Of a stretch of 60,716 nucleotides of DNA, positions 1-60,716 are shown one piece after another. The position numbers were made by a program, and so were the translations under genes. How positions within the stretch are numbered: the first letter of the stretch is position 1; every line of letters starts with the position of its first letter. The DNA comes from Betaproteobacteria bacterium (lineage in GTDB: Bacteria; Pseudomonadota; Gammaproteobacteria; Burkholderiales; SG8-39). The notes beneath the pieces were generated by a model. That model searched no databases. It was not told the DNA's origin and saw only the letters and a program-made list of their open reading frames with translations. Location of the stretch: positions 1 through 60,716 of the forward strand of contig VBCH01000210.1 of the NCBI GenBank assembly GCA_005884455.1, read 5' to 3'.

Positions 1-2
1 TG

Positions 3-743
3 GCGGCGCTCGACCTCGCCGAGCGGCGCCGGGAGCTCGCGTCGCTCTTTTCCTGGGCGATCCCGAACACGCGGGCCCTCGAGGTTCTCGCCGCGCACGC
101 GCCGCTCGTCGAGTGCGGCGCGGGAATGGGGTACTGGTCGGCGCTGCTGCGCGCTCGCGGCATCGACGTCCTCGCCTACGACGCCGCGCCGCCGGGCCGC
201 TCCTCGAAGAACGCGTATCACCGGGCAGCGCGCGAGCCCTGGACGAAGATCCACAGGCAAGCTTCGGTCGTGGCCGCGCGCCGGCATCGCGAGCGCACGC
301 TCGTGCTCTGCTGGCCGCCTTACGACGACGATGCGGCGAGCTACGCCGTGCTGCGGGCCTACCGCGGCGACACGCTCATCTACATCGGCGAGCCCGACGA
401 GGGTGCGACCGGCTCGGTGCGTTTTCACCGCGAGCTGCGGCTCAACTGGACCCTGGGCGAGGCCGTCGATCTTCCGCGCTGGCCGCGCCTGCGCGACACG
501 CTGATGGTCTACCGGCGCAACTCGGAGCGCCGCCCTCATCTCGAGCGGGATCGCTGCTTCGAGTGCAAGCGCTTCATCGCCACCGGCGCCATCGGCCGCT
601 GCGACTGGTGCTTCGAGCGCCGTCCCTCGGCGCTCGCGCTGCAGGTCGGAAAGCACCGCGTCGAGTACGTGCAGGAGATGCTCGACGCGCTGCCGGCTGC
701 GCAGCGCAGCGCGGTGGAGGGAAGTCCAAACAGAATCCGCTAA
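3..743 (+). CDS. Class I SAM-dependent methyltransferase-like protein with C-terminal CxxC...CxxC motif (5' truncated by window edge)
   Basis: Frame is open from base 3: ...FSWAIP...LVECGAGMGYW...VLAYD (SAM motif I ExGxGxG), LCWPP, YIGE; C-terminal CFEC and CDWC. Confidence 0.6.
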   Translation, partial: AALDLAERRRELASLFSWAIPNTRALEVLAAHAPLVECGAGMGYWSALLRARGIDVLAYDAAPPGRSSKNAYHRAAREPWTKIHRQASVVAARRHRERTLVLCWPPYDDDAASYAVLRAYRGDTLIYIGEPDEGATGSVRFHRELRLNWTLGEAVDLPRWPRLRDTLMVYRRNSERRPHLERDRCFECKRFIATGAIGRCDWCFERRPSALALQVGKHRVEYVQEMLDALPAAQRSAVEGSPNRIR

Positions 744-792
744 GGGCTGAAATCCGCCCGGATCGCGGCCGTGTTCCCCGCGCCGGCGCAGC

Positions 793-820
793 TTGACTTT
801 GGGGCTGCAGCGCCTAGCAT
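793..820 (+). promoter_or_regulatory. Putative sigma70 promoter for the small downstream ORF
   Basis: TTGACT (793-798), 16 nt spacer, TAGCAT (815-820). Confidence 0.35.
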
Positions 821-866
821 CTAGTCGTTGCGTAACGCGGGACGTGTCCAAACGCGGCGGCTGCAC

Positions 867-1166
867 ATGTCGAACGGTCCAACCGACAAGCCGGTGAATG
901 CCGAGGCGCTCGCAGGCGCGCTGCGGGCCCTGGGGATGCTCTACGGCGCGAGCCAGCCGCTCGCGGAGATCATCGCTGGCGCGAAGAGCGAGGCCGAGGC
1001 GATCCGCATGTACATCGAGCGCGAACGTCCGCACCTGCTCGCGAGCTACGACCTCGAGACGCTGGTGAAGATGGTGCAGGGCGCGCGCGAGGCGAAGACC
1101 GACGCCAAGCACGGCGTGGAACAGTTCAGCCCGAGCGACAAGCCGCCCGCCAAACGCCGGAGCTAG
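867..1166 (+). CDS. Hypothetical protein (~99 aa, predicted helical)
   Basis: ATG at 867 within the 828-1166 ORF; host-like codon usage; no motif recognised. Confidence 0.55.
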   Translation: MSNGPTDKPVNAEALAGALRALGMLYGASQPLAEIIAGAKSEAEAIRMYIERERPHLLASYDLETLVKMVQGAREAKTDAKHGVEQFSPSDKPPAKRRS

Positions 1167-1208
1167 TCGAGGCAGCGGGTGCGCGCTTGATTCCGTTCCG
1201 CGGAATTA

Positions 1209-1250
1209 TTGATGCCTGTCAAGCTTTTACCGTTACCCCGGCTGTAAAAT
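1209..1250 (+). promoter_or_regulatory. Crp/Fnr-type box plus -10 element, fdh promoter
   Basis: TTGATGCCTGTCAA (1209-1222), TAAAAT (1245-1250), ATG at 1257; box centre is 41.5 nt upstream of the ATG. Confidence 0.7.
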
Positions 1251-1256
1251 GGGCCC

Positions 1257-3002
1257 ATGAACGACCGAGCATCTTCGGCGCCCGCGAAAGAAAAGCAGTC
1301 CATAAAACGCGCGCGGGTGCGCGGCACGCCCAAGGGACGCAGCGTCGACCCCAAAGCCCGGGAGGAAGTACGCGACCTCCTGAAAGACGCGCCGCTCCGG
1401 CGCGACCTGCTGATCGAATACCTGCACCGCGTCCAGGATCGCTACGGGCATCTCTCGGCTGCGCACCTCGTCGCCCTCGCCGAGGAGATGAAGCTCGCAA
1501 TGACCGAAGTCTACGAGGTCGCGACCTTCTACCACCATTTCGACGTGATCAAGGAGGGTGAGGCGCCGCCGCCCGCGATCACGGTGCGCGTGTGCGACTC
1601 GATCGCGTGCGACATCGCAGGCTCGCATGAACTGCTGGCGAAGCTGCCCGGGATTCTCGGCACGGGCGTGCGCGTGCTGCACGCCCCCTGCATCGGGCGC
1701 TGCGAGACCGCTCCCGCCGCCGTCGTCGGGCAGAACCCGCTGCCTCACGCGAGCGCGGAAAAGATCGCCGCGCTGGTGAAAGCCAAGGCGCTGAAACACC
1801 CGGCGCCGGGCTCGCGCGAATCGCATCCGCACGGCGATATCGTGAGCCCGCCTTGCGTCGACTACGCGGCGTACCGCGCGAAAGGCGGGTACGGGCTCGC
1901 CAAGGCCTGCATCGACGGAGCGAAGAAGCGCGAAGAGGTAATCGCGGTCATGGAGGACTCCGGCCTTCGCGGACTCGGCGGCGCGGGCTTTCCCGCGGGA
2001 CGCAAGTGGAAATCGGTCGCCGCGGAGCCGGCCCCGCGGCTATGCGCGATCAACATCGACGAAGGCGAGCCGGGAACGTTCAAGGACCGCTGGTACCTCG
2101 AGCGCGATCCGCACCGCTTTGTAGAAGGAGCGCTTATCGCGGCCTGGGCGGTCGGCATCGACGAGATCTACATCTATCTTCGCGACGAGTACCACGGCTG
2201 CCGCGCGATCCTGGAAAGGGAAATCGGGGCGCTGCGGGCGAATCCGCCGTGCAGGCTGCCGCCGATCCATCTTCGCCGCGGCGCGGGCGCCTACATCTGC
2301 GGCGAGGAATCGGCGATGATCGAGTCGATCGAGGGCAAGCGCGGCATGCCGCGGCTGCGCCCGCCTTACGTCGCGCAGGTGGGGCTGTTCGGCCGGCCGA
2401 CCCTGGAGCACAACATGGAGACGCTGCACTGGGTGCGCGAAATCCTTGAAAAGGGCGCCGACTGGTTCGCCTCCCAAGGACGCAACGGCCGCAAGGGCCT
2501 GCGCTCCTTCTCGGTGAGCGGGCGCGTGAAGAAGCCCGGCGTGCATCTCGCGCCGGCCGGGATCACGGTGAAGGAATTGATCGCCGAACACTGCGGCGGG
2601 ATGCAGGACGGCCACAAGTTCTACGGCTATCTTCCCGGCGGAGCCTCGGGCGGGATCCTCCCGGCGGCGATGGGCGACATTCCGCTCGACTTCGATACAC
2701 TGAACCAGTACGGCTGCTTTATCGGCTCCGCCGCGATAGTTATCTTCTCGGATAGAGACAAAGCCACGACCGCCGCGAGTAACCTCATGAAGTTCTTCTC
2801 CGAGGAGTCGTGCGGGCAGTGCACGCCCTGCAGGGTCGGCACGGCAAAGGCGCTCAAGCTCATGGAAAAAAAGAAATGGGACCAGCCGCTGCTGAAGGAA
2901 CTTTCCCAGGCGATGATGGACGCATCCATATGCGGGCTGGGGCAGGCCGCCCCCAACCCGGTGCTTTCTGTGATGAAATACTTTCCGCAGGAGATCGCGT
3001 GA
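1257..3002 (+). CDS. NAD-dependent formate dehydrogenase beta/diaphorase subunit (NuoE+NuoF-like fusion; FMN, [2Fe-2S], [4Fe-4S])
   Basis: EVATFY and CDSIAC...CIGRC ([2Fe-2S]); GLGGAGFP, DEGEPGTFKDR, GAGAYICGEESA, SCGQCTPCRVG, CGLG; directly upstream of the FDH alpha subunit. Confidence 0.93.
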   Translation: MNDRASSAPAKEKQSIKRARVRGTPKGRSVDPKAREEVRDLLKDAPLRRDLLIEYLHRVQDRYGHLSAAHLVALAEEMKLAMTEVYEVATFYHHFDVIKEGEAPPPAITVRVCDSIACDIAGSHELLAKLPGILGTGVRVLHAPCIGRCETAPAAVVGQNPLPHASAEKIAALVKAKALKHPAPGSRESHPHGDIVSPPCVDYAAYRAKGGYGLAKACIDGAKKREEVIAVMEDSGLRGLGGAGFPAGRKWKSVAAEPAPRLCAINIDEGEPGTFKDRWYLERDPHRFVEGALIAAWAVGIDEIYIYLRDEYHGCRAILEREIGALRANPPCRLPPIHLRRGAGAYICGEESAMIESIEGKRGMPRLRPPYVAQVGLFGRPTLEHNMETLHWVREILEKGADWFASQGRNGRKGLRSFSVSGRVKKPGVHLAPAGITVKELIAEHCGGMQDGHKFYGYLPGGASGGILPAAMGDIPLDFDTLNQYGCFIGSAAIVIFSDRDKATTAASNLMKFFSEESCGQCTPCRVGTAKALKLMEKKKWDQPLLKELSQAMMDASICGLGQAAPNPVLSVMKYFPQEIA

Positions 3003-3018
3003 TGGCGAGAGGTGACCG

Positions 3019-5826
3019 ATGGACCGCCTGAGCACCGCGCAAGCGGCGACGATGCCGGTTGAGTTCAAGCTGAACGGCAAGACCGTCGTCGGCAGGTCGG
3101 ATGAGACCCTCATCGAGACGGCCAGGCATTACGGCATCGAGATCCCGCACCTGTGCTACAAGGAAGGCATGCGGCCGGACGGCAACTGCCGCGCCTGCGT
3201 GGTCGAGATCAAGGGCGAGCGAGTGCTCGCGCCCTCCTGCTGCCGCTACCCCAAGGACGGCATGGAGGTGACGACCGACAACCCGCGCTCGGTCGCCAGC
3301 CAGAAGATGGTGCTCGAGCTGCTCCTCGCGGACATCCCGGAGAAATCCTACACCCTCGACTCCGAGCTCGATCATTGGGCGAAAGCCCTGAAAGTCGGCA
3401 AGCCGCGCTTCGAGTCGCGGCACCAGCCGAAGCCCGATCTGTCGCACTCGGCGATCGCGGTGAACCTCGACGCCTGCATCCAGTGCACGAGGTGCCTGCG
3501 CGCCTGCCGCGAGGAGCAGGTGAACGACGTGATCGGGTACGCGTTCCGCGGCGAGCATTCGAAGATCGTGTTCGACCTCGACGATCCCATGGGCAACTCC
3601 ACCTGCGTCGCCTGCGGCGAATGCGTGCAGGCCTGCCCGACGGGCGCTTTGATGCCCGCCCGCGAAGTCGGCAAGATCCAGGCGGACAAGACCGTGGACT
3701 CGGTCTGCCCCTATTGCGGGGTCGGATGTCTCCTGACCTACAACGTCAAGGGCAACAAGATCCTCTGGGTGCAGGGCCGCGAAGGGCCCGCCAACAGCAA
3801 GCGCCTGTGCGTGAAGGGACGCTACGGCTTCGACTACGTGCAGCACAGACATCGCCTGACAAAGCCGCTTATCCGCAAGCCCGGCGTGAAGAAGCACAAG
3901 GACTTCAGCGTCGATCCGGACGACTGGTCGCAAGTCTTCCGCGAGGCGAGCTGGGGGGAAGCGCTCGATTTCGCGGCAAATGGCCTGCGCGACATCCGCG
4001 ACAGGCACGGGAAAAAATCGCTCGCCGGTTTCGGCTCGGCGAAGGGCACGAACGAGGAAGCCTATCTCTTCCAGAAGTTGGTGCGCACCGGCTTCGGCTC
4101 GAACAACGTCGATCACTGCACGCGCCTGTGCCACGCCTCGTCGGTCGCGGCGCTTATGGAGGGCATCAACTCGGGCGCCGTATCGAACCAGGTGCGCGAC
4201 GTGATGAAAGCGGAGGTGATCTTTCTCATCGGAGCGAATCCCACGGTCAATCACCCCGTCGCAGCCACCTGGATGAAGAACGCTGCGAAGGCTGGCGTGA
4301 AGCTCATCGTCGCCGATCCCCGGCGCGGAGATCTCGCCCGCCACGCGACCTACAACCTGCAGTTCAAGGCCGACACCGACGTCGCGCTGCTGAACGCGAT
4401 GCTCCACACCATCGTCGAGGAGGGCCTCGCCAACGAGGCCTTTATCCGCGACCGCACCTCGGGCTACGAGGCGCTCGCCGAGAACGTAGAGAAGTTTTCT
4501 CCGGAGGCGATGGCGCCCGTCTGCGGCATCGACGCCAGGACGATCCGCGAGGTCGCGCGCCTGTACGCGACCTCCAAGGCTTCGATCATCATGTGGGGGA
4601 TGGGAATCTCGCAGCACGTGCACGGCACCGACAATGCCAGATGCCTTATCGCGCTCGCGCTCTGCACCGGCCAGATCGGCAAGCCGGGCTCGGGCCTGCA
4701 TCCCCTGCGCGGCCAGAACAACGTGCAAGGTGCATCGGACTCGGGGCTGATCCCGATGTTCTATCCCGACTATCAGCGCATCGCCACGCCCGAGGCGAAG
4801 GCACGCTTCGAGAAACTCTGGGGCACGGAGCTCGATCCGAAACCCGGGCTGACGGTGGTGGAGATCATGCACGCGGCGAAGAAGGGGGAAATCCGCGGCA
4901 TGTACATCATGGGCGAGAACCCGGCGATGTCCGACCCCGACGTCGACCACGCGCGCGAGGCGCTCGCCGCGCTCGATCACATGGTCGTGCAGGATATCTT
5001 CCTCACCGAGACGGCGTACCTCGCCGACGTGGTGCTGCCGGCGACCGCGTGGCCGGAAAAGGTCGGCACCGTCACCAACACCGACCGCATGGTGCAGCTC
5101 GGCAGGAAGGCGATCGAGCCGCCCGGCGAGGCGAAAGAAGATCTCTGGCTCATCAACGAGCTCGCCAAGCGCATGGGACTTCCCTGGAACTACACGCATC
5201 CACGCGAAGTGTTCGACGAGATGCGCCAGTGCATGGACTCGATCGCGGGGATCACCTGGGAGCGCCTCGAGCGCGAGTCCTCGGTGACCTATCCGTGCGA
5301 GAAGGAAGGCGATCCGGGAGAACCCGTCGTATTCGTCACGCATTTCCCCACGACCACGGGCCGCGGCAAGTTCGTTCCCGCGGACCTGATCCCGGCGGCG
5401 GAGCGCCCGGACGACCGGTATCCGATGGTGCTCATCACGGGCAGGCAGCTCGAGCACTGGCACACCGGCGCGATGACACGCCGCGCGAGCGTGCTCGACC
5501 ACATCGAGCCCGAGCCCGTCGCGTCGTTCCATCCTTTCGACCTCGAGCGGTTCGGGGTGAAGGCAGGCGAGATCGTGACCGTGGAATCGCGCCGCGGCAG
5601 AATTTCACTGTACGCCCGCGCCGACGACGGCACACCGGCGGGCGCGGTGTTTATCCCTTTCTGTTATTACGAAGCGGCGGCGAACATGCTCACCAACCCG
5701 GTGCTCGACCCGGTCGGCAAAATCCCCGAGTTCAAGTACTGCGCGGTGAAAGTCACCAAAGGCGGGCCCGTGCCGGTGCACTCGAGCTTTGGCGGCGGGA
5801 CGCTGCTCGCCGAAAAGGCTTCCTGA
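3019..5826 (+). CDS. fdhF: Formate dehydrogenase alpha subunit (Mo/W-bis-PGD, Cys ligand; two-subunit Fdh1-like architecture)
   Basis: N-terminal Fe-S motifs (IPHLC, CRACVV, CIQCTRC, CVACGEC), CPYCGVGC, RLCHASS active site, LRGQNNVQG, PEFKYCAV. Confidence 0.95.
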   Translation: MDRLSTAQAATMPVEFKLNGKTVVGRSDETLIETARHYGIEIPHLCYKEGMRPDGNCRACVVEIKGERVLAPSCCRYPKDGMEVTTDNPRSVASQKMVLELLLADIPEKSYTLDSELDHWAKALKVGKPRFESRHQPKPDLSHSAIAVNLDACIQCTRCLRACREEQVNDVIGYAFRGEHSKIVFDLDDPMGNSTCVACGECVQACPTGALMPAREVGKIQADKTVDSVCPYCGVGCLLTYNVKGNKILWVQGREGPANSKRLCVKGRYGFDYVQHRHRLTKPLIRKPGVKKHKDFSVDPDDWSQVFREASWGEALDFAANGLRDIRDRHGKKSLAGFGSAKGTNEEAYLFQKLVRTGFGSNNVDHCTRLCHASSVAALMEGINSGAVSNQVRDVMKAEVIFLIGANPTVNHPVAATWMKNAAKAGVKLIVADPRRGDLARHATYNLQFKADTDVALLNAMLHTIVEEGLANEAFIRDRTSGYEALAENVEKFSPEAMAPVCGIDARTIREVARLYATSKASIIMWGMGISQHVHGTDNARCLIALALCTGQIGKPGSGLHPLRGQNNVQGASDSGLIPMFYPDYQRIATPEAKARFEKLWGTELDPKPGLTVVEIMHAAKKGEIRGMYIMGENPAMSDPDVDHAREALAALDHMVVQDIFLTETAYLADVVLPATAWPEKVGTVTNTDRMVQLGRKAIEPPGEAKEDLWLINELAKRMGLPWNYTHPREVFDEMRQCMDSIAGITWERLERESSVTYPCEKEGDPGEPVVFVTHFPTTTGRGKFVPADLIPAAERPDDRYPMVLITGRQLEHWHTGAMTRRASVLDHIEPEPVASFHPFDLERFGVKAGEIVTVESRRGRISLYARADDGTPAGAVFIPFCYYEAAANMLTNPVLDPVGKIPEFKYCAVKVTKGGPVPVHSSFGGGTLLAEKAS

Positions 5827-5839
5827 TCTCGATCAGGTG

Positions 5840-5873
5840 AAAAAAAGCCCCGGGCGACCGGGGCTTTCTGTTT
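5840..5873 (+). terminator. Rho-independent terminator after fdh (probably bidirectional)
   Basis: AAAGCCCCGG-GCGA-CCGGGGCTTT stem-loop, A-run before and TTTCTGTTT after. Confidence 0.85.
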
Positions 5874-5982
5874 CGGGCGGCCTTTGCTACAGCGGCAAGC
5901 GCATAGGGTCGTGGCGCTCGGCGCGTTGCGGAACACCTCATCGCTCCACCGGCGCCTCCCGCGGGTCCGCGCGGCCTGTATC

Positions 5983-6025
5983 TTGATTTCCGTCAATGTT
6001 CGCGCAATCGCGCAACCCTTATAGT
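5983..6025 (+). promoter_or_regulatory. Crp/Fnr-type box plus -10 element, fhs promoter
   Basis: TTGATTTCCGTCAA (5983-5996) and TATAGT (6020-6025). Confidence 0.65.
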
Positions 6026-6077
6026 GTCTCGCCCATAAAATCGACGTAATGCTGTCCCGCAGCAGAAGGACCCGTAG

Positions 6078-7748
6078 ATGGCCTCCGACATCGAAATCGC
6101 ACAGAAGGCCAAGCTCGAGCGCATCTCCAAGATCGCTCTCGCGAAGCTCGGCATTCCCGAGCAGCACCTCGAGCCCTACGGGCATTTCAAGGCGAAGGTG
6201 TCGCTCGAATACTTGGACGGCCTCAAGACGCGCCCGAACGCGAAGCTCGTCCTGGTGACGGCGATGACGCCCACGCCCGCGGGCGAGGGCAAGACGACCA
6301 CCACGGTGGGGCTGGGCGATGCGCTCAACCACATCGGCAAGAAAGCGATGATCTGCCTGCGCGAGCCTTCGCTCGGACCCGTCTTCGGCATGAAAGGCGG
6401 CGCCGCCGGCGGCGGCTACGCGCAGGTGGTGCCGATGGAGGACATCAACCTGCACTTCACCGGCGACTTCAACGCCATCGCGCTCGCGAACAACCTGCTC
6501 GCGGCGATGCTCGACAACCACATCCACCACGGGAACGAATTGGGAATCGACGTGCGGCGCATCGCGTGGAGGCGGGTAGTCGACATGAACGACCGGGCGC
6601 TGCGCGACATCGTCGTGAGCCTGGGAGGTCCGGGCAACGGCTATCCGCGCCAGGACGGATTCGACATCGTGGTCGCCTCCGAGGTGATGGCGATCTTCTG
6701 CTTGTCCACCTCGCTCGACGATCTCAAGGAGCGGCTCGGCAAGATCGTGGTCGGCTACACGCGCGACCAGAAGCCGGTGCTCGCCCGCGATCTCCAGGCC
6801 CACGGCGCGATGACCGTGCTCCTGAAGGACGCAATCAAGCCGAACCTCGTGCAGACGCTCGAGAACAATCCCGCCTTCATCCACGGCGGGCCGTTCGCCA
6901 ACATCGCGCACGGCTGCAACTCCGTGATCGCGACGAGCTCGGCGATGAAGCTCGCAGATTACGTGGTCACGGAAGCGGGCTTCGGCGCGGACCTCGGCGC
7001 GGAGAAATTCATCGACATCAAGTGCCGCAAATCGGGCTTGCGCCCCTCCGCCGCCGTGATCGTCGCGACGGTTCGCGCGATGAAGTATCACGGCGGCGCC
7101 GATCTGAAAACCATCACCCAGGAAAACCTCGCGGCGCTTGAAAAAGGCGTCACCAACCTCGAGCGCCACGTCGAGAACGTGCAGAAGAACTACGGCATTC
7201 CCTGCGTGGTCTCGATCAACCGTTTCAACCAGGACACGCAGAAGGAGCTGGATCTGCTCAAGTCGCGGATCGAGAAACTCGGCGCCAAGGTCGTGCTCGC
7301 GACGCACTGGGGCGACGGCGGCAGGGGCGCAGCGGAGCTCGCGCGCATCGTGGTCGACCTCTGCGAGAGCAAAGGCAACTTCCAGTTCGTGTACGAGGAA
7401 CAAGACACGCTCTGGGACAAGATCAACAAGATCGCGAAGAAGATCTACCGCGCGAGCGAAGTGACCGCCGACGGAAAGGTGCGGGCCCAGATCAAGAAGC
7501 TGCAGGACGACGGCTACGGGCGCTATCCGGTGTGCGTGGCGAAGACCCAGTATTCCTTCTCGACCGATGCGCAGCTGCGCGCGGCGCCCTCGAACCACGT
7601 CGTCAACGTGCGCGAAGTGCGGCTGGCGGCGGGCGCCGAGTTCGTCGTGATGATCTGCGGGGATATCATGACGATGCCGGGGCTCCCCAAGGTGCCTTCG
7701 GCGGTCAAGATCGACCTCGTCGACGGGAAAGTCGTCGGACTGTTCTGA
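6078..7748 (+). CDS. fhs: Formate--tetrahydrofolate ligase
   Basis: [58 protein letters not shown]. Confidence 0.98.
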
Positions 7749-7785
7749 ACGACGCGGGTAGCGGGGCCAACGGGAGGACACCGCC

Positions 7786-8520
7786 ATGCAAGAGCTTCTG
7801 ACGTCGCAGTTCTGGCTGGGGCTCGGGGCCATCATCTGGGTCAACATCATCCTGTCGGGCGACAACGCCGTCGTGATCGCGCTCGCGGCGCGCTCCTTGC
7901 CGTCGCACCAGCAGACGAAGGCGGTCATTTGGGGGGCAGGTGCGGCGGTGGTGCTGCGCATCGTGCTCACGATCGTCGCGGTCGAGTTGCTGAAGCTTTC
8001 CTACCTCAAGCTCCTGGGAGGCGTGCTGCTGCTCTGGATCGCGGTGAAATTGCTGGTTCCGGAGGATGACGGCGGCGACGGAATCAAATCGAGCTCCAAT
8101 CTGCTGGCGGCGATCAAAACCATCCTGATCGCGGATCTGGTGATGAGCCTGGACAATGTCATCGCGGTGGCCGCGGTCGCCAAGGGCAGCATCGTGCTGC
8201 TCGTGCTCGGGTTGCTGATCAGCATCCCGCTGGTGGTTTTCGGCGCTACCATGCTGATGAAGCTCATGGAGACCTATCCCGTGATCATCACCGTCGGGGC
8301 CGCGCTGATCGGCTATGTGGCGGGCGAGATGCTGGTGACTGACCCGGTCGTGATCGAGTGGTTCAGGGCCAACGCCCACTGGATGATCGACTTCGAGCTC
8401 TTTTCGGTCTTCGGCCGCAAGTTCGAGCTGTCGGTGGCCGGGCTGGCCGGCGCGCTCCTGGTCGTGGCGGTCGGAAAGTGGCTCGGCAGTCGAGAACCAA
8501 CCCAAGCCGGGAGAAGTTGA
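7786..8520 (+). CDS. TerC family (YjbE-like) integral membrane protein
   Basis: LSGDNAVVIALA and ADLVMSLDNVIAVA motifs; multiple TM helices. Confidence 0.9.
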   Translation: MQELLTSQFWLGLGAIIWVNIILSGDNAVVIALAARSLPSHQQTKAVIWGAGAAVVLRIVLTIVAVELLKLSYLKLLGGVLLLWIAVKLLVPEDDGGDGIKSSSNLLAAIKTILIADLVMSLDNVIAVAAVAKGSIVLLVLGLLISIPLVVFGATMLMKLMETYPVIITVGAALIGYVAGEMLVTDPVVIEWFRANAHWMIDFELFSVFGRKFELSVAGLAGALLVVAVGKWLGSREPTQAGRS

Positions 8521-8535
8521 GTGCGCCGCGTGGCC

Positions 8536-8577
8536 TTGACCTCTGTCAAGGTTGCTTAAGGGGCTTGTGGCGATAAT
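8536..8577 (+). promoter_or_regulatory. Crp/Fnr-type box plus -10 element, tctCBA promoter
   Basis: Inverted repeat CCTTGAC-CTCT-GTCAAGG (core 8536-8549) and GATAAT (8572-8577). Confidence 0.7.
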
Positions 8578-8673
8578 CGACGCGCGAAATGCGGCAGGTG
8601 AATAAAATAGATGGAACCCGCCCGTGCTGATGGGGTCCATTCCGTTTGGTGTCCTGGCAATAGGAGGAGAGCG

Positions 8674-9687
8674 ATGCGCAACTTTACCGATCGCGACTGG
8701 CGCGGAACCACTGCGCTGACGCTGTTCGCCGCGGCCGCGGCCATGCCCACCCAGGCGCTTGCGGCCTGGGAACCCACGAAGACGGTGGAGTTCATCGTGC
8801 CCGCCGGCACTGGCGGGGGCGCCGATCAGATGGCGCGGATCATTCAAGGCATCATTGCCAAGAACAAGTTGATGAAGGAGCCGATGGTCGTTGTCAACAA
8901 GGCCGGAGGCGCGGGTGCCGAGGGCTTCCTGGACGTCAAAGAGTCGAAAGGCGATCCGCACAAGATCATCATCACCCTGTCGAATCTGTTCACGACCCCG
9001 CTTGCGACCAATACGCCGTTCAACTGGCGCGATCTGACGCCTGTTCAGATGATGGCCCTGGACAACTTCGTCCTATGGGTCAACGCGGAGACGCCCTACA
9101 AGACGCCCACGGAATACCTCGCCGCGGTCAAGGCCGGCGGCGGAAAGTTCAAGATGGGCGGGACGGGCTCGAAGCAGGAGGATCAGATCATCACCGTCGC
9201 TATCGAGAAACAGACCGGGGCCAAGTTCATCTACATTTCGTATCGCGGCGGCGGCGAAGTGGCGGTGCAGCTGGTGGGCAAGCACGTCGATTCGACGGTC
9301 AACAACCCGATCGAAGCGGTGGCCCAGTGGCGCGCGGGGTCGCTGCGGCCGCTGTGCGTGTTCGACGCCAAGCGCATGCCCTACAAGACGAAGATCACCA
9401 AGACGATGTCCTGGTACGACATTCCGCCGTGCAAGGACACCGGCCTCGACGTCGAATACCTGATGCTGCGCGGCATCTTCATGCCCGGTGGTGTGACCGA
9501 GGAGCACAAACAGTACTACGTCGACCTGCTGAAGAAGGTGCGGGAAACCCCCGATTGGAAGAGCTTTTTGGAGCAGGGCGCGTTCAACCAAACCACGTTG
9601 ACCGGGAAGGAATACGAAGCCTGGGTGGCGCGCGAGGAGGCGCGGCACATCCTGCTCATGAGGGAAGCGGGATTCCTGGCGAAGTAG
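8674..9687 (+). CDS. tctC: Tripartite tricarboxylate transporter substrate-binding protein (TctC/Bug)
   Basis: AGGAGGAG SD then ATG at 8674; signal peptide ending ALA; VPAGTGGGAD, NKAGGAG, YRGGGE. Confidence 0.92.
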   Translation: MRNFTDRDWRGTTALTLFAAAAAMPTQALAAWEPTKTVEFIVPAGTGGGADQMARIIQGIIAKNKLMKEPMVVVNKAGGAGAEGFLDVKESKGDPHKIIITLSNLFTTPLATNTPFNWRDLTPVQMMALDNFVLWVNAETPYKTPTEYLAAVKAGGGKFKMGGTGSKQEDQIITVAIEKQTGAKFIYISYRGGGEVAVQLVGKHVDSTVNNPIEAVAQWRAGSLRPLCVFDAKRMPYKTKITKTMSWYDIPPCKDTGLDVEYLMLRGIFMPGGVTEEHKQYYVDLLKKVRETPDWKSFLEQGAFNQTTLTGKEYEAWVAREEARHILLMREAGFLAK

Positions 9688-9762
9688 GATTGGGTGGACG
9701 CGAGGGGTAGGCACCCACGCGTCCAGAACCCCGCACTGCGGGACGGGCGGATCGAGGAGGGG

Positions 9763-10266
9763 ATGGAAAGCGAGCAACAACATTCGGCGGCATCGGTCAG
9801 GGCCGTGGAGATCGGTGTCGCCGTCGTCATATTCCTCTTCGGTGCCCTGGTCGTATTCGACAGCTACCGCCTGGGTGCCCGATGGGGAGACGACGGGCCG
9901 CAAGCCGGCTATTTTCCCTTTTATGTCGGCCTGTTCATCTGCGCCTCCGGCGCAGCGATCTTCGTCCGTGCTTTGCGAAACACGGCGTTCGCCGCCGAAT
10001 CGTTCGTGTCGCGCGAGGAGCTGAAGAAAATACTGACGGTTCTCGTGCCGACGATCGTGTATGTCTCCGTGATCGGGTATCTGGGTTTCTACGTCGCGTC
10101 CACGCTCTATATCGCCTACTTCATGTGGCACTTGGGTAAGTACGCCTGGTTCAAGATCGCGCCGGTCTCGATAGGCGTCAGCGTCGCGTTTTTTCTGATC
10201 TTCGAAATATGGTTCTCGGTGCCTCTTCCCAAAGGGCCGCTCGAGGCTGCGTTGGGACTCAATTGA
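9763..10266 (+). CDS. tctB: TTT small membrane subunit TctB
   Basis: About 4 TM helices, GPQAGYFP, C-terminal VPLPKGP; lies between tctC and tctA. Confidence 0.88.
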   Translation: MESEQQHSAASVRAVEIGVAVVIFLFGALVVFDSYRLGARWGDDGPQAGYFPFYVGLFICASGAAIFVRALRNTAFAAESFVSREELKKILTVLVPTIVYVSVIGYLGFYVASTLYIAYFMWHLGKYAWFKIAPVSIGVSVAFFLIFEIWFSVPLPKGPLEAALGLN

Positions 10267-10320
10267 GGGCCGTGGCGGCGGATTAGCTCGCCGGCGCTTG
10301 CGCTGGTAAGGGGAGGCTGA

Positions 10321-11832
10321 GTGGAGGAAATCAACGCGCTGCTGCAGGGGTTCGGGGTCGCGCTGTCCCCGCTCAACCTGCTGCTGATGTTCGTCGGGGT
10401 CGTCCTGGGCATCATCATCGGCGTGCTGCCTGGCTTGGGCGGCGCGAACGGCGTCGCCATCCTGCTGCCTCTCACGTTCTCGATGGCGCAGCAGCCCGGC
10501 GGCACGACCTCCGCGATCATCCTGCTCTCGTGCATCTATTGGGGCGCGCTGTTCGGCGGAGCGATCACGTCTATCCTCTTCAACATTCCCGGTGAACCCT
10601 GGTCGGTCGCGACCACTTTCGACGGCCACCCGCTCGCGCAGCTGGGGCGCGCGGGGAGCGCGCTGACGGCGGCGTTTACATCCTCGTTCATCGGGGCCCT
10701 GATCGCCGTGATCATGATCACGTTTCTCTCGCCCGTCGTGGCGGGTTTTGCGCTGCGCTTCGGCCCGCCGGAATTCTTCTCGGTATACCTGCTCACCTTC
10801 TGCGCCTTCGTCGGCATGAGCGGCGGCAACGCCGCGAAGACCATCGCTTCCATGATGATCGGGTTCGCGCTGGCCGCCGTCGGCCTGGACAGCGTCACCG
10901 GGACCCTGCGGCTCACGTTCGGATTCACCTCGCTCCTGAAAGGGTTCGATTTCCTGATCGCAGTGATCGGCCTCTTCGGCATCGGCGAAATTCTGGAGAC
11001 GCTCGAGGAAGGCCTCGCGTTCAAGGGAGCGAGCGCGCGGATCAACTTCAAGGTCGTGCTCGAAACGTGGAAAGAGCTGCCGCGCTACTGGGCGACCTCG
11101 CTGCGCAGCGCCGCGGTGGGTTGCTTCATGGGAATCGTGCCCGGCGGGGCGACGCCGGCCTCTTTCATGAGCTATGGCCTCGCGCGCCGTCTCTCCAAGG
11201 ACGGCAATGACTTCGGCAGCGGCAAGGTCGAGGGCGTCGTCGCTCCGGAGACCGCGGCTCACGCCGCCGGCACTTCGGCGCTCCTGCCGATGATCACGCT
11301 CGGGGTACCGGGATCGCCCACGGCCGCGGTGCTGCTCGGGGGCCTGCTGATCTGGGGACTCCAGCCCGGCCCGCTGCTGTTCGTCGAAAAACCGGACTTC
11401 GTGTGGGGACTGATCGCCAGCATGTATCTCGGCAACATAGCCGGCCTGATCGTCGTGCTGACCTGTGTTCCGCTTTTCGCCGCGATCCTTCGCATCCCCT
11501 TTTCGATCATCGCGCCCGTCATCATCGTGATCTGCGCGATCGGGGCGTACACCGTGCACAACTCGATGTTCGACGTCTATCTGATGGTCGCGTTCGGCGT
11601 GCTCGGCTATGCTTTCAAAAAGCTCGGCTATCCGCTCGCGCCGTTGGTGCTGGCGCTCGTTCTGGGCGACCGGGCCGAGGAAAATTTCCGCAACGCGATC
11701 AAGGGCTCCCAGGGCGATCTTCTGGTCTTCTTCTCGAACGGGCTGGTGGGAGGCCTGACCAGTCTCGCCTTGCTGCTGCTGTTCTGGCCGTTCATCCGTG
11801 CGGGTTGGCGGATGGTGCTCGGAAAAAGCTGA
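10321..11832 (+). CDS. tctA: TTT large membrane subunit TctA
   Basis: GVLPGLG, ILFNIPG, DGHPLA, APETAAHA, LGVPGS, GLQPGP. Confidence 0.95.
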   Translation: MEEINALLQGFGVALSPLNLLLMFVGVVLGIIIGVLPGLGGANGVAILLPLTFSMAQQPGGTTSAIILLSCIYWGALFGGAITSILFNIPGEPWSVATTFDGHPLAQLGRAGSALTAAFTSSFIGALIAVIMITFLSPVVAGFALRFGPPEFFSVYLLTFCAFVGMSGGNAAKTIASMMIGFALAAVGLDSVTGTLRLTFGFTSLLKGFDFLIAVIGLFGIGEILETLEEGLAFKGASARINFKVVLETWKELPRYWATSLRSAAVGCFMGIVPGGATPASFMSYGLARRLSKDGNDFGSGKVEGVVAPETAAHAAGTSALLPMITLGVPGSPTAAVLLGGLLIWGLQPGPLLFVEKPDFVWGLIASMYLGNIAGLIVVLTCVPLFAAILRIPFSIIAPVIIVICAIGAYTVHNSMFDVYLMVAFGVLGYAFKKLGYPLAPLVLALVLGDRAEENFRNAIKGSQGDLLVFFSNGLVGGLTSLALLLLFWPFIRAGWRMVLGKS

Positions 11833-11844
11833 AAACGGGCGCGC

Positions 11845-12450
11845 TCAGGCGGCCCGCTGCCTGAGGCGGGACAGGGTTTCCGGGGTCAGATTGAGGTAGG
11901 AGGCCAGCTCTTTCTTGGGTATGCGGCCGAGCAGGTCCTGGTGCTTGCGCATGAAGCGCGCAAGGCGACCGGGGGCGTCGAGCAGATGAAGCGTGATCGT
12001 GTGCGCCATCACCTCGGACATCAGCCGCATGACCTCGTATTCGAAGCGCAGCTTCATTTCGATGTGGCGTTCGAGGAACTCGACCCAGTGGGGCATGGAC
12101 AGGCGCGCCACGCGGACCTTGGTGACCGCCGCGATGCTGTAGGGGATGGGGGTCTTCATCCGCCACGCGGCGTAGGAGGTGTCCATGTCGGTCTCGGCCG
12201 CGAAGCGCAGGATCATCTCTTTTCCCTGGGGATTGCTCACGACGCGCTTCAGGATCCCGTCCAGGATGAAGAACTGCTCCATGCTCGTGCTGCCTTGGCG
12301 CACCAGCGCCTCGCCCTTCCGGTACTCTGCGACCTCCAGCAGCGGCTCCAGATCGTTCCAGGCGGACGCCGGCATTTCGCGCAGGATCAGGTTCTGCTTG
12401 AGCTGCAGCCGGATGGTGTTGCGCTGCGGGTGATTGACGATTGCCGACAC
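11845..12450 (-). CDS. Crp/Fnr family transcriptional regulator (no cysteines)
   Basis: N-terminal beta-roll ligand domain (KGEALVRQG...ILDG) and C-terminal [19 protein letters not shown] with the ETxSR recognition helix; GTG start. Confidence 0.92.
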
Positions 12451-12492
12451 GGGCAGGACTTGCCGCGAAAGGGCTCAATTAAGCGGGAATTA

Positions 12493-12535
12493 TTGATCGC
12501 AGTCAAGGTGGAAAGGTCCTTAACAATCCTAGACT
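12493..12535 (+). promoter_or_regulatory. Crp/Fnr-type box plus -10 element, oxc-frc promoter (divergent from the regulator)
   Basis: TTGATCGCAGTCAA (12493-12506) and TAGACT (12530-12535); shares GGAATTATTGAT-N4-GTCAAG with the fdh promoter. Confidence 0.72.
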
Positions 12536-12594
12536 TTGGTTTCGAATCGACCCCGGCGCTTATCCGGCTGGGCACTGCACGCAAGGAGACCATC

Positions 12595-14394
12595 ATGGGA
12601 ACAGTCGAGGCGCAAGTCGCGACCGGTCAGGACGTGAAGAAGGGGAGCAGCGGCCAGATCGTCGCCAATGTGCAATCACAAGAATTGACCGACGGCTTTC
12701 ATCTGGTCATCGATGCCCTCAAGCTCAACGGCATCGACACGATCTTCGGTCTGCCCGGTATCCCGATCACCGATTTCACCCGCATCGCACAGGCCGAAGG
12801 GATGCGCGTGATTTCGTTCCGCCATGAGCAGAACGCCGGCAACGCCGCCGCCATCGCAGGCTTCATGACGCAAAAGCCCGGTATCTGCCTGACGGTGTCC
12901 GCCCCCGGCTTCCTCAACGGCTTGACGGCTCTCGCCAACGCCACCACCAATTGCTTCCCGATGATCCTTATCAGCGGCTCCTCCGAGCGGGAGATCGTGG
13001 ATCTCCAACAGGGCGACTACGAGGAGATGGACCAGCTCGCAATCGCCAGGCCGCTATGCAAGGCCGCCTTCCGCGTGCTGCACGCGGAGGACATCGGCGT
13101 GGGGATCGCGCGCGCGATCCGCGCCGCAGCCTCAGGCCGCCCGGGCGGCGTCTATCTCGACCTCCCGGCGAAGCTCTTCCCGCAGGCCCTCGACGCGGAG
13201 CTCGGGAAAAAGTCTCTGATCAAGGTGGTGGATCCAGCGCCCAAGCAGATTCCGGCGCCGGAGGCCGTCAGGCGTGCGCTCGAGCTCCTCAAGGGCGCGA
13301 AAAAGCCGCTGGTCATCCTCGGCAAAGGCGCGGCCTATGCGCAGGCCGACGCGGAGATCCGTTCCTTGATCGAGAAGACGGGCGTCCCGTACCTGCCCAT
13401 GTCCATGGCCAAGGGGCTGTTGCCGGATACGCATCCGCAGTGCGCTTCGGCTGCCCGCTCGTTCGTGCTGCCGGAGGCCGACGTGGTGATGCTCGTCGGC
13501 GCGCGCCTTAACTGGCTGCTCTCGCACGGCAAGGGCAAGACCTGGGGCGGCAAGGAGCACAAGGCGTGGGGCGGCCAGAAGTTCATCCAGATCGACATCT
13601 CGCCGCAGGAGATGGACAGCAACGTGCGCATCGACGCGCCCATGGTCGGCGACATCGGTTCCTGCGTGTCGGCGCTGCTCGCGGCGATTAACTCAACTGC
13701 GGGCTCGAGCTGGCCCAAGCCGCCGGCGGAGTGGCTGGGCGCGATCGCCGAGCGCAAGAACAAGAACATCGCGAAGCTGGCGGAGACCCTCGCCAAGAAT
13801 CCGACGCCGATGAGCTTCCACAGCGCGCTTGCCGTGGTGCGCGACATCGTCAAAGCCAACCCGGACGCGTGCCTCGTCAACGAAGGCGCCAACGCGCTCG
13901 ATTTCACCCGCAGCATCGTCGACATGTACAAGCCGCGCAAGCGCCTGGACGTCGGCACCTGGGGCATCATGGGCATCGGCATGGGCTTTTCGGTCGCCGC
14001 CGCCGTGGTCAGCGGCCAGCCGGTGATCGCGATCGAGGGCGACAGCGCCTTCGGCTTCTCCGGCATGGAAGTCGAGACGATATGCCGCTACAACCTGCCG
14101 GTCTGCGTGGTGGTCTTCAACAACAACGGCGTCTACCGCGGCACCGACGTCAATCCGACCGGCGGCCCCGACGTGGCGCCCACCGTGTTCGTCAAGAATG
14201 CGCGCTACGACAAGCTGATCGAGGCCTTCGGCGGCGTGGGCGTGCACGCGACGACCCCGGCCGAGCTGCGCAAAGCGATGGAAGAGGCCATCCGCTCGCG
14301 CAAGCCCACGCTCATCAATGCCGTCATCGATGAGAGCGCCGGCACCGAAAGCGGTCGTATCACCAGCCTGAACCCGAGCGCAAAAAAGAAATAG
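12595..14394 (+). CDS. oxc: Oxalyl-CoA decarboxylase (ThDP-dependent)
   Basis: AAGGAG SD then ATG at 12595; [51 protein letters not shown]. Confidence 0.97.
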
Positions 14395-14416
14395 GCGCAG
14401 AGGTATTGGAGACCCA

Positions 14417-15688
14417 ATGGAAGCTTTAAAGGGCGTACGCATCCTCGACCTGACCCATGTGCAGGCGGGGCCGACGTGTTCGCAGCTGCTCGCCTGGATG
14501 GGCGCGGACGTCATCAAATTCGAGAACCCACAGGGCGACGCGACGCGCGGCCAGCTGCGCGACGTCCCCAACGCCGACAGCCTGTACTTCACGATGCTCA
14601 ACTGCAACAAGCGCTCGATCACTGTCAACATGAAGAGCGCCGAGGGCAAGCAGGTGTTCGTCGATCTCCTGAAGAAGTGCGACATCATCATGGAGAACTT
14701 CGGCCCGGGCGTGCTCGATCGTTTCGGCTTCACCTGGGAGAAGATCCACGAGATCAATCCCAAGATCGTGATGGGCTCGATCAAGGGCTTCGGCTCGAGC
14801 GGCCCCTACGCCGACTTCAAGGCCTACGAGAACGTGGCGCAGGCGATGGGCGGCGCGATGAGCACGACCGGCGTACCCGACGGCCCGCCGTTCGTCACCG
14901 GCGCGCAGATCGGCGACTCGGGCACCGGCCTGCACCTCGCCATCGGCCTGCTGGCCGCGCTCAGGCAGGCCGACCGCACGGGCAAAGGCCAGTACGTCGA
15001 GGTGGCGATGATGGACGGCGTCATGAACCTGTGCCGCGTGAAATTCCGTGATCACCAGCGCCTCATGCGCGGCGATATGCCCGAGTATTCGGTCCCGACC
15101 TACAAGGGCATGGGCGATGTGCCGCGCGCCGGCAACGACTCCGGTGGCGGCCAGCTCGGCAATGCCATCCATTGCAAGCCGCACGGGGCGAACGACTGGC
15201 TCTACGTGGTGGTGCAGGAAGCGGTGTGGGAGGACCTCGCCAAGCGCATCGGGCCGGATGTGGGCATGCCCGACATGGCCAGCGATCCGCGCTTCGCGAA
15301 GATCGGTGACCGGCGCAAGAACCAGAACCTCATGTGGACGCTGATCAACAAGTTTGCCGAGAAGTACACCAAGCGCGAGCTCATGGCGATCCTGAATCCG
15401 CTGGACGTGCCCTGCGGCCCGATCATGAGCACACAAGACCTCGCGAACGACGAGCACGTCCATGGCCGCGACATGTGGGTCGAGCTTGACCATCCGCAGC
15501 GCGGCAAGTGGTGGAACGTCGGTATGCCGATCAAGCTCTCGGCATCGCCCGCGCTGATCAAGCGCAGCCCGACGCTGGGCGAGCACACCGACGAGGTCCT
15601 GAAGGAAGTCCTCGGCTACGACCAGGCGAGGATCAATTCCCTTAGGAGCGCGGGCGCGTTCTCGGTGCCGCCGAAGAAAGCGGCGTAG
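14417..15688 (+). CDS. frc: Formyl-CoA:oxalate CoA-transferase (CaiB/BaiF family III)
   Basis: HVQAGP, DSLYFTMLNCNKRS, ENFGPG, YENVAQ, GDSGTG (catalytic Asp), GGGQLG loop; adjacent to oxc. Confidence 0.95.
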   Translation: MEALKGVRILDLTHVQAGPTCSQLLAWMGADVIKFENPQGDATRGQLRDVPNADSLYFTMLNCNKRSITVNMKSAEGKQVFVDLLKKCDIIMENFGPGVLDRFGFTWEKIHEINPKIVMGSIKGFGSSGPYADFKAYENVAQAMGGAMSTTGVPDGPPFVTGAQIGDSGTGLHLAIGLLAALRQADRTGKGQYVEVAMMDGVMNLCRVKFRDHQRLMRGDMPEYSVPTYKGMGDVPRAGNDSGGGQLGNAIHCKPHGANDWLYVVVQEAVWEDLAKRIGPDVGMPDMASDPRFAKIGDRRKNQNLMWTLINKFAEKYTKRELMAILNPLDVPCGPIMSTQDLANDEHVHGRDMWVELDHPQRGKWWNVGMPIKLSASPALIKRSPTLGEHTDEVLKEVLGYDQARINSLRSAGAFSVPPKKAA

Positions 15689-15690
15689 CT

Positions 15691-16623
15691 TTGAAAATAG
15701 CCATCGTCGGCCAGCAGGATTTTGGCAAGGCGGTTCTCGAAGCCTTTCTCGCTCGTGGCGACGAGATCGCCGGCGTCTTCTGCGCGCCGGAGAAGGAGGG
15801 AGCGAAGGCCGATCCGCTCAAGGCAGCGGCGCTGGAAAAGGGGCTCAAGATCTTCCAGTTCCAGTCGCTGCGCAACAAGGAAGCGCTCGACGCGATGCGC
15901 GCGCTCAACGCCGACATCGGGATCATGGCCTTCGTGCTGCAGTTCGCGCCGCAGGAGTTCGTGAAGATCCCGAGGAAGGGCACGATCCAGTACCACCCGT
16001 CGCTCCTGCCGAAATACCGCGGGCCGAGTTCGATCAACTGGCCGATCATACGCGGCGACGCCAAGACCGGACTGTCCATCTTCCGCCCGACCGACGGATT
16101 GGACGAAGGCCCAGTGATCCTGCAGAAGGAAACGCCGCTCAGCGCGGATGACACGCTCGGCAGCGTCTATTTCGATCGCTTGTTCCCGATGGGGGTCGCG
16201 GCGATGATCGAGGCTGCAGATCTGGTGATGGCCGGCAAGCATCGCGAGACGGTTCAAGACGAGACCCGCGCGAGCTACGAAGGCTGGTGCCGCGCCGCCG
16301 AGGCGAAAATCAACTGGGCGAGCCACGTCGATTTCACTTACAACCTGATACGCGGGTGCAATCCGGCGCCGGGCGCCTGGACCACGCTGGGCGGAAAGAA
16401 ACTGCAGATCTTCGACAGCCGCAAGCATCTGTTCCGCACCTTCGGCGCGGTCAAGGGCAAGATCGGCGAGATTTCCGAGATCGGCGCGGCGAGTTTCTTC
16501 GTGACCGCTCAGGGCGGACGAATCGAAGTCCTCAAGGCAAAGCACGAGGACGGCAAGAAAGTATCCGCGGCCGAACTCGTAGCCCAGAACGGCCTCACTC
16601 CGGGCACGGTGCTCGGGAGCTGA
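15691..16623 (+). CDS. Formyltransferase resembling the N-terminal 10-formyl-THF hydrolase/transferase domain of ALDH1L1 (would usually be annotated as Fmt)
   Basis: MKIAIVGQ..FG, KADPL, YHPSLLPKYRG, DGLDEG, LFPMG, SYEG, IRGCNPAPGAW; TTG start 2 nt after the frc stop. Confidence 0.85.
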   Translation: MKIAIVGQQDFGKAVLEAFLARGDEIAGVFCAPEKEGAKADPLKAAALEKGLKIFQFQSLRNKEALDAMRALNADIGIMAFVLQFAPQEFVKIPRKGTIQYHPSLLPKYRGPSSINWPIIRGDAKTGLSIFRPTDGLDEGPVILQKETPLSADDTLGSVYFDRLFPMGVAAMIEAADLVMAGKHRETVQDETRASYEGWCRAAEAKINWASHVDFTYNLIRGCNPAPGAWTTLGGKKLQIFDSRKHLFRTFGAVKGKIGEISEIGAASFFVTAQGGRIEVLKAKHEDGKKVSAAELVAQNGLTPGTVLGS

Positions 16624-16855
16624 CTCGCGCCGGCGCGGCGGCCTGCTCGGCTGGCGCGGTGGATCGTCGCATTCTCCTTCGCGGCTTTTGCTGCCGAAGG
16701 GAAATTTGACTGCCCCCACTTTTCACTGTAAAAATGTCCCCTAGAGCATTGTTTATTCAGTAACTTGCTGCTCTTCATCGGCGAGAGGGGGTTAGCGTAA
16801 AATGCGAGCACTCGGAGCGCATCCCTTACAACAATAAAAACAAACGGGAGAGGCT

Positions 16856-19429
16856 ATGACCAAAGCGGGCTTCTGGAAAAAAGACTGGTTTCTCTGCCTG
16901 GGGGTGTCGCTCGTGATGCTCGCGGCCGGCGGGACCCAGCTGATCGAGGCCCTCGAGCGCTTCGCGTACGACTGGGGTGTCCGGGCCTCGGCGCGAACCC
17001 CGTCAGACAAGATTTCGGTGATCGCGATCGACAAGCGCAGCATCGACAATATCGGTCGCTGGCCGTGGTCGCGCGAGGTCCATGCAAAGATGATCGAACG
17101 CCTCGCGGACGCGAAAGCCAAGGTCATCGGATACACGGTTTTTTTCTCTGAGCCGCAGCTCGATCCGGGCCTCGTCTATGTCAACAAGCTTCTCGAGGCC
17201 TACCAGCGTCTCGTGCCGGTGAACGCAGATCCGGGCGCGCCGCCCCGCGGCGTTTCGCCTGAGCTGCTTCAAATCGGCGCGACGCTGCAGGAAGCCGAGA
17301 GCGCGCTCAACACCGACAGGAAGCTCGCCGAGAGCTTCGCCAAGGCGGGCAACGTGGTGCTGCCGCTGCTGTTCACCTTCGGCGAGCCGCGCGGCAAGCC
17401 CGACAAGCCTCTTCCCGAATTCGTGCGCAAGAACGCGCTCTCGATCCAGGGCGGCAGTGGCGATCTGCCCCTCTTCACCAGCGCCGTCGAAGTGCCGATC
17501 GTTGACAGTCTGGGCGCCGCCGCAGCCGCGGTGGGGCATCTGAACTCGGTCCCCGACGTGGACGGAGCGATCCGCACCGAAGCGCTCGCGGTCACCTACT
17601 ACGATGAATACTACCCGTCGCTCGCGGTCATGATGGTTGCAAGGAGCCTCAATCTGACCGCCAAGGACATCAAGATCCGTCCCGGCGAAGCGCTGCAAAT
17701 CGGCAATTTCCGGGTGAGCGCGGATCCGACGATGCAGATGTTCACGTATTTCTACAAGGACCGGGAGGGCAGGCCGGCCATCCAGGAGGATTCGTTCTAC
17801 GACGTGGCGAGCGGCAAGATCCCGCTGGAAAAGTACCGCGACAAGATCGTGCTGATCGGACCGACCGCCGCCGGGGTCGGCAGCATATTCGTCACGCCGG
17901 TGAATCCGGCCATGCCGGCCGTGGAGCTTCAGGCGCATACGGTCTCGTCGCTCTTGCAGGGGCATTTTTTCGTCGCACCCACCTGGGGCTGGGTCGTCGA
18001 GAGGTCGGTTTATCTCCTGGTGGCGGTCTATCTGATCGCCTTGCTGCCGCGGCTTTCCGCCGGCGTCGGTGCCGTGGTCAGTGCCGGCATCGTGGCGGTT
18101 CTGATCGCCACGCACTTCGTGCTCATGACCGGCCAGGGCATGTGGCTGCAATTCATGCTGCCGGCCGCCTTGCTGGTCATCGGTCACGTGTTGCTCGTTA
18201 CAAAGCGCTTCGTCGTCACCGAGCGCGGGAAAGAGGTATCCGACGCGCAGTCGGCAGCCAACGCGCGCATGCTCGGCCTCGCGTTCCAGGGGCAAGGCCA
18301 GCTCGACATGGCTTTCGATTACTTCCGCAAGGTGCCGCTGGACGACACCCTCATGGATAACCTCTACAACCTTGCGCTCGACTTCGAGCGCAAGCGCCAG
18401 TTCAACAAGGCCGAAGCCGCATTCCGCTACATGGCCGACTACAACCCGAAGTTCCGCGATCTCGAAGCGAGGTTGTCGCGCGCCAGGCAGATGTCGGAAA
18501 CTCTCATCCTCGGCGGCGGGCAGACTCACCCCGGCGGGACCCTCGCGCTCGGGGGGGGCGCCGAGAAGCCTATGCTCGGCCGCTATCGGGTGGAGAAGGA
18601 GCTCGGCAAGGGCGCCATGGGCGTCGTGTATCTCGGCAAGGATCCGAAAATCGGACGCGTCGTGGCGATCAAGACCATGGCGCTTTCCCAGGAATTCGAG
18701 GCGGACGAGCTCGCCGAGGTGAAGGAGCGGTTCTTCCGCGAAGCCGAGACCGCAGGGCGTTTGAGCCACCCGAACATCGTGACCATCTTCGACGCGGGCG
18801 AAGAGCACGATCTGTGCTACATCGCGATGGAACTCCTGAAGGGTCAGGATCTGGTGCCGTTCACCAAACCAGGCAGCACGCTCTCGACCGACAAGGTCGT
18901 CTCGATCGTGGCGAGAGTGGCCGACGCGCTCGGCTACGCGCACAGGCAGAACGTGGTGCACCGGGACGTGAAGCCGGCCAACGTCATGTACGAGCCTGAA
19001 AGCGACACCGTCAAGGTGACCGATTTCGGAATTGCCCGCATCACGGATTCGTCCAAGACCAAAACCGGAATGGTGCTCGGCACGCCGTCCTACATGTCGC
19101 CGGAACAGCTCCAGGGCAAGAAGATCGACGGGCGCAGCGATCTGTTCTCGCTGGCGGTAAGCCTGTATCAGCTTATTTGCGGCAAACTACCGTTCGAGGG
19201 GGATTCGATGGCGCAACTCATGTTCAGGATCGCGAATGAAGATGCGCCCGATATCCTGCAATTCCACCCGTCCCTGCCGCCGGCTCTGGTCGCCTTCCTT
19301 GACAGGGCGATGGCCAAGGACGCGGGCGAACGTTACCAGACAGGCGAAGAATTCGCGGGCTCATTGCGAAGGACTGTGGGCGGTCCTTCCGCCGCGGCGG
19401 TCGGCGTCGGGGTCGACATCAGCCTGTGA
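16856..19429 (+). CDS. Membrane Ser/Thr protein kinase: CHASE2, 3 TM, TPR-like linker, Hanks kinase
   Basis: IAIDKRS...GRWPWSR (CHASE2); LGKGAMGVVY, VAIK, HRDVKPAN, DFG, GTPSYMSPEQ. Confidence 0.95.
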   Translation: MTKAGFWKKDWFLCLGVSLVMLAAGGTQLIEALERFAYDWGVRASARTPSDKISVIAIDKRSIDNIGRWPWSREVHAKMIERLADAKAKVIGYTVFFSEPQLDPGLVYVNKLLEAYQRLVPVNADPGAPPRGVSPELLQIGATLQEAESALNTDRKLAESFAKAGNVVLPLLFTFGEPRGKPDKPLPEFVRKNALSIQGGSGDLPLFTSAVEVPIVDSLGAAAAAVGHLNSVPDVDGAIRTEALAVTYYDEYYPSLAVMMVARSLNLTAKDIKIRPGEALQIGNFRVSADPTMQMFTYFYKDREGRPAIQEDSFYDVASGKIPLEKYRDKIVLIGPTAAGVGSIFVTPVNPAMPAVELQAHTVSSLLQGHFFVAPTWGWVVERSVYLLVAVYLIALLPRLSAGVGAVVSAGIVAVLIATHFVLMTGQGMWLQFMLPAALLVIGHVLLVTKRFVVTERGKEVSDAQSAANARMLGLAFQGQGQLDMAFDYFRKVPLDDTLMDNLYNLALDFERKRQFNKAEAAFRYMADYNPKFRDLEARLSRARQMSETLILGGGQTHPGGTLALGGGAEKPMLGRYRVEKELGKGAMGVVYLGKDPKIGRVVAIKTMALSQEFEADELAEVKERFFREAETAGRLSHPNIVTIFDAGEEHDLCYIAMELLKGQDLVPFTKPGSTLSTDKVVSIVARVADALGYAHRQNVVHRDVKPANVMYEPESDTVKVTDFGIARITDSSKTKTGMVLGTPSYMSPEQLQGKKIDGRSDLFSLAVSLYQLICGKLPFEGDSMAQLMFRIANEDAPDILQFHPSLPPALVAFLDRAMAKDAGERYQTGEEFAGSLRRTVGGPSAAAVGVGVDISL

Positions 19430-19445
19430 GCTTCGTTGAAGCATC

Positions 19446-20270
19446 ATGACTTTATCGGGAGCGCTTGAAGTCGCGAGTTGTACCGATCCCGGAATGGTCA
19501 GGTCCCATAACGAGGACTCGATCGCGTCGGATGGGGATCAAGGCCTCGTCGTGTTGGCCGATGGTATGGGGGGATACAACGCGGGCGAGGTGGCGAGCGG
19601 CATGGCCACGACGGTGATCATCACCGAGCTGCAGCAGCTGCTGGAGAAGAGAGTTCCATACGAGATCGACGCACACAGCGGCCAGCTCGTCGCGCACCAA
19701 CTGTTGCACGAACAGATCGCCAAGGCGAACACGTCGATCTATCAGGCCGCACAGAGCCAGCCTCAGTATGCCGGCATGGGGACGACCTTGGTCGTCGCCC
19801 TGTTCTACGACAACAAGATGACCGTCGCGCACATCGGAGATTCGCGGCTGTACCGGCTGCGCGGCGGCGAGCTGCGGCAGGTCACCAAAGATCATTCGCT
19901 TCTCCAGGAGCAGATCGACAGCGGCGTGATCACACCGCAACAGGCCCGGCAGTCCCAGAACAAGAATCTGGTTACGCGCGCGCTCGGTATCGATCCGATC
20001 GTCGAAGCGGAGATCCACGACTACGAGACGCAGCCGGAAGACATTTATCTCCTCTGTTCGGACGGCCTTTGTGATATGGTGAGCGACGACGACATCGGCC
20101 TCGCGCTGCAGACGCTCAGCTCCAACTTGAAACTATGTGCGCAGCATTTGGTGCAAACGGCCAATGATAACGGGGGCCGAGACAATATTTCGGTAATACT
20201 GGTCCGGGTGCTGCGGGACTACCCCGCACCGCGCAGCATCGTGGGCAAGATGATGAGCTGGTTCAAATAG
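19446..20270 (+). CDS. PP2C-type Ser/Thr phosphatase (Stp1/PppA family)
   Basis: RSHNED, ADGMGG, HIGDSR, LCSDGL, GGRDNI. Confidence 0.95.
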   Translation: MTLSGALEVASCTDPGMVRSHNEDSIASDGDQGLVVLADGMGGYNAGEVASGMATTVIITELQQLLEKRVPYEIDAHSGQLVAHQLLHEQIAKANTSIYQAAQSQPQYAGMGTTLVVALFYDNKMTVAHIGDSRLYRLRGGELRQVTKDHSLLQEQIDSGVITPQQARQSQNKNLVTRALGIDPIVEAEIHDYETQPEDIYLLCSDGLCDMVSDDDIGLALQTLSSNLKLCAQHLVQTANDNGGRDNISVILVRVLRDYPAPRSIVGKMMSWFK

Positions 20271-20301
20271 CTTGAAATAGTTTGAGCAGAGGGATACTGC
20301 T

Positions 20302-21078
20302 ATGGCGAAGCTGATACTCAGTATGGACGGCCTGGTCCTCAAGGAGATCGCCCTGACCAAGGAACGTACCACCATCGGCCGCAAGCCACACAACGACATC
20401 CAGATCGACAATCTGGCAGTGAGCGGGGAACATGCCGTCATCGTCACCATCCTGCAGGACTCGTTTCTCGAGGATCTCGGCAGCACCAACGGCACCGTGG
20501 TCAACGGACAGCCGATCAAGAAGCACTTCCTCCAGAACAACGACATCATCGAGCTCGGCAAGTACAAGCTGAAGTACGTGAACGAAGCCGTGGCGGGGCA
20601 AGCCAAGGCAGCGGACTTCGAGAAGACCATGGTGCTCCGCCCCGGTTCGGTGAAGGCGGCTACCGCGGCGCCTGCCGCCTCCGCGCCGGCCGGCGCCGCA
20701 GCGGCGGCCCCTGTGGCGGCTGCCGCAGGCGCAAGAAATTTAAGCGACACCGTCGCAGGCCAAACTGCGACGGCCGCACCGGTCGCCCCCCCTAAGCCGG
20801 CAGCCGCGCCTCAAAAAAATGCGGCGCTGCAGCTTCTCTCCGGGGCGAATGCCGGCAAGGAGCTCGATCTCACCAAGCCGCTCACGACACTCGGTAAACC
20901 CGGCGTCCAAGTGGCCGTCATCACGCGCCGGCCACAGGGCTTTTTCATAACCCACGTAGAGGGGGCAAGCTTTCCGGTGGTGAACGGCAAGACCCTCGAC
21001 GCCCAAGCGCACTCCTTGAACGACCATGACGTGATCGAACTTGCCGGGGTCAAGATGGAATTCTTCCTCAAGACCTGA
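20302..21078 (+). CDS. Double FHA-domain protein with Ala/Pro-rich linker
   Basis: First FHA is near-canonical (IGR, VSGEHA, DLGSTNGT); linker with EKTMV and Ala/Pro runs; second FHA is degenerate. Confidence 0.92.
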   Translation: MAKLILSMDGLVLKEIALTKERTTIGRKPHNDIQIDNLAVSGEHAVIVTILQDSFLEDLGSTNGTVVNGQPIKKHFLQNNDIIELGKYKLKYVNEAVAGQAKAADFEKTMVLRPGSVKAATAAPAASAPAGAAAAAPVAAAAGARNLSDTVAGQTATAAPVAPPKPAAAPQKNAALQLLSGANAGKELDLTKPLTTLGKPGVQVAVITRRPQGFFITHVEGASFPVVNGKTLDAQAHSLNDHDVIELAGVKMEFFLKT

Positions 21079-21113
21079 GCCTCGGCTCCTCAGACCCGAT
21101 CCCGGGAGGAAGA

Positions 21114-23432
21114 CTGAAGCAGCACATCGTCCGGATCGCGCTCGGCCTGCTGGTAGTTCTGGTATTCGTAGGCCACGTCGTAGGAAATGCCTACAAGAGC
21201 TACCGCATCGGATTCATCAACCAGCTCGACCACATCATCTACGACTACCGGCTCCGGCTGACCATGCCGGGCACGCCCGACGACCGTATCGTCATCCTCG
21301 ACATCGACGAGCGCAGCCTGGATTCCCGAGCGCTCGGCCGCTGGCCTTGGAGTCGCGACAAGATCGTTGCACTGCTGCAAAAGCTTTTCGACAAATACGG
21401 CGTGCTCATAATCGGCTTGGACGTCGTATTTGCCGAACCCGACGAGAGCTCAGGCCTGCCGGTGCTCGAGAAGCTGGCCGGGACCCGGCTGAAGGACGTA
21501 GGGCCGTTCCAGTCGGCCCTGAAGGAATTGCGCCCGGCGCTCGACTACGACGCGAAGTTCTCGAATTTTCTCCGCGGCCGTCCGGTGGTTCTCGGCTACT
21601 ACTTCAATAGCGAAGAAAATGCGGTGGAAAACGGATCCCTTCCGGAGCCTGTTTTCCCGCCAGGCACGTTTGCCGGCAGGAAAATCGACTTCTTCGCGTG
21701 GAAAGGCTACGGCGCCAACTTGCCCGAGTTTGCCAAGGTAGCCAACGCCGGGCATTTCAACTCACGCGTGGACGATGATGGCGTGTCGCGGCGGGTTCCG
21801 ATGCTCGTGGAATACCCGCAACGCAACGGCAGCTACTACGAAGCCCTGTCGCTCGCGGTAGTGCGCCTGTATCTGGGCATGAAGGAAGCAGCTCGCGGCA
21901 AGATCGACACGGTTACCTTGCCCAAGGTAATCCCGGGGACGAACCCCGACCGCTTCATCTCCAAGACCTACACCGGTTTGGAGTGGCTTGAAGTCGGGCC
22001 GCTCAGAATCCCGGTAGACGATGAAGTCACCGCGCTGGTTCCCTATCGCGGTCCAAGGGGCAGCTTTCCGTATATTTCGTTTGCCGATATATGGTCGGAC
22101 AAAGTGCCGGTGGAAATGCTGAAGGGAAAGATCGCCTTGATCGGCGCTTCTGCCCCGGGCCTGTTCGATCTTCGCTCGGCCCCGGTGGGGGAGGGCGAGA
22201 CCTCCTCCGGGGTCAGGAAGGAAGGCAATGTCTATCCCGGGGTCGAGATTCACGCCAACCTCATCGCCGGGATACTCGACGGCAAACTGAAGCACAAACC
22301 GCCTTACATGCTCGGAGCGGAGCTGTTGGTGCTTGTCCTCGGCGGTATCGTGCTCGCCTTGCTCATACCGATGCTCGCGCCGCTTTGGGCCACCGCGACG
22401 ACGGTGACCGGGATGGCGCTCATCACGCTGTTCGACCTGTGGATGTGGTCCTACGCGGGCTTGGTGCTGCCGCTTGCCGCCTCAGTGCTCATGATAGTGA
22501 CCTTGTACACGGTCAACATGGCCTACGGATATTTCGTCGAGACGCGCTCGAAGCGCCAGTTCGCCGAGTTGTTCGGGCAATATGTGCCTCCCGAGCTTGT
22601 GGGCATCATGGCGGAAGACCCCGAGCAGTACACCATGGCGCCGAAGAGCACCGATCTCACGATACTATTTTCCGATGTGCGCGGCTTCACCAGCATATCG
22701 GAAGCGCTGAGTCCCGAGCACCTTCGCGAATACATCAACGAGTACCTCACCGACATGAGCAATATCATCCGCGGCAAGCACCGCGGCACGCTCGACAAGT
22801 ACATCGGCGACGCGATCATGGCCTTCTGGAACGCTCCGGTGGAAGATAAAGATCACCCGCGCAGCGCGGTTCTTGCGGCCCTGGAGATGCAGCGCGAGTG
22901 CGGTATGCTGAACAAGAAATTCACCGCGCGCGGCTGGCCGACCCTCAAGATCGGCATCGGCGTCAACACGGGGAACGTCCGGGTCGGGGACATGGGATCG
23001 AAGGAACGCAGGGCGTACACCGCGATGGGAGATGCCGTCAACGTCGCTTCCCGGCTGGAAGGGCGCACCAAGTACTACGGCGTGGGGATACTCGTCGGGG
23101 AAACAACGCGGACGCTGGTGAAGGACGTGGTTTTCAGGGAGATCGACAAGATCAAGGTGAAGGGCAAGGACGAGGCAATCACGATCTACGAGCCAGTGGG
23201 ACTGGAGTCCGAGGTCGAGAGGAAGGTTCTGGACGAGCTCAAGCTCTGGCACCAGACGATCAGGTCTTACCGCTCCCGCCAATGGGATCAGGTGGAGGTC
23301 AACCTCCTCAACCTCCTGCGCATGAACCCCGGGTGCGCTCTCTACGAGTTGTACGCGAAGGAAGTGGCGGTCAAGCGCAGAAACCCACCGCCAGCCGAAT
23401 GGGCAGGCGTTACCGTTTTCGACGAGAAATAA
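21114..23432 (+). CDS. CHASE2 class III adenylate cyclase; start probably CTG at 21114 (or 21075), upstream of the ORF-track ATG at 21264
   Basis: In-frame N-terminal TM (KQHIVRIALGLLVVLVFV) precedes 21264; CHASE2 (GRWPWSR), 3 TM, FSDVRGFT, DKYIGDA (Lys, ATP-specific), YTAMGDAVNVASRLE, VKGK. Confidence 0.93.
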   Translation: MKQHIVRIALGLLVVLVFVGHVVGNAYKSYRIGFINQLDHIIYDYRLRLTMPGTPDDRIVILDIDERSLDSRALGRWPWSRDKIVALLQKLFDKYGVLIIGLDVVFAEPDESSGLPVLEKLAGTRLKDVGPFQSALKELRPALDYDAKFSNFLRGRPVVLGYYFNSEENAVENGSLPEPVFPPGTFAGRKIDFFAWKGYGANLPEFAKVANAGHFNSRVDDDGVSRRVPMLVEYPQRNGSYYEALSLAVVRLYLGMKEAARGKIDTVTLPKVIPGTNPDRFISKTYTGLEWLEVGPLRIPVDDEVTALVPYRGPRGSFPYISFADIWSDKVPVEMLKGKIALIGASAPGLFDLRSAPVGEGETSSGVRKEGNVYPGVEIHANLIAGILDGKLKHKPPYMLGAELLVLVLGGIVLALLIPMLAPLWATATTVTGMALITLFDLWMWSYAGLVLPLAASVLMIVTLYTVNMAYGYFVETRSKRQFAELFGQYVPPELVGIMAEDPEQYTMAPKSTDLTILFSDVRGFTSISEALSPEHLREYINEYLTDMSNIIRGKHRGTLDKYIGDAIMAFWNAPVEDKDHPRSAVLAALEMQRECGMLNKKFTARGWPTLKIGIGVNTGNVRVGDMGSKERRAYTAMGDAVNVASRLEGRTKYYGVGILVGETTRTLVKDVVFREIDKIKVKGKDEAITIYEPVGLESEVERKVLDELKLWHQTIRSYRSRQWDQVEVNLLNLLRMNPGCALYELYAKEVAVKRRNPPPAEWAGVTVFDEK

Positions 23433-23447
23433 CGGGGGCGCCGTTCC

Positions 23448-24215
23448 ATGAAGCTGCGAATCCTGGGGTGCAGCGGCGGAATAGGAGGCCGGCATTTGCG
23501 CACCACCTCGATGCTCCTGGACAACGACATTCTCATCGACGCCGGGACGGGGGTCGCCGACCTTTCGCTCACCGAACTCTCTCTCATCGATCACATTTTT
23601 CTCACGCACTCGCACCTCGATCACGTCGCGAGCATTCCGTTCATGGTCGATACCGTCGGAGGGATGCGTGACCAGCCGGTCACGCTTTGGGCCGTTCCGG
23701 CAACGCTGGAGATCTTGCGCAGTCACATCTTCAACTGGAGCATCTGGCCCGATTTCGCTCAGATCCCGAGCCCCGAAAAACCCTTCCTTCGATACCGCGA
23801 GATCCAGGTCGGTGACACGGTCGAGCTGAAAAAGCGCAAGCTCACAGCGCTGCCGGCAAATCATGTCGTGCCGGCAGTCGGTTATCACCTCGATTCCGGC
23901 AGGGAAAGCCTGGTGTTTACCGGCGACACTACGACCAACGACCCCCTTTGGGCGGTGGTCAACAAGATTTCCAACCTGAAGTATCTGATCATCGAGACCG
24001 CCTTTTGCAACCGCGAAAGGGAGTTGGCGGTCATTTCGAAGCACCTTTGTCCGAGCATGCTCGCCGAGGAGCTCGCAAAACTCGAACGTAGCGCGGAGAT
24101 CTATATCACGCACCTGAAGCCCGGCGAAATCGAGCTCACGATGCAGGAAATCGAGGAGGACGCCGGTCAATACCGACCGCGCATGCTGCAAAACAATCAA
24201 GTTTTCGAGTTTTGA
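23448..24215 (+). CDS. MBL-fold (class II-like) 3',5'-cyclic nucleotide phosphodiesterase
   Basis: LGCSGG, IDAGT, THSHLDH, HIFNWSIWPDF, FTGDT, ITHLKP; follows the cyclase. Confidence 0.85.
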   Translation: MKLRILGCSGGIGGRHLRTTSMLLDNDILIDAGTGVADLSLTELSLIDHIFLTHSHLDHVASIPFMVDTVGGMRDQPVTLWAVPATLEILRSHIFNWSIWPDFAQIPSPEKPFLRYREIQVGDTVELKKRKLTALPANHVVPAVGYHLDSGRESLVFTGDTTTNDPLWAVVNKISNLKYLIIETAFCNRERELAVISKHLCPSMLAEELAKLERSAEIYITHLKPGEIELTMQEIEEDAGQYRPRMLQNNQVFEF

Positions 24216-24233
24216 GGAGCGGGGGAACGCGCG

Positions 24234-25316
24234 ATGGGCGCAAACAGAGTACGCATCGAGACGCTGAAGACTCTTGAACCTGTGGCTTCGCTGCCCGAAG
24301 CAAGGCTCCATGAACTCGTCGGTCTCTGTCACGTAGAGACCGCGAGCAAGAATTCGAATCCGTTTCTCGTGCGCGGGATCGCGGACCAGGCGGTTTATCT
24401 ACTGCGTGGAGAGCTCGTGCTCACCTATCCGGATGGATCTTCGAAAGTGCTGGTAGGGGGCTCCGAGCGTTCGCGATATCCACTGGGTAGGCGGGGGGGG
24501 GATGCTTTCACCAGCGCCAAGGCGATCACCGACGTCGAGCTGATGCGCATCGACGACGACCTTCTCGACGTCATGGCGACCTGGGATGAAGCCGCGTCCG
24601 CCGGCCACTCGGAAAGGCAGGAGAGGCGGGAGACCGAGGGGAGTTCACTCGCCAGCTGGACGCTCATGTCCGGAATGTTCAGCGTTAGCAGCCTCAAATA
24701 CGGCGAGTTCTCGCGGCTTCCGCCGGCCCACATCAACGAGCTGCTGCGCCGTTTCGAGCGCATTAACGTCAAAAAGGGAGACGCGGTGATTCGCGAGGGC
24801 GCTGAAGGGGACTTCTACTTCGTGATCGAAACCGGCCGCTGCAAGGTCGAACGGATGGTCGGAGGAGTCACGATGCTGCTCGCCGAGCTGAAAAGTGGCG
24901 ATGCGTTCGGCGAGGAAGCGCTGGTGTCGGAAGCCAGGCGAAACGCCACCGTTACGATGAAGACGGACGGAGCGCTCCTGCGGCTGTCCAGGAAGGACTT
25001 TGCCGCGCTCCTCCGGGAGCCGCTGCTGCACCGCCTCTCGGCACAGGAGGCACGCGACAAGATCGCCAATGGAGCCCAGTGGATCGATGTGCGCTATCCA
25101 TCGGAATATCAATACGACAAGCTTGCGGGGGCCATCAACATTCCCTTGTCGGAGATCCGCAACGCATTCGGCGTGCTGGACAAAGGGAAAGAGTACGTGC
25201 TCTATTGCCAGAGCGGCCGACGCAGCGCTGCCGCGGCATTTCTCCTCGCTCAGCGCGGGTATCGCGCGTTCGTGCTCGCGGGTGGACTCTGGGGGGAGAC
25301 GAAGCGTGGAGCATGA
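24234..25316 (+). CDS. Tandem cNMP-binding domain plus rhodanese protein
   Basis: Second cNMP domain FGEEAL...RNATV; rhodanese IDVR...GAINIP...YCQSGRRS...LAGG. Confidence 0.9.
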   Translation: MGANRVRIETLKTLEPVASLPEARLHELVGLCHVETASKNSNPFLVRGIADQAVYLLRGELVLTYPDGSSKVLVGGSERSRYPLGRRGGDAFTSAKAITDVELMRIDDDLLDVMATWDEAASAGHSERQERRETEGSSLASWTLMSGMFSVSSLKYGEFSRLPPAHINELLRRFERINVKKGDAVIREGAEGDFYFVIETGRCKVERMVGGVTMLLAELKSGDAFGEEALVSEARRNATVTMKTDGALLRLSRKDFAALLREPLLHRLSAQEARDKIANGAQWIDVRYPSEYQYDKLAGAINIPLSEIRNAFGVLDKGKEYVLYCQSGRRSAAAAFLLAQRGYRAFVLAGGLWGETKRGA

Positions 25317-25555
25317 GGAGACCGGAGAAGCCTCGCGCGCCGAGCTTCGCCCGCTGAGCGGCGCTCGGATCCCGGCAGGCGCGATTCTCGCTTGGCGACG
25401 AAGCGGGCGGTCGGGCCGGCTTTGCAGTGCCTTGGGCCTTTCGGAGCCGGTGTGTGGAAAACGCCCTCGCCGGGGGCAGCCTCGACGGCTGAACAGTGGT
25501 AAAGTAATTGATTATCAGGATATTTCATGATGATGAACCTTAAGGTGGATTGCCT

Positions 25556-27925
25556 ATGAGCGCGGTATTGCAAACGCATCCGGGCGCTGCTTCAGACGTC
25601 AATAGCAGGCTGACGTTTCAGAAGAATCTCCAGACCGTCACCAACAAGATCCACGCCACGAGCAACGTGGACGAAATCATGCTGGAAGTCAGCGCCGACA
25701 TTTGTACCCTCTTCAACGCCGACCGGCTGACGATCTATACCGTGGGTGAGGACAAACAGACCATCGTCTCCAAGGTCAAGACCGGCCTCAACTCCTTCAA
25801 GGATCTCAAGCTGCCGATCGCCGAACACTCGATCGCGGGCTACGTCGGGTTGTCGAAGAGGATGCTCAACCTGAGGGACGTGTACGACGAGGGCGAGCTC
25901 AAGTCGCACAACCCGAACCTGCGCTTCCTGCAGGAAGTCGACAAGCGCACCGGTTATCGCACTAAGCAGATGCTAGTCGCGCCCGTTGCGGAGCCGGGCA
26001 GCAGCGAACTCGTCGGCGTGGTCCAGTTGATCAACAACAGGGCGGGCGTGCCGTTCGGACAGCTGGCCGAGGAGGGGGTGGCGGAACTCTGCCAGACGCT
26101 GGCCATCGCGCTCAAGCAGCGCCAAAAGCCGCAGGTCCTCAAGACGAAGTACGACTTTCTGGTGAGCGATGCCGTGATCTCGGCCGCCGAGTTCGAGCTC
26201 GCGGCGCGGTCGGCACGCAAGAAGGCCGTCGACGTCGAGACGGTGCTGATCGAGGAGTTCCAGGTCAAGATTCCCGCGATCGGCGCGGCCCTTGCGAAGT
26301 TCTTCGGAGTGCCGTACGAACCGTTCAAGCCCGACCGCATCAAACCGATGGATCTGCTGAAAAACCTGAAACGCGATTACGTCGAGTCCAACCAGTGGGT
26401 ACCGATCGAGGAAGCGAAGGAAGGTCTGGTCATCCTTTGTCTCGACCCCGAGAGGGTGAAGAGCTCCAGAATCGTCCAGAATGTCTTTGCGGCGCGCAAG
26501 CTCGCGTATCGAGTTACGACTCTCAAAGAGTTCAGGGAAACGCTCAAGGCGTTCTACGGGGCGGAAGCCGCCGACACCGGCGACATCGGCGACATGCTTT
26601 CGGATCTCGAAGAGGACGAGATTCCCGAGGTGGTCGGCGGCGACGACGATGTGTCTGCAGCGGCCGACAACGAGCTGGTCAAGCTGGTCAACAAGATCAT
26701 CATCGATGCGTACAACCAGGGAGCGTCAGACATTCACATCGAGCCCTACCCCGGCAAAGGCAAGACCGAGATCAGGCTGAGGAAGGACGGAACGCTGGTT
26801 CCCTATATCGAGGTCCCGGGTTCCTACCGAAACGCGATGGTGGCGCGCATCAAGATCATGTGCGATCTCGACATTTCCGAGAAGCGCAAGCCGCAGGACG
26901 GGAAAATCAAATTCAAGAAATTCGGACCGCTCGATATCGAGCTGCGCGTGGCGACGATCCCGTCCCAAGGCGGGGTCGAAGACATCGTCATGCGTATCCT
27001 CGCGGCGGGGGAGCCCATCCCCCTGGACAAGCTCGGCCTTTCGCCTTCCAATCTGCCAAAGCTCAAGGAAACGGTGAGCAAGCCTTACGGGCTGTTCTTT
27101 TGCTGCGGTCCGACGGGCTCGGGGAAGACGACGACGCTCCACTCGGTACTGGGTTTTCTCAACACACCAGATACCAAGATCTGGACGGCGGAGGATCCGG
27201 TCGAAATCACGCAGAAGGGCCTGCGTCAGGTCCAGGTCAACAAGAAGGCCGGCCTCGATTTCGCAGTCGTGATGAAATCGTTTCTGCGGGCCGATCCCGA
27301 CATCATCATGGTCGGCGAGATGCGCGACAAGGAAACCACGTCCACGGGCATAGAAGCGTCGCTGACAGGCCACCTCGTGTTCGCCACCTTGCACACGAAC
27401 AGCGCGCCGGAGTCGATCACCCGGTTGCTGGACATGGGCATGGACCCCTTCAACTTTGCCGATGCGCTGCTCGGGATCCTTGCGCAGCGGCTGGCAAAGC
27501 GTCTGTGCGGCAAATGCAAGCAAGCTTACTCGCCGGGCGCTGACGAAATGAAGCACATGCTCCAGGAATACTGCTCCGAGCTGCTCAACACCGGACCGTT
27601 CAAGAGGGACGCCAAGTCCGCCTACGAGAACGTCTACCGGGATTTGGCGAGAAGCTACGCCGGCGACAAAGGTCACTTCACGCTCTATCGGGCCAAGGGC
27701 TGCGACGCCTGCGGCAATTCCGGCTACAAAGGCCGGGTCGGCCTCCATGAACTACTGATCGCCTCCGACACTCTCAAGAAGCTTATCCAGGAGCACGCGC
27801 GTGTCGCGGAAATCCTCGCTGTCAGTCTCGAGGAAGGCATGCGAACCCTGAAGATGGATGGGATCGAAAAGGTACTTCAGGGAATTACCGACATGCCGCA
27901 GGTGCGCGCGGTCTGCATCAAGTAG
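25556..27925 (+). CDS. GAF-domain GspE/PilB family assembly ATPase
   Basis: N-terminal GAF (DKRTGYRTKQML..P..GVVQLIN); ASDIHIEP, EKRKPQDG, GPTGSGKTTT, EDPVE, DPDIIMVGEMRD, TGHLVFATLHTN, CGKC/CDAC. Confidence 0.93.
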   Translation: MSAVLQTHPGAASDVNSRLTFQKNLQTVTNKIHATSNVDEIMLEVSADICTLFNADRLTIYTVGEDKQTIVSKVKTGLNSFKDLKLPIAEHSIAGYVGLSKRMLNLRDVYDEGELKSHNPNLRFLQEVDKRTGYRTKQMLVAPVAEPGSSELVGVVQLINNRAGVPFGQLAEEGVAELCQTLAIALKQRQKPQVLKTKYDFLVSDAVISAAEFELAARSARKKAVDVETVLIEEFQVKIPAIGAALAKFFGVPYEPFKPDRIKPMDLLKNLKRDYVESNQWVPIEEAKEGLVILCLDPERVKSSRIVQNVFAARKLAYRVTTLKEFRETLKAFYGAEAADTGDIGDMLSDLEEDEIPEVVGGDDDVSAAADNELVKLVNKIIIDAYNQGASDIHIEPYPGKGKTEIRLRKDGTLVPYIEVPGSYRNAMVARIKIMCDLDISEKRKPQDGKIKFKKFGPLDIELRVATIPSQGGVEDIVMRILAAGEPIPLDKLGLSPSNLPKLKETVSKPYGLFFCCGPTGSGKTTTLHSVLGFLNTPDTKIWTAEDPVEITQKGLRQVQVNKKAGLDFAVVMKSFLRADPDIIMVGEMRDKETTSTGIEASLTGHLVFATLHTNSAPESITRLLDMGMDPFNFADALLGILAQRLAKRLCGKCKQAYSPGADEMKHMLQEYCSELLNTGPFKRDAKSAYENVYRDLARSYAGDKGHFTLYRAKGCDACGNSGYKGRVGLHELLIASDTLKKLIQEHARVAEILAVSLEEGMRTLKMDGIEKVLQGITDMPQVRAVCIK

Positions 27926-27968
27926 CGGGTCGCTCCACGCGGGCTGCCGCCCAGACCGGGGATTGCTC

Positions 27969-29624
27969 TTGGAGACCGTTGAAGATCTGTTTCGCCGCCT
28001 CGAGCAACTCAACGAGATAGGCGCGGCGCTGTCCCAGGAAAAGGACATCGACCACCTGCTCGAGAAAATCCTCCTTGCGGCGAAGGCGATCACGCGCGCG
28101 GCCGGCGGCACCTTGTACGTGCTGGAGCCCTCCGACGAGGGACCACAGCTCAGGTTTGCGATCATGCGAAACGAGGCTATGGGCATCGCGATGGGCGGGA
28201 CCACCGGCAACCCGATACCGTTCTATCCGGTGCACCTCTACGGAAAGGACGGAACACCGAACAACCAGATGGTCGCCGCCTACACCGCCCTAACTGGCAA
28301 GACGGTGAATATCGCCGATGCATATTCGGGAGAGGGTTTCGATTTCTCCGGGACGCGCAATTTCGACAAGAAGACCGGGTACCGCTCGAAGGCCTTCCTC
28401 ACGGTGCCGATGAAGAACCACGAAAGCGAGATAATCGGCGTCCTTCAGCTTATCAACAGCGTGGATCCCGCGACGAACGAGATCGGGCCTTTCTCGCATT
28501 CGGACCAGCGCCTCGCGGAATCGCTCGCTTCTCAGGCCGCCATCGCGCTCACCAATCGCAACCTCATCAATCAATTGGAGGAGCTGTTCGAGTCCTTCAT
28601 AGAGCTCATCAACACCGCGATCGACGAAAAGTCCAAGTATACCGGCGGACACTGCCAGCGTGTCCCGGTGCTCACCATGATGCTTGCCGAAGCCGTCAAT
28701 GAGACGACTGAAGGGCCGCTCGGAAACTTCAACATGAGCGAGAAGGACCGTTACGAGCTGAAAATAGCGGGCATGCTGCATGACTGCGGGAAAGTTACGA
28801 CGCCTGTCCACGTCGTGGACAAGGCGACCAAACTGGAAACAATCTTCGACCGCATCAGTCTCGTCGACACGCGGTTCGAAGTGCTGAAACGGGATCTGGA
28901 AATCGCCGCGTTGAAGGAGAAGCTTAAGCTCCTTGGCGAATCGGCGCTGGATGAGGTGGTTGCGCGCAAGCGGTTCGCCCAAATCGATCAGACGTTGCGG
29001 GACAGGTTGCGCCAAGTCGATGCCGATCGCGAATTTCTGCGTCACGCCAATGTCGGAGGTGAGGCCATGGCCCCTGAAGAGCGGGAAAGAGTGAACCGGA
29101 TCGGCACCGAGTACAAGTGGATCGACGTTTCAGGAGGGACGGCGGATTTCCTCACCGATGATGAAATCAAGAATCTTACGATCTCGCGGGGTACGCTCAC
29201 CGACGAGGAGCGCGAGAAGATCAATCACCATATCGTTGCGACCATCAAGATGCTGGAAGCGCTGCCGTGGCCGAAGCATCTGAGTCACGTACCGGAGTAC
29301 GCCGGGGGTCACCACGAGCGCATGGACGGGAAGGGTTATCCTCGTGGATTGAAGCGGGAGCAGATGTCGGTGCAGGCGAGAGTCATGGGGATCGCGGATA
29401 TTTTCGAGGCGCTGACCGCCAAGGACAGACCTTACAAGCGCGGCAAGACGCTTTCCGAGTCGTTGAAGATCCTCGGGAACTTCAGGCTGAACGGACATAT
29501 CGACCCGGATTTGTTCGACATATTTGTCCGCAAGAAGATCTATCTCCGCTACGCCGAGCAATTTCTCGATCCCGATCAGATCGACGAGGTCGACGAAAGC
29601 AGAATACCCGGATTTGCCGCTTGA
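27969..29624 (+). CDS. GAF plus HD-GYP phosphodiesterase (start approximate, TTG at 27963 or 27969)
   Basis: GAF FDKKTGYRSKAFLTVP; YTGGHC.RV, LHDCGK, HHERMDGKGYP, ADIFEAL. Confidence 0.92.
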   Translation: METVEDLFRRLEQLNEIGAALSQEKDIDHLLEKILLAAKAITRAAGGTLYVLEPSDEGPQLRFAIMRNEAMGIAMGGTTGNPIPFYPVHLYGKDGTPNNQMVAAYTALTGKTVNIADAYSGEGFDFSGTRNFDKKTGYRSKAFLTVPMKNHESEIIGVLQLINSVDPATNEIGPFSHSDQRLAESLASQAAIALTNRNLINQLEELFESFIELINTAIDEKSKYTGGHCQRVPVLTMMLAEAVNETTEGPLGNFNMSEKDRYELKIAGMLHDCGKVTTPVHVVDKATKLETIFDRISLVDTRFEVLKRDLEIAALKEKLKLLGESALDEVVARKRFAQIDQTLRDRLRQVDADREFLRHANVGGEAMAPEERERVNRIGTEYKWIDVSGGTADFLTDDEIKNLTISRGTLTDEEREKINHHIVATIKMLEALPWPKHLSHVPEYAGGHHERMDGKGYPRGLKREQMSVQARVMGIADIFEALTAKDRPYKRGKTLSESLKILGNFRLNGHIDPDLFDIFVRKKIYLRYAEQFLDPDQIDEVDESRIPGFAA

Positions 29625-29682
29625 TCCCGCTCGACCCGACATCGGTCGCCGGGATTGGCGCTCCTTCTGGATTCCATCGATG

Positions 29683-30021
29683 ATGGCAATTTTTCAGTGG
29701 TTCGATACCGAGGAAATCGACGAGTTTGCACGGTCGATCGCCGCCGAACTCGTCAAGCGCGCGCCCCCCGCGGGTCTGGAGGCGCAGGACGAGAAGGCGT
29801 CAAAGCGGCTAAGAAATACGCATCAGGCGGTCTTCTCCCGTGCCGAGCAATTCGCGCGTACCCACAAGCTCAATATCTACAAGAAAGCGCGCCTGGGCAA
29901 TCAATTCCGATGGGCGCTGAAGGAAGCCGGATACCCCAAGGCGTTCGTCGAGACGTGGACCTACGAGCTGATCACTCTGATTGCGCTCAAATCGGCGCCT
30001 CCCCCGACACCGGGTCGTTGA
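29683..30021 (+). CDS. Hypothetical protein (~112 aa) immediately upstream of the GT41 gene
   Basis: ATG at 29680/29683, MAIFQWFDTEEIDEFARSIA...; stop 4 nt before the next start. Confidence 0.65.
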   Translation: MAIFQWFDTEEIDEFARSIAAELVKRAPPAGLEAQDEKASKRLRNTHQAVFSRAEQFARTHKLNIYKKARLGNQFRWALKEAGYPKAFVETWTYELITLIALKSAPPPTPGR

Positions 30022-30025
30022 GCGT

Positions 30026-32419
30026 ATGCTCGAACGGCTGTTCAGGTCCCGTAAGGGGGCAGCGGAAAAGCGCCCGACTCCGAGCCCTTCGGGCGCGGGC
30101 GAAGATCTCCTCGTCTTCGTTTCACGCAAGCTGCACGCCGCCCTACAACACCATCAGGCAGGGCGTCTGCGTGAGGCAGAGGCGGCCTACCGAGAAATGC
30201 TGGCAGTCGATCCGGAAAACATCGACGCGCTGCACTTCTTGGGCGTCATCTCGCATCAGCGGGGCGAACATGGACGGGCCGCCGAGTTGATATCGCGGGC
30301 GCTCGAGCGCAATCCCTCGAATGCGCCCGCCCACAACAACCTCGGCAATGCGCTGGGAGCGCAAGGAAAGCTCAACGAGGCCGTCGTCTCCTACCTGAAC
30401 GCTCTGGCGCTCGACCCGGATTACGTCGATGCACTCGTCAATCTGGGTGCCGCCCTCAGGGCCCAAGGCAAGCCGGATCGCGCCCTCGCTTGCTACCAGC
30501 GGGCTCTCGCTCTCGCACCCAATGCTCCTGCGGCGCGCGCCGGGCTGCAGGATGTCCTCAGGGATCAGAGCAGTGTCGGCAAAGCCGCAATCCGCTCTGA
30601 CAAGGCACCGACGCTTGAGCCCGAATCCTGTGAATGGCACTTCGGTCAGGGGAATTCCTACAAGGACCAGGCTCAATGGGATGAAGCCGTCGCCAGTTAC
30701 GAGAGAGCCTTGTCACTGGCTCCCGATTTTTCCCCGGCATATGTCAACCTGGGCAACGTGCTCAATGTCCAGGGCAAGCCTGACCAGGCAATTGCTTGCT
30801 ACCGGAAGGCGCTCGTGATCGAGCCCGACCTGCTCGAGGCGCATTACAATCTCGCGGACGTCCTGCGGGATCAAAACAGGCTGAATGAAGCGATTCCCTG
30901 CTACGAAAAGGTCCTCGCACTCCGGCCGGATCTCCCCGAAGCGCATTGGGGCCTGGGTCACGTTTTCAGAAACCAGGGCCGATTGAACGAAGGGCTCGAC
31001 TGCAACAGGAAGGCGCTCTCCCTCGATCCCGAGTACGTCGAGGCGCGCTGGGCGCTTGCGATGTCGCAAATACCCAAGATGTACGGGACGGACGCCGATC
31101 CCACGAGTTGCAGGACCGCGTTCGTCGGGCAGCTGGATGAGCTGGAGCGCTGGTTTGACGGGACCCGGAGCGCGCAGGGTTTCAAGGCGGTGGGTACCCA
31201 ACAACCTTTTCCGCTGGCGTATCAGGAAGAAAACAACCGCAGTTTGCTCAAGCGCTACGGAAGTCTGTGTACGCGACTGATGGGCGAGTGGTTCGCAAGG
31301 CAGGGCTTCGTCGCTCCCGGAAGACGCAGACCCGACGGCGTGATCCGTGTCGGTATCGCCTCGCAATACTTTTGGAACCACTCGGTCTGGAATGCCATCG
31401 TCAAGGGGTGGTTCGAGAAAATCGGCCGCGAGCGCTTCGCCCTCTACGCGTTCTATTTCGGCGTTCGTGAAGACCAAGAGACCCTGTTTGCGAAGTCTTC
31501 CGCAGCGCGTTTCGAGCAGGGAGCAAGGCCTCTGCAGCGCTGGGTGCAGGACATCATCGACCAGCAACTGGACGTCCTGATCTATCCGGAGATCGGGATG
31601 GATCCGATGTCGATAAAGCTCGCCAGCTTGCGCCTTGCGCCGGTCCAGGTGGCGACGTGGGGGCATCCCGAGACGACCGGGCTGCCGACGATCGATTACT
31701 ACCTGTCCGCGGAAGAAATGGAGCCACCCGACGCGCAGGAGAATTACACGGAACGGCTGATTACCTTGCCCAGCCTGGGTTGTTTCTATCGACCTTGGGG
31801 AGGCAAACCCATCCATCCCGATCTTGGGAAACTGGGCATCGACGTCCGGTCTCCCCTTTTTCTGTGCCCCGGCATGCCATTCAAATACGCACCTCAACAC
31901 GATTGGGTTATTGCCGAAATCGCCCGCAGGTTGGGCCGGTGCCAGTTTATTTTCTTCATACCCGAGGTGAGCAATCTGGCCGAAAAATTGCGACAGCGAC
32001 TCGAAGCCGTTTTCACCCGATACGGCCTGAATATCGATCAACATGTGATCTTCATTCCCTGGCTGACCGGCCCGGCGTTTGACGGACTGCTCGATCGGGC
32101 CGATGTCTTCCTGGACACCATCGGCTTCTCGGGCTTCAACACCGCGATGCAGGCGGTTGAGCGCGGGACCCCGATCGTGACTTGGGAAGGGCGGTTTCTG
32201 CGCGGCAGGCTGGCGAGCGGCATCCTGAAGCGGATGGGATTGCAGGAGCTGGTCGCTGGGTCGGAGGAAGACTACATTTCGCTTGCGGTCAAGCTCATCC
32301 GGGACGGTGAATACCGCGAGCGCGCCCGCAAGCGCATCGAAGCGGAACGCCACGTTCTCTTCGAGGATATGGCGCCGATACGCGCCTTGGAGAGCTTCCT
32401 GGCTGAGGTCGCGAAGTGA
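30026..32419 (+). CDS. TPR-containing O-GlcNAc transferase/SPINDLY-like glycosyltransferase (GT41)
   Basis: Many TPRs, then RVGIASQYFWNHSV, RLAPVQVATWGHPETTGLPTIDY, DVFLDTIGFSGFNT. Confidence 0.9.
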   Translation: MLERLFRSRKGAAEKRPTPSPSGAGEDLLVFVSRKLHAALQHHQAGRLREAEAAYREMLAVDPENIDALHFLGVISHQRGEHGRAAELISRALERNPSNAPAHNNLGNALGAQGKLNEAVVSYLNALALDPDYVDALVNLGAALRAQGKPDRALACYQRALALAPNAPAARAGLQDVLRDQSSVGKAAIRSDKAPTLEPESCEWHFGQGNSYKDQAQWDEAVASYERALSLAPDFSPAYVNLGNVLNVQGKPDQAIACYRKALVIEPDLLEAHYNLADVLRDQNRLNEAIPCYEKVLALRPDLPEAHWGLGHVFRNQGRLNEGLDCNRKALSLDPEYVEARWALAMSQIPKMYGTDADPTSCRTAFVGQLDELERWFDGTRSAQGFKAVGTQQPFPLAYQEENNRSLLKRYGSLCTRLMGEWFARQGFVAPGRRRPDGVIRVGIASQYFWNHSVWNAIVKGWFEKIGRERFALYAFYFGVREDQETLFAKSSAARFEQGARPLQRWVQDIIDQQLDVLIYPEIGMDPMSIKLASLRLAPVQVATWGHPETTGLPTIDYYLSAEEMEPPDAQENYTERLITLPSLGCFYRPWGGKPIHPDLGKLGIDVRSPLFLCPGMPFKYAPQHDWVIAEIARRLGRCQFIFFIPEVSNLAEKLRQRLEAVFTRYGLNIDQHVIFIPWLTGPAFDGLLDRADVFLDTIGFSGFNTAMQAVERGTPIVTWEGRFLRGRLASGILKRMGLQELVAGSEEDYISLAVKLIRDGEYRERARKRIEAERHVLFEDMAPIRALESFLAEVAK

Positions 32420-32572
32420 CGCCGCGTCAGCCAATGCGACCGAGCCGGTGACGTTCAGCGTCAGACTGTGCCGCATTTTAGATCGAAGCCGTTCCTTTCC
32501 ATAGCCGAATCAAGCTCTGTAAATGACTTAAAATGTCATAAAAACAATGGAATAAGTCCGACGTTCCAAGGG

Positions 32573-32588
32573 CGGCATGCGACTTGCT
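32573..32588 (+). promoter_or_regulatory. Sigma54 (-24/-12) promoter of the pilin gene
   Basis: CGGCATGCGACTTGCT = GG-N10-GC; AT-rich tract upstream (32510-32555). Confidence 0.75.
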
Positions 32589-32634
32589 CTTACCAACCCA
32601 GGCGCCATATCGGCGTGTCGAGAAGGGAGTATCC

Positions 32635-33132
32635 ATGAGAGCGATTCAGAAGGGCTTTACCTTGATCGAGTTGATGATCGTAGTTGCGATCATCGGCATT
32701 CTGGCCGCAGTAGCACTACCGGCGTATCAGGACTACAGCAACCGGGCGAAGATATCCGAAGTGATCCTGGCTGCGAGCGCATGCCGCACCTCGATTACCG
32801 AGGTCTTCCAGAGTGCCACCAGCGCGCCTGGGATCAACAACTGGGGCTGCGAAGTCACGAGCGCCACGACCGGCGGGGCCTCGAAGTACGTGCAATATAT
32901 TGCCACGGATGCCAACGGGAAGGTCCAAGTGACGATCCAGGGCTTTGCTCCGGCGACTAATATCAACGGTACGGTGGTCACCTTGGTCCCGCTGAAAAAC
33001 CCCGGTGGGGTGCCGGCGGCCATGAGCTCTACCGACGTGGGTGGAATGACGGTCTTCGGCTGGCGTTGTGGCAACCAGGGCGACGGCACGAACTTGAACC
33101 CGAAGTTCCTGCCTGGCTCCTGCCGCGGCTAA
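32635..33132 (+). CDS. pilA: Type IVa major pilin
   Basis: MRAIQKG|[27 protein letters not shown] prepilin motif; C-terminal WRC...PGSCRG disulfide loop; own promoter and terminator. Confidence 0.95.
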
Positions 33133-33148
33133 GCGCAGCTTCGTAGTG

Positions 33149-33181
33149 AAAAAAGGTACCCTTCGGGGTACCTTTTTTTTT
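33149..33181 (+). terminator. Strong Rho-independent terminator after pilA
   Basis: AAAAAAGGTACCC-TTCG-GGGTACCTTTTTTTTT. Confidence 0.92.
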
Positions 33182-33185
33182 CCCT

Positions 33186-34877
33186 ATGCTCGCAAGCATC
33201 TTCGGGCGGTTCCGGCCCTGGATCGCCGCAACCCTCATCGCGGGGTTCGCCTGCGGCCTTTACGGGCCTTTTCTGGGAAGCCCGAGGGTCTTCGACGACT
33301 GGGTGTTTTTCTCGGGACAGAACTTTTCCTACTATGCCACGCATCCGTTCGGCCTTGAGCTGAGGCTTCCTCCGTACTTCTCGCTCGCCGTCACGGAAGT
33401 GGAAATCGGGGGCATGTTCGCCCACCGGATCGTGAGTCTCGCCATCCATATCGCTTGCGCGCTCGCGATTTACAAGCTCATCTGCGATCTGCTGCGGCTG
33501 CCCGCGAACCGACCGGAATCCGCGTCCGCGGCGAACGCCACCGCGTGGGCGTTCATCGGCGCATCCCTATTCGCGATCCATCCGGTAGCCGTGTACGGAG
33601 CAGGCTATCTGGTCCAGCGCACCATCGTCTTCGCCACGCTGTTTTCGCTGTTGTCGATCGTGCTGTTCGTGAGAGGGCTCACGCGCGGCAGCCATGCCGA
33701 CGCGATCACGGCCGGGCTCATGTATTCCATGGCGGTGCTCTCCAAGGAGCACAGCGTGATGTTGCCAGCCGCAGCGGTGCTGACAGTGGCATTGGTCAGG
33801 ACCGAACGGCGCTTCGCCGTTCGTCACGCGGCCCTCTATCTGTCGGTCTGTGCGCCCGCCGCTATTTTCGTGACGTTCCTCAGACGATGGTTGATCGGCG
33901 AGTCGTACGAGCCCGATTACAGTGGCGTCGCTACGCAACTCGAGGGCGTCTTTGGGCATGCGATGTCGGATTTCTCATGGTCGCTGAGCGCAGTCACTCA
34001 GGCGGGCCTCTTCTTCAAGTATCTCGCCTTGTGGCTATGGCCCGATACCCGGGCGATGTCGATCGACGTCCGCGTGGATTTTTTCCAGACATGGTCGACG
34101 GGTTGGGCCATTCTCAAGGTGTCGGCTTTCGTCGGGTTCGGCGTGCTCGGCCTGGTGTTCTTGCGTCGGGGCGGAAGGATCGGAATGGCGGGGTTTGGGA
34201 TGCTCTTTACCTGGATTCTGTTCCTGGCCGAGTTCAGCACGGCTCGATTCCAGGAACCCTTTGTCCTCTACAGGAGCTACTTGTGGGCGCCCGGAGTGCT
34301 GATCGCATTGGCAGCGACGCTGAGCGCGATTCCTCTGCGGGCAGCGATGGCAGCGTCAATACTGGCCATTCCCGTTCTTCTGTACCAGGCCCATGACCGC
34401 TTGGTCACGTTCTCAAGCTCCTTTCTTCTCTGGGAAGATGCAGTTGCAAAACTTCCGGAGAAGCCCGTTCCCTGGGGTTCGCGGACCTTGTACATGATGG
34501 CCAGGGAATACGCGTACGGGGGGCAGCCGCAGAAAGCGATCGAGATCGCCGAAAAATGCATGGCGCAGTACCCGGACACCATTCACTGTCATTACTCCCG
34601 CGGAGTGATTCATCTCCTCCAGGGCCAATACGAATTGGCGCTTCGCCATCTGGCTCGAGCGGTCGAGCTGCAGCCCGACAGCGGAATCGCACACCACCGT
34701 CTCGGATTGGTTTTGGAGCGACTTGGCAGGACGCGGGAAGCGAAGGCGGAGTACGGGCGCGCATCCGATCTGGGCTTCAAGGGTGCGGACCTCGAGATCA
34801 GGCGCCTGGATTCCTCTGGCGCGGACCGTGCGGTCCGGAAAGGGACGCCCAGGCCTCGCGCCGAAAAGGAGCCGTGA
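33186..34877 (+). CDS. Polytopic GT-C fold glycosyltransferase with C-terminal TPRs (TMTC-like); putative pilin glycosyltransferase
   Basis: VFDD after TM1, LFAIHP, LSKE, YRSYL, W.DAV.K.P, then TPRs; directly downstream of pilA. Confidence 0.72.
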   Translation: MLASIFGRFRPWIAATLIAGFACGLYGPFLGSPRVFDDWVFFSGQNFSYYATHPFGLELRLPPYFSLAVTEVEIGGMFAHRIVSLAIHIACALAIYKLICDLLRLPANRPESASAANATAWAFIGASLFAIHPVAVYGAGYLVQRTIVFATLFSLLSIVLFVRGLTRGSHADAITAGLMYSMAVLSKEHSVMLPAAAVLTVALVRTERRFAVRHAALYLSVCAPAAIFVTFLRRWLIGESYEPDYSGVATQLEGVFGHAMSDFSWSLSAVTQAGLFFKYLALWLWPDTRAMSIDVRVDFFQTWSTGWAILKVSAFVGFGVLGLVFLRRGGRIGMAGFGMLFTWILFLAEFSTARFQEPFVLYRSYLWAPGVLIALAATLSAIPLRAAMAASILAIPVLLYQAHDRLVTFSSSFLLWEDAVAKLPEKPVPWGSRTLYMMAREYAYGGQPQKAIEIAEKCMAQYPDTIHCHYSRGVIHLLQGQYELALRHLARAVELQPDSGIAHHRLGLVLERLGRTREAKAEYGRASDLGFKGADLEIRRLDSSGADRAVRKGTPRPRAEKEP

Positions 34878-34912
34878 TCAGGCCGCGCGAATTGTCGGAG
34901 GGCCCCCGGCGC

Positions 34913-35404
34913 CTAGGCTTGCGCCACTCGAAAGTGCCCGGAGCGACCGCCGGATTTTTCAAGCAGCTTGATGTCCTCGATGATCATGGCGCGGTCCACT
35001 GCTTTGCACATATCGTAGATCGTGAGCAGTCCCACGCTCACCGCTGCCAGGGCCTCCATCTCGACTCCCGTGCGGCCGATCGTCTCGACGGTCACCACGA
35101 GGCGGATCGCAGACCGGCGCTTCTCCGCGGTGAACTCTGCTGCGACTCGTGTAAGCCCGAGGAAATGGCACAAAGGGATCAGCTCCGCCGTCCGCTTGGC
35201 CGCCTGAATCGCGGCGACCCGGGCCACTCCGAGGACGTCGCCTTTCTTGGCGCCTCCCGCGAGGACGAGCTTCAAGGTCGAGGACGCCATGCGAATCGTG
35301 CCGCCGGCGCGCGCGACGCGATGCGTCTCAGGCTTGTCTCCGACGTTCACCATATGAGCCCGCCCGGACCCGTCGAAATGGCTCAATTTTCTTGACCGAT
35401 TCAT
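34913..35404 (-). CDS. moaC: Cyclic pyranopterin monophosphate synthase
   Basis: [39 protein letters not shown]. Confidence 0.97.
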
Positions 35405-35487
35405 TTCCCCACCTTCGAGCGACACGCAGATCCGTGTAAAAACGACGCACCCGGGAACCCAACCCGGAGAGCGGTATCATATTATCC

Positions 35488-36927
35488 ATGAGAATCCTCG
35501 TCGTCTGCCTGGGCCTCGCGCTGTTGGTCCCGACAGCACAGGCACAGACCCTCCCGGAGCTGGGTGACACGTCCGGTGCGCTGCTGTCGCCTTACCTCGA
35601 ACGCAAGATCGGCGAGCAGGCGATGCGGGAAATTCGCTTGCGCGAACCGAGCTTTCTCGACGACCCGGAGCTTACAGAGTACGTGAACGAAGTCGGCGGG
35701 CGCATTGTGGCCGCGAACCACGAGGCGCGTCAGGACTTCGAGTTCTTCATGGTGCGCGACAACACCATCAACGCCTTTGCGATGCCCGGCGGATTCGTGG
35801 GCGTGCACACCGGCCTGCTGCTCGCGGCGCAGACGGAGTCCGAGCTTGCGGGGGTGCTGGCGCACGAGGTGGCTCACGTGACCCAGCACCACATCGCCCG
35901 GCTTCTGGGAAAACAGGAACAGATGTCGATTCCCACTCTAGTGGCGGTGGTTCTGGGCATTCTGGCCGCCCGCTCGCGTCCTGATCTGGCGCAGGCGGTC
36001 ATCGCCGGTGCAGGAGCAAGCAGCATTCAATCGCAGCTCAATTACACTCGTGATTTCGAGCGCGAGGCCGACAGAATCGGCTTTCAATTTCTCCAGCAGG
36101 CGGGTTTCGACGTCGGCGGCATGGGCGCGTTCTTCGAACGGATACAGAAAGCGACCCGGCTGTATGAGAACAACGCGCCGGCCTATTTGCGCACGCACCC
36201 TCTTACCAGCGAGCGCATCGCCGATATGCAGAATCGCGCCCAGGCGGCGGTGTACAAGCAAGCGCCCGATAGCATCGAGTTTCATCTTGCGCGAGCAAAG
36301 GTCCGCGCCGAACAGGGACTGCCGCGCGAAGCCGTCGCGCATTTCGAGGAGCTGGTGAGGGAGCACCGGTATGCCGAGGAGGCCGGTGCCCGCTACGGCC
36401 TGGCGAGCGCTCTGGCGAGGGCACGCGAGTTTTCCCGTGCGTCATCCGAAATCGAAGCGGTACGCAAGCTGCTCGGGACTCACCCCATGGTAGAGCTGCT
36501 GATGGCACGGGTGCGCCTCGGCGCCGGTGATCCGGCGGGGGCCCGCGACGTGTTGCGCGAGGCCCTCGCTCGCGCCCCCAACTATCGGCCGCTTCACTAC
36601 GCCTACGTGGATGTACTGCAAGGGATGGGACAGCACCAGGCGGCGCTCGCATGGCTCGCGGAGCTGGTGAAAAGCTACCCACGAGATGCGCGGTTGTACA
36701 GCATGCAAGCCAAATCGTATGCCGCATCGGGCAAACGCCTGTTGCACCATCAGGCGCTTGCCGAGACCTACGTTCTGCAGGGAACCCTGCCGGCCGCGAT
36801 CGAGCAGCTCCTGTTCGCGCAGAAGAGCGGAGACGGAGATTTCTACCAACTTTCCGCTGTCGAGGCGCGCTTGCGGGATCTGCGCTCGTTGCAGGCCGAG
36901 GAGAAAAAAACGGCCAAGGCAAACTGA
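35488..36927 (+). CDS. bepA: M48 family periplasmic metalloprotease/chaperone with TPRs (BepA/YfgC)
   Basis: Signal peptide, LPELG, INAFAMPGG, HEVAH, EREADRIG, YLRTHP. Confidence 0.9.
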   Translation: MRILVVCLGLALLVPTAQAQTLPELGDTSGALLSPYLERKIGEQAMREIRLREPSFLDDPELTEYVNEVGGRIVAANHEARQDFEFFMVRDNTINAFAMPGGFVGVHTGLLLAAQTESELAGVLAHEVAHVTQHHIARLLGKQEQMSIPTLVAVVLGILAARSRPDLAQAVIAGAGASSIQSQLNYTRDFEREADRIGFQFLQQAGFDVGGMGAFFERIQKATRLYENNAPAYLRTHPLTSERIADMQNRAQAAVYKQAPDSIEFHLARAKVRAEQGLPREAVAHFEELVREHRYAEEAGARYGLASALARAREFSRASSEIEAVRKLLGTHPMVELLMARVRLGAGDPAGARDVLREALARAPNYRPLHYAYVDVLQGMGQHQAALAWLAELVKSYPRDARLYSMQAKSYAASGKRLLHHQALAETYVLQGTLPAAIEQLLFAQKSGDGDFYQLSAVEARLRDLRSLQAEEKKTAKAN

Positions 36928-36948
36928 AAACGCGCCTGCGTTTCGGGA

Positions 36949-37932
36949 TCAGTAGCGGGAAACGGGGTCTTTGCCCGGCGCGTCGAAGTAGGCTTCGTAC
37001 AGGAGATCGAAGGTTTTCTCGCTTTCGGTGAACAGCTCCTCGTCGCTGTTGCAGCGCCGACGAGCTCCTTCGAGCAGCGTTTCCACTCCCGCGGCCTCGG
37101 CGACCGGCGCACCACCCGTCTCGAGATAATGCACGAGCGCTCCGATTCTCGTGAGCGTTTCGTTGTTGTCCAGGCTGAACTTCGCGAGCAACTCTTGGAA
37201 TGTTACCTTGTCCCTGCTGTTGGAAAAGGTCGCGCCGTCGAAACCGAACCCCACCGCGGTCGTAGGGCACTGTTGGGTCTTTTCCATCCACATCAGGCTC
37301 GCCTCCGGGTCGATGAAACGACGGATGAGCCAAGCGGACGCTAGCCGATCGGCCAAGAGGGGTTTGCGGGACGCCCAAAGGCGCTTGAAGTAATAGCGCC
37401 CCGTCTGGGTAAGGCGGCCGGAGTTGGGAGCATCGGGAAACATCCTTTTTCGTACCTCGCCTTCTGTCTCGCGCAGCGCTTGCGCGGCCTGCTCCTTTGC
37501 CGGCGAACCAAAGAAATCGAGCGCGCTGATCGCTTCGAATTCACGTCGCTGCTTGTTGAGGACTCGGGCGATCGCACTGGGCTCGGAAATCCCGAAGCCG
37601 GCGCGTAGGCCCTCGACGGCTTTGATCAATTCCTCGTATTTTCCCGCCCGGTCAAAAAGGGACCGGAACGCCTGTTCTTGCTGGGCGTCCAAATTCGTCG
37701 CCGGCAGGATATGCGCCGTGCCGTTGATGCGGCTCATGTGCTCGGACAGGCGCCGCAGGCCTTGCCGATTCGCCTGGCTGTCGGGAAGCAAGTAGACGCC
37801 CTCGCGCAGCACAGCGCAGCCCATGGATTCGAGCGTGCGCAGCACCCGCATTCGTGCGGCCGGATCATCCATGGGAAGACTGGCGACATATACCAGCCAT
37901 TTCGGATCAGGTGGTGGCGATTCCTTGGGCAA
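36949..37932 (-). CDS. ChrB-family (chromate resistance regulator-like) protein
   Basis: RMRVLRTL..GC..LREGVYLLP N-domain; DFF; W.SR...DRLASAWLIRRFIDPEA, FDGATFS, EAAG. Confidence 0.8.
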   Translation of the reverse strand: MPKESPPPDPKWLVYVASLPMDDPAARMRVLRTLESMGCAVLREGVYLLPDSQANRQGLRRLSEHMSRINGTAHILPATNLDAQQEQAFRSLFDRAGKYEELIKAVEGLRAGFGISEPSAIARVLNKQRREFEAISALDFFGSPAKEQAAQALRETEGEVRKRMFPDAPNSGRLTQTGRYYFKRLWASRKPLLADRLASAWLIRRFIDPEASLMWMEKTQQCPTTAVGFGFDGATFSNSRDKVTFQELLAKFSLDNNETLTRIGALVHYLETGGAPVAEAAGVETLLEGARRRCNSDEELFTESEKTFDLLYEAYFDAPGKDPVSRY

Positions 37933-38090
37933 AAGCCGCTCCTCGGTGAAGGTGCCCCCTTATCGGCGTCACAGTTTAAGTATCGCAAACCGTTTAGGCA
38001 ACCCGGATGTCTCGCAGATCCGCCTGCGCGGCTTCATCGGAGGTGCGGTTTGGTATATAGTTTCCGCGCTTCGAGTGTACACGAGAGACG

Positions 38091-38321
38091 ATGACGACTT
38101 TCGACAGGGATCTGGATGTGCGCGGCCTCAATTGCCCGCTTCCCATCCTGCGCGCCAAGAAGGCTTTGGCGGAGCTGAAGAGCGGCGAGGTACTTCGGGT
38201 CCTAGCTACCGATCCGGGTTCGGTAAAGGATTTTCAGGCCTTTGCAAAACAGACGGGCAATCAGTTGCTCTCGCACGATGAAGCGGACAGAGTCTTCACC
38301 TTCCTGATGAAGAAGAGATGA
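38091..38321 (+). CDS. TusA/SirA family sulfur carrier
   Basis: LDVRGLNCPLPILRAKKAL...ATDPGSVKDF. Confidence 0.92.
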   Translation: MTTFDRDLDVRGLNCPLPILRAKKALAELKSGEVLRVLATDPGSVKDFQAFAKQTGNQLLSHDEADRVFTFLMKKR

Positions 38322-38352
38322 GCGATCGCGGGTGCGATCGACCGATCGCGGC

Positions 38353-39630
38353 CTACGCCCGCGGTTCCCGGATGATTCCCTGCTTCAGGTAGACGGGCCT
38401 CACGGCTCGCGCCCAGGTCTTCAGGCCCAGCGCGAACGTGCCTCCCGCGAGGACCACGATCAGGCCGCATCCGAAGAGAGTCCAGTGAGCCCCGATCACT
38501 TCGGCGAGTGCCCCCGCGGTGAAGTTGCCGATCGGGGCAAAACCGAGGAAGCACATGACGTACATGCTGATCACCCTCGCGCGCTTGTCCTCGTCCGCCA
38601 GGGTCTGGAGAACGGTATTGATGGAGGCCGCGGTGACGACGAGCCCGGCGCCGAAGACCGCGAGGAACGCGAGTGACAACCAGAGAGTTCCGGACAGGGA
38701 GAATCCGCTCAAAGCGACGCCGGCCACCACGGTAGTCGAGGCGACAACCCGGCCGAGCCCGCGCACCGAACCGCGCGCAGCAAGCACAAAGGTGCCGACT
38801 ATGGCGCCCAGCCCGACCGCGCCGATGAGGAAACCGAGCGTCTTCGAGTTGCCGCTGAATGTCTCGGCGGCGAATATGGGCATCAGGGACGACCAGGGCG
38901 CCGTGAAAAACCCCATCCCCATGAGGAGCAGCAAAAGACGCCGGGTGCCCGTAAAACCGAAGGCATAAGCGAATCCCGACGCCAGCTCGCGCCACCACTC
39001 GGCCCCCGCATCGGGAGGCTTGCGTGGCCTCACGCGCACGACGGCGTAGGTCGCGATGATGGCCAGATAAAAAAGGGCGTTGGCGAGAAAGCACCACGCT
39101 TCACCGAGCGCGGCAAGCACCAGCCCCGCCACGGAAGGTCCCACGAAGCGCGTGGACTGAAACAGCATCGATTGCAGGGCGATCGCGTTGGGCAGATCCT
39201 CCCTGTGCTCGATCAGCTCGAGCAGGAACGCCTGACGGGTCGGCGTTTCGAACGCAGTGATGATCCCGAGGAAAAGAGCGAGCGCGATCAAGTGCGGAAC
39301 GCGAATCACCTCAGTGAAGGTGAGCAGAGCGAGCGCCAGTGCCTGCACGAACGCGAGCGATTGGATCAGCATCAGCAGGCGCCGGCGATTCACCCGGTCG
39401 GCCCATACGCCGGCGATCGGGGATAGAAACAATACGGGCAGCTGCTGGGCTCCCGCGGTCACTCCGAGCAGAAGCGCCGAGCCGCTGACGCGGTACACCA
39501 GCCAGCTCATCGCCACCATCTGTATCCAGTTCCCGAGCAGCGACAGGCCCTGGCCGGCGTAGAAGATCCGGAAGCTCTTCGAGCGGAAGGCGCGCAGCGC
39601 GGGATGCACAGAGGCGGCAGCCTTGGACAA
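38353..39630 (-). CDS. MFS transporter (MFS_3/DHA3-like)
   Basis: About 12 TM helices; GQGLSLLGNWIQ, GVWADRVNRRRL. Confidence 0.9.
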   Translation of the reverse strand: MSKAAASVHPALRAFRSKSFRIFYAGQGLSLLGNWIQMVAMSWLVYRVSGSALLLGVTAGAQQLPVLFLSPIAGVWADRVNRRRLLMLIQSLAFVQALALALLTFTEVIRVPHLIALALFLGIITAFETPTRQAFLLELIEHREDLPNAIALQSMLFQSTRFVGPSVAGLVLAALGEAWCFLANALFYLAIIATYAVVRVRPRKPPDAGAEWWRELASGFAYAFGFTGTRRLLLLLMGMGFFTAPWSSLMPIFAAETFSGNSKTLGFLIGAVGLGAIVGTFVLAARGSVRGLGRVVASTTVVAGVALSGFSLSGTLWLSLAFLAVFGAGLVVTAASINTVLQTLADEDKRARVISMYVMCFLGFAPIGNFTAGALAEVIGAHWTLFGCGLIVVLAGGTFALGLKTWARAVRPVYLKQGIIREPRA

Positions 39631-39631
39631 C

Positions 39632-42544
39632 TCAGGGCTTGAGCTTGTCGAGCTGAGATTTGAGCTGTTCTAGCGTCGCAAGGAAAGTCGCAAGACGCTC
39701 CTTTTCCTGGGCGACCACTGCTGGTGGAGCGCGTTCGACGAAATTCGGATTGGAGAGCTTGGCGTTGGCTTTGGCGATTTCGCCTTCGAGACGCGACATT
39801 TCTTTCTGCAGCCGCGCACGCTCGGCGGCGACGTCAATCTTGACGTTCAGCATTATGCGAAAGGGATGAACGACTTCGACCGGTGCCGGCGACGTGGGCA
39901 ATACGTCTAAGAACTTCACCTCCGATAACCTCGCCAACGCCATCAAGTATGGGCGCAGTACCTCCGCGCCAACAGCGGTAACGTCACCTTCGATCAACGC
40001 CGCCACCTTCTCCGCTGGGGACAGACCCATCTCGCTGCGCAACGAGCGGCAGGCGTTAGTCAATCCCTTCAGCACTGCAATCCGGCTTGCGGCCTGGGGG
40101 GCACGCTTTCCGATATCCGGTTTCGGATAAGGCTGCAGCATGACACTCGGGCCGTCCTTGTCGGCAAGCGGCGCGACCTTTTGCCACAGTTCCTCGGTGA
40201 TGAACGGGATGATCGGATGCGAGAGTCGAAGAATCGCCTCGAGCACGCGCACGAGCGTGCGTCGAGTTGCGCGCTGCTGCGCCTCGCCGCCACCGGCGAG
40301 CTGAACCTTGGCAAGCTCGACGTACCAATCGCAGTATTCGTTCCATACGAATTCATAAATGGCGCGCGCGGCATTATCGAAGCGGTACTGGTCGAAGCCT
40401 AGTGCGACCTCCTCTTCGGCGTCCTGCAGCGCGGCCACGATCCAGTCGTCGGCAAAGGAGCGCTCAAGCGGCAGCGATTCGTCAAGCCCCGTGTCCTTGC
40501 CCTCGCAGTTCATTAGCACGAAGCGCGTCGCGTTCCACAGCTTGTTGCAGAAACTCCGATAGCCATCACAGCGAGAAAGGTCGAAGTTGAGGGTACGCGC
40601 GAACGTGGCGAGCGATGCGAAGGTGAAGCGCATCGCGTCGGCGCCGAAAGAAGGGATGCCGTTTGGATAGTGTGTCCGGATGTACTTTTCAATTTTTGCC
40701 TTGTGCTCGCCACGCAGCAGGCCTTGCGTGGATTTTTCAAGCAAACCCTCGAGACCGACACCATCGATCAGGTCGAGCGGGTCGAGCGTGTTGCCTTTCG
40801 ATTTCGACATCTTTTCGCCTTCGGCGTCGCGCACGAGGGCGTTGATGTAGACGTGGTGGAATGGCACCTTGCCGGTGAAGTGTTGCGTCATCATGATCAT
40901 CCGAGCGACCCAGAAGAAGATGATGTCGAAGCCGGTGACCAGCACCGAGGAGGGAAGAAATCGCTTGAGGTCCGCTGTGTCTTCAGGCCAGCCGAGCGAG
41001 GTAAAGGGGACGAGTGCCGACGAGAACCACGTGTCGAGCACGTCGTTGTCCTGCTTCAAGGCACCGGCATAACCCGCCCGCTTCGCGATCTCGCCAGCTT
41101 CTCTTTCGGTACGAGCAACTACGAAACGCTCACCATCTATGAGCGTGCCATCGGTATACCAAGCTGGAATTCGATGACCCCACCACAATTGGCGCGAGAT
41201 GCACCAATCCTGGATGTTCTCAAGCCATTGGTTGTACGTGGTGGTCCAGTGTTCCGGGAAAAACTTGACCTCGCTCCTGGCGACTACTTTCAACCCTGCC
41301 TTCGCAAGGTTGTCCATCTTTACGAACCACTGATTTGTTAGCATCGGCTCGACAATCACGCCGGTGCGTTCGGAGCGAGGTACGCGCAGCTTATATGGCC
41401 TTTCCGAAACCAAAAGGCCTAGAGCCTTTAGGTCCGCGACGATGAGTTTGCGCGCATCAAAGCGATCAAGTTTCCAATACTTCTGCGGAATGCCAACGTC
41501 TTGGGCCAGCGGTTGACTGCCTACCGGACCGATCTTGCCGCCAGACTGTCGCGGCGCTACGTAGTTCTGCCATTGTTCACCCGCAGCTGGAATCGAGTTG
41601 TCAATAACCTTTCCTTCCAAAGTGAAGATTGAGAAAAGCTGGGGTAACTTTTGTCGATGTCGCTCCCAGACTTTGTAATCGTTGAAGTCATGTCCCGGTG
41701 TAATCTTTACGCAACCAGTACCAAACTCCCGGTCCACATACCCATCAGCAACCACGAGAATCGATCTGTTAGTTAGGGGGAGTCGAACTCGTTTTCCGAC
41801 AAGTGCCGCATACCGCTCATCTTTTGGGTTTACTGCAACAGCAACGTCACCCAGCATCGTTTCCGGCCGCGTCGTGGCGACGACCACCGAGCCGCTGCCG
41901 TCCTCCAGCGGATAGCGTATCTCCCAGATCTTCCCGTTTTCCTCCTCGCTGTCCACTTCGAGGTCGGACACCGCCGTGCCGAGTTCCGGGTCCCAGTTGA
42001 CGAGGCGCTTGCCGCGGTAGATCAGGCCCTGCTCGTGAAGGCGCACGAACACTTCGATCACCGCGCGCGACATGCGCGCGTCCATGGTGAAGTAACCGGA
42101 GTTCTCTCCCTCGGTATCGGCAAAGGTCCAGTTGGCAGATGCGCCGAGGCGCCGCATCTGGCGCATGATCGTCGAGCCGGACTGCTGCTTCCAATCCCAC
42201 ACGCGTCTTACGAAACCCTCGCGGCCAAGGTCATGGCGGGTCTTGCCTTCCGACTCGAGCTGGCGCTCGACCACGATCTGCGTGGCGATACCGGCATGGT
42301 CGGTGCCGACCACCCAATTGGCGTTGAAGCCGCGCATGCGGTGATACCGGATCAGGGCGTCCATGAGCGTCTGCTGGAACGCGTGCCCCATGTGCAGGGT
42401 GCCGGTGACGTTCGGCGGGGGCAGCTGGATGCAGTAGGGAGGCTTTTGCGAGTCCGGCGAATGTCGGAAGTACCCGCGCGACTCCCAAAGCGAATACCAG
42501 CGCGACTCGACCTCGTGCGGGTCAAAGCTTTTGGCGAGTTCCAC
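39632..42544 (-). CDS. valS: Valine--tRNA ligase (GTG start at 42544 likely)
   Basis: [43 protein letters not shown]-terminal coiled coil. Confidence 0.98.
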
Positions 42545-42627
42545 GTGAGTTGAGTTCAAAAGAGAAAGCGCGCCGCGCGGCGCCCCCGCGGGAGCCCGGC
42601 TTCGACACGCTCCGGCGGATTATAGCG

Positions 42628-43041
42628 TCAGCCGCCCCGCGACTGTCCGCGCGCACGTGCGATTTCGAGCTCGACTGCCCGTGCGACCGCGTCGCGAATC
42701 ATCGCCTCGATGTCGGTCTTGACTTGGGCGCTGAGGGCGGTCAGGGCGCGCTGCAAGTGGGCGTCGAGACGTGCCCTCAAGGGTTCCTCCACGAACTTCG
42801 CGATGTGCGGGCCGATCGCGTCAAGGATACTTTGCTTGAGCCTTTGCTCCAGCTCCGGCAATTCGCTCCCGGTCGTACCACCCTGGCGCGCCGCGCCCGA
42901 TGAGGGGTGCGCTGGCGTCGCGCCCGGCTCGGCGATGATCTCCGTGAGAACCGGGACGTCGCCTTGAGCTGCCGTGCCAGAGGGATGGTAGCGCTTCAGG
43001 AACGCATCGGCTTTCCCCAGCAGGTCGTCGGAGTCGCTCAT
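42628..43041 (-). CDS. Hypothetical protein downstream of holC (VPVLTE motif, DUF2486-like)
   Basis: Overlaps the holC stop; DVPVLTEII followed by a helical C-terminus. Confidence 0.6.
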   Translation of the reverse strand: MSDSDDLLGKADAFLKRYHPSGTAAQGDVPVLTEIIAEPGATPAHPSSGAARQGGTTGSELPELEQRLKQSILDAIGPHIAKFVEEPLRARLDAHLQRALTALSAQVKTDIEAMIRDAVARAVELEIARARGQSRGG

Positions 43042-43466
43042 ATGCTCGCCTTGGAGAGGTCGTAATGGTTGATTTCGTAGCCACGGTCCCGATAGAAACG
43101 AAAACGGCTTCGCGCGAGCTGACGATCGTCGTCGCCGAGGCCGACGAGTTCGACCAGCCGTTCAAAACGGCTGAACGACGGCGGCGAATCCGCGTGCAAA
43201 TTCACCATGACCTGCCGATGCACCATCTCGACGTCCCCGCATGCGATGACGACCGGGGTTTCGGACGAAAGTGCGTGACGAGCCGTGAAGCCAAGAATGA
43301 ATCCGACGGGTTGATAGGTCCGCAGCAATTCGTCGAAGGTGCGCGCGGTGTTTTCGTCGGGTGCGTAAACGAAGACGCGCAACCCCTGCTGGACGATCCT
43401 GGCGACGAGCTGGCAGGCGACTTGGAGCTTGGGCTCGGCGTTTGAGTAGAAGTCGATGCGCGTCAT
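43038..43466 (-). CDS. holC: DNA polymerase III chi subunit
   Basis: MTRIDFY..., FSRFERLVELV, ARSRFRFYRDRGY; pepA-holC-valS synteny. Confidence 0.88.
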   Translation of the reverse strand: MTRIDFYSNAEPKLQVACQLVARIVQQGLRVFVYAPDENTARTFDELLRTYQPVGFILGFTARHALSSETPVVIACGDVEMVHRQVMVNLHADSPPSFSRFERLVELVGLGDDDRQLARSRFRFYRDRGYEINHYDLSKASI

Positions 43467-43558
43467 GACGGAGGCGAGAGGGTCCGGGATCGTGGGCGGA
43501 GGGAACCTGCGCCCCCGGCGCGCCGAAACCCTGGATCCTCGATCCTCACTTCCCGGTC

Positions 43559-45046
43559 CTAGGCTTCGGCGCGCTTCATGAGAAACGTCGTGAGCAGGGG
43601 GACGGGCCGGCCGGTCGCTCCTTTCTCCTTGCCCGATTTCCACGCAGTCCCGGCGATGTCGAGGTGGGCCCAGTCATACTTGCGCGTAAATCTGGAAAGG
43701 AAACACGCGGCGGTAACACTGCCCGCGGCGCGTCCGCCGATATTTGCAAAATCGGCGAAGTTGCTTTTCAGCTGTTCCTGGTAATCCTCCCACAATGGCA
43801 GCCGCCATACGCGGTCCCGCGACTCCGCGCCCGCTGCCTGCAGCTCGTCTGCCAGGTCGTCCTTGTTCGCGAACAGCCCGGAGCAGACGTGGCCCAAGGC
43901 AACGATGCAGGCCCCCGTAAGCGTGGCAATGTCCACCACAGCCTGGGGCTCGAAGCGCTCGGCGTAGCTCAGCGCATCGGCAAGAATGAGGCGTCCTTCT
44001 GCATCGGTATTGAGAATCTCGACGGTCTGGCCCGACATGCTCGTGACGATATCGCCCGGCTTGGTGGCCGCTCCCCCGGGCATGTTCTCGCAAGTGGGGA
44101 CCAGCCCGACGATGTTCAGCTTGAGGCCGAGCTCCGCCGCGGCGCGCAAAGTTCCCAGCACGCTCGCTGCGCCGCACATGTCGAACTTCATCTGGTCCAA
44201 ATCGGCCGCAGGCTTGATGGAAATGCCGCCGGTATCGAATGTGATACCCTTTCCCACGAGGACCACGGGTCGATCCTTCCTGCCGGCCCCGGCGTAGCGG
44301 AGGATCACGAACTTGGGCGGCTCGTGCGATCCCTTCGTTACCGAGAGCAGCGAACCCATCTGGAGCTTTTCCATGTCTTTTTGCTCGAGCACTTCCACCG
44401 CCAGCTTCCATTCACGCGCGAGCTTTACCGAAGTGTCGGCGAGGTACGTGGGCGTGCACACGTTCGCGGGAAGATTCCCGAGGTCCCTGGCGAGCGTCAT
44501 TCCGGCGGCGATCGCGTTCCCTTCGCGCGTGCCCCGCTCCAAGTCAGCGGCATCGCGCTTGGAAGCGGCAGAAATGGAGACGTGAGCAAGCGATGTTTCT
44601 TCCGCTTTCTTGCTCTTCATGCGATCGAAGCGGTAGCTGATGTCGGCCGCAGCCAGGACGACTTGACGCGCTTTCCAAGCGGCATCGCGCCCGGGAACCT
44701 GCAGCTCCGCGAAATACAGGGACGCATCGCGTGCCCCCGTTTCCTGAACGGCGGCAAGTGCCGCGCGTGCGCAGTCGCGATACTCCTTGTCGCCGAATTC
44801 CTTCTCCCTCCCCAAGCCCACGAGCAGCACGCGCTCTGCAGCGACACCGCGGACGCGATACAGCAGCCGGGTGGTTCCGATCTTGCCGTCCATGTCTCCG
44901 GATCGGAGAAGCTCGCGGATTTGGCCGTGCGCCGCCTTATCCAGCGCATCCGCTGCTCCCGACAACTTGCGCGATTCGAATACACCTGCGGCGACGCACG
45001 CGACCTGGTGTTTCTCCGGCGCCGCGAATTTTGTGTTAAATTCCAT
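43559..45046 (-). CDS. pepA: Leucyl aminopeptidase
   Basis: [34 protein letters not shown]. Confidence 0.97.
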
Positions 45047-45166
45047 CCGGTCTCGACTCGGGGACATTGCAAGGATTATCCCCGGTTTGCTTCGCCGAAG
45101 TCAAAGCAACGTGGCCTGTTTCGCCTACGATCCGACATGATTCGCTGACGTCCTTCAGTTCGCAAA

Positions 45167-46243
45167 GTGATATTTCGGCGCGCTCTGCTGCGTGAATTCG
45201 GCAACCTCGCGCTCGCGGTATTCGCGACGCTGTTCGCCATAACGCTGACGACGCAGCTGATCCGGCTGCTCGGGCAGGCAGCGATCGGAAAAGTTCTCTC
45301 GGAGGGCGTGGCCGCGCTGCTCGCGTTTTCAGCCCTCAACTATCTGCCGGTACTTCTCTCGCTGACCCTTTTCATCACCGTGCTCATGACGCTTTCGCGC
45401 AGCTACCGCGAATCGGAGATGGTGATTTGGTTTGGTTCGGGCCTTTCGCTCCTCGCGTGGATTCGTCCCGTGCTGTTGTTCGCGGCGCCGCTGGTTGCGC
45501 TCGTGGCGGTGCTGTCGCTGTTCCTGTCGCCTTGGGCGATCGGCAAGGCCGAGGAGTACAGGCGCCAGATGAACCTGCAAGACGACGTTTCACGGGTTGC
45601 TCCGGGAGTCTTCCGCGAGGCGGGCAGTGCGGACCGGGTGTTTTTTGTCGAGGAAATCGCCGGCGATCAGACCAACGTGCAAAACGTGTTCATCGCGCAG
45701 ATGCGACAAGGCACGCTTGGCGTCACGGTCAGCAGGCGCGGATACCGGGAGTCGGCCGAAAACGGCGACCGATTCGTCGTTTTGCTCGACGGGCGGCGCT
45801 ATGAGGGCGTACCGGGCGATCTCGATTTCAAGGTGATGGATTTTCAGCGTTACGCGATGAAGGTCGAGACGCGCGAAGCGCAGGCGGAAGAAGCTTCCAC
45901 CAAGGCCATGTCCACCTTAGGTTTGCTCCAGGCGCACGGCAATGGCCATCTGGCCGAGCTGCTGTGGCGCATCGGCCTGCCGATCGCTGCGTTCGTTCTT
46001 GCGTTGCTCGCGATCCCTCTGTCCTTCGTCAATCCCAGGGCGAGCCGGTCTGTGAATCTGCTCTTCGCTTTGTTCACCTACATGGTCTATGCAAACCTGC
46101 TGAGCATCGTCCAAGCCTGGGTCTCCCAGGGCCGCTTGGGTTTCAATACGGGGTGGTGGGTGGTACACGCCGGAATGCTGGGCGTCCTTGTGTTGTTGTT
46201 TTACAGGAGGCTTCGGGTGGGTCCCCTGCTCCGAAGGCGCTGA
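45167..46243 (+). CDS. lptF: LPS export ABC permease LptF
   Basis: MIFRRALLRE, YRESEM, G.RYEG; divergent from pepA. Confidence 0.93.
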   Translation: MIFRRALLREFGNLALAVFATLFAITLTTQLIRLLGQAAIGKVLSEGVAALLAFSALNYLPVLLSLTLFITVLMTLSRSYRESEMVIWFGSGLSLLAWIRPVLLFAAPLVALVAVLSLFLSPWAIGKAEEYRRQMNLQDDVSRVAPGVFREAGSADRVFFVEEIAGDQTNVQNVFIAQMRQGTLGVTVSRRGYRESAENGDRFVVLLDGRRYEGVPGDLDFKVMDFQRYAMKVETREAQAEEASTKAMSTLGLLQAHGNGHLAELLWRIGLPIAAFVLALLAIPLSFVNPRASRSVNLLFALFTYMVYANLLSIVQAWVSQGRLGFNTGWWVVHAGMLGVLVLLFYRRLRVGPLLRRR

Positions 46244-46244
46244 A

Positions 46245-47318
46245 GTGGATACCTTGCGCACCTACATGGCGAGGGAGATTTACGGCGCGACGCTGTTTGT
46301 TTTCGCCGCATTCCTCAGCTTGTTCTCTTTTTTCGACCTCATCAACGAACTCACCGATCTCGGCAGGGGCGGGTATCGGTTGCAGCACGCGCTCGCGTTC
46401 GTCGCATTGACGGTGCCGAGCCACGTGTATGAGCTGTTTCCCGTGGTAGTGTTGATCGGAACGCTTTATGCCCTCTCCCATCTCGCCGCCAATTCCGAAT
46501 ATACCGTGATGCGCGGCTCGGGGCTTGCGCCCTGGCGCGCGGCAAGCACGCTGTTTCGCATAGGCATCGTGTTTGCCGTCGCCACGCTCGTCTTCGGCGA
46601 GCTGATCGCCCCGGTCTCGGAGCGCGCGGCAAAGCAGCTCAAGCTGTCATTGACCAGCACCATCGTAGCCAGCGAGTTTCACACGGGGTTGTGGGTGAAG
46701 GACGACCGGCGGTTCGTCAACGTTCGCGAAGTCCAGCCCGATACCAGCCTGTCCGATATCAGGGTATTCGAGTTCGACGACCAATACCGCCTCCAGTCGA
46801 TCAGTTTCGCTAAACAGGGACGGTACCTCGGCAAGAATATGTGGCGATTGCGCGAGATCGTGCACACCGGCTTCACGTCCAGCGGAAGCAACGTGCAGCG
46901 CCTGGTCGAAATGGACTGGAACTCGGTTCTTACGCCGGACATTCTCGCCGTGCTGTTCGTCGTTCCGGAGCGCATGTCTGCATGGAACCTGTACCAATAT
47001 TCCCGGCATCTGTCCGAGAACCGCCAAAGGACGGAACGTTATGAAATCGCCATGTGGAAAAAGCTCGTTTATCCGCTTGCCTCCCTTGTCATGATGGCGC
47101 TCGCCTTGCCTTTCGCCTATATCCACGTCCGGGCCGGCGGCGTGGGGGTGAAAGTGTTCTCCGGGATAATGCTGGGGATCTTCTTTCACATGATGAACGG
47201 CCTATTTTCACATCTGGGATTGCTGCAGAACTGGCAACCCTTCGTTAGTGCCGCCCTGCCGAGCGCGGTTTTTCTGGGTGCAGCTGCGCTGATGATGTGG
47301 TGGGTGGAGAGAAGGTAA
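46245..47318 (+). CDS. lptG: LPS export ABC permease LptG (GTG start at 46245)
   Basis: LAANSEYTVMRGSG, GLWVKD, W.S.LTP; follows lptF. Confidence 0.93.
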   Translation: MDTLRTYMAREIYGATLFVFAAFLSLFSFFDLINELTDLGRGGYRLQHALAFVALTVPSHVYELFPVVVLIGTLYALSHLAANSEYTVMRGSGLAPWRAASTLFRIGIVFAVATLVFGELIAPVSERAAKQLKLSLTSTIVASEFHTGLWVKDDRRFVNVREVQPDTSLSDIRVFEFDDQYRLQSISFAKQGRYLGKNMWRLREIVHTGFTSSGSNVQRLVEMDWNSVLTPDILAVLFVVPERMSAWNLYQYSRHLSENRQRTERYEIAMWKKLVYPLASLVMMALALPFAYIHVRAGGVGVKVFSGIMLGIFFHMMNGLFSHLGLLQNWQPFVSAALPSAVFLGAAALMMWWVERR

Positions 47319-47341
47319 CCCGCCGAAGTCCGGCCCCTGAG

Positions 47342-47800
47342 TTACCGGTCCCGGACTCCTGCGTCGCCGGTCGCGACGATGCGAGTGCCGGCCAGACGGT
47401 CATGCAGAAACTGTCGGTCGCGATCGAAGAACGCCCAGAAAACCCCGACGCCGAAGAACAACAGCGACGGCCAGGCGAGAACGTAGCGCAGCGCTGCCCG
47501 GACGATCCCCACCGAAAGGCCGCCATCTCGGACGAGCCGCAGCTTCCAGGTCTGCATGGGCAGCGTTCGACCTCCGCGGCTCCAGCAAGCTATGAAGTAG
47601 GCTCCAAGGACCAGGAACAAGTACAGCTGGAATACGAGACGCGTGTTCCCGGGGAGCCGGCCTTGCGTCGCACCGTAGAACGCGAGACCGGCGAAGAAAG
47701 CGATTGCGAACACAACCAGGGACTCGTACAGCATTGCCAGTACCCGCCTGCCAATGCCCGGCACCGTCGGACCGGGCGGGGCAAGGGTGCCCGAATCCAT
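47342..47800 (-). CDS. RDD family membrane protein
   Basis: RRVLAMLYE, GRTLPMQTWKLRLV, QFLHDRLAGT. Confidence 0.88.
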   Translation of the reverse strand: MDSGTLAPPGPTVPGIGRRVLAMLYESLVVFAIAFFAGLAFYGATQGRLPGNTRLVFQLYLFLVLGAYFIACWSRGGRTLPMQTWKLRLVRDGGLSVGIVRAALRYVLAWPSLLFFGVGVFWAFFDRDRQFLHDRLAGTRIVATGDAGVRDR

Positions 47801-47810
47801 CGATGCGGGG

Positions 47811-48329
47811 CTACCGGTTTGTGGGCGATGCCGGCGCGACTGGGTTGGTTTCAGGCGGCGCAGCGAGCGGCGGCGCAAATTCGGGAGGAGACTTGGCGGG
47901 ACGGGCGGGCGCGGCGGGCTTGCGCGGCGTACTGCCCAGCTTGCGCCGCTCCTGCTCCGGCAGGCGGTTGTACTCCTCCCACTGCTGTTTCAGCTCCTGT
48001 TTCTTGTCCGGCGGCAGTTTTTCCAGCTTCTTGTAGCGCTCGCGTGCGGCCTGGCGTTCCTTGGGAGTGAGCTTGACCCAGGCTTGCATGCGCCGCTGCA
48101 CGCGCACCTGCTCGTCGGGTTTCATCTTCGGATAACGCTTGGCAATTCCGATCCAATTGCGCTTGCGCACTGGTTCGAGATTGTCCCAGTCGCCCGCGAG
48201 CGGCGCGAGAATCTGCTGCTGCTCTTGCGTCAACTCGCCCCACGTCGGGGGCTTTTTCTGCGGTGTAGCGGCGAGGACGGGAAGCGAGGTGCAGAGCCAA
48301 AGTGCTACTGCGAAGAGCGCTTTAGCCAT
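47811..48329 (-). CDS. DUF3106 family exported protein
   Basis: Signal peptide; repeated W..L.P.....; Pro-rich tail. Confidence 0.8.
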   Translation of the reverse strand: MAKALFAVALWLCTSLPVLAATPQKKPPTWGELTQEQQQILAPLAGDWDNLEPVRKRNWIGIAKRYPKMKPDEQVRVQRRMQAWVKLTPKERQAARERYKKLEKLPPDKKQELKQQWEEYNRLPEQERRKLGSTPRKPAAPARPAKSPPEFAPPLAAPPETNPVAPASPTNR

Positions 48330-48682
48330 GCATCGAATCCCTTGTCGAGATAGGCGTCCAGAGGCAAGTCGCCGGTGAGCACTGCGGCGTCGATTTCCTC
48401 GATCTCGGCGGCGACTTGGGTATCCCGCCACTGGTTGATCGCGATCAAGCCAAGGATGAGCACGGCCATCGGCAGCAGCAGGCGCGGAATGAGCGCGACC
48501 GGACCGCCTGATCTGCCGATCGCGTTACCGGCCCAGGCCAATACCGGGACTCGGGACTCGGCGTGCTGGCACGCCAAGGCCCGCTCGCGCGACTCCTTCA
48601 GGCGGGCGAGCTTGCCGGCGTCCAGATCGAGCCCCCGGTTGAGAAGCTGCTTGATTCGGTAAGCGATCTGCTGTTCGTTCAT
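48305..48682 (-). CDS. DUF3619 family putative anti-sigma factor
   Basis: RL...RERAL, one TM helix, D..L..DLP.DAY.D.GF.AWL; follows the ECF sigma gene. Confidence 0.8.
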   Translation of the reverse strand: MNEQQIAYRIKQLLNRGLDLDAGKLARLKESRERALACQHAESRVPVLAWAGNAIGRSGGPVALIPRLLLPMAVLILGLIAINQWRDTQVAAEIEEIDAAVLTGDLPLDAYLDKGFDAWLKRSSQ

Positions 48683-49245
48683 AACTCAATCCCCTTTGCC
48701 CTCAAGGCCGCCGCCAAAGCGTGTGCTGCGCGGGAGCAATGGGTTTTGACGCTGCCCTGAGAGCAACCCATCACGGCTGCTGTCTCGGCGACGTCCAATT
48801 CTTCCCAATAACGCAGCAAAAACGCCTGCCGTTGACGCTGTGGCAGCCGTTGCAGTTCTTTCTCAATTATTTCAACAACTTGAGATCGTTCCAGGAGTTC
48901 GGCGGGCCCATCCCTGGACTTGGAAGCATCCGCGCTCTCCAAGGTCTCGAGCGGGTCGGCATCGTCGTCTTCCCGCCCCGGGGAGAGGGCCGAGAACAGC
49001 GTCACCCATAGCGACCGCACCTTCTGCCTGCGATAAAAGTCGCGAATGGTGTTCTGAAGGATGCGCTGGAAGAGCATCGGCAGCTCCGCCGCCGGCTTGG
49101 CACCGTACTTCTCAGCAAGCTTGAGCATGGAGTCCTGCACTATATCGAGTGCGCTCTCCGCCTCCCGGACCGCGAACAGCGCCTGCTTGTACGCGCGTCG
49201 CTCTACGCTCGCGAGGAACTCGGACAGTTCGTTTCCGGAGGCCAG
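48679..49245 (-). CDS. ECF RNA polymerase sigma factor (probable CTG start at 49245)
   Basis: Frame extends upstream as LASGNELSEFLASVERRAYKQA...DIVQDSM; region 4 LP.RQR.AFLLRYWE...SVKTHCSRA; AAGGAAG SD before the CTG. Confidence 0.9.
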   Translation of the reverse strand: MASGNELSEFLASVERRAYKQALFAVREAESALDIVQDSMLKLAEKYGAKPAAELPMLFQRILQNTIRDFYRRQKVRSLWVTLFSALSPGREDDDADPLETLESADASKSRDGPAELLERSQVVEIIEKELQRLPQRQRQAFLLRYWEELDVAETAAVMGCSQGSVKTHCSRAAHALAAALRAKGIEL

Positions 49246-49340
49246 AAGAGCTTCCTTTTTTGTCGGCGGAAATGACTCGGCCGGTGCGGTCCGATGGTAT
49301 CAAAAGCCGCGTTCAGGCGCTGAATGGAACGGGGAAAAAC

Positions 49341-49369
49341 TTGACCAATCAGACGTCAGCAATTAGGCT
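49341..49369 (+). promoter_or_regulatory. Sigma70 promoter of the ilv operon
   Basis: TTGACC-N17-TAGGCT. Confidence 0.6.
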
Positions 49370-49411
49370 CTAAAGTTTTCGTCGAAGCCGGTGTACGAAC
49401 GGGCTAAGAGC

Positions 49412-51118
49412 ATGGAATTGACGGGCGCAGAGATCGTCGTAAAGTGCCTCCAGGCGGAGGGAGTCGAGTACGTCTTCGGCTATCCGGGCGGCGCGGTCCT
49501 TTTCATCTACGACGAGCTTTTCAAGCAGGACAAGGTCAAGCACATTTTGGTGCGCCACGAGCAGGGGGCGACGCATGCTGCGGACGGCTACTCGCGCTCA
49601 AGCGACAAGGTGGGCGTTGCGCTGGTGACCTCGGGGCCCGGCGTCACGAACGCGGTGACCGGGATAGCCACCGCGTACATGGATTCGATCCCGATGGTGA
49701 TCATCACCGGGCAGGTGCCCACCCACGCCATAGGCCTGGACGCATTCCAGGAATGCGACACGGTGGGGATCACGCGACCCTGCGTGAAGCACAATTTCCT
49801 GGTGAAAGACGTCAAGGACCTCGCCCTCACGATCAAGAAGGCGTTCTATCTCGCCAAGTCCGGGCGGCCCGGTCCGGTGCTCGTCGACATTCCCAAGGAC
49901 GTTACCTCGGCCAAGTGCCCGTTCCAGTATCCGGAAACGGTGACGATGCGCTCCTACAACCCGGTCGTGAAGGGGCATCCAGGTCAGATCAAGAAGGCCG
50001 TTCAGTTGCTCGCCGAGGCGAACCGCCCCATCGTCTACGCGGGCGGCGGCGTCGTTCTTTCGGGCGCGGCGAAGCAGCTTACGACGCTCGTCAGGATGCT
50101 GGGATTCCCGTGCACCAATACGCTCATGGGCCTGGGAGGGTATCCCGCAACCGATCCGCTGTTCCTCGGCATGCTCGGGATGCACGGCACCTACGAAGCC
50201 AATATGGCGATGCAGAATTGCGACGTTCTGCTTGCCGTAGGCGCGCGCTTCGATGATCGAGTCATCGGCAACCCGGCCCACTTCGGGCAGGTACAGCGCA
50301 AGATCATTCACATCGATATCGATCCGTCCTCGATCTCCAAGCGCGTGAAGGTCGACGTCCCGATCGTCGGCAACGTGTCCGATGTGCTCGAGGAACTGAG
50401 CCGGCAACTCGAGGCCGCAGGCTACAAACCGAACCAGAAGGCGCTCAGCGCCTGGTGGTCCCAGATCGGGCTGTGGAAATCCAAGGACTGCCTGAAGTAC
50501 GACAAGAAAAGCAAGATCATCAAGCCGCAGTTCGTGCTGGAGAGACTCTACGAAATCACCAAAGGCGATGCGTTCGTGACCTCCGATGTTGGCCAGCACC
50601 AGATGTGGGCGGCGCAGTTCTACAAGTTCGACAAGCCACGCCGCTGGATCAACTCCGGGGGCTTGGGCACCATGGGCTTCGGCCTGCCTGCGGCCATGGG
50701 CGTTCAGTTCGCGAACCCGGGCGCGACGGTCGCTTGCGTCACCGGCGAGGCGAGCATTCAGATGTGCATCCAGGAGCTCTCGACCTGCAAGCAGTACCGG
50801 CTCCCGATCAAGATAGTGAATCTCAACAACAAGTACATGGGCATGGTGCGCCAGTGGCAGCAGTTCTTCCACGGGAACCGCTACTCCGAGTCGTACATGG
50901 ACGCGCTGCCCGACTTCGTGAAACTTGCCGAGAGCTACGGCCACGTCGGCATCAAGGTGGAGGAGCCCGGCGACGTCGAGGCGGCGCTGAAGGACGCGTT
51001 CAAGCGCAAAAACGACCTGGTGTTCCTCGATTTCGTCACCGACCAGACCGAGAACGTCTATCCGATGGTCCAGGGCGGCAAGGGCCTGACGGAGATGATT
51101 CTTGCCGAGGAGCTGTAA
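49412..51118 (+). CDS. ilvB: Acetolactate synthase large subunit
   Basis: FGYPGGAVL, RHEQGA, TSGPG.TN, GMHG, DVGQHQMW, GMVRQWQ. Confidence 0.97.
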   Translation: MELTGAEIVVKCLQAEGVEYVFGYPGGAVLFIYDELFKQDKVKHILVRHEQGATHAADGYSRSSDKVGVALVTSGPGVTNAVTGIATAYMDSIPMVIITGQVPTHAIGLDAFQECDTVGITRPCVKHNFLVKDVKDLALTIKKAFYLAKSGRPGPVLVDIPKDVTSAKCPFQYPETVTMRSYNPVVKGHPGQIKKAVQLLAEANRPIVYAGGGVVLSGAAKQLTTLVRMLGFPCTNTLMGLGGYPATDPLFLGMLGMHGTYEANMAMQNCDVLLAVGARFDDRVIGNPAHFGQVQRKIIHIDIDPSSISKRVKVDVPIVGNVSDVLEELSRQLEAAGYKPNQKALSAWWSQIGLWKSKDCLKYDKKSKIIKPQFVLERLYEITKGDAFVTSDVGQHQMWAAQFYKFDKPRRWINSGGLGTMGFGLPAAMGVQFANPGATVACVTGEASIQMCIQELSTCKQYRLPIKIVNLNNKYMGMVRQWQQFFHGNRYSESYMDALPDFVKLAESYGHVGIKVEEPGDVEAALKDAFKRKNDLVFLDFVTDQTENVYPMVQGGKGLTEMILAEEL

Positions 51119-51238
51119 GCCCGACACGCGTCGGGTTCGATCAACGTTGGCTGAAGGGAGCTTGGTCCGGCGGCGCCACGAGCGCCGCGTCACAAGGGGC
51201 GCGAAACGCGCCGAGGGCCGGGCCTCAGCGAGGGAACA
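51119..51238 (+). ncRNA. Candidate structured cis RNA between ilvB and ilvN (ilvH-motif-like position)
   Basis: CCCGAC/GTCGGG hairpin; GCTGA/TCAGC and GGTCCGGC/GCCGGGCC enclosing GGCGC/GCGCC and GGCGCG/CGCGCC hairpins; ends at the SD. Confidence 0.4.
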
Positions 51239-51730
51239 ATGCGACACATCATTTCCATCATGCTCGAGAATGAGCCGGGGGCTCTTTCGAGAGTCGCCGG
51301 TCTGTTTTCGGCGCGCGGCTACAACATCGAAACGCTCACCGTGGCGCCGACCGAAGACGAGTCGCTTTCGCGCATGACCATCGTCACCACGGGTTCGGAC
51401 GACGTGGTGGAACAGATCACGAAACAGCTGAACAAGCTCGTCGAGGTGGTCAAGGTAGTCGATCTGTCAGAAGCGGCCCACATCGAGCGCGAGCTCATGC
51501 TGATCAAAGTCCGGGCCATGGGAAAGGAGCGTGAGGAGATGAAGCGGATGTCCGATATTTTCCGGGGTCGCATTATCGACGTTACCGAGAGCACTTATAC
51601 CATCGAGCTCACGGGCACGGGAGCCAAGCTCGATGCGTTCATTCAAGCGCTCGAGCACAGCGCCATCCTGGAGACGGTGCGAACCGGCGCCTCGGGCATC
51701 GGGCGCGGCGAGAGGGTCTTGAAGGTCTGA
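51239..51730 (+). CDS. ilvN: Acetolactate synthase small (regulatory) subunit
   Basis: MRHIISIMLENEPGALSRVAGLFSARGYNIE ACT domain. Confidence 0.97.
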   Translation: MRHIISIMLENEPGALSRVAGLFSARGYNIETLTVAPTEDESLSRMTIVTTGSDDVVEQITKQLNKLVEVVKVVDLSEAAHIERELMLIKVRAMGKEREEMKRMSDIFRGRIIDVTESTYTIELTGTGAKLDAFIQALEHSAILETVRTGASGIGRGERVLKV

Positions 51731-52777
<1,047 letters not shown>

Positions 52778-52814
52778 GGCGCGGCGGAGATCGGCATAAA
52801 GAGCCATGCCCGCA

Positions 52815-53468
52815 ATGAATGCGAGCTATCCGCATCCGATCATTGCACGCGAAGGCTGGCCTTTCCTCGCCGCGACGGTCGTCCTGGCGGTCGCATCCGG
52901 CTGGCTGATCGGTTGGTGGTCGGCTCCGCTCTGGCTTGCCGTGCTTTTCGTACTGCAGTTCTTTCGTGATCCGCCGCGGCAGGCGCCCGGCGACGCGCAC
53001 ACCGTGGTCTCACCCGCCGACGGACGAATCGTCGCGGTGGAACGGGCCCGCGACCCCTATCTCGAGCGCAACGCCATCAAGGTAAGCGTTTTCATGAATG
53101 TCTTCAACGTGCACTCCAATCGCTCACCGGTGGACGGCCATGTGCAAAAACGCTGGTACCATCCCGGGCGTTTCATCAACGCCGCTTTCGACAAAGCCTC
53201 CTTGGAGAACGAGCGCAACGCACTGTGGCTGCGTACGACCCGGGGTGCGGACGTGACCTGTGTGCAAATCGCGGGCCTGATCGCGAGACGCATTCTGTGC
53301 TACGTCGACGAGGGGGACAGCCTGGCGCGAGGTCAAAGGTTCGGCTTCATCCGTTTCGGCTCCCGCGTGGACGTTTACGTCCCCGAAGACGCGAATCTCG
53401 TGGCTGCACTGGGAGACAAGGTTTACGCGACCAGCACGGTGATTGCCACGCTGCCGCATCATGCTTGA
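52815..53468 (+). CDS. psd: Phosphatidylserine decarboxylase proenzyme
   Basis: [25 protein letters not shown] (GS autocleavage site). Confidence 0.93.
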
Positions 53469-54231
53469 GCCCAATTTCCGCCGACCGCTGCTAAACACCG
53501 AGATCCGCCGCCGCGGAATCTACCTGCTGCCCAATCTTTTCACAACCGCGGCGCTGTTCGCCGGTTTCTACTCCATCGTAATGGCAATGAACCAGCGTTT
53601 CGACAACGCCGCTGTCGCCATCTTCATCGCCATGATCCTGGACACCCTCGACGGGCGGGTGGCGCGGCTGACGCACACGCAGAGCGCGTTCGGTGCCGAG
53701 TACGACTCGTTGTCCGACATGGTGTGCTTCGGCGCCGCGCCGGCCCTGGTCATCTATGAGTGGGCGCTCAAGGATTTGGGGCGCTTCGGCTGGATTGCGG
53801 CGTTCGTTTACTGCGCCGGGGCCGCGCTCCGGCTTGCCCGCTTCAACACCAACATCGAAGTAGTCGACAAGCGCTTCTTCCAGGGGCTACCGAGCCCGGC
53901 GGCAGCAGCCCTGGTGGCCGGATTTCTTTGGCTTGCGAGCGACAACAAGATTCCCGTCGACGACTACGGCGTGCCTTGGGTGGCCGCGTTCCTGACCCTT
54001 TACGCGGGGCTGACGATGGTGAGCAACGTGCCTTTCTACAGCTTCAAGGACATCAACCTGCGACGCTCCGTCCCCTTCGCCGTGATCCTGCTGATCGTCC
54101 TCGGCTTCATCCTGATATCCACGGATCCGCCCATCATCCTGTTCCTGCTGTTTGTCGCATACGGGCTGTCCGGGTACGTGTATTGGCTGTGGAAGAAGCG
54201 CCGCCCTCGGGGCCCCGCGCGGTTGCAGTAG
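53461..54231 (+). CDS. pssA: CDP-diacylglycerol--serine O-phosphatidyltransferase
   Basis: LPNLFT, D.LDGRVAR...FG.EYDSLSD, RLARFN. Confidence 0.95.
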
Positions 54232-54251
54232 CTCAGGAAACCCGTTATATT
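54223..54251 (+). promoter_or_regulatory. Sigma70 promoter for the leader-leuA unit
   Basis: TTGCAG (54223-28), 17 nt spacer, TATATT (54246-51); ATG of the leader 7 nt later. Confidence 0.65.
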
Positions 54252-54258
54252 GCCCCAC

Positions 54259-54342
54259 ATGCATTTCCGCACCCTCGCTCTCAGCCTCACCCTCGGCAGC
54301 CTGCCCCTGGCGGGTCTGCTGCTGCGCCTCGCGCGCACATAA
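54259..54342 (+). CDS. Leucine-rich leader peptide of leuA (27 aa, MHFRTLALSLTLGSLPLAGLLLRLART)
   Basis: 10 of 27 codons are Leu, including CTG CTG CTG; stop is followed by an 8-bp hairpin (54371-54392) and then leuA. Confidence 0.75.
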   Translation: MHFRTLALSLTLGSLPLAGLLLRLART

Positions 54343-54426
54343 TCCCAAACCCAATTCGGCAGTACCCGGTCGCGGCGCAAGCAGGCGCCGCGGAACGATC
54401 TCAGGCATTCGATGCGGAGCGGCACC

Positions 54427-55962
54427 ATGAAAGAACGACTCATCATATTCGATACCACCATGCGCGACGGCGAGCAGAGCCCCGGCGCCTCAATGACCAA
54501 GGAGGAGAAGCTGCGCATTGCGCGGCAACTGGAACGCTTGCGCGTGGATGTGATCGAGGCGGGCTTCCCGGCTTCTTCGAACGGCGATTTCGAGGCGGTG
54601 CAGGCGGTTGCGGGCATGATCAAGGATTCGACGGTGGCCGGCCTGTGTCGCGCCAACGATCGCGACGTCCAGCGCGGGGTCGATGCGCTGAAGAAGGCGA
54701 AATCCGGGCGCATTCACCTCTTCATCGCGACCAGCGCGCTCCATATGGAGAAGAAGCTGCGCATGACGCCGGAGCAGGTGCTCGAGCAGGCGACCCTGTC
54801 GGTGCGCTTTGCGCGCAAGCACCGTGACGACATCGAGTTCTCGCCCGAGGACGGCAGCCGCTCCGACCCCGATTTTCTTTGCCGTGTCCTCGAGGCCGTG
54901 ATCAAGGAAGGCGCCAATACCATCAACATTCCCGATACCGTCGGCTACGCGGTACCCGAGCAGTTCGGCGAGTTCATCAGGAAGCTGCGGGAGAGGGTCC
55001 CGAACTCCGACAAGGCTGTGTGGTCCGTGCACTGCCACAACGACCTCGGCATGGCGGTGGCGAACTCGCTCGCCGCGGTCACGATCGGGGGCGCGCGCCA
55101 GATCGAGTGCACGGTGAACGGCCTGGGCGAGCGCGCCGGCAACACTTCTCTGGAGGAAGTGGTCATGGCGGTGCGCACCCGTGGCGATTTCTTCAACCTC
55201 GCGACGCGCATCGACACCAGCCAGATCGTGCCGGCCTCGCGTCTGGTGTCCCAGATCACCGGGTTCGTGGTTCAGCCCAACAAGGCGGTGGTGGGCGCGA
55301 ACGCCTTTGCGCATGCTTCCGGCATCCACCAGGACGGTGTGCTGAAGAGCCGCGACACCTACGAGATCATGCGCGCCGAGGACGTTGGGTGGACCGCGAA
55401 CAAGATCGTGCTCGGCAAGCTCTCGGGCCGGAGCGCCTTTCGCCAGCGGCTCAAGGAGATCGGCATCGAGCTCGACGGAGAGGACGCATACAACAAGGCG
55501 TTCCAGCGCTTCAAGGACCTCGCCGACAAGAAGGCAGACATCTTCGACGAGGACCTGCAGGCGCTCGTCTCCGACGGAGCGACTGCCGCCGCGGCGGAGC
55601 ACTGGCAGTTGGTGCGCATGAGCCAGGCGAGCGGCACGAGCGAGCGTCCGCACGCGAAGCTCGTGCTCGCCGAGGCCGGCAAGGAGCGCCAGGCCGACGC
55701 CGAGGGCGACGGCCCGGTGGATGCGACTTTCAAGGCGATCGAACGCGTGGCCAAGAGCGGCGCCGAGCTGCTGCTGTACTCCGTGAATGCCGTAACGCAA
55801 GGGACCGAGTCGCAGGGCGAAGTGACCGTGCGCCTCGCGAAGGGCGGCAGGATAGTCAACGGTGTAGGCGCCGACACCGATATCATCGTCGCTTCGGCCA
55901 AGGCCTACGTCAATGCACTCAACAAGCTACAGGGCGCCCAGCGAATCAACCCGCAGGGGTGA
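54427..55962 (+). CDS. leuA: 2-isopropylmalate synthase
   Basis: [42 protein letters not shown]. Confidence 0.97.
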
Positions 55963-56009
55963 GGGCCCTTATATCATAGGAGACGTTCACGCTTCGATTC
56001 AGGGATCCC

Positions 56010-57224
56010 ATGCCCTTTGCGCTGCGACAGCTGGGCCGCTTCCTTGCGCACGTGTTCAAGCGCTTCAACGAGGACCGCTGTTTGCAGATCGCCTCGAGTC
56101 TCACTTTTACGACCTTGCTTGCGCTCGTGCCGCTCGTCACTCTCACGCTCGCGCTCATGACGGCGTTCCCGATTTTTTCGGGGCTGGGGGAGCACATCCA
56201 TGCGTTCCTGCTCGCGAACATGTTGCCCGAGACAGCGGGAAGGGTGGTCACCGGATACATCGAACAATTCTCGGGTCAGGCCGGGCGGTTGACCGCTCTC
56301 GGCTCAGCGGTGCTCGCCGTCACTGCTTTCCTCATGATGGTCACGATAGAGCGAGCGTTCAACACGATCTGGCGCGTTTCGCGCCCGCGTCCTCTGGCGC
56401 AGCGCATCCTCATGTATTGGGCAACGCTCACCCTCGGGCCGGTTCTCATCGGCGCGAGCCTTTCGATCACCTCGTACCTCGTCGGTGTATCCCTCGGATT
56501 CGCGCGGCAGAGTCCTTTTGCAGGTGCGGCGATTCTCGGACTCGTCCCATTCGTCCTGACCTGTGCAGCGTTCACGCTGCTCTACTATTTCGTGCCGAAC
56601 CGCGCGGTCAAGCCGCGCCACGCCCTGATCGGAGGCCTGGTCGCGGCCCTGGTGTTCGAGATCATGAAGCGAAGCTTCGCTCTCTATATCGCGAAAATCC
56701 CCACCTATGCGTTGGTCTACGGCGCATTTGCAGTGATCCCGGTCTTTCTCCTCTGGGTCTATTTTTCCTGGGTGGTGATCGTGATCGGCGCGTTGATTGC
56801 CGCGCTGGCGCCGGATTTCACCGTGCTGCGCGAAACGGCGCGGCGCCCGTCGGGAGCCGGCTTCGGCGACGTGTTGGAGGTCCTTCTGGTTCTGGCGCGC
56901 GCCCAGCAAGGTCCGGAGCTTCTCGAATTGAGGAAAATTGCCCAGCACGCATCGCTCACGGTGGATCAGACCGAGCGGATACTCGAACGCCTAGTTGCGC
57001 GTGGCTGGGTGGCGAGGTCCTCCGGCGAGCGCTACGCAATGGTCGTCGACAAGGAACGACTCCTCGTGGCTGACGTATATCGCGAGTTCGCTCTGGATGG
57101 CGAAGCGCCAGGGGCTCGAGGGCGCAGCGAACCCCTGAAGCGACTCCTGGGGCAGTTTGCCGCGCGCGCGGACGAAACCTTGAACCTGCCCCTCGGGCGC
57201 CTGCTTGAAAGGGACAGGGCTTGA
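56010..57224 (+). CDS. YihY/virulence factor BrkB family membrane protein with C-terminal wHTH-like extension
   Basis: ASSLTFTTLLALVP, IERAFNTIW, YGAFA..PVFLLWVY.SW. Confidence 0.9.
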   Translation: MPFALRQLGRFLAHVFKRFNEDRCLQIASSLTFTTLLALVPLVTLTLALMTAFPIFSGLGEHIHAFLLANMLPETAGRVVTGYIEQFSGQAGRLTALGSAVLAVTAFLMMVTIERAFNTIWRVSRPRPLAQRILMYWATLTLGPVLIGASLSITSYLVGVSLGFARQSPFAGAAILGLVPFVLTCAAFTLLYYFVPNRAVKPRHALIGGLVAALVFEIMKRSFALYIAKIPTYALVYGAFAVIPVFLLWVYFSWVVIVIGALIAALAPDFTVLRETARRPSGAGFGDVLEVLLVLARAQQGPELLELRKIAQHASLTVDQTERILERLVARGWVARSSGERYAMVVDKERLLVADVYREFALDGEAPGARGRSEPLKRLLGQFAARADETLNLPLGRLLERDRA

Positions 57225-57251
57225 TCCGTTAGAATCCTCGCTTCGAACGCC

Positions 57252-57971
57252 ATGACATCGCAGATGAAGACGATCCCGCGCGCCGAGCGCCTGATAGCGG
57301 CCTTGGACGTGGCGGGCGTCGAAGAGGCGAAAGCCCTTGTACAGCGCCTTGGAGACAGCGTGAGCTTCTACAAGGTCGGCCTGGAATTGTTCATGGCGGA
57401 AGGATTCTTCGGCTTCATCGATTGGCTTGCGCGAACGGGGAAGAAAGTGTTCGTCGATCTGAAGTTTTTCGATATCCCCGAGACGGTTCGCGCCGCGGTG
57501 CGCGGGCTTGGCAATCGGGGCGTGACCTTCGCAACCGTGCACGGCAACCAGGCGATGCTCGAGGCGGCGGCACAGGCCAAGGGGGACGTAAAAATCCTCG
57601 CGGTCACGGTTCTTACCAGCCTCGATCAGGGCGATCTCGACGACCTCGGTTTTCAATGCGATGTACAGACCCTGGTGCTCTCGCGGGCGCGACGGGCGCT
57701 CGAGGCCGGCTGCGATGGAGTCGTTTCCTCGGGGCTGGAGGCGCCGGCGCTGAGGCGCGAGCTGGGTGCGCGGCTACTGATCGTCACGCCGGGAATCCGA
57801 CCGGTGCAGAATCGCCTCACAGGCGACCAGAAGCGCACGGTCGACGTGGCGCGGGCTTTCGCGAACGGCGCCGACTACATCGTCGTCGGCCGACCGATCC
57901 GCGAGGCGCCCGATCCTCGTGCCGCGGCGCAAGCGATTCAGGCGACGATTGCGACCGAGTTTCCCGGTTGA
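57252..57971 (+). CDS. pyrF: Orotidine-5'-phosphate decarboxylase
   Basis: ALD, KVG, DLKFFDIPETV, VTVLTS, TPGIRP, VVGRPI. Confidence 0.96.
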   Translation: MTSQMKTIPRAERLIAALDVAGVEEAKALVQRLGDSVSFYKVGLELFMAEGFFGFIDWLARTGKKVFVDLKFFDIPETVRAAVRGLGNRGVTFATVHGNQAMLEAAAQAKGDVKILAVTVLTSLDQGDLDDLGFQCDVQTLVLSRARRALEAGCDGVVSSGLEAPALRRELGARLLIVTPGIRPVQNRLTGDQKRTVDVARAFANGADYIVVGRPIREAPDPRAAAQAIQATIATEFPG

Positions 57972-57983
57972 TATCCGGACGGG

Positions 57984-58610
57984 CTAGCCGGCGTCAGTCG
58001 AGGCGTGAGCGGCGGCAAGCTTGCCTTCGTAGCGCCACACGCTGCGCCAGGCGCCGATCACCGTATTGGGATACTCGGGCCTGCCGAAGGATCCGTTATA
58101 TCGACTCAGGGCGCGAAAGAGATCCCCTTTTTCACGATCGAGGTAGTACTTCAGGATTACGCAGCCGTAGCGAAGGTTGTAGCGCAGACTGAACAGGTTG
58201 TCGCCTTGGCGCCCCACCAATCCCACCCAGAAGGGCATGACCTGCATGTAGCCTCGGGCGCCCGAGCGCGATACGGCGTACTTGCGAAAATTGCTCTCGA
58301 CCTGGATCACCGCCAGCACGAGCTGCGGGTCGAGCTTCGCGCGATTCGCCTCGAAGTGCACCGTGCGCAGAAACTCCACGCGCGACTGGAAGTTGGGCAT
58401 CCTCGCTTCCAGGCGATGCGACATTTCGGCGAGCCAGTCGACTGCCGACTCCGAGTCGGCAAAGGCATGGCGCGGCGCCGGCTTGTCCGCGATCGACTCC
58501 TGCAGGCCGGCCCGCACCTCGATCGCGAGCGGTTCGTAGATCTGGGCTCCCGCGAGCGCGAGGCCCGGGAACGCGATCCCGACCAGCGCCAAGCCGGTGC
58601 CTTTCAGCAT
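57984..58610 (-). CDS. Lytic transglycosylase (SLT domain)
   Basis: [30 protein letters not shown]; signal peptide. Confidence 0.92.
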
Positions 58611-60325
58611 GAGCTCATGCGCAGCGGGGCAAGCGGATCGCCGAGCGGCACCTTCTTCGTCTCCTTGTCGAGGCGACCCTGATACTCGATCAATCCATCC
58701 TTGAGTCTGCGCTCGCCGACAACGATGCGGTGGGGAATGCCGATGAGCTCCATGTCGGCGAACATCACGCCCGGCCGCTCGTCGCGATCGTCGAGCAGAA
58801 CCTCGAAGCCGGCATCGGTGAGCGTGCGATAGATCGAGTCGGCGACGTCGCGGACCGCGGCGTTCTTGCCGTAGCCGATGGGAACCAGGGCGACATGGAA
58901 CGGCGCGATCGGCTCCGGAAAGACGATTCCGTGCTCGTCGTGGTTCTGCTCGATCGCGGCGGCCACGATGCGGGTGATACCCATTCCATAGCAGCCCATC
59001 TCGAAAGGACGATTGTTGCCCGCCTCGTCGAGAAACGTCGCTTTCATGGATTCCGAATATTGGGTGCGCAGCTGAAAGATGTGGCCGACTTCGATACCCC
59101 GGACGATTTCCAGAGTCCCCTTGCCGTCGGGGCTGGGATCGCCGGCAACAACCTTGCGGATGTCTGCTATTTGGCCGGGCTCCGGGAGGTCACGTCCCCA
59201 GTTGACGCCTGTGAGGTGGAACCCCGCCTCGTTTGCACCGCAGACGAAATCGCTCATTGTCGCTACCGTGCGATCGGCGTAGATGTTCAACGGTACGGTG
59301 CTCACCGGTCCGATGTAGCCGGGGCGGCACTTCAACGTCTGTTCGATCTCTTCGTCTCTTGCGAACCGGAACGTGCCGATCACCTTCTGGGTCTTGACCT
59401 CGTTCAGGTCGTGGTCGCCGCGAACGAGTAGCATTGCGAACGATCCCGAAGCTCCTTTTGGGGCTTCGTCGCGCACGATGGCGATTGCCTTCACGGTTTT
59501 CTCAATCGGTACGCCAAGCAAGTTCGCGACATCTTCGCAACGGGTCTTACCGGGGGTCGCGACCTTCTTCATTCTCTCCGTCGGAGCCCTTCGGGCAACC
59601 TTCGGCGCTACGGCCTCGGCGAGCTCCACATTCGCCGCGTACTCGGACTGCGGGCAGTAAGCGATGGCGTCCTCGCCCGATTCGGCGAGGACGTGAAATT
59701 CCTGTGACTCAGTACCGCCGATCGCACCAGGGTCGCCGGCAACAGCGCGGAATTTCAACCCCAGGCGGACGAAGATCCGCGTATAAGTGTCGTACATATT
59801 CCGGTATTCGCGTTGGAGGTCAGCGTAGTCGGCGTGAAAGGAATAGCCGTCCTTCATGGTGAACTCGCGCCCGCGCATGACGCCGAAGCGCGGCCGGATC
59901 TCGTCACGGAACTTGGTCTGGATCTGATAGAAATGCAGGGGTAGCTGACGGTAGCTGCGAATTTCGCGGCGCGCGATGTCTGTGATCACTTCCTCGTGCG
60001 TGGGGCCGACGCAGAAATCGCGTTCGTGACGGTCTTTGAAGCGCAGCAACTCCGGTCCGTACTTCCGCCAGCGCCCGGACTCCTGCCACAGCTCCGCGGG
60101 TTGCACCGCGGGCATGAAGAGCTCGATCGCTCCGGCGAGATTCATTTCCTCTCGAACGATGGTTTCGACCTTGCGAACGACCCGCAGCCCCAAAGGCATC
60201 CACGTGTAGATTCCGCCGGCGAGTCTGCGGATCAGTCCCGCGCGGACCATCAGCTTGTGGCTGACGAGCTCAGCATCAGAAGGGGCCTCCTTGAGCGTTG
60301 CAAGAAAGTATCGCGAAGTGCGCAT
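58604..60325 (-). CDS. proS: Proline--tRNA ligase (with INS editing domain)
   Basis: [44 protein letters not shown]. Confidence 0.98.
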
Positions 60326-60455
60326 AGCGGGGAGCGAGCCAGGACGCGACATTCTACTTGAACTCGCGCGCCTCACAGCCGCGGGCGGCGTCGCCTTCAA
60401 ATCGCCGGCGATTTGTGAAAGAATGGGTGCGGACAGACTTTTTGCTGGATGGCGT

Positions 60456-60716
60456 ATGCTCGATCGAGACGGCTATCGGCCGAACGTCGGCATCATCCTC
60501 TGCAACGGGCGCAACGAGGTCTTTTGGGGCAAGCGCGTCAAGGAACACTCCTGGCAGTTCCCGCAGGGCGGGATCAAGCTTGGGGAAACCCCGGTGCAGG
60601 CGATGTACCGCGAACTGCGCGAAGAAGTGGGCCTGCTGCCCAGCCACGTGAAGATCCTGGGGCGGACGCGCAACTGGCTGCGCTACGAGGTGCCTGCGCA
60701 GTGGCTCAAACGGGAC
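60456..60716 (+). CDS. rppH: RNA pyrophosphohydrolase (3' truncated by window edge)
   Basis: [15 protein letters not shown]...[24 protein letters not shown] Nudix box; divergent from proS. Confidence 0.93.

Follow-up and report, generated by a model that had tools for sequence, protein, structure and literature searches.

A short Crp/Fnr-type protein as candidate regulator of oxalate and formate genes in a betaproteobacterium

The stretch of DNA analysed here (the window: 60,716 nucleotides, VBCH01000210.1:1-60716 of the Betaproteobacteria bacterium assembly GCA_005884455.1) contains oxalate and formate genes arranged in four plus-strand units, fdhBA, fhs-terC, tctCBA and oxc-frc-fmt, together with a regulator gene on the minus strand:

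1257..3002, plus strand: fdhB-like NuoE/NuoF fusion, diaphorase subunit of an NAD-linked formate dehydrogenase (2Fe-2S_thioredx, Complex1_51K, NADH_4Fe-4S)
3019..5826, plus strand: fdhA, molybdopterin formate dehydrogenase alpha subunit (TIGR01591, 769 bits, cut-off 666)
5846..5874, plus strand: terminator-like GC-rich hairpin with a T-rich tail, after fdhA
6078..7748, plus strand: fhs, formate-tetrahydrofolate ligase (PF01268, 888 bits)
7786..8520, plus strand: TerC-family membrane protein (domain profile search)
8611..11832, plus strand: tctC (8611-9687), tctB (9694-10266) and tctA (10321-11832) (domain profile search)
11845..12450, minus strand: regulator, 201 aa, short Crp/Fnr-type, GTG start, no Cys, C-terminal ETLSR
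12595..14394, plus strand: oxc, oxalyl-CoA decarboxylase (NF006721, 1009 bits, cut-off 557)
14417..15688, plus strand: frc, formyl-CoA transferase (TIGR03253, 561 bits, cut-off 504)
15691..16623, plus strand: Fmt-like formyltransferase (Formyl_trans_N and Formyl_trans_C)

Profile matches bear out the identities of Oxc, Frc, FdhA, Fhs and TctC/B/A proposed in a sequence-only reading of this DNA, and that of TerC; those of Oxc and Frc are at equivalog level. The Fmt-like gene keeps its position directly 3' of frc across related loci. terC is probably co-transcribed with fhs, and tctCBA encodes a tripartite tricarboxylate-type transporter that is a candidate oxalate uptake system, its substrate being suggested by context only. 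The hairpin after fdhA was recognised by eye and is missing from the scan list.

All four units are preceded by the same element, TTGAY-N4-GTCAA, and each copy is followed at 22-23 nt by a -10-like hexamer that can be read directly from the sequence, both as initially described:

1209..1222, plus strand: box 1, TTGATGCCTGTCAA, ahead of fdhBA (pattern scan)
1245..1250, plus strand: -10-like hexamer TAAAAT, 22 nt past box 1
5983..5996, plus strand: box 2, TTGATTTCCGTCAA, ahead of fhs (pattern scan)
6020..6025, plus strand: -10 hexamer TATAGT, 23 nt past box 2
8536..8549, unstranded: box 3, TTGACCTCTGTCAA, half-sites fully palindromic, ahead of tctCBA (pattern scan)
8572..8577, plus strand: -10-like hexamer GATAAT, 22 nt past box 3
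12493..12506, plus strand: box 4, TTGATCGCAGTCAA, within the divergent regulator-oxc region (pattern scan)
12530..12535, plus strand: -10 hexamer TAGACT, 23 nt past box 4

Scanning the window with TTGAYNNNNGTCAA gives five matches at four distinct sites (starts 1209, 5983, 8536 and 12493), box 3 being counted on both strands because it is palindromic; 0.16 matches (sd 0.49) are expected by chance, and five or more occur in none of 100 shuffles. A genome-wide scan, proposed along with the original description, yields 15 matches at 11 distinct sites in 3,616,050 bases, four of these sites falling in the 12-kb stretch of oxalate and formate genes, and a reversed control pattern gives no forward and one reverse match in the same genome. 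The copies ahead of fdh and oxc also have GGAATTATTGAT and GTCAAG in common, as had been noted. The first ATG of fdhB falls at the transcription start implied by TAAAAT, near position 1257. A promoter scan found no canonical -35/-10 promoter ahead of any of the four units, and no -35 that could be recognised, in the scan or by eye, stands 16-18 bp from the -10 of these promoters. Class II activation by CRP/FNR has the same 22-23 nt between box and -10 and, computed from the -10 hexamers, the palindrome centres would fall some 41.5-42.5 bp ahead of the presumed starts of transcription.

The element also occurs elsewhere in this genome. On a separate contig (C177), oxlT (TIGR04259, 435 bits, cut-off 335) has a box 116 nt upstream and the hexamer GAGAAT 23 nt past the box, and this arrangement is repeated in the only congener with oxlT. 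Because oxlT carries the box, the regulon is not self-contained, and that part of the sequence-only reading has to be given up.

The minus-strand gene product has no Cys and an ETLSR recognition helix, in agreement with the earlier description, and this helix forms its extreme C terminus. By its modelled fold the protein is a member of the Crp/Fnr superfamily, with a beta-barrel, a long dimerisation helix and a C-terminal helix-turn-helix; the AlphaFold model (mean pLDDT 83.6) has strands at residues 39-118 and helices at 130-169, 179-185 and 190-200, and Foldseek matches it to GlxR, CRP, DNR and FNR at E 1e-9 to 1e-10. The N-terminal barrel matches the cNMP-binding-like profile PF00027 (E 3.4e-10, 40.2 bits, cut-off 27.5). 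HTH_Crp_2 (PF13545) reaches 20.5 bits, below its cut-off of 27, and aligns at profile positions 2-42 of 70 only; the protein ends at the recognition helix, where the profile has further strands. E191, T192, L193, S194 and R195 are invariant in all 28 orthologs aligned, and there is no conserved Cys column across them. Lacking Cys ligands, the protein is not expected to sense oxygen through a [4Fe-4S] cluster and was rejected as FNR proper; it was likewise rejected as a cAMP receptor, since residues E72, R82, S83, T127 and S128 of CRP, which contact cAMP, are replaced in the alignment by S92, I102, P103, V147 and M148. Among the genus names attached to homologs are those of cultured bacteria, for example Collimonas, Herminiimonas and Noviherbaspirillum, and some homologs bear the JGI automatic name 'dissimilatory nitrate respiration regulator'. 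The regulator lies among oxalate and formate genes in 80 of 80 related loci, and no denitrification gene was seen adjoining it in any of these.

Conservation of the boxes was followed in these 80 loci, which come from different species with regulators 73-97% identical, by scoring exact TTGA-N6-TCAA within 300 nt upstream of a gene. A box is present upstream of oxc in all 56 loci, of fhs in 42 of 55, and of tctC in 40 of 58 (43 of 58 with up to one mismatch); frc has one in 8 of 59, all eight being loci with no oxc match between frc and the regulator. None of 194 internal control genes has an upstream box (terC 0/53, fdhA 0/23, tctA 0/64, fmt 0/54). The fdh box is not universal: of 11 relatives, just five have it directly upstream of fdhB, and in four more it lies approximately 2.2-2.4 kb upstream, in at least two of them ahead of a sucCD-like pair. 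Where regulators are only 51-69% identical a box is still found ahead of oxc, frc or a ThDP gene (8/8 and 20/20 loci), and in one genome (G385) oxc is unlinked from the regulator, yet has two boxes.

The distance to the -10 is conserved with the boxes, as expected from the initial description, and 130 of the 135 distinct promoters keep it at 22-23 nt: a TANNNT hexamer is so placed in 53/53 oxc promoters, a -10-like hexamer in 42/42 for fhs and 8/8 for frc, and a NANAAT-type hexamer in 27/32 for tctC. In three relatives there are tandem boxes 40 bp apart, with the proximal box again 22 nt from the -10. The consensus of 117 distinct orthologous boxes is the symmetric TTGAC-N4-GTCAA, with C at position 5 in 94 of them and G at position 10 in 101; the supposed asymmetry of a consistent GTCAA right half-site and a TTGAY left half-site is thus a local quirk of this genome.

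Because TTGAC agrees with the sigma-70 -35 consensus TTGACA in five of its six letters, the half-site could be a plain -35 hexamer, and the palindrome would then have no regulatory protein. This is extremely improbable, as the left half-site stands too far from the -10 (30-31 nt), the conservation of the right half-site GTCAA equals that of the left, and the element is missing from orthologous promoters of genomes without the regulator. A further question is the sign of regulation. The local regulator could be a repressor that a metabolite of the oxalate pathway takes off the DNA, and not a class II activator: a site over the -35 region can occlude RNA polymerase, so that a protein at -41.5 could repress in principle, and since the regulator is divergent from oxc, box 4 lies 42 nt upstream of the regulator's start codon, which would fit autorepression. 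We regard repression as unlikely, given that a repressor would not need the near-constant distance to the -10, that the four promoters offer no recognisable -35, and that the tandem boxes resemble activator arrays.

Of 401 genomes sampled from the order Burkholderiales, 78 have a clear regulator ortholog (all at E<=1e-60), and none of 350 genomes from the rest of the class has one. oxc occurs in 72 of the 401, and comparison of the two tables places both genes in 62; these counts include one unpublished genome (G205) with both. In all 84 loci examined from regulator-bearing genomes the box accompanies oxc, frc, tctC and fhs, with the regulator gene adjoining the box in nearly all. No box is found near oxc, tctC or fdhB in the eight informative oxc loci from regulator-less genomes, and in both such loci that were checked (L104 and L109) a GntR/FCD gene adjoins oxc. 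The proposal that boxes accompany the regulator therefore stands for the oxc, tctC and fdh loci; it fails for the palindrome as such, which exceeds its reversed control in many regulator-less genomes (22 vs 3 in G098, 27 vs 2 in G036, 11 vs 0 in G251).

The palindrome is shared with FNR regulons. A relative in the same family (G013) has 24 copies; those outside its oxalate cluster lie ahead of ccoN, hemN and rubrerythrin genes. This relative also encodes an FNR with a Cys cluster, and the LETVSR helix of that FNR has the same E, S and R as the regulator. The site is thus not unique to the regulator and, together with the copies in regulator-less genomes, this makes cross-binding of regulator and FNR likely wherever both proteins are present. 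These similarities, and the automatic name borne by some homologs, would also fit boxes that are bound by a global FNR/Dnr-type regulator responsive to oxygen or NO; oxalate and formate genes would then be redox-controlled, and the Crp/Fnr gene beside them incidental or secondary. Such control is very unlikely here. The genome under study (assembly G000) has no ortholog of the relative's FNR or FNR-like proteins, the best matches being CRP-like paralogs at 24-30% identity, and no ccoN or hemN; as the assembly is in 311 contigs and 96% complete, an FNR gene could be unassembled. Global control is further contradicted by the eight oxc loci that have no box even though one of those genomes (G098) has 22 palindromes elsewhere, and by the company of box and target genes in 84 of 84 loci, nearly always with the regulator alongside. 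A point against assigning the boxes to the local regulator is that the CRP-like paralogs of this genome include proteins with an R-E-M-V-S-R helix (C291, C128).

We therefore favour, as the probable explanation, a pathway-specific Crp/Fnr-type regulator that binds the boxes, most likely activates in class II fashion, and co-induces the oxalate and formate genes. We infer that the boxes are bound by this protein rather than another, that the effect of binding is activation, and that a pathway metabolite is the effector. A regulator dimer would contact the palindrome TTGAC/T-N4-GTCAA through the ETLSR helix, and at promoters with a -10 and no usable -35 the bound protein would most likely activate RNA polymerase in a class II manner. 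The functions induced together would be oxalate uptake by tctCBA and by oxlT at its separate locus, decarboxylation of oxalyl-CoA with CoA transfer (oxc-frc-fmt), oxidation of formate (fdhBA), and its entry into the tetrahydrofolate pool through fhs. The effector, presumably held in the beta-barrel domain, may be oxalate, formate, oxalyl-CoA or formyl-CoA. A broader and more doubtful idea is that a wing-less Burkholderiales lineage of Crp/Fnr proteins of about 200 residues senses an oxalate-pathway acyl-CoA or C1/C2 acid (oxalyl-CoA, formyl-CoA, oxalate or formate) and shares its operator with the resident FNR. If so, species with both proteins would combine two signals, substrate and oxygen, at one and the same site, and FNR-less aerobes such as this organism would answer there to substrate alone.

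Several known systems resemble this one in part. The FNR/FixK/Dnr branch (E. coli FNR; P. aeruginosa Dnr, PDB 3dkw) has the same beta-barrel, long dimerisation helix and helix-turn-helix, an ExxSR recognition helix, and a TTGA-N6-TCAA palindrome, which here is predicted from the -10 hexamers to be centred near -41.5. However, the window regulator has 201 residues rather than approximately 230-250, ends right after the recognition helix, lacks Cys ligands, and is associated with oxalate and formate catabolism, not respiration; the FNR consensus has T/A at positions 5 and 10 where C/G is found here, although C/G also occurs in the FNR-type sites of the relative. CprK (chlorophenols, PDB 2h6c) and HbaR (4-hydroxybenzoate) are effector-binding, pathway-specific Crp/Fnr activators. 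The window regulator resembles them in lacking the FNR Cys cluster, in being encoded beside its presumed catabolic targets, in having a palindromic box at class II distance, and in a presumed ligand that is a pathway metabolite, not cAMP or oxygen; sequence similarity goes no further than the superfamily (2h6c, E 0.26), and pathway and box differ, the dehalobox being TTAAT-N4-ATTAA. Among solved structures the sequence is best matched by PDB 3dn7 (E 8.7e-11), a structural-genomics 'cyclic nucleotide binding regulatory protein' of Cytophaga hutchinsonii, which is similarly short (194 aa) and ends just past a ...TPEYLSEIRKK helix, but is from another phylum, has low identity, and has an entry name without function, ligand or DNA site. 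E. coli CRP shares the cNMP-binding-like domain (PF00027, 40 bits) and class II promoter geometry, and differs in its site, TGTGA-N6-TCACA, and in the cAMP contacts, which are not kept in the window regulator. Finally, the GntR/FCD regulators of other Burkholderiales, in genomes without the Crp/Fnr regulator, occupy the same place beside oxc-frc and so presumably do the same job; they are of an unrelated family and their loci have no TTGAC-N4-GTCAA boxes. Literature searches found no published description of a Crp/Fnr-type oxalate regulator, in keeping with the sequence-only reading, which knew of none.

Oxalate is a major carbon output of plants and fungi in soil, and Collimonas is a fungus-associated genus. 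A 2024 review (PMC13409138) describes regulation of the marker genes oxc and frc as understudied, with effects of pH as the main data. The present analysis offers a concrete candidate regulator, operator and regulon for oxalate use, the regulator being carried by the 78 of 401 sampled Burkholderiales genomes, and with them a first testable switch for oxalate consumption by soil bacteria. The locus also provides a clean natural case of unrelated regulator families swapped at one operon, Crp/Fnr here and GntR/FCD elsewhere. The boxes may aid the reading of metatranscriptomes of the oxalate-carbonate pathway and could serve as a part for oxalate biosensors, and the joint induction of oxalate uptake, decarboxylation and formate handling in soil bacteria becomes testable.

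The oxalate/formate cluster consists of four transcription units and a regulator gene, each unit preceded by a copy of the same short palindromic box:

1209: TTGAY-N4-GTCAA box, before fdhB-like (NuoE/F fusion) and fdhA genes (Pfam, NCBIfam)
5983: box, before fhs and terC (Pfam)
8536: box, before tctC, tctB and tctA (Pfam)
11845-12450, minus strand: 201-aa Crp/Fnr-type regulator gene (Pfam)
12493: box, before oxc, frc and an fmt-like formyltransferase gene (Pfam, NCBIfam)

The gene names proposed in the sequence-only reading hold in profile searches of Pfam and NCBIfam, with Oxc, Frc and FdhA passing NCBIfam equivalog cut-offs. The regulator gene is divergent from oxc, and the oxc box therefore also lies 42 nt upstream of the regulator start codon. 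The fmt-like gene (15691-16623; Formyl_trans_N and Formyl_trans_C) is directly 3' of frc, as it is in most related loci, and its product may connect the folate pool with formyl-CoA or formate. A TerC-family membrane protein is encoded at 7786-8520, between fhs and the tctC box, and a fusion of a CHASE2 sensor to a Ser/Thr protein kinase (16856-19429) directly downstream of the cluster. Open reading frames upstream of the first box (1-1166) gave no Pfam matches in the four frames searched, and a hairpin seen by eye 3' of fdhA is missing from the output of the terminator scan.

The window pattern scan returns five matches from these four sites because the 8536 site is identical on both strands; 0.16 matches are expected in the shuffled window, and none of 100 shuffles reaches five. 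Each box is followed 22 or 23 nt later by a -10-like hexamer (TAAAAT, TATAGT, GATAAT and TAGACT), in agreement with what had been read from the sequence, and the fdh and oxc boxes have GGAATTATTGAT...GTCAAG in common. A consensus scan finds no -35/-10 promoter before any of the four units. In the 1245-1259 region, the fdh hexamer implies a predicted start near 1257, at the first ATG of fdhB, so either the fdhB mRNA is leaderless or translation begins at a later start such as the GTG at 1317; alignments of fdhB to its relatives mostly start around residue 15-25. Extending the search genome-wide, as had been proposed, shows 11 distinct sites in the 3.6-Mb assembly of the same genome (G000), four of them inside the 12-kb cluster, with a single match to the reversed control pattern.

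The sequence-only reading had staked its proposal on conservation of the boxes in orthologous promoters, and this is borne out. A scan with one genome per species identified 206 relatives of the regulator, and we analysed the best 80 of the 206 loci, all titled as uncultured Burkholderiales or Betaproteobacteria MAGs, in which the regulators are 73-97% identical and the order fmt-frc-oxc / regulator / tctABC-terC-fhs-fdhAB is kept. Counting exact TTGA-N6-TCAA matches within 300 nt upstream of a gene, and leaving out loci with less than 250 nt of sequence ahead of it, the box precedes oxc in 56/56 loci, fhs in 42/55 and tctC in 40/58 (43 when one mismatch is allowed), and is found in none of the internal controls terC (0/53), fdhA (0/23), tctA (0/64) and fmt (0/54). 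It also precedes frc in 8/59 loci, and in all eight there is no oxc match between frc and the regulator. The best weak match at most of the fhs misses lies within fdhA-like, and at most of the tctC misses within terC-like, coding-like sequence upstream, which suggests that fused operons account for most of them. Because sequence extends past fdhB in only two of the 80 loci, 20 further loci from regulator-containing genomes were taken, 11 of which include the fdhB 5' end. The box is directly upstream of fdhB in five of the 11 and 2.2-2.4 kb upstream in four, and is absent within the fetched sequence in two; in the two of these four distant cases that were inspected, a sucC/sucD-like gene pair lies between the box and fdhBA. 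This arrangement of box, sucC/sucD-like ADP-forming CoA ligase pair and fdhBA (L130 1092-3241 and L135 14384-16546) occurs in several families, and with this pair the regulon may have taken up a synthetase for oxalyl-CoA or another acyl-CoA.

The spacing of box and hexamer is conserved with the box itself. A -10-like hexamer follows 22-23 nt after the box in 53/53 distinct promoters of oxc, 42/42 of fhs, 27/32 of tctC and 8/8 of frc, and setting the hexamer at -12 to -7 places the box centre at -41.5 to -42.5. In three distant relatives there is a second box exactly 40 bp upstream, centre to centre, before oxc or fhs (L117 7711-7764, L128 11213-11266 and L113 7957-8010). Such geometry is the class II, and tandem, architecture of CRP/FNR-dependent promoters. 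The 146 orthologous boxes include 117 distinct sequences, with C at position 5 in 94 and T in 23, and G at position 10 in 101 and A in 16, giving a symmetric TTGAC-N4-GTCAA as the predicted family-wide operator, with GG next to it on the promoter side in most cases. The asymmetric consensus proposed earlier, with a TTGAY left and a GTCAA right half, thus does not extend to the family, and the TTGAT left halves are a local variant of this window.

The distribution of the boxes follows that of the regulator. Among 401 genomes sampled evenly from the order (including one unpublished genome, G205, with both regulator and oxc), 78 have clear regulator orthologs, all at E<=1e-60 with none between 1e-60 and 1e-20, and 72 have oxc; comparison of the tables gives 62 genomes with both genes, 16 with the regulator only and 10 with oxc only. 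In two of the last 10, oxc is at the end of a contig, which makes them uninformative, and none of the eight informative ones, from two families, has TTGA-N6-TCAA near oxc, tctC or fdhB, so that the boxes are not equally present at these loci where the regulator is lacking. In both oxc-only loci inspected a GntR/FCD regulator gene lies beside oxc (L104 5569-6351; L109 5359-6303), so that an unrelated regulator family seems to have taken the place of the Crp/Fnr gene. Where the regulators are only 51-69% identical, the box is kept in 8/8 and 20/20 loci of two sets, and even the oxc of the small genome G385, which is not on the same contig as the regulators, has two boxes. G385 encodes three regulator paralogs, two of them in loci without oxalate genes or boxes (L115 and L116). 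No regulator match at E<=1e-25 was found in 350 genomes of the class outside the order. The names of homologs include Collimonas, Herminiimonas, Noviherbaspirillum and Telluria, and the Collimonas fungivorans ortholog (locus L121) is 62% identical. Collimonas fungivorans confronted with Aspergillus niger reportedly induces its oxalate genes.

Many genomes, whether or not they have the regulator, contain more copies of the same palindrome than of its reversed control, raising the question of whether a global FNR reads these sites. The complete genome of a same-family relative (G013) contains 24 copies, three of them in its oxalate cluster, and among the 12 other copies inspected are some upstream of ccoN, hemN and genes for a rubrerythrin and a cytochrome c; the genome codes for a Cys-cluster FNR with an LETVSR helix, as well as for FNR-like paralogs, and this FNR could therefore read the oxalate boxes there. 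However, the eight informative oxalate loci in genomes lacking the regulator are without boxes, even though one such genome (G098) has 22 palindromes outside its oxalate loci. Furthermore, tblastn searches of G000 revealed no orthologs of the G013 FNR or FNR-like proteins (the best matches are CRP-like paralogs at 24-30% identity) and neither ccoN nor hemN, apart from a 29%-identical relative of the latter; these absences are read within an assembly of 311 contigs rated 96% complete. Taken together, these comparisons favour the local regulator over FNR as the reader of the boxes. The missing FNR, ccoN and hemN suggest a strictly aerobic lifestyle for G000 as against G013. The genome-wide count of the palindrome was dropped as a proxy for the regulator: it does not discriminate, the palindrome being shared with other regulators. 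A perfect FNR-type palindrome, TTGATCGCGATCAA, is present at 48435-48448 in the window, within a reading frame that, by a crude ORF check, is open over 48305-48685 on the minus strand; it may be there by chance, as the G000 assembly shows no FNR.

The regulator itself has no Cys and carries an ETLSR helix, as had been noted, and ETLSR is invariant in 28 orthologs with identity down to 51%, as are K68, R69, R82, Y93, W96, Y104, H7, P8 and H155, with R97 nearly so. Other Crp-family genes of G000 encode VRREGVT or SREM(V/I)(S/G/N)(R/K) helices. Pfam identifies a cNMP-binding-like domain and the first 42 positions of HTH_Crp_2, the latter below its cut-off, and the AlphaFold model (pLDDT 83.6) consists of a barrel, a helix of 40 residues and a helix-turn-helix, with the recognition helix as the C terminus of the protein. 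Foldseek matches the model to GlxR, CRP, DNR and FNR, and the solved structure that matches best by sequence is 3dn7, which is just as short. Oxygen-sensing FNR has Cys where this protein has none, and in the alignment to CRP the cAMP-binding positions are filled by S92, I102, P103, V147 and M148. The protein is thus neither an oxygen sensor of the FNR kind nor a receptor for cAMP.

Scanning G000 with a PWM yields one convincing further member of the regulon, an oxalate/formate antiporter gene (oxlT; TIGR04259, 435 bits over 284 residues) at the end of contig C177. Its box is 116 nt upstream and is followed after 23 nt by GAGAAT; this box is conserved in the sole congener of 24 that has the gene. 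Three other strong PWM hits were kept out of the regulon: the palindrome TTGACTCCCGTCAA in the divergent region between mdh (malate dehydrogenase) and sdhC (C154 4193-4206, locus L005), which has a -10 at class II distance on neither strand; C218:8709 near a porin gene, without a -10 at 22-23 nt; and C184:7171, within a long ORF.

Small shares of soil and sediment RNA libraries, at most 0.17, match the cluster, as contigs only. Relatives' contigs in four library sets, mostly 90-95% alike, spread across the cluster, and one of 6.2 kb bridges the regulator and oxc; since contigs reveal neither where a transcript starts or ends nor its strand or level, and could stem from carried-over DNA, these libraries are neutral as to transcription and start site positions.

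For such bacteria, a Crp/Fnr-type or other dedicated oxc/frc oxalate regulator was not found in the full-text literature searched, most subscription journals and supplements lying outside it, which agrees with the earlier statement that no described Crp/Fnr oxalate regulator was known. The available text of a 2024 review describes the regulation of oxc and frc as understudied (PMC13409138). In the part of a Collimonas pratensis multi-omics study available, frc, oxc and an oxalate/formate antiporter rise together (PMC12542777). Members of that genus carry the regulator, and co-regulation would fit the joint rise, but the regulator itself is not addressed in that part. The observation of the sequence-only reading is confirmed, and comparative genomics lends good support to the core of its interpretation, namely that the regulator is a lineage-specific, short, Cys-free member of the Crp/Fnr family with a conserved class II-type predicted operator, and that this operator precedes the operons for oxalate uptake, oxalyl-CoA decarboxylation, formate dehydrogenase and formate-THF ligase.

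Follow-up and report, generated by a model that had tools for sequence, protein, structure and literature searches.

A stand-alone relative of the ALDH1L1 N-terminal domain encoded in oxalate operons is a candidate link between formyl-CoA and 10-formyltetrahydrofolate

The 60,716-nt stretch of betaproteobacterial DNA analyzed here (contig VBCH01000210.1; "the window") carries, as the last gene of an oxc-frc-FT operon, a gene for a formyltransferase (FT) that is, on sequence comparison, a stand-alone relative of the N-terminal domain of ALDH1L1 and not a methionyl-tRNA formyltransferase (Fmt). We propose, with a probability of roughly 60% when either direction of flux is counted, that FT reversibly converts 10-formyltetrahydrofolate (10-formyl-THF) and CoA to THF and formyl-CoA. 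We infer the acceptor (CoA), the reversibility, the direction, and the role of FT. The reading as a CoA formyltransferase is drawn because FT is linked to frc, oxc, and fhs, because it occurs in fusion proteins, because HypX and LctF provide precedents, and because its nearest characterized relative, the hydrolase domain of ALDH1L1, is a thiol-directed formyltransferase. The features of the window are as follows:

15691 to 16623, forward strand: FT, two-domain formyltransferase of the stand-alone FDH-N-like (ALDH1L1-N-type) kind, with a TTG start and a length of 310 aa
14417 to 15688, forward strand: frc, formyl-CoA:oxalate CoA-transferase (TIGR03253, 561.3 bits; cutoff, 504.2)
12595 to 14394, forward strand: oxc, oxalyl-CoA decarboxylase (NF006721, 1007.9 bits; cutoff, 557)
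12493 to 12506, forward strand: Crp/Fnr-type box TTGATCGCAGTCAA, 5′ of oxc, exact motif match
11845 to 12450, reverse strand: Crp/Fnr-family regulator (cNMP-binding domain and HTH_Crp_2), divergent from oxc
8611 to 11832, forward strand: tctC (8611 to 9687), tctB (9694 to 10266), and tctA (10321 to 11832), tripartite tricarboxylate-type transporter
8536 to 8549, forward strand: one-mismatch copy of the box, TTGACCTCTGTCAA, 5′ of tctC
6078 to 7748, forward strand: fhs, formate-tetrahydrofolate ligase (NF010030, 907.8 bits; cutoff, 652)
5983 to 5996, forward strand: box TTGATTTCCGTCAA, 5′ of fhs
1257 to 5826, forward strand: NAD-linked formate dehydrogenase, NuoE/NuoF-like subunit (1257 to 3002) and alpha subunit (3019 to 5826)
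1209 to 1222, forward strand: box TTGATGCCTGTCAA, 5′ of the formate dehydrogenase operon

The TAG stop codon of frc occupies positions 15686 to 15688 and is followed by the dinucleotide ct and the TTG start codon of FT at 15691, which bears out the 2-nt spacing given in the original prediction. A purine-rich stretch, GAAGAAAG, lies about 10 nt upstream of the FT start, and the true start of oxc is the ATG at 12595, preceded by an AAGGAGA ribosome-binding site. The FT reading frame closes with a stop codon, after which 232 nt of intergenic DNA follow, and no Pfam domain was detected beyond Formyl_trans_N (PF00551; 1.1e-29, 103.9 bits) and Formyl_trans_C (PF02911; 3.3e-14, 53.3 bits). The three-domain ALDH1L1 architecture (formyltransferase, carrier, and aldehyde dehydrogenase; about 900 aa) is thus absent from the 310-aa protein. 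FT belongs to the formyltransferase superfamily, with both Pfam domains above their gathering scores and a catalytic His/Ser/Asp triad. The predicted catalytic residues are His102, Ser104, and Asp138, with Gln100 in place of the Asn of Fmt; the triad is invariant across all 54 aligned rows and is also present in 26/26 linked or fused FTs that were checked. The motifs quoted in the original prediction, (M/L)KIAIVGQQDFG, KADPL, YHPSLLPKYRG, DGLDEG, LFPMG, and YEG, all occur in the translation, and the structure model has the expected fold (pLDDT, 95.8). Contigs from one soil metatranscriptome-library run, belonging to a relative of about 91% identity, span the junction of frc and FT (926 nt), and a further contig extends from FT into a kinase gene. 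This RNA support is weak, as contigs are no proof of a single transcript and the libraries may contain DNA; sampled-word shares in the RNA runs were ≤0.10.

Public databases annotate FT as a methionyl-tRNA formyltransferase, and on that reading it would be a second Fmt, which we regard as extremely improbable. Its best sequence matches in the PDB are the hydrolase domains of human and rat ALDH1L1 (E values of 4.6e-58 and 4.4e-57), with weaker matches to Escherichia coli Fmt (8.8e-38) and ArnA (about 1e-27). Together with a score of 153.7 bits against the NCBIfam fmt equivalog (TIGR00460; cutoff, 201.5), these values confirm the earlier claim that FT resembles ALDH1L1 more closely than it does Fmt. 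Elsewhere, the genome has a true fmt (309.9 bits) beside def, as well as purN and an arnA-type formyltransferase. In 10/10 Fmt rows, the G-R motif is followed by an insertion of 5 residues that is missing from FT and ALDH1L1; this basic loop is presumably the contact with the tRNA acceptor arm. Two positions ahead of the catalytic His, 10/10 Fmt rows have Asn, 15/16 rows of the query subclade have Gln, and ALDH1L1 has Ile, Cys, Ser, or Val. The public naming has on its side the high TM-scores of FT to Fmt structures, 0.88 to 0.93; the overall fold is not discriminating, since these values equal or exceed those to the ALDH1L1 N-domain (0.82 to 0.86). The net charge of the C-terminal domain likewise gave no separation of FT from Fmt, and some of the representatives compared have frameshifted tails.

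The phylogeny, which had been proposed as a check, placed FT outside Fmt in quick IQ-TREE trees with SH-aLRT support. A 32-row clade (SH-aLRT, 99) comprises the query, all added frc-linked FTs, the FT parts of FT-Fhs proteins, and an FT-Oxc fusion, and it is separate from both the ALDH1L1 N-domain clade and Fmt. A larger, 63-row clade (SH-aLRT, 99) joins FT and the ALDH1L1 N-domains, apart from Fmt. In it, the ALDH1L1 N-domains are nested among other bacterial stand-alone proteins; the tree shows that the animal N-domain falls within a large family of stand-alone bacterial enzymes. The FTs are a separate enzyme family lying under a widespread Met-tRNA formyltransferase misannotation, which recognition of the family would fix.

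The association of FT with oxc and frc, also anticipated in the original prediction, is evident both in synteny and in co-occurrence. Neither clustering with true Fmt nor a lack of genomic association with oxc and frc, outcomes that the original prediction had listed as refuting it, was observed. The frc gene is directly 5′ of FT in 70 of the 72 close relatives with at least 1,300 nt of upstream DNA. Across a phylum-level sample of 401 genomes, FT was found in 8/22 frc-positive and 0/379 frc-negative genomes (Fisher P = 2e-11, calculated over related genomes that are not independent). The seven other FT carriers in this sample span six families at 44 to 62% identity; five of them have the order oxc-frc-FT, in one FT and oxc-frc are about 6 kb apart, and one has fhs-FT. 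An frc gene directly 5′ of FT is also seen in alpha- and betaproteobacterial loci whose FTs are 44 to 62% identical, and the order (TPP enzyme or oxc)-frc-FT-fhs was found in two alphaproteobacterial genomes and in 8/8 informative metagenome loci, often with tctCBA and formate dehydrogenase genes. FT was lacking in 14 of the 22 frc-positive genomes, and the Frc/Oxc pathway therefore works without it.

The one carrier with fhs-FT, in which the pair lies not beside frc but beside amidohydrolase-type genes (DUF2817 and polysaccharide deacetylase), is compatible with another acceptor for the formyl group, such as the phosphopantetheine of a carrier protein, another thiol, or an amine from oxalate or formate metabolism. 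The ALDH1L1 N-domain itself uses protein-bound phosphopantetheine, not free CoA, according to the accessible portions of PMC8748788 and PMC6802093. We consider such an acceptor very unlikely for FT: the annotated parts of the clusters hold no carrier-protein gene (related loci having been queried with the window proteins only), formyl-CoA is the sole formyl thioester known in the oxalate pathway, and adjacency to frc is near universal in the clade.

FT might instead be a 10-formyl-THF hydrolase resembling PurU or the isolated ALDH1L1 N-domain; in cells growing on oxalate or formate, it would free THF and formate whenever the folate pool was overloaded by Fhs. PDB titles and the accessible text of PMC6802093 do call the isolated ALDH1L1 N-domain a hydrolase domain, and no PurU above the cutoff was found in this genome or in two other carriers (G156 and G072). 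A true PurU coexists with FT in 3/5 FT carriers tested, however, and FT scores only 22.5 bits against the PurU profile (TIGR00655; cutoff, 285.95) and has no ACT domain. A hydrolase joined to or coexpressed with Fhs would run a futile, ATP-burning cycle, and hydrolysis would leave both the adjacency to frc and the restriction to frc-positive genomes unexplained. We therefore judge this activity to be quite unlikely and retain CoA formyl transfer as the preferred reading.

The formate dehydrogenase matches its profile (TIGR01591) with 769.2 bits (cutoff, 666.25). The 3.6-Mb genome contains seven exact copies of the motif TTGAT-N4-GTCAA, and three lie in the window (at 1209, 5983, and 12493); with up to one mismatch, the window has nine copies versus 1.99 expected, a count reached in none of 100 shuffles. 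The exact copies at 12493 and 5983 confirm that the FT operon and fhs share an upstream box, as originally predicted. A comparable box lies ≤260 nt upstream of oxc in 36/43 related loci. The Crp/Fnr-family regulator at 11845 to 12450, kept beside oxc in related loci, is a candidate binder of the box, and TctCBA, likewise kept in the cluster across related loci, is probably the oxalate uptake system.

Further evidence for a functional connection between FT and Fhs comes from fusion proteins. Among 63 long homologues (protein clusters), 48 contain both FT and Fhs domains; 36 of these 48 exceed 850 aa, and in these the linkers are rich in Pro, Ala, and Lys and the Fhs junction has no Met. Both fusion proteins that were scanned (P0277 and P0273) include a complete Fhs (NF010030, 952 and 940 bits), one member (P0335) was seen on 56 contigs, the longest being 3.16 Mb, and in the tree the FT-Fhs fusions split into two separate subclades. 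A metagenome scan with P0277 returned mostly Fhs-only loci, and in 11/11 loci with FT beside fhs there is a stop codon after FT; no true FT-Fhs fusion locus was found in a 381-genome alphaproteobacterial sample or in the order of G477. In one diplonemid transcript, from a single protist transcriptome assembly, FT is joined to an Oxc-type enzyme (NF006721, 586.8 bits; cutoff, 557). The protist host carries bacterial endosymbionts. In four candidate Frc-FT fusions (P0275, P0281, P0324, and P0331), the Frc part is truncated or gapped, and we rejected them as merged calls of adjacent genes. The original claim that FT works with Fhs thus stands with respect to fusions, FT-fhs adjacency, and the common box, but the partnership is not obligate: fhs is missing from 3/8 FT carriers (G238, G298, and G256), all three of which have PurU, so an Fhs-driven version of the pathway cannot be universal.

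In the mechanism that we favor, FT would exchange a formyl group between the N10 position of THF and the CoA thiol by means of His102, Ser104, and Asp138, paralleling the use of the triad by the ALDH1L1 N-domain with the phosphopantetheine thiol. FT, Oxc, and Frc would be made from one transcript, within a Crp/Fnr-box regulon that would also include TctCBA, Fhs, and the NAD-linked formate dehydrogenase. Fhs would form 10-formyl-THF from formate, ATP, and THF; FT would transfer the formyl group to CoA; and Frc would use the resulting formyl-CoA and oxalate to produce oxalyl-CoA and formate. Together, the three enzymes would constitute an ADP-forming, formate-catalyzed route to formyl-CoA and oxalyl-CoA that could start the Frc/Oxc cycle and restore the thioester lost via formyl-CoA hydrolysis or the withdrawal of oxalyl-CoA for biosynthesis. 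We advance only tentatively the possibility that Fhs, FT, and Frc are an unrecognized ADP-forming activation system and a net source of thioester for oxalotrophs, with THF and formate acting catalytically. If so, the net reaction would be formate + ATP + CoA → formyl-CoA + ADP + Pi, the natural FT-Fhs fusions would be single-polypeptide formyl-CoA synthetases, and the system would pay for oxalyl-CoA diverted to assimilation. Counting against the favored mechanism, no oxalyl-CoA reductase was identified and no glyoxylate carboligase above the cutoff was found in this 96%-complete metagenome-assembled genome. RuBisCO was not found there either, and malate synthase is present.

The same reaction could run in the opposite direction, with formyl-CoA and THF yielding 10-formyl-THF and CoA and the oxalate C1 unit entering the folate pool, in which case the ATP of Fhs would be spared and another CoA donor would replace the lost thioester. 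Group-transfer energies make the conversion of 10-formyl-THF to formyl-CoA mildly uphill and the reverse flux the easier of the two in thermodynamic terms, which we count against the favored direction. Two complete 1.7- to 1.9-Mb genomes without fhs retain oxc-frc-frc′-FT operons, in which the second frc paralogue could use another CoA donor, and the eukaryotic FT-Oxc fusion sets FT beside the producer of formyl-CoA. By stoichiometric reasoning, however, each diverted formyl group would take away the thioester on which activation of the next oxalate depends, and an FT-Fhs fusion would make little sense if both enzymes produced 10-formyl-THF. We view this direction, a subcase of the proposed reaction, as unlikely. 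The original prediction had further suggested that ATP might be recovered by Fhs running in reverse. Stoichiometric reasoning makes this impossible at steady state inside the Frc/Oxc cycle, because the single thioester must activate the next oxalate.

Oxalate reviews describe Frc and Oxc as leading to formate or glyoxylate; in their accessible portions (PMC13409138 and PMC12927642), the word "formyltransferase" occurs 0 times, and the source of the first formyl-CoA or oxalyl-CoA and the means of replacing the thioester are left unstated. No paper tying frc or oxc to this formyltransferase was found in the literature searched, which leaves most subscription journals outside. The original prediction of an undescribed branch of oxalate metabolism holds for the clade and for where it sits in this metabolism, both of which are new, and not for the chemistry, which was proposed for HypX (PMC6802093) and shown for LctF (PMC11730586), as stated in the accessible sections of those reports. 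A conserved link between formyl-CoA and folate would extend by one step a carbon route of global importance in soil and freshwater. Formyl-CoA is the entry metabolite of formyl-CoA-based synthetic C1 pathways. If the proposal is correct, FT would open a natural, ADP-forming path between formate and formyl-CoA for use in synthetic C1 biology, with the FT-Fhs fusions as ready candidates.

Several known systems share features with FT. Fmt (TIGR00460) has the same Pfam domains and overall fold, whereas FT is not encoded beside def, falls below the Fmt cutoff, has neither the 5-residue insertion nor the Asn, and belongs to another clade. PurU (TIGR00655) uses 10-formyl-THF as a substrate and has the Formyl_trans_N core in common with FT. 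The ALDH1L1/FDH N-domain (PDB 2bw0, 1s3i, and 4qpd) shows the same two-subdomain fold (Foldseek E value, 8.8e-36; query TM-score, 0.86) and, like FT, has the His/Ser/Asp triad, is without the Fmt insertion, and falls in the common 63-row clade. The ALDH1L1 domain has as acceptor the thiol of phosphopantetheine, an arm also present in CoA; the accessible text of PMC6802093 describes the hydrolase domain as handing the formyl group to the 4′-phosphopantetheine thiol via His106, Ser108, and Asp142. In contrast to ALDH1L1, FT is a bacterial, stand-alone product of an oxalate operon with no carrier or aldehyde dehydrogenase domain, and it lies in another subclade, with Gln rather than Ile, Cys, Ser, or Val two residues before the catalytic His. 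The N-domain of HypX (PDB 6j0p and 6j1f), which provides the CO ligand of [NiFe]-hydrogenase, has the formyltransferase fold of FT and is proposed, in the accessible text of PMC6802093, to pass the formyl group from 10-formyl-THF to CoA. It is remote from FT (E value, 4.9e-7; query TM-score, 0.65 to 0.68; 16 to 17% identity), has Asp in place of the catalytic Ser, and, unlike FT, is fused to an enoyl-CoA-hydratase-like decarbonylase. LctF, from lactacystin biosynthesis in Streptomyces, is a stand-alone Fmt-like formyltransferase (32% identical to Fmt according to its authors) that in vitro converts 10-formyl-THF and CoA to formyl-CoA, the reaction proposed for FT; this likeness is drawn from the published description, in the accessible part of PMC11730586. 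LctF differs from FT in serving secondary metabolism, where it supplies a PKS acyltransferase.

The window derives from contig C16 of a metagenome-assembled genome (MAG; 3.6 Mb, 311 contigs, 96% complete) whose nearest kin are Burkholderiales MAGs. The stand-alone formyltransferase (FT) lies there among genes of oxalate and formate metabolism.

Genes at and upstream of FT (positions in the window)
1257-5826, + strand: NAD-linked formate dehydrogenase (fdh)
6078-7748, + strand: formate-tetrahydrofolate ligase (fhs)
7786-8520, + strand: TerC/YjbE membrane protein
8611-11832, + strand: tctC, tctB, tctA (tripartite tricarboxylate-type transporter)
11845-12450, - strand: Crp/Fnr-family regulator, divergent
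12595-14394, + strand: oxalyl-CoA decarboxylase (oxc), true start ATG at 12595
14417-15688, + strand: formyl-CoA:oxalate CoA-transferase (frc), stop TAG ending at 15688
15691-16623, + strand: FT, TTG start at 15691

Because the TTG of FT lies right behind the frc stop, and a 232-nt gap, with a weak hairpin resembling a terminator and a site resembling a promoter, separates the FT stop from a CHASE2 Ser/Thr-kinase gene, oxc-frc-FT looks like a single operon. The upstream box that the original prediction assigned to both the FT operon and fhs is present: exact copies of TTGAT-N4-GTCAA lie upstream of the fdh operon, of fhs, and of oxc, and tctC has a copy with one mismatch in front of it. The genome holds 7 exact copies, compared with 0 and 1 matches to a reversed-pattern control, and a slightly relaxed box lies no more than 260 nt ahead of oxc in 36/43 related loci, of fhs in 5/6, and of tctC in 4/5. 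The adjacent Crp/Fnr-family protein is a candidate binder of the box. The CHASE2 Ser/Thr-kinase gene is the first of four signaling genes directly 3′ of FT (16856-23432). The others encode a PP2C phosphatase, an FHA protein, and an adenylate/guanylate cyclase that also has CHASE2. Most close relatives likewise have the kinase and phosphatase genes adjoining FT, and the proximity of a cyclase to the cNMP-binding Crp-type regulator beside oxc may be more than coincidence. In many related loci, too, a TerC/YjbE-family gene is found between fhs and tctC or crp. The genome's top glyoxylate-carboligase-like match (49391-51118) was rejected as such, being an ordinary acetolactate synthase 3 large subunit (NF005409, 1069 bits).

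Public sources name these proteins methionyl-tRNA formyltransferase (Fmt). FT possesses the Pfam domains Formyl_trans_N and Formyl_trans_C, but it scores 153.7 bits against the NCBIfam fmt equivalog, versus a cut-off of 201.5, and on this and the features below it is rejected as Fmt. The genome encodes four Formyl_trans_N genes, namely the true fmt (309.9 bits, directly adjoining def), purN, an arnA-type sugar formyltransferase adjoining arnC, and FT; PurU over the cut-off was not found in the source genome. The motifs quoted in the original prediction all occur in the FT translation, and the greater nearness it proposed to the hydrolase domain (N-domain) of 10-formyl-THF dehydrogenase (ALDH1L1) agrees with a PDB sequence search (E 4.6e-58 to 1e-54, versus 8.8e-38 for Fmt), in which ArnA (E about 1e-27) and HypX (E 4.9e-7) matched more weakly. 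His102, Ser104, and Asp138 of FT are invariant across a 54-row alignment and are the counterparts of the dehydrogenase triad His106/Ser108/Asp142, as given in the portions of PMC6802093 available to us. The position His-2 is Asn in 10/10 Fmt rows and Gln in 15/16 rows of the FT subclade, whereas ALDH1L1 has Ile, Cys, Ser, or Val there. A 5-residue insertion behind the G-R motif is present in 10/10 Fmt rows and absent in FT and ALDH1L1. The AlphaFold model of FT (pLDDT 95.8, pTM 0.90) has a two-subdomain fold, and the ALDH1L1 N-domain and Fmt were not separable by fold alone.

In total, 555 FT homologs were found at E ≤ 1e-30 among 1.84 billion protein representatives. Quick maximum-likelihood trees of 54 and 74 rows, with SH-aLRT as the sole support measure, were built from representatives of at least 280 aa after removal of 15 rows that were truncated, visibly frameshifted, or carried foreign N-terminal extensions and, in the later tree, of 5 further poor or long-branch rows. 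Stand-alone bacterial proteins and ALDH1L1 N-domains form a 63-row clade (support 99), with Fmt and ArnA outside. The 8 ALDH1L1 rows (support 100) are nested within a 21-row subclade, and FT is placed in a separate 32-row clade (support 99) with all of the frc-linked FTs added, the FT part of an FT-Oxc fusion, and the FT parts of FT-Fhs fusions, which fall into two separate subclades.

Among the best 80 of 458 relatives in the genome collection (74 to 97% identity), frc lies directly upstream of FT in 70/72 loci with at least 1300 nt of upstream sequence (median gap, 16 nt; L041 and L065 deviate), and oxc lies upstream in 42/53 sufficiently long loci. Of 401 evenly sampled Pseudomonadota genomes, source MAG included, 8 carry FT, each at 263 bits or more; the next score tier, at 142 to 155 bits, includes true def-fmt-rsmB loci. 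The seven other carriers (44 to 62% identity, 6 families) are arranged as crp-oxc-frc'-frc-FT (2 of 7), oxc-frc-FT (2 of 7), tctCBA-oxc-frc-FT-fhs (1 of 7), a lone FT beside a LysR gene, with oxc-frc about 6 kb away (1 of 7), and fhs-FT with frc on a different contig (1 of 7). The expected co-occurrence with frc was recovered: frc exceeds its cut-off in 22/401 genomes, and FT is present in 8/22 frc-positive versus 0/379 frc-negative genomes, the latter including the unpublished genome G383 (Fisher p = 2e-11, with relatives that are not independent). Since 14/22 frc-positive genomes lack FT, it is accessory to the oxalate pathway, not core.

Several related loci vary this arrangement. Two complete genomes of 1.7 to 1.9 Mb (G298 and G238; loci L105 and L106) have two tandem frc paralogs before FT, both above the TIGR03253 cut-off and 49% and 56 to 57% identical to the window Frc; PurU is present and fhs absent in both genomes. 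At L109 (G395:C46), where frc is on a different contig, fhs-FT lies beside DUF2817, polysaccharide-deacetylase-family, isochorismatase-family, and GATase genes. A distant family-III CoA-transferase (31 to 34% identity to Frc) located just 3′ of FT or fhs in L047, L048, L054, and L210 might use a different CoA donor. In the alphaproteobacterial and metagenome loci L209 (6929-8644), L120, L129, L159, and L163, the TPP enzyme before frc-FT-fhs is only 25 to 29% identical to the window Oxc; the one scanned, from L209, resembles PRK05858 (479 bits, below cut-off) more than 2-hydroxyacyl-CoA lyase (341) or Oxc (244), and may be a formyl-CoA-forming enzyme distinct from canonical Oxc.

The search for fusion proteins covered lengths of 544 to 2000 aa and returned 63 homologs at E ≤ 1e-40, 48 of which combine FT and FTHFS domains. 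In the two FT-Fhs proteins scanned, FT occupies residues 1 to about 300, and the Fhs behind it is complete, matching NF010030 over profile positions 2-557 (952 bits) and 3-557 (940 bits). The 36 FT-Fhs proteins longer than 850 aa have a linker of some 25 to 45 residues, rich in Pro, Ala, and Lys and devoid of Met, that runs directly into the 'SDIEIA' start of Fhs. For one cluster member, 56 contigs are on record, of up to 3.16 Mb. On these grounds, the FT-Fhs proteins are regarded as genuine fusions. A transcript from the transcriptome of the diplonemid Namystynia karyoxenos (P0322), which may be eukaryotic or stem from associated bacteria, encodes, in a single 920-aa ORF, FT (residues 8-306) and an Oxc-type TPP enzyme (NF006721, 586.8 bits against a cut-off of 557; below the TIGR03254 cut-off), and one of the 63 homologs is an ALDH1L1-like protein. 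Nine apparent Frc-FT fusions were read as merged gene calls, with Frc truncated or gapped in the four scanned.

A metagenome scan with a fused protein as the query recovered 11 FT-by-fhs loci, in all of which FT is unfused and ends in its own stop codon. All 8 with enough upstream DNA have frc directly before FT and oxc or another TPP enzyme before frc, with tctCBA and fdh nearby. Two genomes of a 381-genome alphaproteobacterial class sample carry tctCBA-(TPP or oxc)-frc-FT-fhs, with fdh after fhs in one and upstream beside tctCBA in the other. No DNA locus of a true FT-Fhs fusion was found in the metagenome scan or this sample. Among the 401 genomes, fhs is present in 81, including 5/8 FT carriers and 6/14 frc-positive genomes without FT. 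In the FT-less genome G200 (C1:1747457-1750617), fhs directly follows frc; thus, frc-fhs linkage exists independently of FT.

To our knowledge, the oxalate pathway is the only one with formyl-CoA among its intermediates. CoA bears the same phosphopantetheine arm whose thiol, according to the available portions of PMC8748788 and PMC6802093, receives the formyl group of 10-formyl-THF in the ALDH1L1 N-domain, the nearest characterized relative. Judging by gene order and protein architecture, the FT clade is tied to the formyl-CoA pathway, and its members have been joined more than once to Fhs, the producer of 10-formyl-THF. We therefore consider FT to be probably (roughly 60%) a reversible 10-formyl-THF:CoA formyltransferase. 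Consecutive reactions with a common intermediate, here THF/10-formyl-THF, are the simplest explanation of an enzyme fusion, which leads us to propose that Fhs and FT together would catalyze formate + ATP + CoA <-> formyl-CoA + ADP + Pi; with Frc added, oxalyl-CoA would be produced and formate regenerated. FT is unlikely simply to hydrolyze 10-formyl-THF: joining such a hydrolase to Fhs would create a futile cycle, and of the five other carriers tested for PurU (the three without fhs, G156, and G072), three have PurU as well as FT.

On stoichiometric grounds, a turn of the Frc/Oxc cycle preserves exactly one thioester, so the cycle can neither start by itself nor make good the loss of formyl-CoA through hydrolysis or of oxalyl-CoA through reduction to glyoxylate. 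A net ATP-driven thioester source would answer start-up and both losses alike. Within the cycle at steady state, the same single thioester makes the ATP recovery by reverse Fhs suggested in the original prediction impossible. FT may also run the other way, with formyl-CoA donating its formyl group to folate as an ATP-free C1 entry; this direction better fits the three fhs-less FT carriers, all of which have PurU; the source MAG, G156, and G072 have fhs and lack PurU over the cut-off.

The literature searched, mostly the main texts of non-subscription journals, yielded no paper that connects FT with frc or oxc, and the word 'formyltransferase' occurs 0 times in the available portions of two recent oxalotrophy papers (PMC13409138, PMC12927642). 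What appears new is a distinct, widespread FT clade with a fixed place in an oxalate/formate gene cluster in both Alpha- and Betaproteobacteria, together with the FT-Fhs fusions and the metabolic role proposed here from sequence. The reaction type is already known: LctF has been demonstrated to transfer formyl from 10-formyl-THF to CoA in vitro (PMC11730586), and the HypX N-domain has been proposed to do so (PMC6802093).

Follow-up and report, generated by a model that had tools for sequence, protein, structure and literature searches.

Why should a pilus-type ATPase be encoded among genes that write, erase and read small intracellular signals? The question is raised by a locus in a betaproteobacterial stretch of 60,716 nucleotides (the window), which a preliminary description had read as an eight-gene switchboard linking phosphothreonine (pThr), cAMP and c-di-GMP to a pilus or secretion motor. 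All eight open reading frames lie on the + strand at the coordinates first assigned to them, carry the domains first assigned to them (Pfam; NCBIfam), and have intact catalytic motifs; with revised starts they are separated by gaps of 16, 31, 35, 15, 18, 239 and 37 nt. All of the parts belong to known families, while their combination and the lineage of the ATPase appear to be unstudied. GC content across the window has no sharp boundary, so the locus is better called a conserved chromosomal cluster than an island in composition, and it is probably not a mobile element. Contigs from four soil RNA libraries, derived from close relatives, span the cluster and bridge gene junctions, a weak hint of its expression. 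As had been proposed, no transcription factor is available as output: Pfam found no DNA-binding protein among the cluster's genes.

The cluster contains a writer, an eraser and a reader for cAMP, as described, with catalytic residues kept in orthologues. The writer is a CHASE2 protein with a class IIIb adenylate cyclase domain (21114..23432, +; Pfam CHASE2 5.3e-49, Guanylate_cyc 6.2e-23). Judged by sequence, it most likely starts at the CTG at 21114, as opposed to the first in-frame ATG at 21264; the CTG start regains an N-terminal membrane helix, and the matching codon in orthologues is mostly TTG or GTG, and in a few ATG. Its closest solved catalytic domains include Pseudomonas aeruginosa CyaB (3r5g, 2.3e-32), and its D, K, D, T, N and R residues are each kept in 51/51 orthologues; the Lys/Thr pair, as in CyaB, is of the kind that specifies ATP, so that the first reading holds here. 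The eraser is a metallo-β-lactamase (MBL)-fold hydrolase (23448..24215, +, 255 aa; Pfam PDEase_II 54 bits against a cut-off of 23.7, Lactamase_B_2 7e-18), with yeast PDE1 (4ojv, 4.3e-8) as its best PDB sequence match through HxHLDH and FNxxIWPD, and with H54, H56, D58, H59, H139, D160 and H222 invariant in 44 sequences. Foldseek neighbours of its AF2 model (pLDDT 94.8) are YhfI, ELAC/RNase Z, Apyc1 and PDE1 (TMq 0.81), RNase Z and YhfI being equally close in fold; the protein is probably a cyclic-nucleotide phosphodiesterase like the class II enzymes. The reader joins a CAP-type cNMP-binding domain to a rhodanese (24234..25316, +, 360 aa; Pfam cNMP_binding 2.4e-19, Rhodanese 1.4e-15); it keeps the FGE and R.A of the phosphate-binding cassette in 32/32 orthologues and the active-site Cys loop in 29/32, and its residues 1-160 have no Pfam match.

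A corresponding set for pThr lies upstream. The Hanks-type Ser/Thr kinase (16856..19429, +, 857 aa; Pfam CHASE2 2.8e-55, Pkinase 4.5e-54) consists of an N-terminal transmembrane helix, a periplasmic CHASE2 domain, further transmembrane helices, a juxtamembrane stretch that resembles TPRs (weak matches, residues 389-575) and the kinase domain, in which all 27 near-full-length orthologues have VAIK, HRD and DFG motifs. It is followed by a PP2C-type Ser/Thr phosphatase (19446..20270, +, 274 aa; NCBIfam Stp1_PP2C_phos 254.8 bits, cut-off 230) with three PP2C motifs in 46/46 orthologues, and by an FHA protein (20302..21078, +, 258 aa; Pfam FHA 5.6e-22) composed of an FHA domain (1-97), the conserved motif DFEKTMVLRP with Thr109, a disordered linker rich in Ala and Pro, and a degenerate FHA-like domain (173-257). 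G26, R27, S41, H44, S61, T62, N63 and T109 are invariant in 45 sequences, and the AF2 model of the FHA matches an FHA domain (VIA Z 17.0, rmsd 1.4 Å over 95 residues), with GarA and OdhI among the best structural matches (Z about 16); the N-terminal domain is thus predicted to be a canonical, pThr-binding FHA. The "double FHA" of the preliminary description holds insofar as the two domains are homologous copies (hhalign probability 92.6 %, E 4.6e-7), but the second is degenerate, with neither the SxxH loop nor the GR/S.N residues; Yop-YscD_cpl (Pfam) matches it below cut-off (E 0.0033). Its conservation is strong, with 24/88 columns invariant, implying a fixed partner. Elsewhere the genome encodes two cyclase-FHA fusions and one REC-cyclase-kinase fusion. 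The two former make the cyclase the favoured candidate for that partner, although among the 48 loci with sufficient upstream sequence from the best 80 of at least 618 matches, PP2C-FHA-MBL is kept without cyclase or kinase in seven and the cyclase without PP2C-FHA in eight, which weakens a strict FHA-cyclase pairing.

At the core of the cluster is the ATPase itself (25556..27925, +, ~789 aa; Pfam T2SSE 1.8e-112, MshEN 9.5e-8, GAF 3.5e-7), a PilB-type hexameric motor of GAF-N1D-N2D-CTD layout whose most likely start is the ATG at 25556 (25550 in the first-read frame). Its best solved relatives are type IVa (T4a) PilBs (Myxococcus xanthus PilB, 3jc8, 1.7e-109), and all 79 orthologues keep the Lys of Walker A, the Glu of Walker B, two His and four Cys. 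In a tree of the ATPase core all GAF-PilBs form one clade (support 100/100), sister to canonical type IVa PilB (87/78). It is not a canonical PilB: GAF-PilB, with its N-terminal GAF domain, is a distinct lineage of what is probably a pilus-extension ATPase. The adjoining GAF-HD-GYP phosphodiesterase (27963 or 27969..29624, +; Pfam HD_5 2.8e-42, GAF 2.3e-12, HD 5.3e-11) most likely begins at a TTG at either position (27858 in the first-read frame), past the PilB stop codon. It matches PmGH (4mcw, 9.8e-32), with the HD motif in 69/69 orthologues, HHExxDGxGYP in 68/69, and a helical insertion of ~100 aa between the HD and GYP parts. This eraser is all that stands of the proposed c-di-GMP signalling: the cluster has no diguanylate cyclase or c-di-GMP receptor, and a relaxed MshEN c-di-GMP motif was found in 0/80 GAF-PilB orthologues (the best 80 of at least 618 matches), while such motifs are kept in two ATPase paralogues of the window's genome.

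Both GAF domains resemble those that bind cyclic nucleotides. The best match of the PilB GAF among solved structures is to the cAMP-bound GAFs of CyaB2 (1ykd, E 4e-26), and it also matches the GAF-B domains of PDE10A and PDE2A; the HD-GYP GAF matches GAFs of PDE5, PDE2 and PDE10, and the two share 35 % identity over 105 aa (E 6e-10). IAG, TGYRT and a Q.IN stretch, which it has in common with these solved GAFs, are invariant in 44 sequences, and the NKFDE-type signature of the PilB GAF is partly kept, by eye from the translation, as NNR...F...EE. Both domains are accordingly predicted to be of the cNMP-binding kind, with sequences that do not tell cAMP from cGMP.

The arrangement recurs far beyond close relatives, across the order Burkholderiales, and is thus not a product of chance; confinement to close relatives had been named in advance as a refutation. 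The 80 loci that we compared are the best 80 of at least 618 matches and therefore lean to close relatives. Among these, 48 have at least 8.8 kb upstream, and contain the MBL gene in 43, cyclase in 37, PP2C in 36, FHA in 35, kinase in 25 and cNMP-rhodanese in 20; 14 loci share all six in the same order, and 10 more share five of the six. Downstream sequence of 4.5 kb or more is available for 58 of these 80: HD-GYP occurs in 53 of them, directly following PilB in 46, and 33 have a prepilin motif on the same strand no more than 7 kb beyond PilB, which bears out the proposed link to pilA. Within the cluster the pThr genes are accessory, and the kinase/PP2C/FHA triad is missing from a divergent variant. 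Of the 301 genomes sampled from the order, 142-143 have a GAF-PilB orthologue, and the cluster is carried by many soil and water Betaproteobacteria. In 58 of 142 GAF-PilB genomes a canonical PilB is also present, making GAF-PilB there an extra or specialised motor; in the other 84 it is absent, and in the window's own family GAF-PilB is found in 8/8 genomes and canonical PilB in 0/8.

Taken together, these data give about even chances to a conserved regulatory module that controls T4a pilus extension at the protein level through cAMP, with an accessory pThr switch. [quoted passage not shown] The MBL enzyme would reset cAMP, and the cNMP-rhodanese may be a third, optional reader. The CHASE2 kinase, PP2C and FHA protein could form the accessory phospho-switch: the target of the kinase may be the FHA protein, at its invariant Thr109 motif, or else the kinase's own juxtamembrane stretch; the resulting mark would be read by the canonical FHA domain, as in GarA and OdhI; and the degenerate domain would tether the protein to a module partner, perhaps the cyclase.

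Does the ATPase drive T4a pili at all? It could instead power a type II secretion system, DNA uptake, or a type IV filament of MSHA-like or other kind, with another paralogue serving pilA, and several observations would fit. The genome (311 contigs, 96 % complete) has six ATPases of PilB/GspE size, none reaching the PilB equivalog cut-off; that of the window scores 479.7 bits against 675.65, and nearly as high, 438.7 bits, with the GspE model (NCBIfam). The window contains no platform, secretin or PilM gene, and 58 carriers, as above, own a canonical PilB too. We nonetheless consider this unlikely. Four of the other five ATPases (C195, C67, C265 and C168) adjoin platform genes of their own, C195 scoring as GspE, and the fifth (C84) scores as TfpB, which leaves an orphan pilC-pilD, in a pilC-pilD-zapD locus with no ATPase alongside; the genome has a single pilMNOPQ, its one PilM lying beside a secretin. 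In the tree the GAF-PilBs group beside canonical PilB and not beside GspE, most carriers lack a canonical PilB, and a T4a prepilin commonly follows. In the window this is PilA (32635..33132, +; Pfam Pilin 3e-14, N_methyl 1e-9; leader of 17 letters not shown), located between a TPR-GT41 gene (29981-32419) 5' and a TPR/PMT_2 gene (33186-34877) 3', with a sigma-54-like motif nearby at 32573-32588; PilA is probably the motor's substrate. No canonical PilB was found in this genome, where a pilB could sit in a gap between contigs. The window's ATPase is probably a T4a extension motor itself and, here and in most carrier genomes, probably the only PilB-type motor for PilMNOPQ/PilC/PilD.

If so, the other parts of the module could still act elsewhere. 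GAF ligands are many and diverse. The ligand of the two GAFs may be cGMP, or some metabolite or cofactor, or the domains may serve only for dimerisation, with the cAMP pathway running in parallel to an output at the rhodanese or elsewhere; the PmGH GAF is reported to have an unidentified ligand, five further class III cyclase genes lie in the genome, and the cluster has its own CAP-type reader. Six genomes of other orders carry distant GAF-PilBs with none of the other seven genes alongside, so the GAF does not need this cyclase. We find this rather doubtful given the match to CyaB2, the invariant cNMP-type residues, the Tlr0485 precedent, and the company that PilB keeps: among the 48 loci from the best 80 of at least 618 matches, cyclase and MBL far exceed the dedicated reader. 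A somewhat more open possibility, which we still do not favour, is that the triad is a separate unit, acting on cyclases generally or on envelope or cell-cycle targets, and merely shares the operon. Of all the cluster's parts the triad is the most dispensable, and 11 Pkinase matches with the two cyclase-FHA fusions indicate broad pThr signalling in the genome. Nor does anything tie it to the ATPase specifically, as the idea of a kinase receptor feeding the motor would suggest: no Thr or Ser position of PilB follows the presence or absence of FHA (51 sequences versus 13). Against separation, PP2C and FHA stay beside MBL-PilB-HD-GYP in the seven loci mentioned that lack kinase and cyclase, the gaps are only 16-35 nt, and the degenerate domain implies a fixed partner. 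The trio has the composition of PpkA/PppA/Fha1, and the FHA protein weakly matches TagH, but control of a type VI secretion system encoded elsewhere, which had been set as a refutation, is extremely improbable: the TagH score (40.5 bits) is far under the cut-off of 120.25 (NCBIfam), the trio accompanies PilB across the order, the window contains no type VI genes, as first noted, and no VipB/TssC (sheath) match was found in the 96 %-complete genome by a search that detected the family in E. coli.

The switchboard thus retains its pThr and cAMP sets and its link to pilA, while a full c-di-GMP leg and a route from pThr to the motor find no support; its central idea is strengthened by two cNMP-type GAFs and an ATPase that is probably a T4a extension motor. 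We suggest that in these bacteria pilus extension may be gated directly by small signals.

Eight open reading frames, all on the + strand within 16856-29624, encode (Pfam/NCBIfam) a kinase with CHASE2 and Hanks kinase domains, a PP2C phosphatase (NCBIfam Stp1-type model, over cut-off), an FHA protein, a cyclase with CHASE2 and class III cyclase domains, an MBL-fold protein with a class II phosphodiesterase match, a protein with a cNMP-binding domain and a rhodanese, a GAF-MshEN(N1D)-T2SSE ATPase that we call GAF-PilB (25556..27925), and a GAF-HD-GYP protein. These frames and domains are those of the preliminary description, with corrections to three gene starts. PilB probably starts at the ATG at 25556, and HD-GYP probably at a TTG at 27963 or 27969, just past the PilB stop codon. 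The cyclase frame is open upstream of its first ATG (21264), where it encodes the missing N-terminal membrane helix; no in-frame ATG, GTG, or TTG lies upstream of 21264, and the cyclase appears to start at a CTG at 21114 that is preceded by a GGGAGGA ribosome-binding site, the 50 extra codons (21114-21266) encoding the helix. The closest relative (L015) likewise has CTG as its matching start codon, and other orthologues mostly have TTG or GTG there, with few ATG, pointing to a cyclase built on weak start codons throughout its family. With the revised starts the intergenic gaps measure 16, 31, 35, 15, 18, 239, and 37 nt, and there is no sharp boundary in GC content across the cluster.

Pfam finds no DNA-binding domain in any of the eight proteins and the cNMP domain sits on a rhodanese, so that the earlier claim of a system with no transcription factor as output stands. 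A scan of 16400-35600 gave three promoter-like sites against a mean of 4.1 in shuffled sequence and 17 terminator-like sites against 16.2, in neither case an excess; one of the promoter-like sites, at 16706-16735, precedes the kinase. A simple pattern search found no CRP-like site upstream of the kinase, PilB, or pilA, and Rfam reported no RNA family anywhere in the window at the gathering threshold. Downstream of the cluster lie a TPR-GT41 gene, a classic T4a prepilin gene, a gene for a TPR/PMT_2 membrane protein, and one for a BepA-like M48 protease; upstream are genes of formate and oxalate metabolism. Directly upstream are family III CoA-transferase and formyltransferase-like genes (11941-16623), which here come after a TPP enzyme whose reading frame is about 250 residues longer at its N-terminus, and the same pair is found in ten related loci (L009, L015, L023, L024, L025, L035, L055, L059, L073, and L084). 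This pair is a conserved neighborhood with no evident link to the signalling genes.

The ATPase is a member of the GspE/PilB superfamily (Pfam T2SSE, 1.8e-112) whose best solved relatives are T4a PilBs, that of M. xanthus at 1.7e-109 and then Geobacter and Thermus PilF, with GspE behind. The Walker A Lys, Walker B Glu, two His, and four Cys are each present in 79/79 orthologues and in the window protein, and the N1D-N2D-CTD core, Walker A/B, His box, and tetracysteine are all in common with the MshE/PilB-type c-di-GMP motors (V. cholerae MshE, M. xanthus PilB, and C. perfringens PilB2). In contrast to those motors, GAF-PilB has an extra N-terminal GAF of cNMP type, lacks c-di-GMP motifs, and belongs to a clade of its own. 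On the PilB equivalog TIGR02538 it scores 479.7 bits, below the cut-off of 675.65, against 700-870 bits for canonical PilBs of the same order (Burkholderiales), and is thus not a canonical PilB by this model. An ATPase-core tree of 24 rows (two of 26 were left out as wrong ORFs) places all GAF-PilBs in one clade (100/100 support), sister to the canonical PilBs (87/78); the genome’s other paralogues fall outside on long branches, making their placement unsure.

The additional GAF domain belongs by sequence to the cNMP-binding subfamily (CyaB2, PDE2/5/6/10), as does the GAF of the HD-GYP protein, and binding of cAMP or cGMP by both is a prediction. The PilB GAF can be aligned with each of the two cAMP-bound GAFs in Anabaena CyaB2 (1ykd; E 4e-26 overall) and also matches PDE10A GAF-B, PDE2A GAF-B, and the GAF of the HD-GYP protein PmGH, with scores of 5.9e-9 for 2zmf and 3.2e-8 for 1mc0. 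The pattern IAG...TGYRT...P...GV.Q..N is common to the PilB GAF and the GAFs that it matches, and 44 orthologues show no variation at its residues. The GAF of the HD-GYP protein matches PDE5 (1.2e-16), CyaB2 (2.9e-9), PDE2A (6e-9), and also PDE10A, and is 35 % identical to the PilB GAF over 105 residues; by eye, the NKFDE-like signature of the GAFs is kept only in part. Unlike the CyaB2 tandem GAF and the PDE2/5/10 GAFs, the PilB GAF is single, and its output is a secretion-type ATPase instead of a cyclase or phosphodiesterase.

Binding of c-di-GMP by MshEN domains involves two 24-residue motifs, for which the main text of the MshEN paper provides the relaxed form [RKPN]hGxxhhxx[GAS]hhxxxxhxxxhxx[QNKRYWST] (PMC5013675). 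This relaxed pattern occurs in 0/80 GAF-PilB orthologues, and is present in two paralogous ATPases of the same genome (contigs C67 and C265). In an alignment to M. xanthus PilB the R/G/G/Q positions of both motifs are replaced in GAF-PilB, and the Pfam MshEN match covers only the C-terminal subdomain (residues 252-340). The part of N1D that binds c-di-GMP in MshE-type motors is, to judge from these alignments, degenerate in GAF-PilB, and a role of the motor as c-di-GMP “reader” does not stand as put forward. With a cNMP-type GAF present and the c-di-GMP motifs gone, the motor appears to have swapped sensors, gaining a cNMP-type one and losing that for c-di-GMP. GAF-PilB would thereby keep the MshE-type principle, as the main text of PMC5013675 presents it, of a motor whose own N-terminal domain reads a second-messenger nucleotide.

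Which machine might this motor drive? No canonical PilB was found in the window’s genome (3.6 Mb, 311 contigs, 96 % complete), which encodes six PilB/GspE-size ATPases in addition to PilT/PilU-size ones; among the six are one GspE and one TfpB, each over its cut-off, and three further PilB/GspE-like ATPases, each beside a platform gene. At the pilC-pilD-zapD locus, on another contig, a CorC-type transporter gene stands at the usual place of pilB, and the only pilM of the genome lies beside a secretin. Because pilC-pilD is without a pilB, pilM is single, and a canonical PilB is lacking, the natural partners of GAF-PilB are this T4a machine and the PilA of the window (pilA, 32635..33132). Together with its sister position to canonical PilB and the frequent lack of a canonical PilB in carriers (84/142), this indirect evidence points to GAF-PilB as a probable T4a extension motor by function, which would work with PilC/PilM and PilA. 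Platform-protein (T2SSF) loci also number six, counting one partial match at the end of a contig. Secretion ATPase and platform genes lie on contigs C195, C67, C84, C265, C168, C141, and C155, including a T2SS and a TfpB-type system, and some of the systems on these contigs keep canonical MshEN c-di-GMP motifs.

A sigma-54-like motif, CGGCAT-N5-TTGCT, lies at 32573-32588, approximately 45 nt upstream of the pilA start, and a similar motif is found at most 260 nt upstream of the prepilin gene in 25/38 loci, against 6 matches in the entire window with both strands counted. This motif suggests that pilA is transcribed separately from PilB-HD-GYP. In the closest relatives only, as in the window, pilA is flanked by genes for a TPR protein with a GT41 (O-GlcNAc-transferase-like) C-terminus (29981-32419) and a TPR protein whose membrane part matches PMT_2 (GT-C type) weakly, below the cut-off (33186-34877); both are possible glycosyltransferases, and the two may be a pilin glycosylation pair.

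The GAF-HD-GYP protein encoded directly behind PilB is a predicted c-di-GMP phosphodiesterase, with HDCGK and HHERMDGKGYP in the window protein (Pfam HD_5, 2.8e-42), HD in 69/69 orthologues, and HHExxDGxGYP in 68/69. Its best solved relative is PmGH from Persephonella (4mcw, 9.8e-32), with which it has the GAF-HD-GYP architecture in common, as it does with Tlr0485 from Thermosynechococcus, a likeness that for Tlr0485 is one of domain architecture. Tlr0485 is described, in text citing the original work, as a cAMP-activated GAF-HD-GYP c-di-GMP phosphodiesterase (Enomoto et al., 2020). The cluster protein keeps its motifs intact and is set apart by about 100 residues inserted between its HD and GYP parts and by its place behind PilB; PMC12943098 reports such insertions for HD-GYP domains that come after GAF domains.

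The cyclase, in which Pfam finds a CHASE2 domain and which has its N-terminal TM helix only with the CTG 21114 start, shows the residues of a class III adenylate cyclase of the Lys/Thr subclass: both metal-binding Asp, the Lys, the Thr, and the transition-state Asn and Arg are each present in 51/51 orthologues. It aligns best to a phytochrome-linked cyclase (6fht), P. aeruginosa CyaB (3r5g, 2.3e-32), and 2w01, and has DK..GD and YT..G..VN.ASRLE as in CyaB, in contrast to DE and YG in 2w01, which we take to be a guanylate cyclase. Since the CyaB-like DK..GD and YT..G pattern is common to both, the Lys/Thr ATP-specifying residues reported earlier hold. Both this cluster and the Pil-Chp/CyaB/Vfr system of P. 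aeruginosa, with the same Lys/Thr pair, tie cAMP to T4a pili. The Pseudomonas output is transcription via Vfr, according to a review (PMC11656802), whereas the cluster is without a transcription factor, has CHASE2 as its sensor, and has as predicted readers the GAFs on motor and phosphodiesterase plus the cNMP-rhodanese.

The MBL protein keeps HxHxDH, H139, D160, and H222 in 44 sequences, with invariant metal ligands, and combines these MBL ligands with the HxHLDH signature region of class II phosphodiesterases. Through that region yeast PDE1 is its best solved sequence relative (4.3e-8); the Pfam PDEase_II score is 54 bits against a cut-off of 23.7, with only profile positions 83-146 of 340 matched. 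The structure model is confident (pLDDT 94.8) and lies at much the same distance from YhfI, from ELAC/RNase Z, from Apyc1, which degrades cyclic nucleotides, and from PDE1 (TMq 0.81), so that a role as cyclic-nucleotide phosphodiesterase is plausible, not proven. In the cNMP-rhodanese the cNMP cassette FGE + R.A is found in 32/32 orthologues and the rhodanese Cys loop in 29/32; the protein is not of CRP/Vfr type (CRP model 23.7 bits against a cut-off of 266, and no fused HTH). Residues 1-160 have no Pfam match even at E 10; read by eye, their sequence gives the impression of a degenerate cNMP domain.

We turn to the phosphothreonine arm, the triad of kinase, PP2C, and FHA protein. The kinase has a CHASE2 domain (Pfam), an N-terminal TM helix, and VAIK, HRD, and DFG in 27/27 near-full-length orthologues, and the three PP2C motifs are present in 46/46. 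Across an alignment of 45 FHA-protein orthologues G26, R27, S41, H44, S61, T62, and N63 of the N-terminal domain are invariant, as is Thr109 in a DFEKTMVLRP motif, past which lie an Ala/Pro-rich linker and a strongly conserved C-terminal domain. The structure model has two all-beta domains at high confidence and a disordered linker. The N-terminal domain has both the fold (Z 17.0, rmsd 1.4 Å over 95 residues, with high-ranking matches that include EmbR, OdhI, and GarA) and the Gly-Arg, Ser-x-x-His, and Ser/Thr-Asn residues of an FHA domain. The C-terminal domain is related to it by profile (hhalign 92.6 % probability, E 4.6e-7, 70 columns), and in a profile search against solved sequences had no match at E <= 0.01; as a lead only, its nearest cluster in a protein atlas is auto-named “putative FHA domain-containing protein” (score 0.96). 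Because this domain lacks the SxxH segment, has GK in place of GR, and no longer has S.N, the “double FHA” of the preliminary description reduces to one canonical reader and one degenerate copy without the pThr-binding residues, which is probably a fixed protein-binding domain.

What does this arm act on? Triads of this kind control T6SS assembly in the PpkA/PppA/Fha1 system, which likewise encodes, next to a secretion-type machine, an FHA protein together with a PP2C and a membrane-bound Hanks kinase, and a T6SS switch had been considered on that model. The cluster differs in a small, two-domain FHA protein and a kinase with CHASE2; since the 96 % complete genome has no match to the sheath protein VipB/TssC and the FHA protein scores 40.5 bits on the TagH model against a cut-off of 120.25, the T6SS model is unsupported. 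The FHA protein resembles GarA/OdhI of Actinobacteria, also small stand-alone FHA proteins, whose FHA domains rank among its best structural matches (Z about 16, 30-31 % identity), and as in these a conserved Thr motif outside the FHA domain is a candidate phospho-acceptor; in contrast to GarA/OdhI, the motif is C-terminal to the FHA instead of N-terminal, there is a second, degenerate domain, and the OdhI model gives 57.8 bits against a cut-off of 200.

No Thr/Ser column of PilB tracks FHA presence (51 sequences with FHA against 13 without), a comparison weakened by the differing phylogeny of the two groups, and Thr343 (TGDI) in the acidic linker of PilB was dropped as a candidate FHA site, being not conserved; by sequence the triad seems to have no tie to PilB in particular. 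Elsewhere in the genome FHA domains occur only as fusions to class III cyclase domains, in proteins of 328 aa (contig C260, L113:3527-4510) and 304 aa (contig C246, L114:33-944), and a further protein of 993 aa fuses receiver, cyclase, and Hanks kinase (contig C74, L115:3527-6505), so that this organism repeatedly couples phosphothreonine with cyclic-nucleotide signalling. By Rosetta-stone logic from the cyclase-FHA fusions, and with the FHA gene ending 35 nt before the cyclase gene, the stand-alone FHA protein may act on the cyclase; against a strict FHA-cyclase pairing, 7/48 loci keep PP2C-FHA without the cyclase.

We examined conservation of the cluster in a scan of one genome per species, which found at least 618 loci with a relative; the best 80, at 64-92 % identity, were kept and lean towards close relatives of the query. 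These 80 come from Rhodocyclaceae, Nitrosomonadales, Gallionellales, Sulfuricella, Usitatibacteraceae, Oxalobacteraceae, and many MAGs. Among them, 48 loci had at least 8.8 kb upstream, where tblastn found MBL in 43/48, the cyclase in 37/48, PP2C in 36/48, FHA in 35/48, the kinase in 25/48, and the cNMP-rhodanese in 20/48. All six upstream genes occur in the window’s order in 14 of the 48, all but the cNMP-rhodanese in 10, and PP2C-FHA-MBL without kinase or cyclase in 7. In an Oxalobacteraceae-type variant (7 loci) the cyclase is divergent on the other strand and the pThr genes are absent, with the MBL gene also divergent in 4/7. Cultured strains among the matches (Noviherbaspirillum sp. Root189, Undibacterium pigrum DSM 19792, and isolates of Massilia and Rugamonas) have either this form lacking pThr genes or only part of the cluster. 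Downstream, HD-GYP is present in 53/58 loci with at least 4.5 kb of sequence, directly behind PilB in 46, and a same-strand prepilin gene follows within 7 kb in 33/58, mostly right after HD-GYP. The synteny proposed as a check, of gene order and of linkage to pilA, is thus borne out by the recurring order and the nearby prepilin gene.

Beyond these loci, an even, order-wide sample of 301 genomes, each at least 90 % complete, has a GAF-N1D orthologue in 143/301 genomes and 60/145 genera, nearly always in single copy, with nitrifiers, iron oxidisers, and wastewater Rhodocyclaceae among the carriers. The sample includes G050, a genome flagged as unpublished, on which nothing rests. Crossing this survey with one for canonical PilB in the same 301 genomes, after dropping one weak match (G097; 143 to 142), gave totals of 142 genomes with GAF-PilB and 167 with canonical PilB: 58 with both, 84 with GAF-PilB only, 109 with canonical PilB only, and 50 with neither, counts to which we attach no statistic because the genomes are related, not independent. 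The window’s own family has GAF-PilB in 8/8 genomes and canonical PilB in 0/8. Outside the order, within the same class, a distant form of the architecture is found in 8/300 genomes; at six such loci from other orders (L096-L101) the proteins are 41-44 % identical and encoded by lone genes, with none of the other seven cluster genes within 8-10 kb. As these distant GAF-PilBs lack the cluster, the architecture appears from sequence to predate the genes around it. At L098 the neighbors are only an ABC transporter, a lytic transglycosylase (SLT), and MotAB. At least 6561 proteins in a protein collection share the GAF-N1D part, with generic names where given (“ATPase, T2SS/T4P/T4SS family,” “GspE/PulE family protein”).

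Four soil RNA libraries from three studies contain contigs that are 90-99 % alike to the window, and hence from relatives, and that together span the greater part of the cluster. One library has single contigs bridging kinase-PP2C-FHA (17962-20493), FHA-cyclase-MBL-cNMP (20464-24907), PilB-HD-GYP (27427-28692), and HD-GYP-TPR (28806-30312). These contigs indicate presence, not transcription, and parts of the cluster uncovered in some runs carry no weight; since RNA libraries can hold DNA and a contig is not a transcript, they are only a weak hint that the cluster is expressed in relatives. In three of the four libraries the summed contig depth of the pilA bin (32276-32842) is 39-283, far above the rest of the region; contigs of other organisms’ pilins may add to this depth, which is not an expression measure.

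We conclude that the cluster is a real and widely conserved signalling module, apparently unstudied, with a T4a-type extension motor at its center. The preliminary observation is confirmed with the corrections above and its interpretation finds partial support; the c-di-GMP-reading motor and the double FHA do not stand as put forward. The logic of the module is most likely cAMP gating of the motor together with a c-di-GMP phosphodiesterase, with an accessory phosphothreonine switch, each step of which we infer. All parts belong to known families; the novelty lies in the GAF-PilB lineage, in the disappearance of the c-di-GMP motifs from it, and in a wiring that is conserved. Full-text searching found no paper on a GAF-bearing PilB or on this cluster, and neither “GAF” nor “FHA” appears in the accessible sections of the 2024 review of PilB regulation (PMC11656802), nor “GAF” in the main text of the MshEN paper (PMC5013675), the supplements of which may list the GAF-MshEN architecture.

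A fuller joint reading, tentative and as a whole rather doubtful, is that a large clade of T4a extension motors, found in about half of the genomes sampled from the order, exchanged c-di-GMP control for direct cAMP control. A periplasm-sensing CHASE2 cyclase would make cAMP, the motor’s own GAF would bind it, and pilus extension would start within seconds. The same cAMP pulse would activate the co-encoded GAF-HD-GYP, which would remove c-di-GMP and so silence competing c-di-GMP-dependent systems, and the second CHASE2 receptor would set the gain through a GarA-like FHA phospho-switch on the cyclase or the phosphodiesterase.

As far as is known, post-translational control of pilus extension motors is exerted by c-di-GMP, via MshEN or FimX-PilZ, and cAMP acts on pili only via transcription. 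If true, the joint reading would give the first case of a secretion-type ATPase that a cyclic mononucleotide gates directly, and a three-messenger circuit (pThr, cAMP, and c-di-GMP) with no transcription in its wiring. A cNMP-type GAF on the motor itself would offer a new, simple point at which to control twitching, adhesion, DNA uptake, and the entry into biofilms. The cluster is also a compact, testable case of cross-talk between Hanks kinases, cAMP, and c-di-GMP, and its two CHASE2 receptors, with a pilus phenotype as readout, could help to find CHASE2 ligands.
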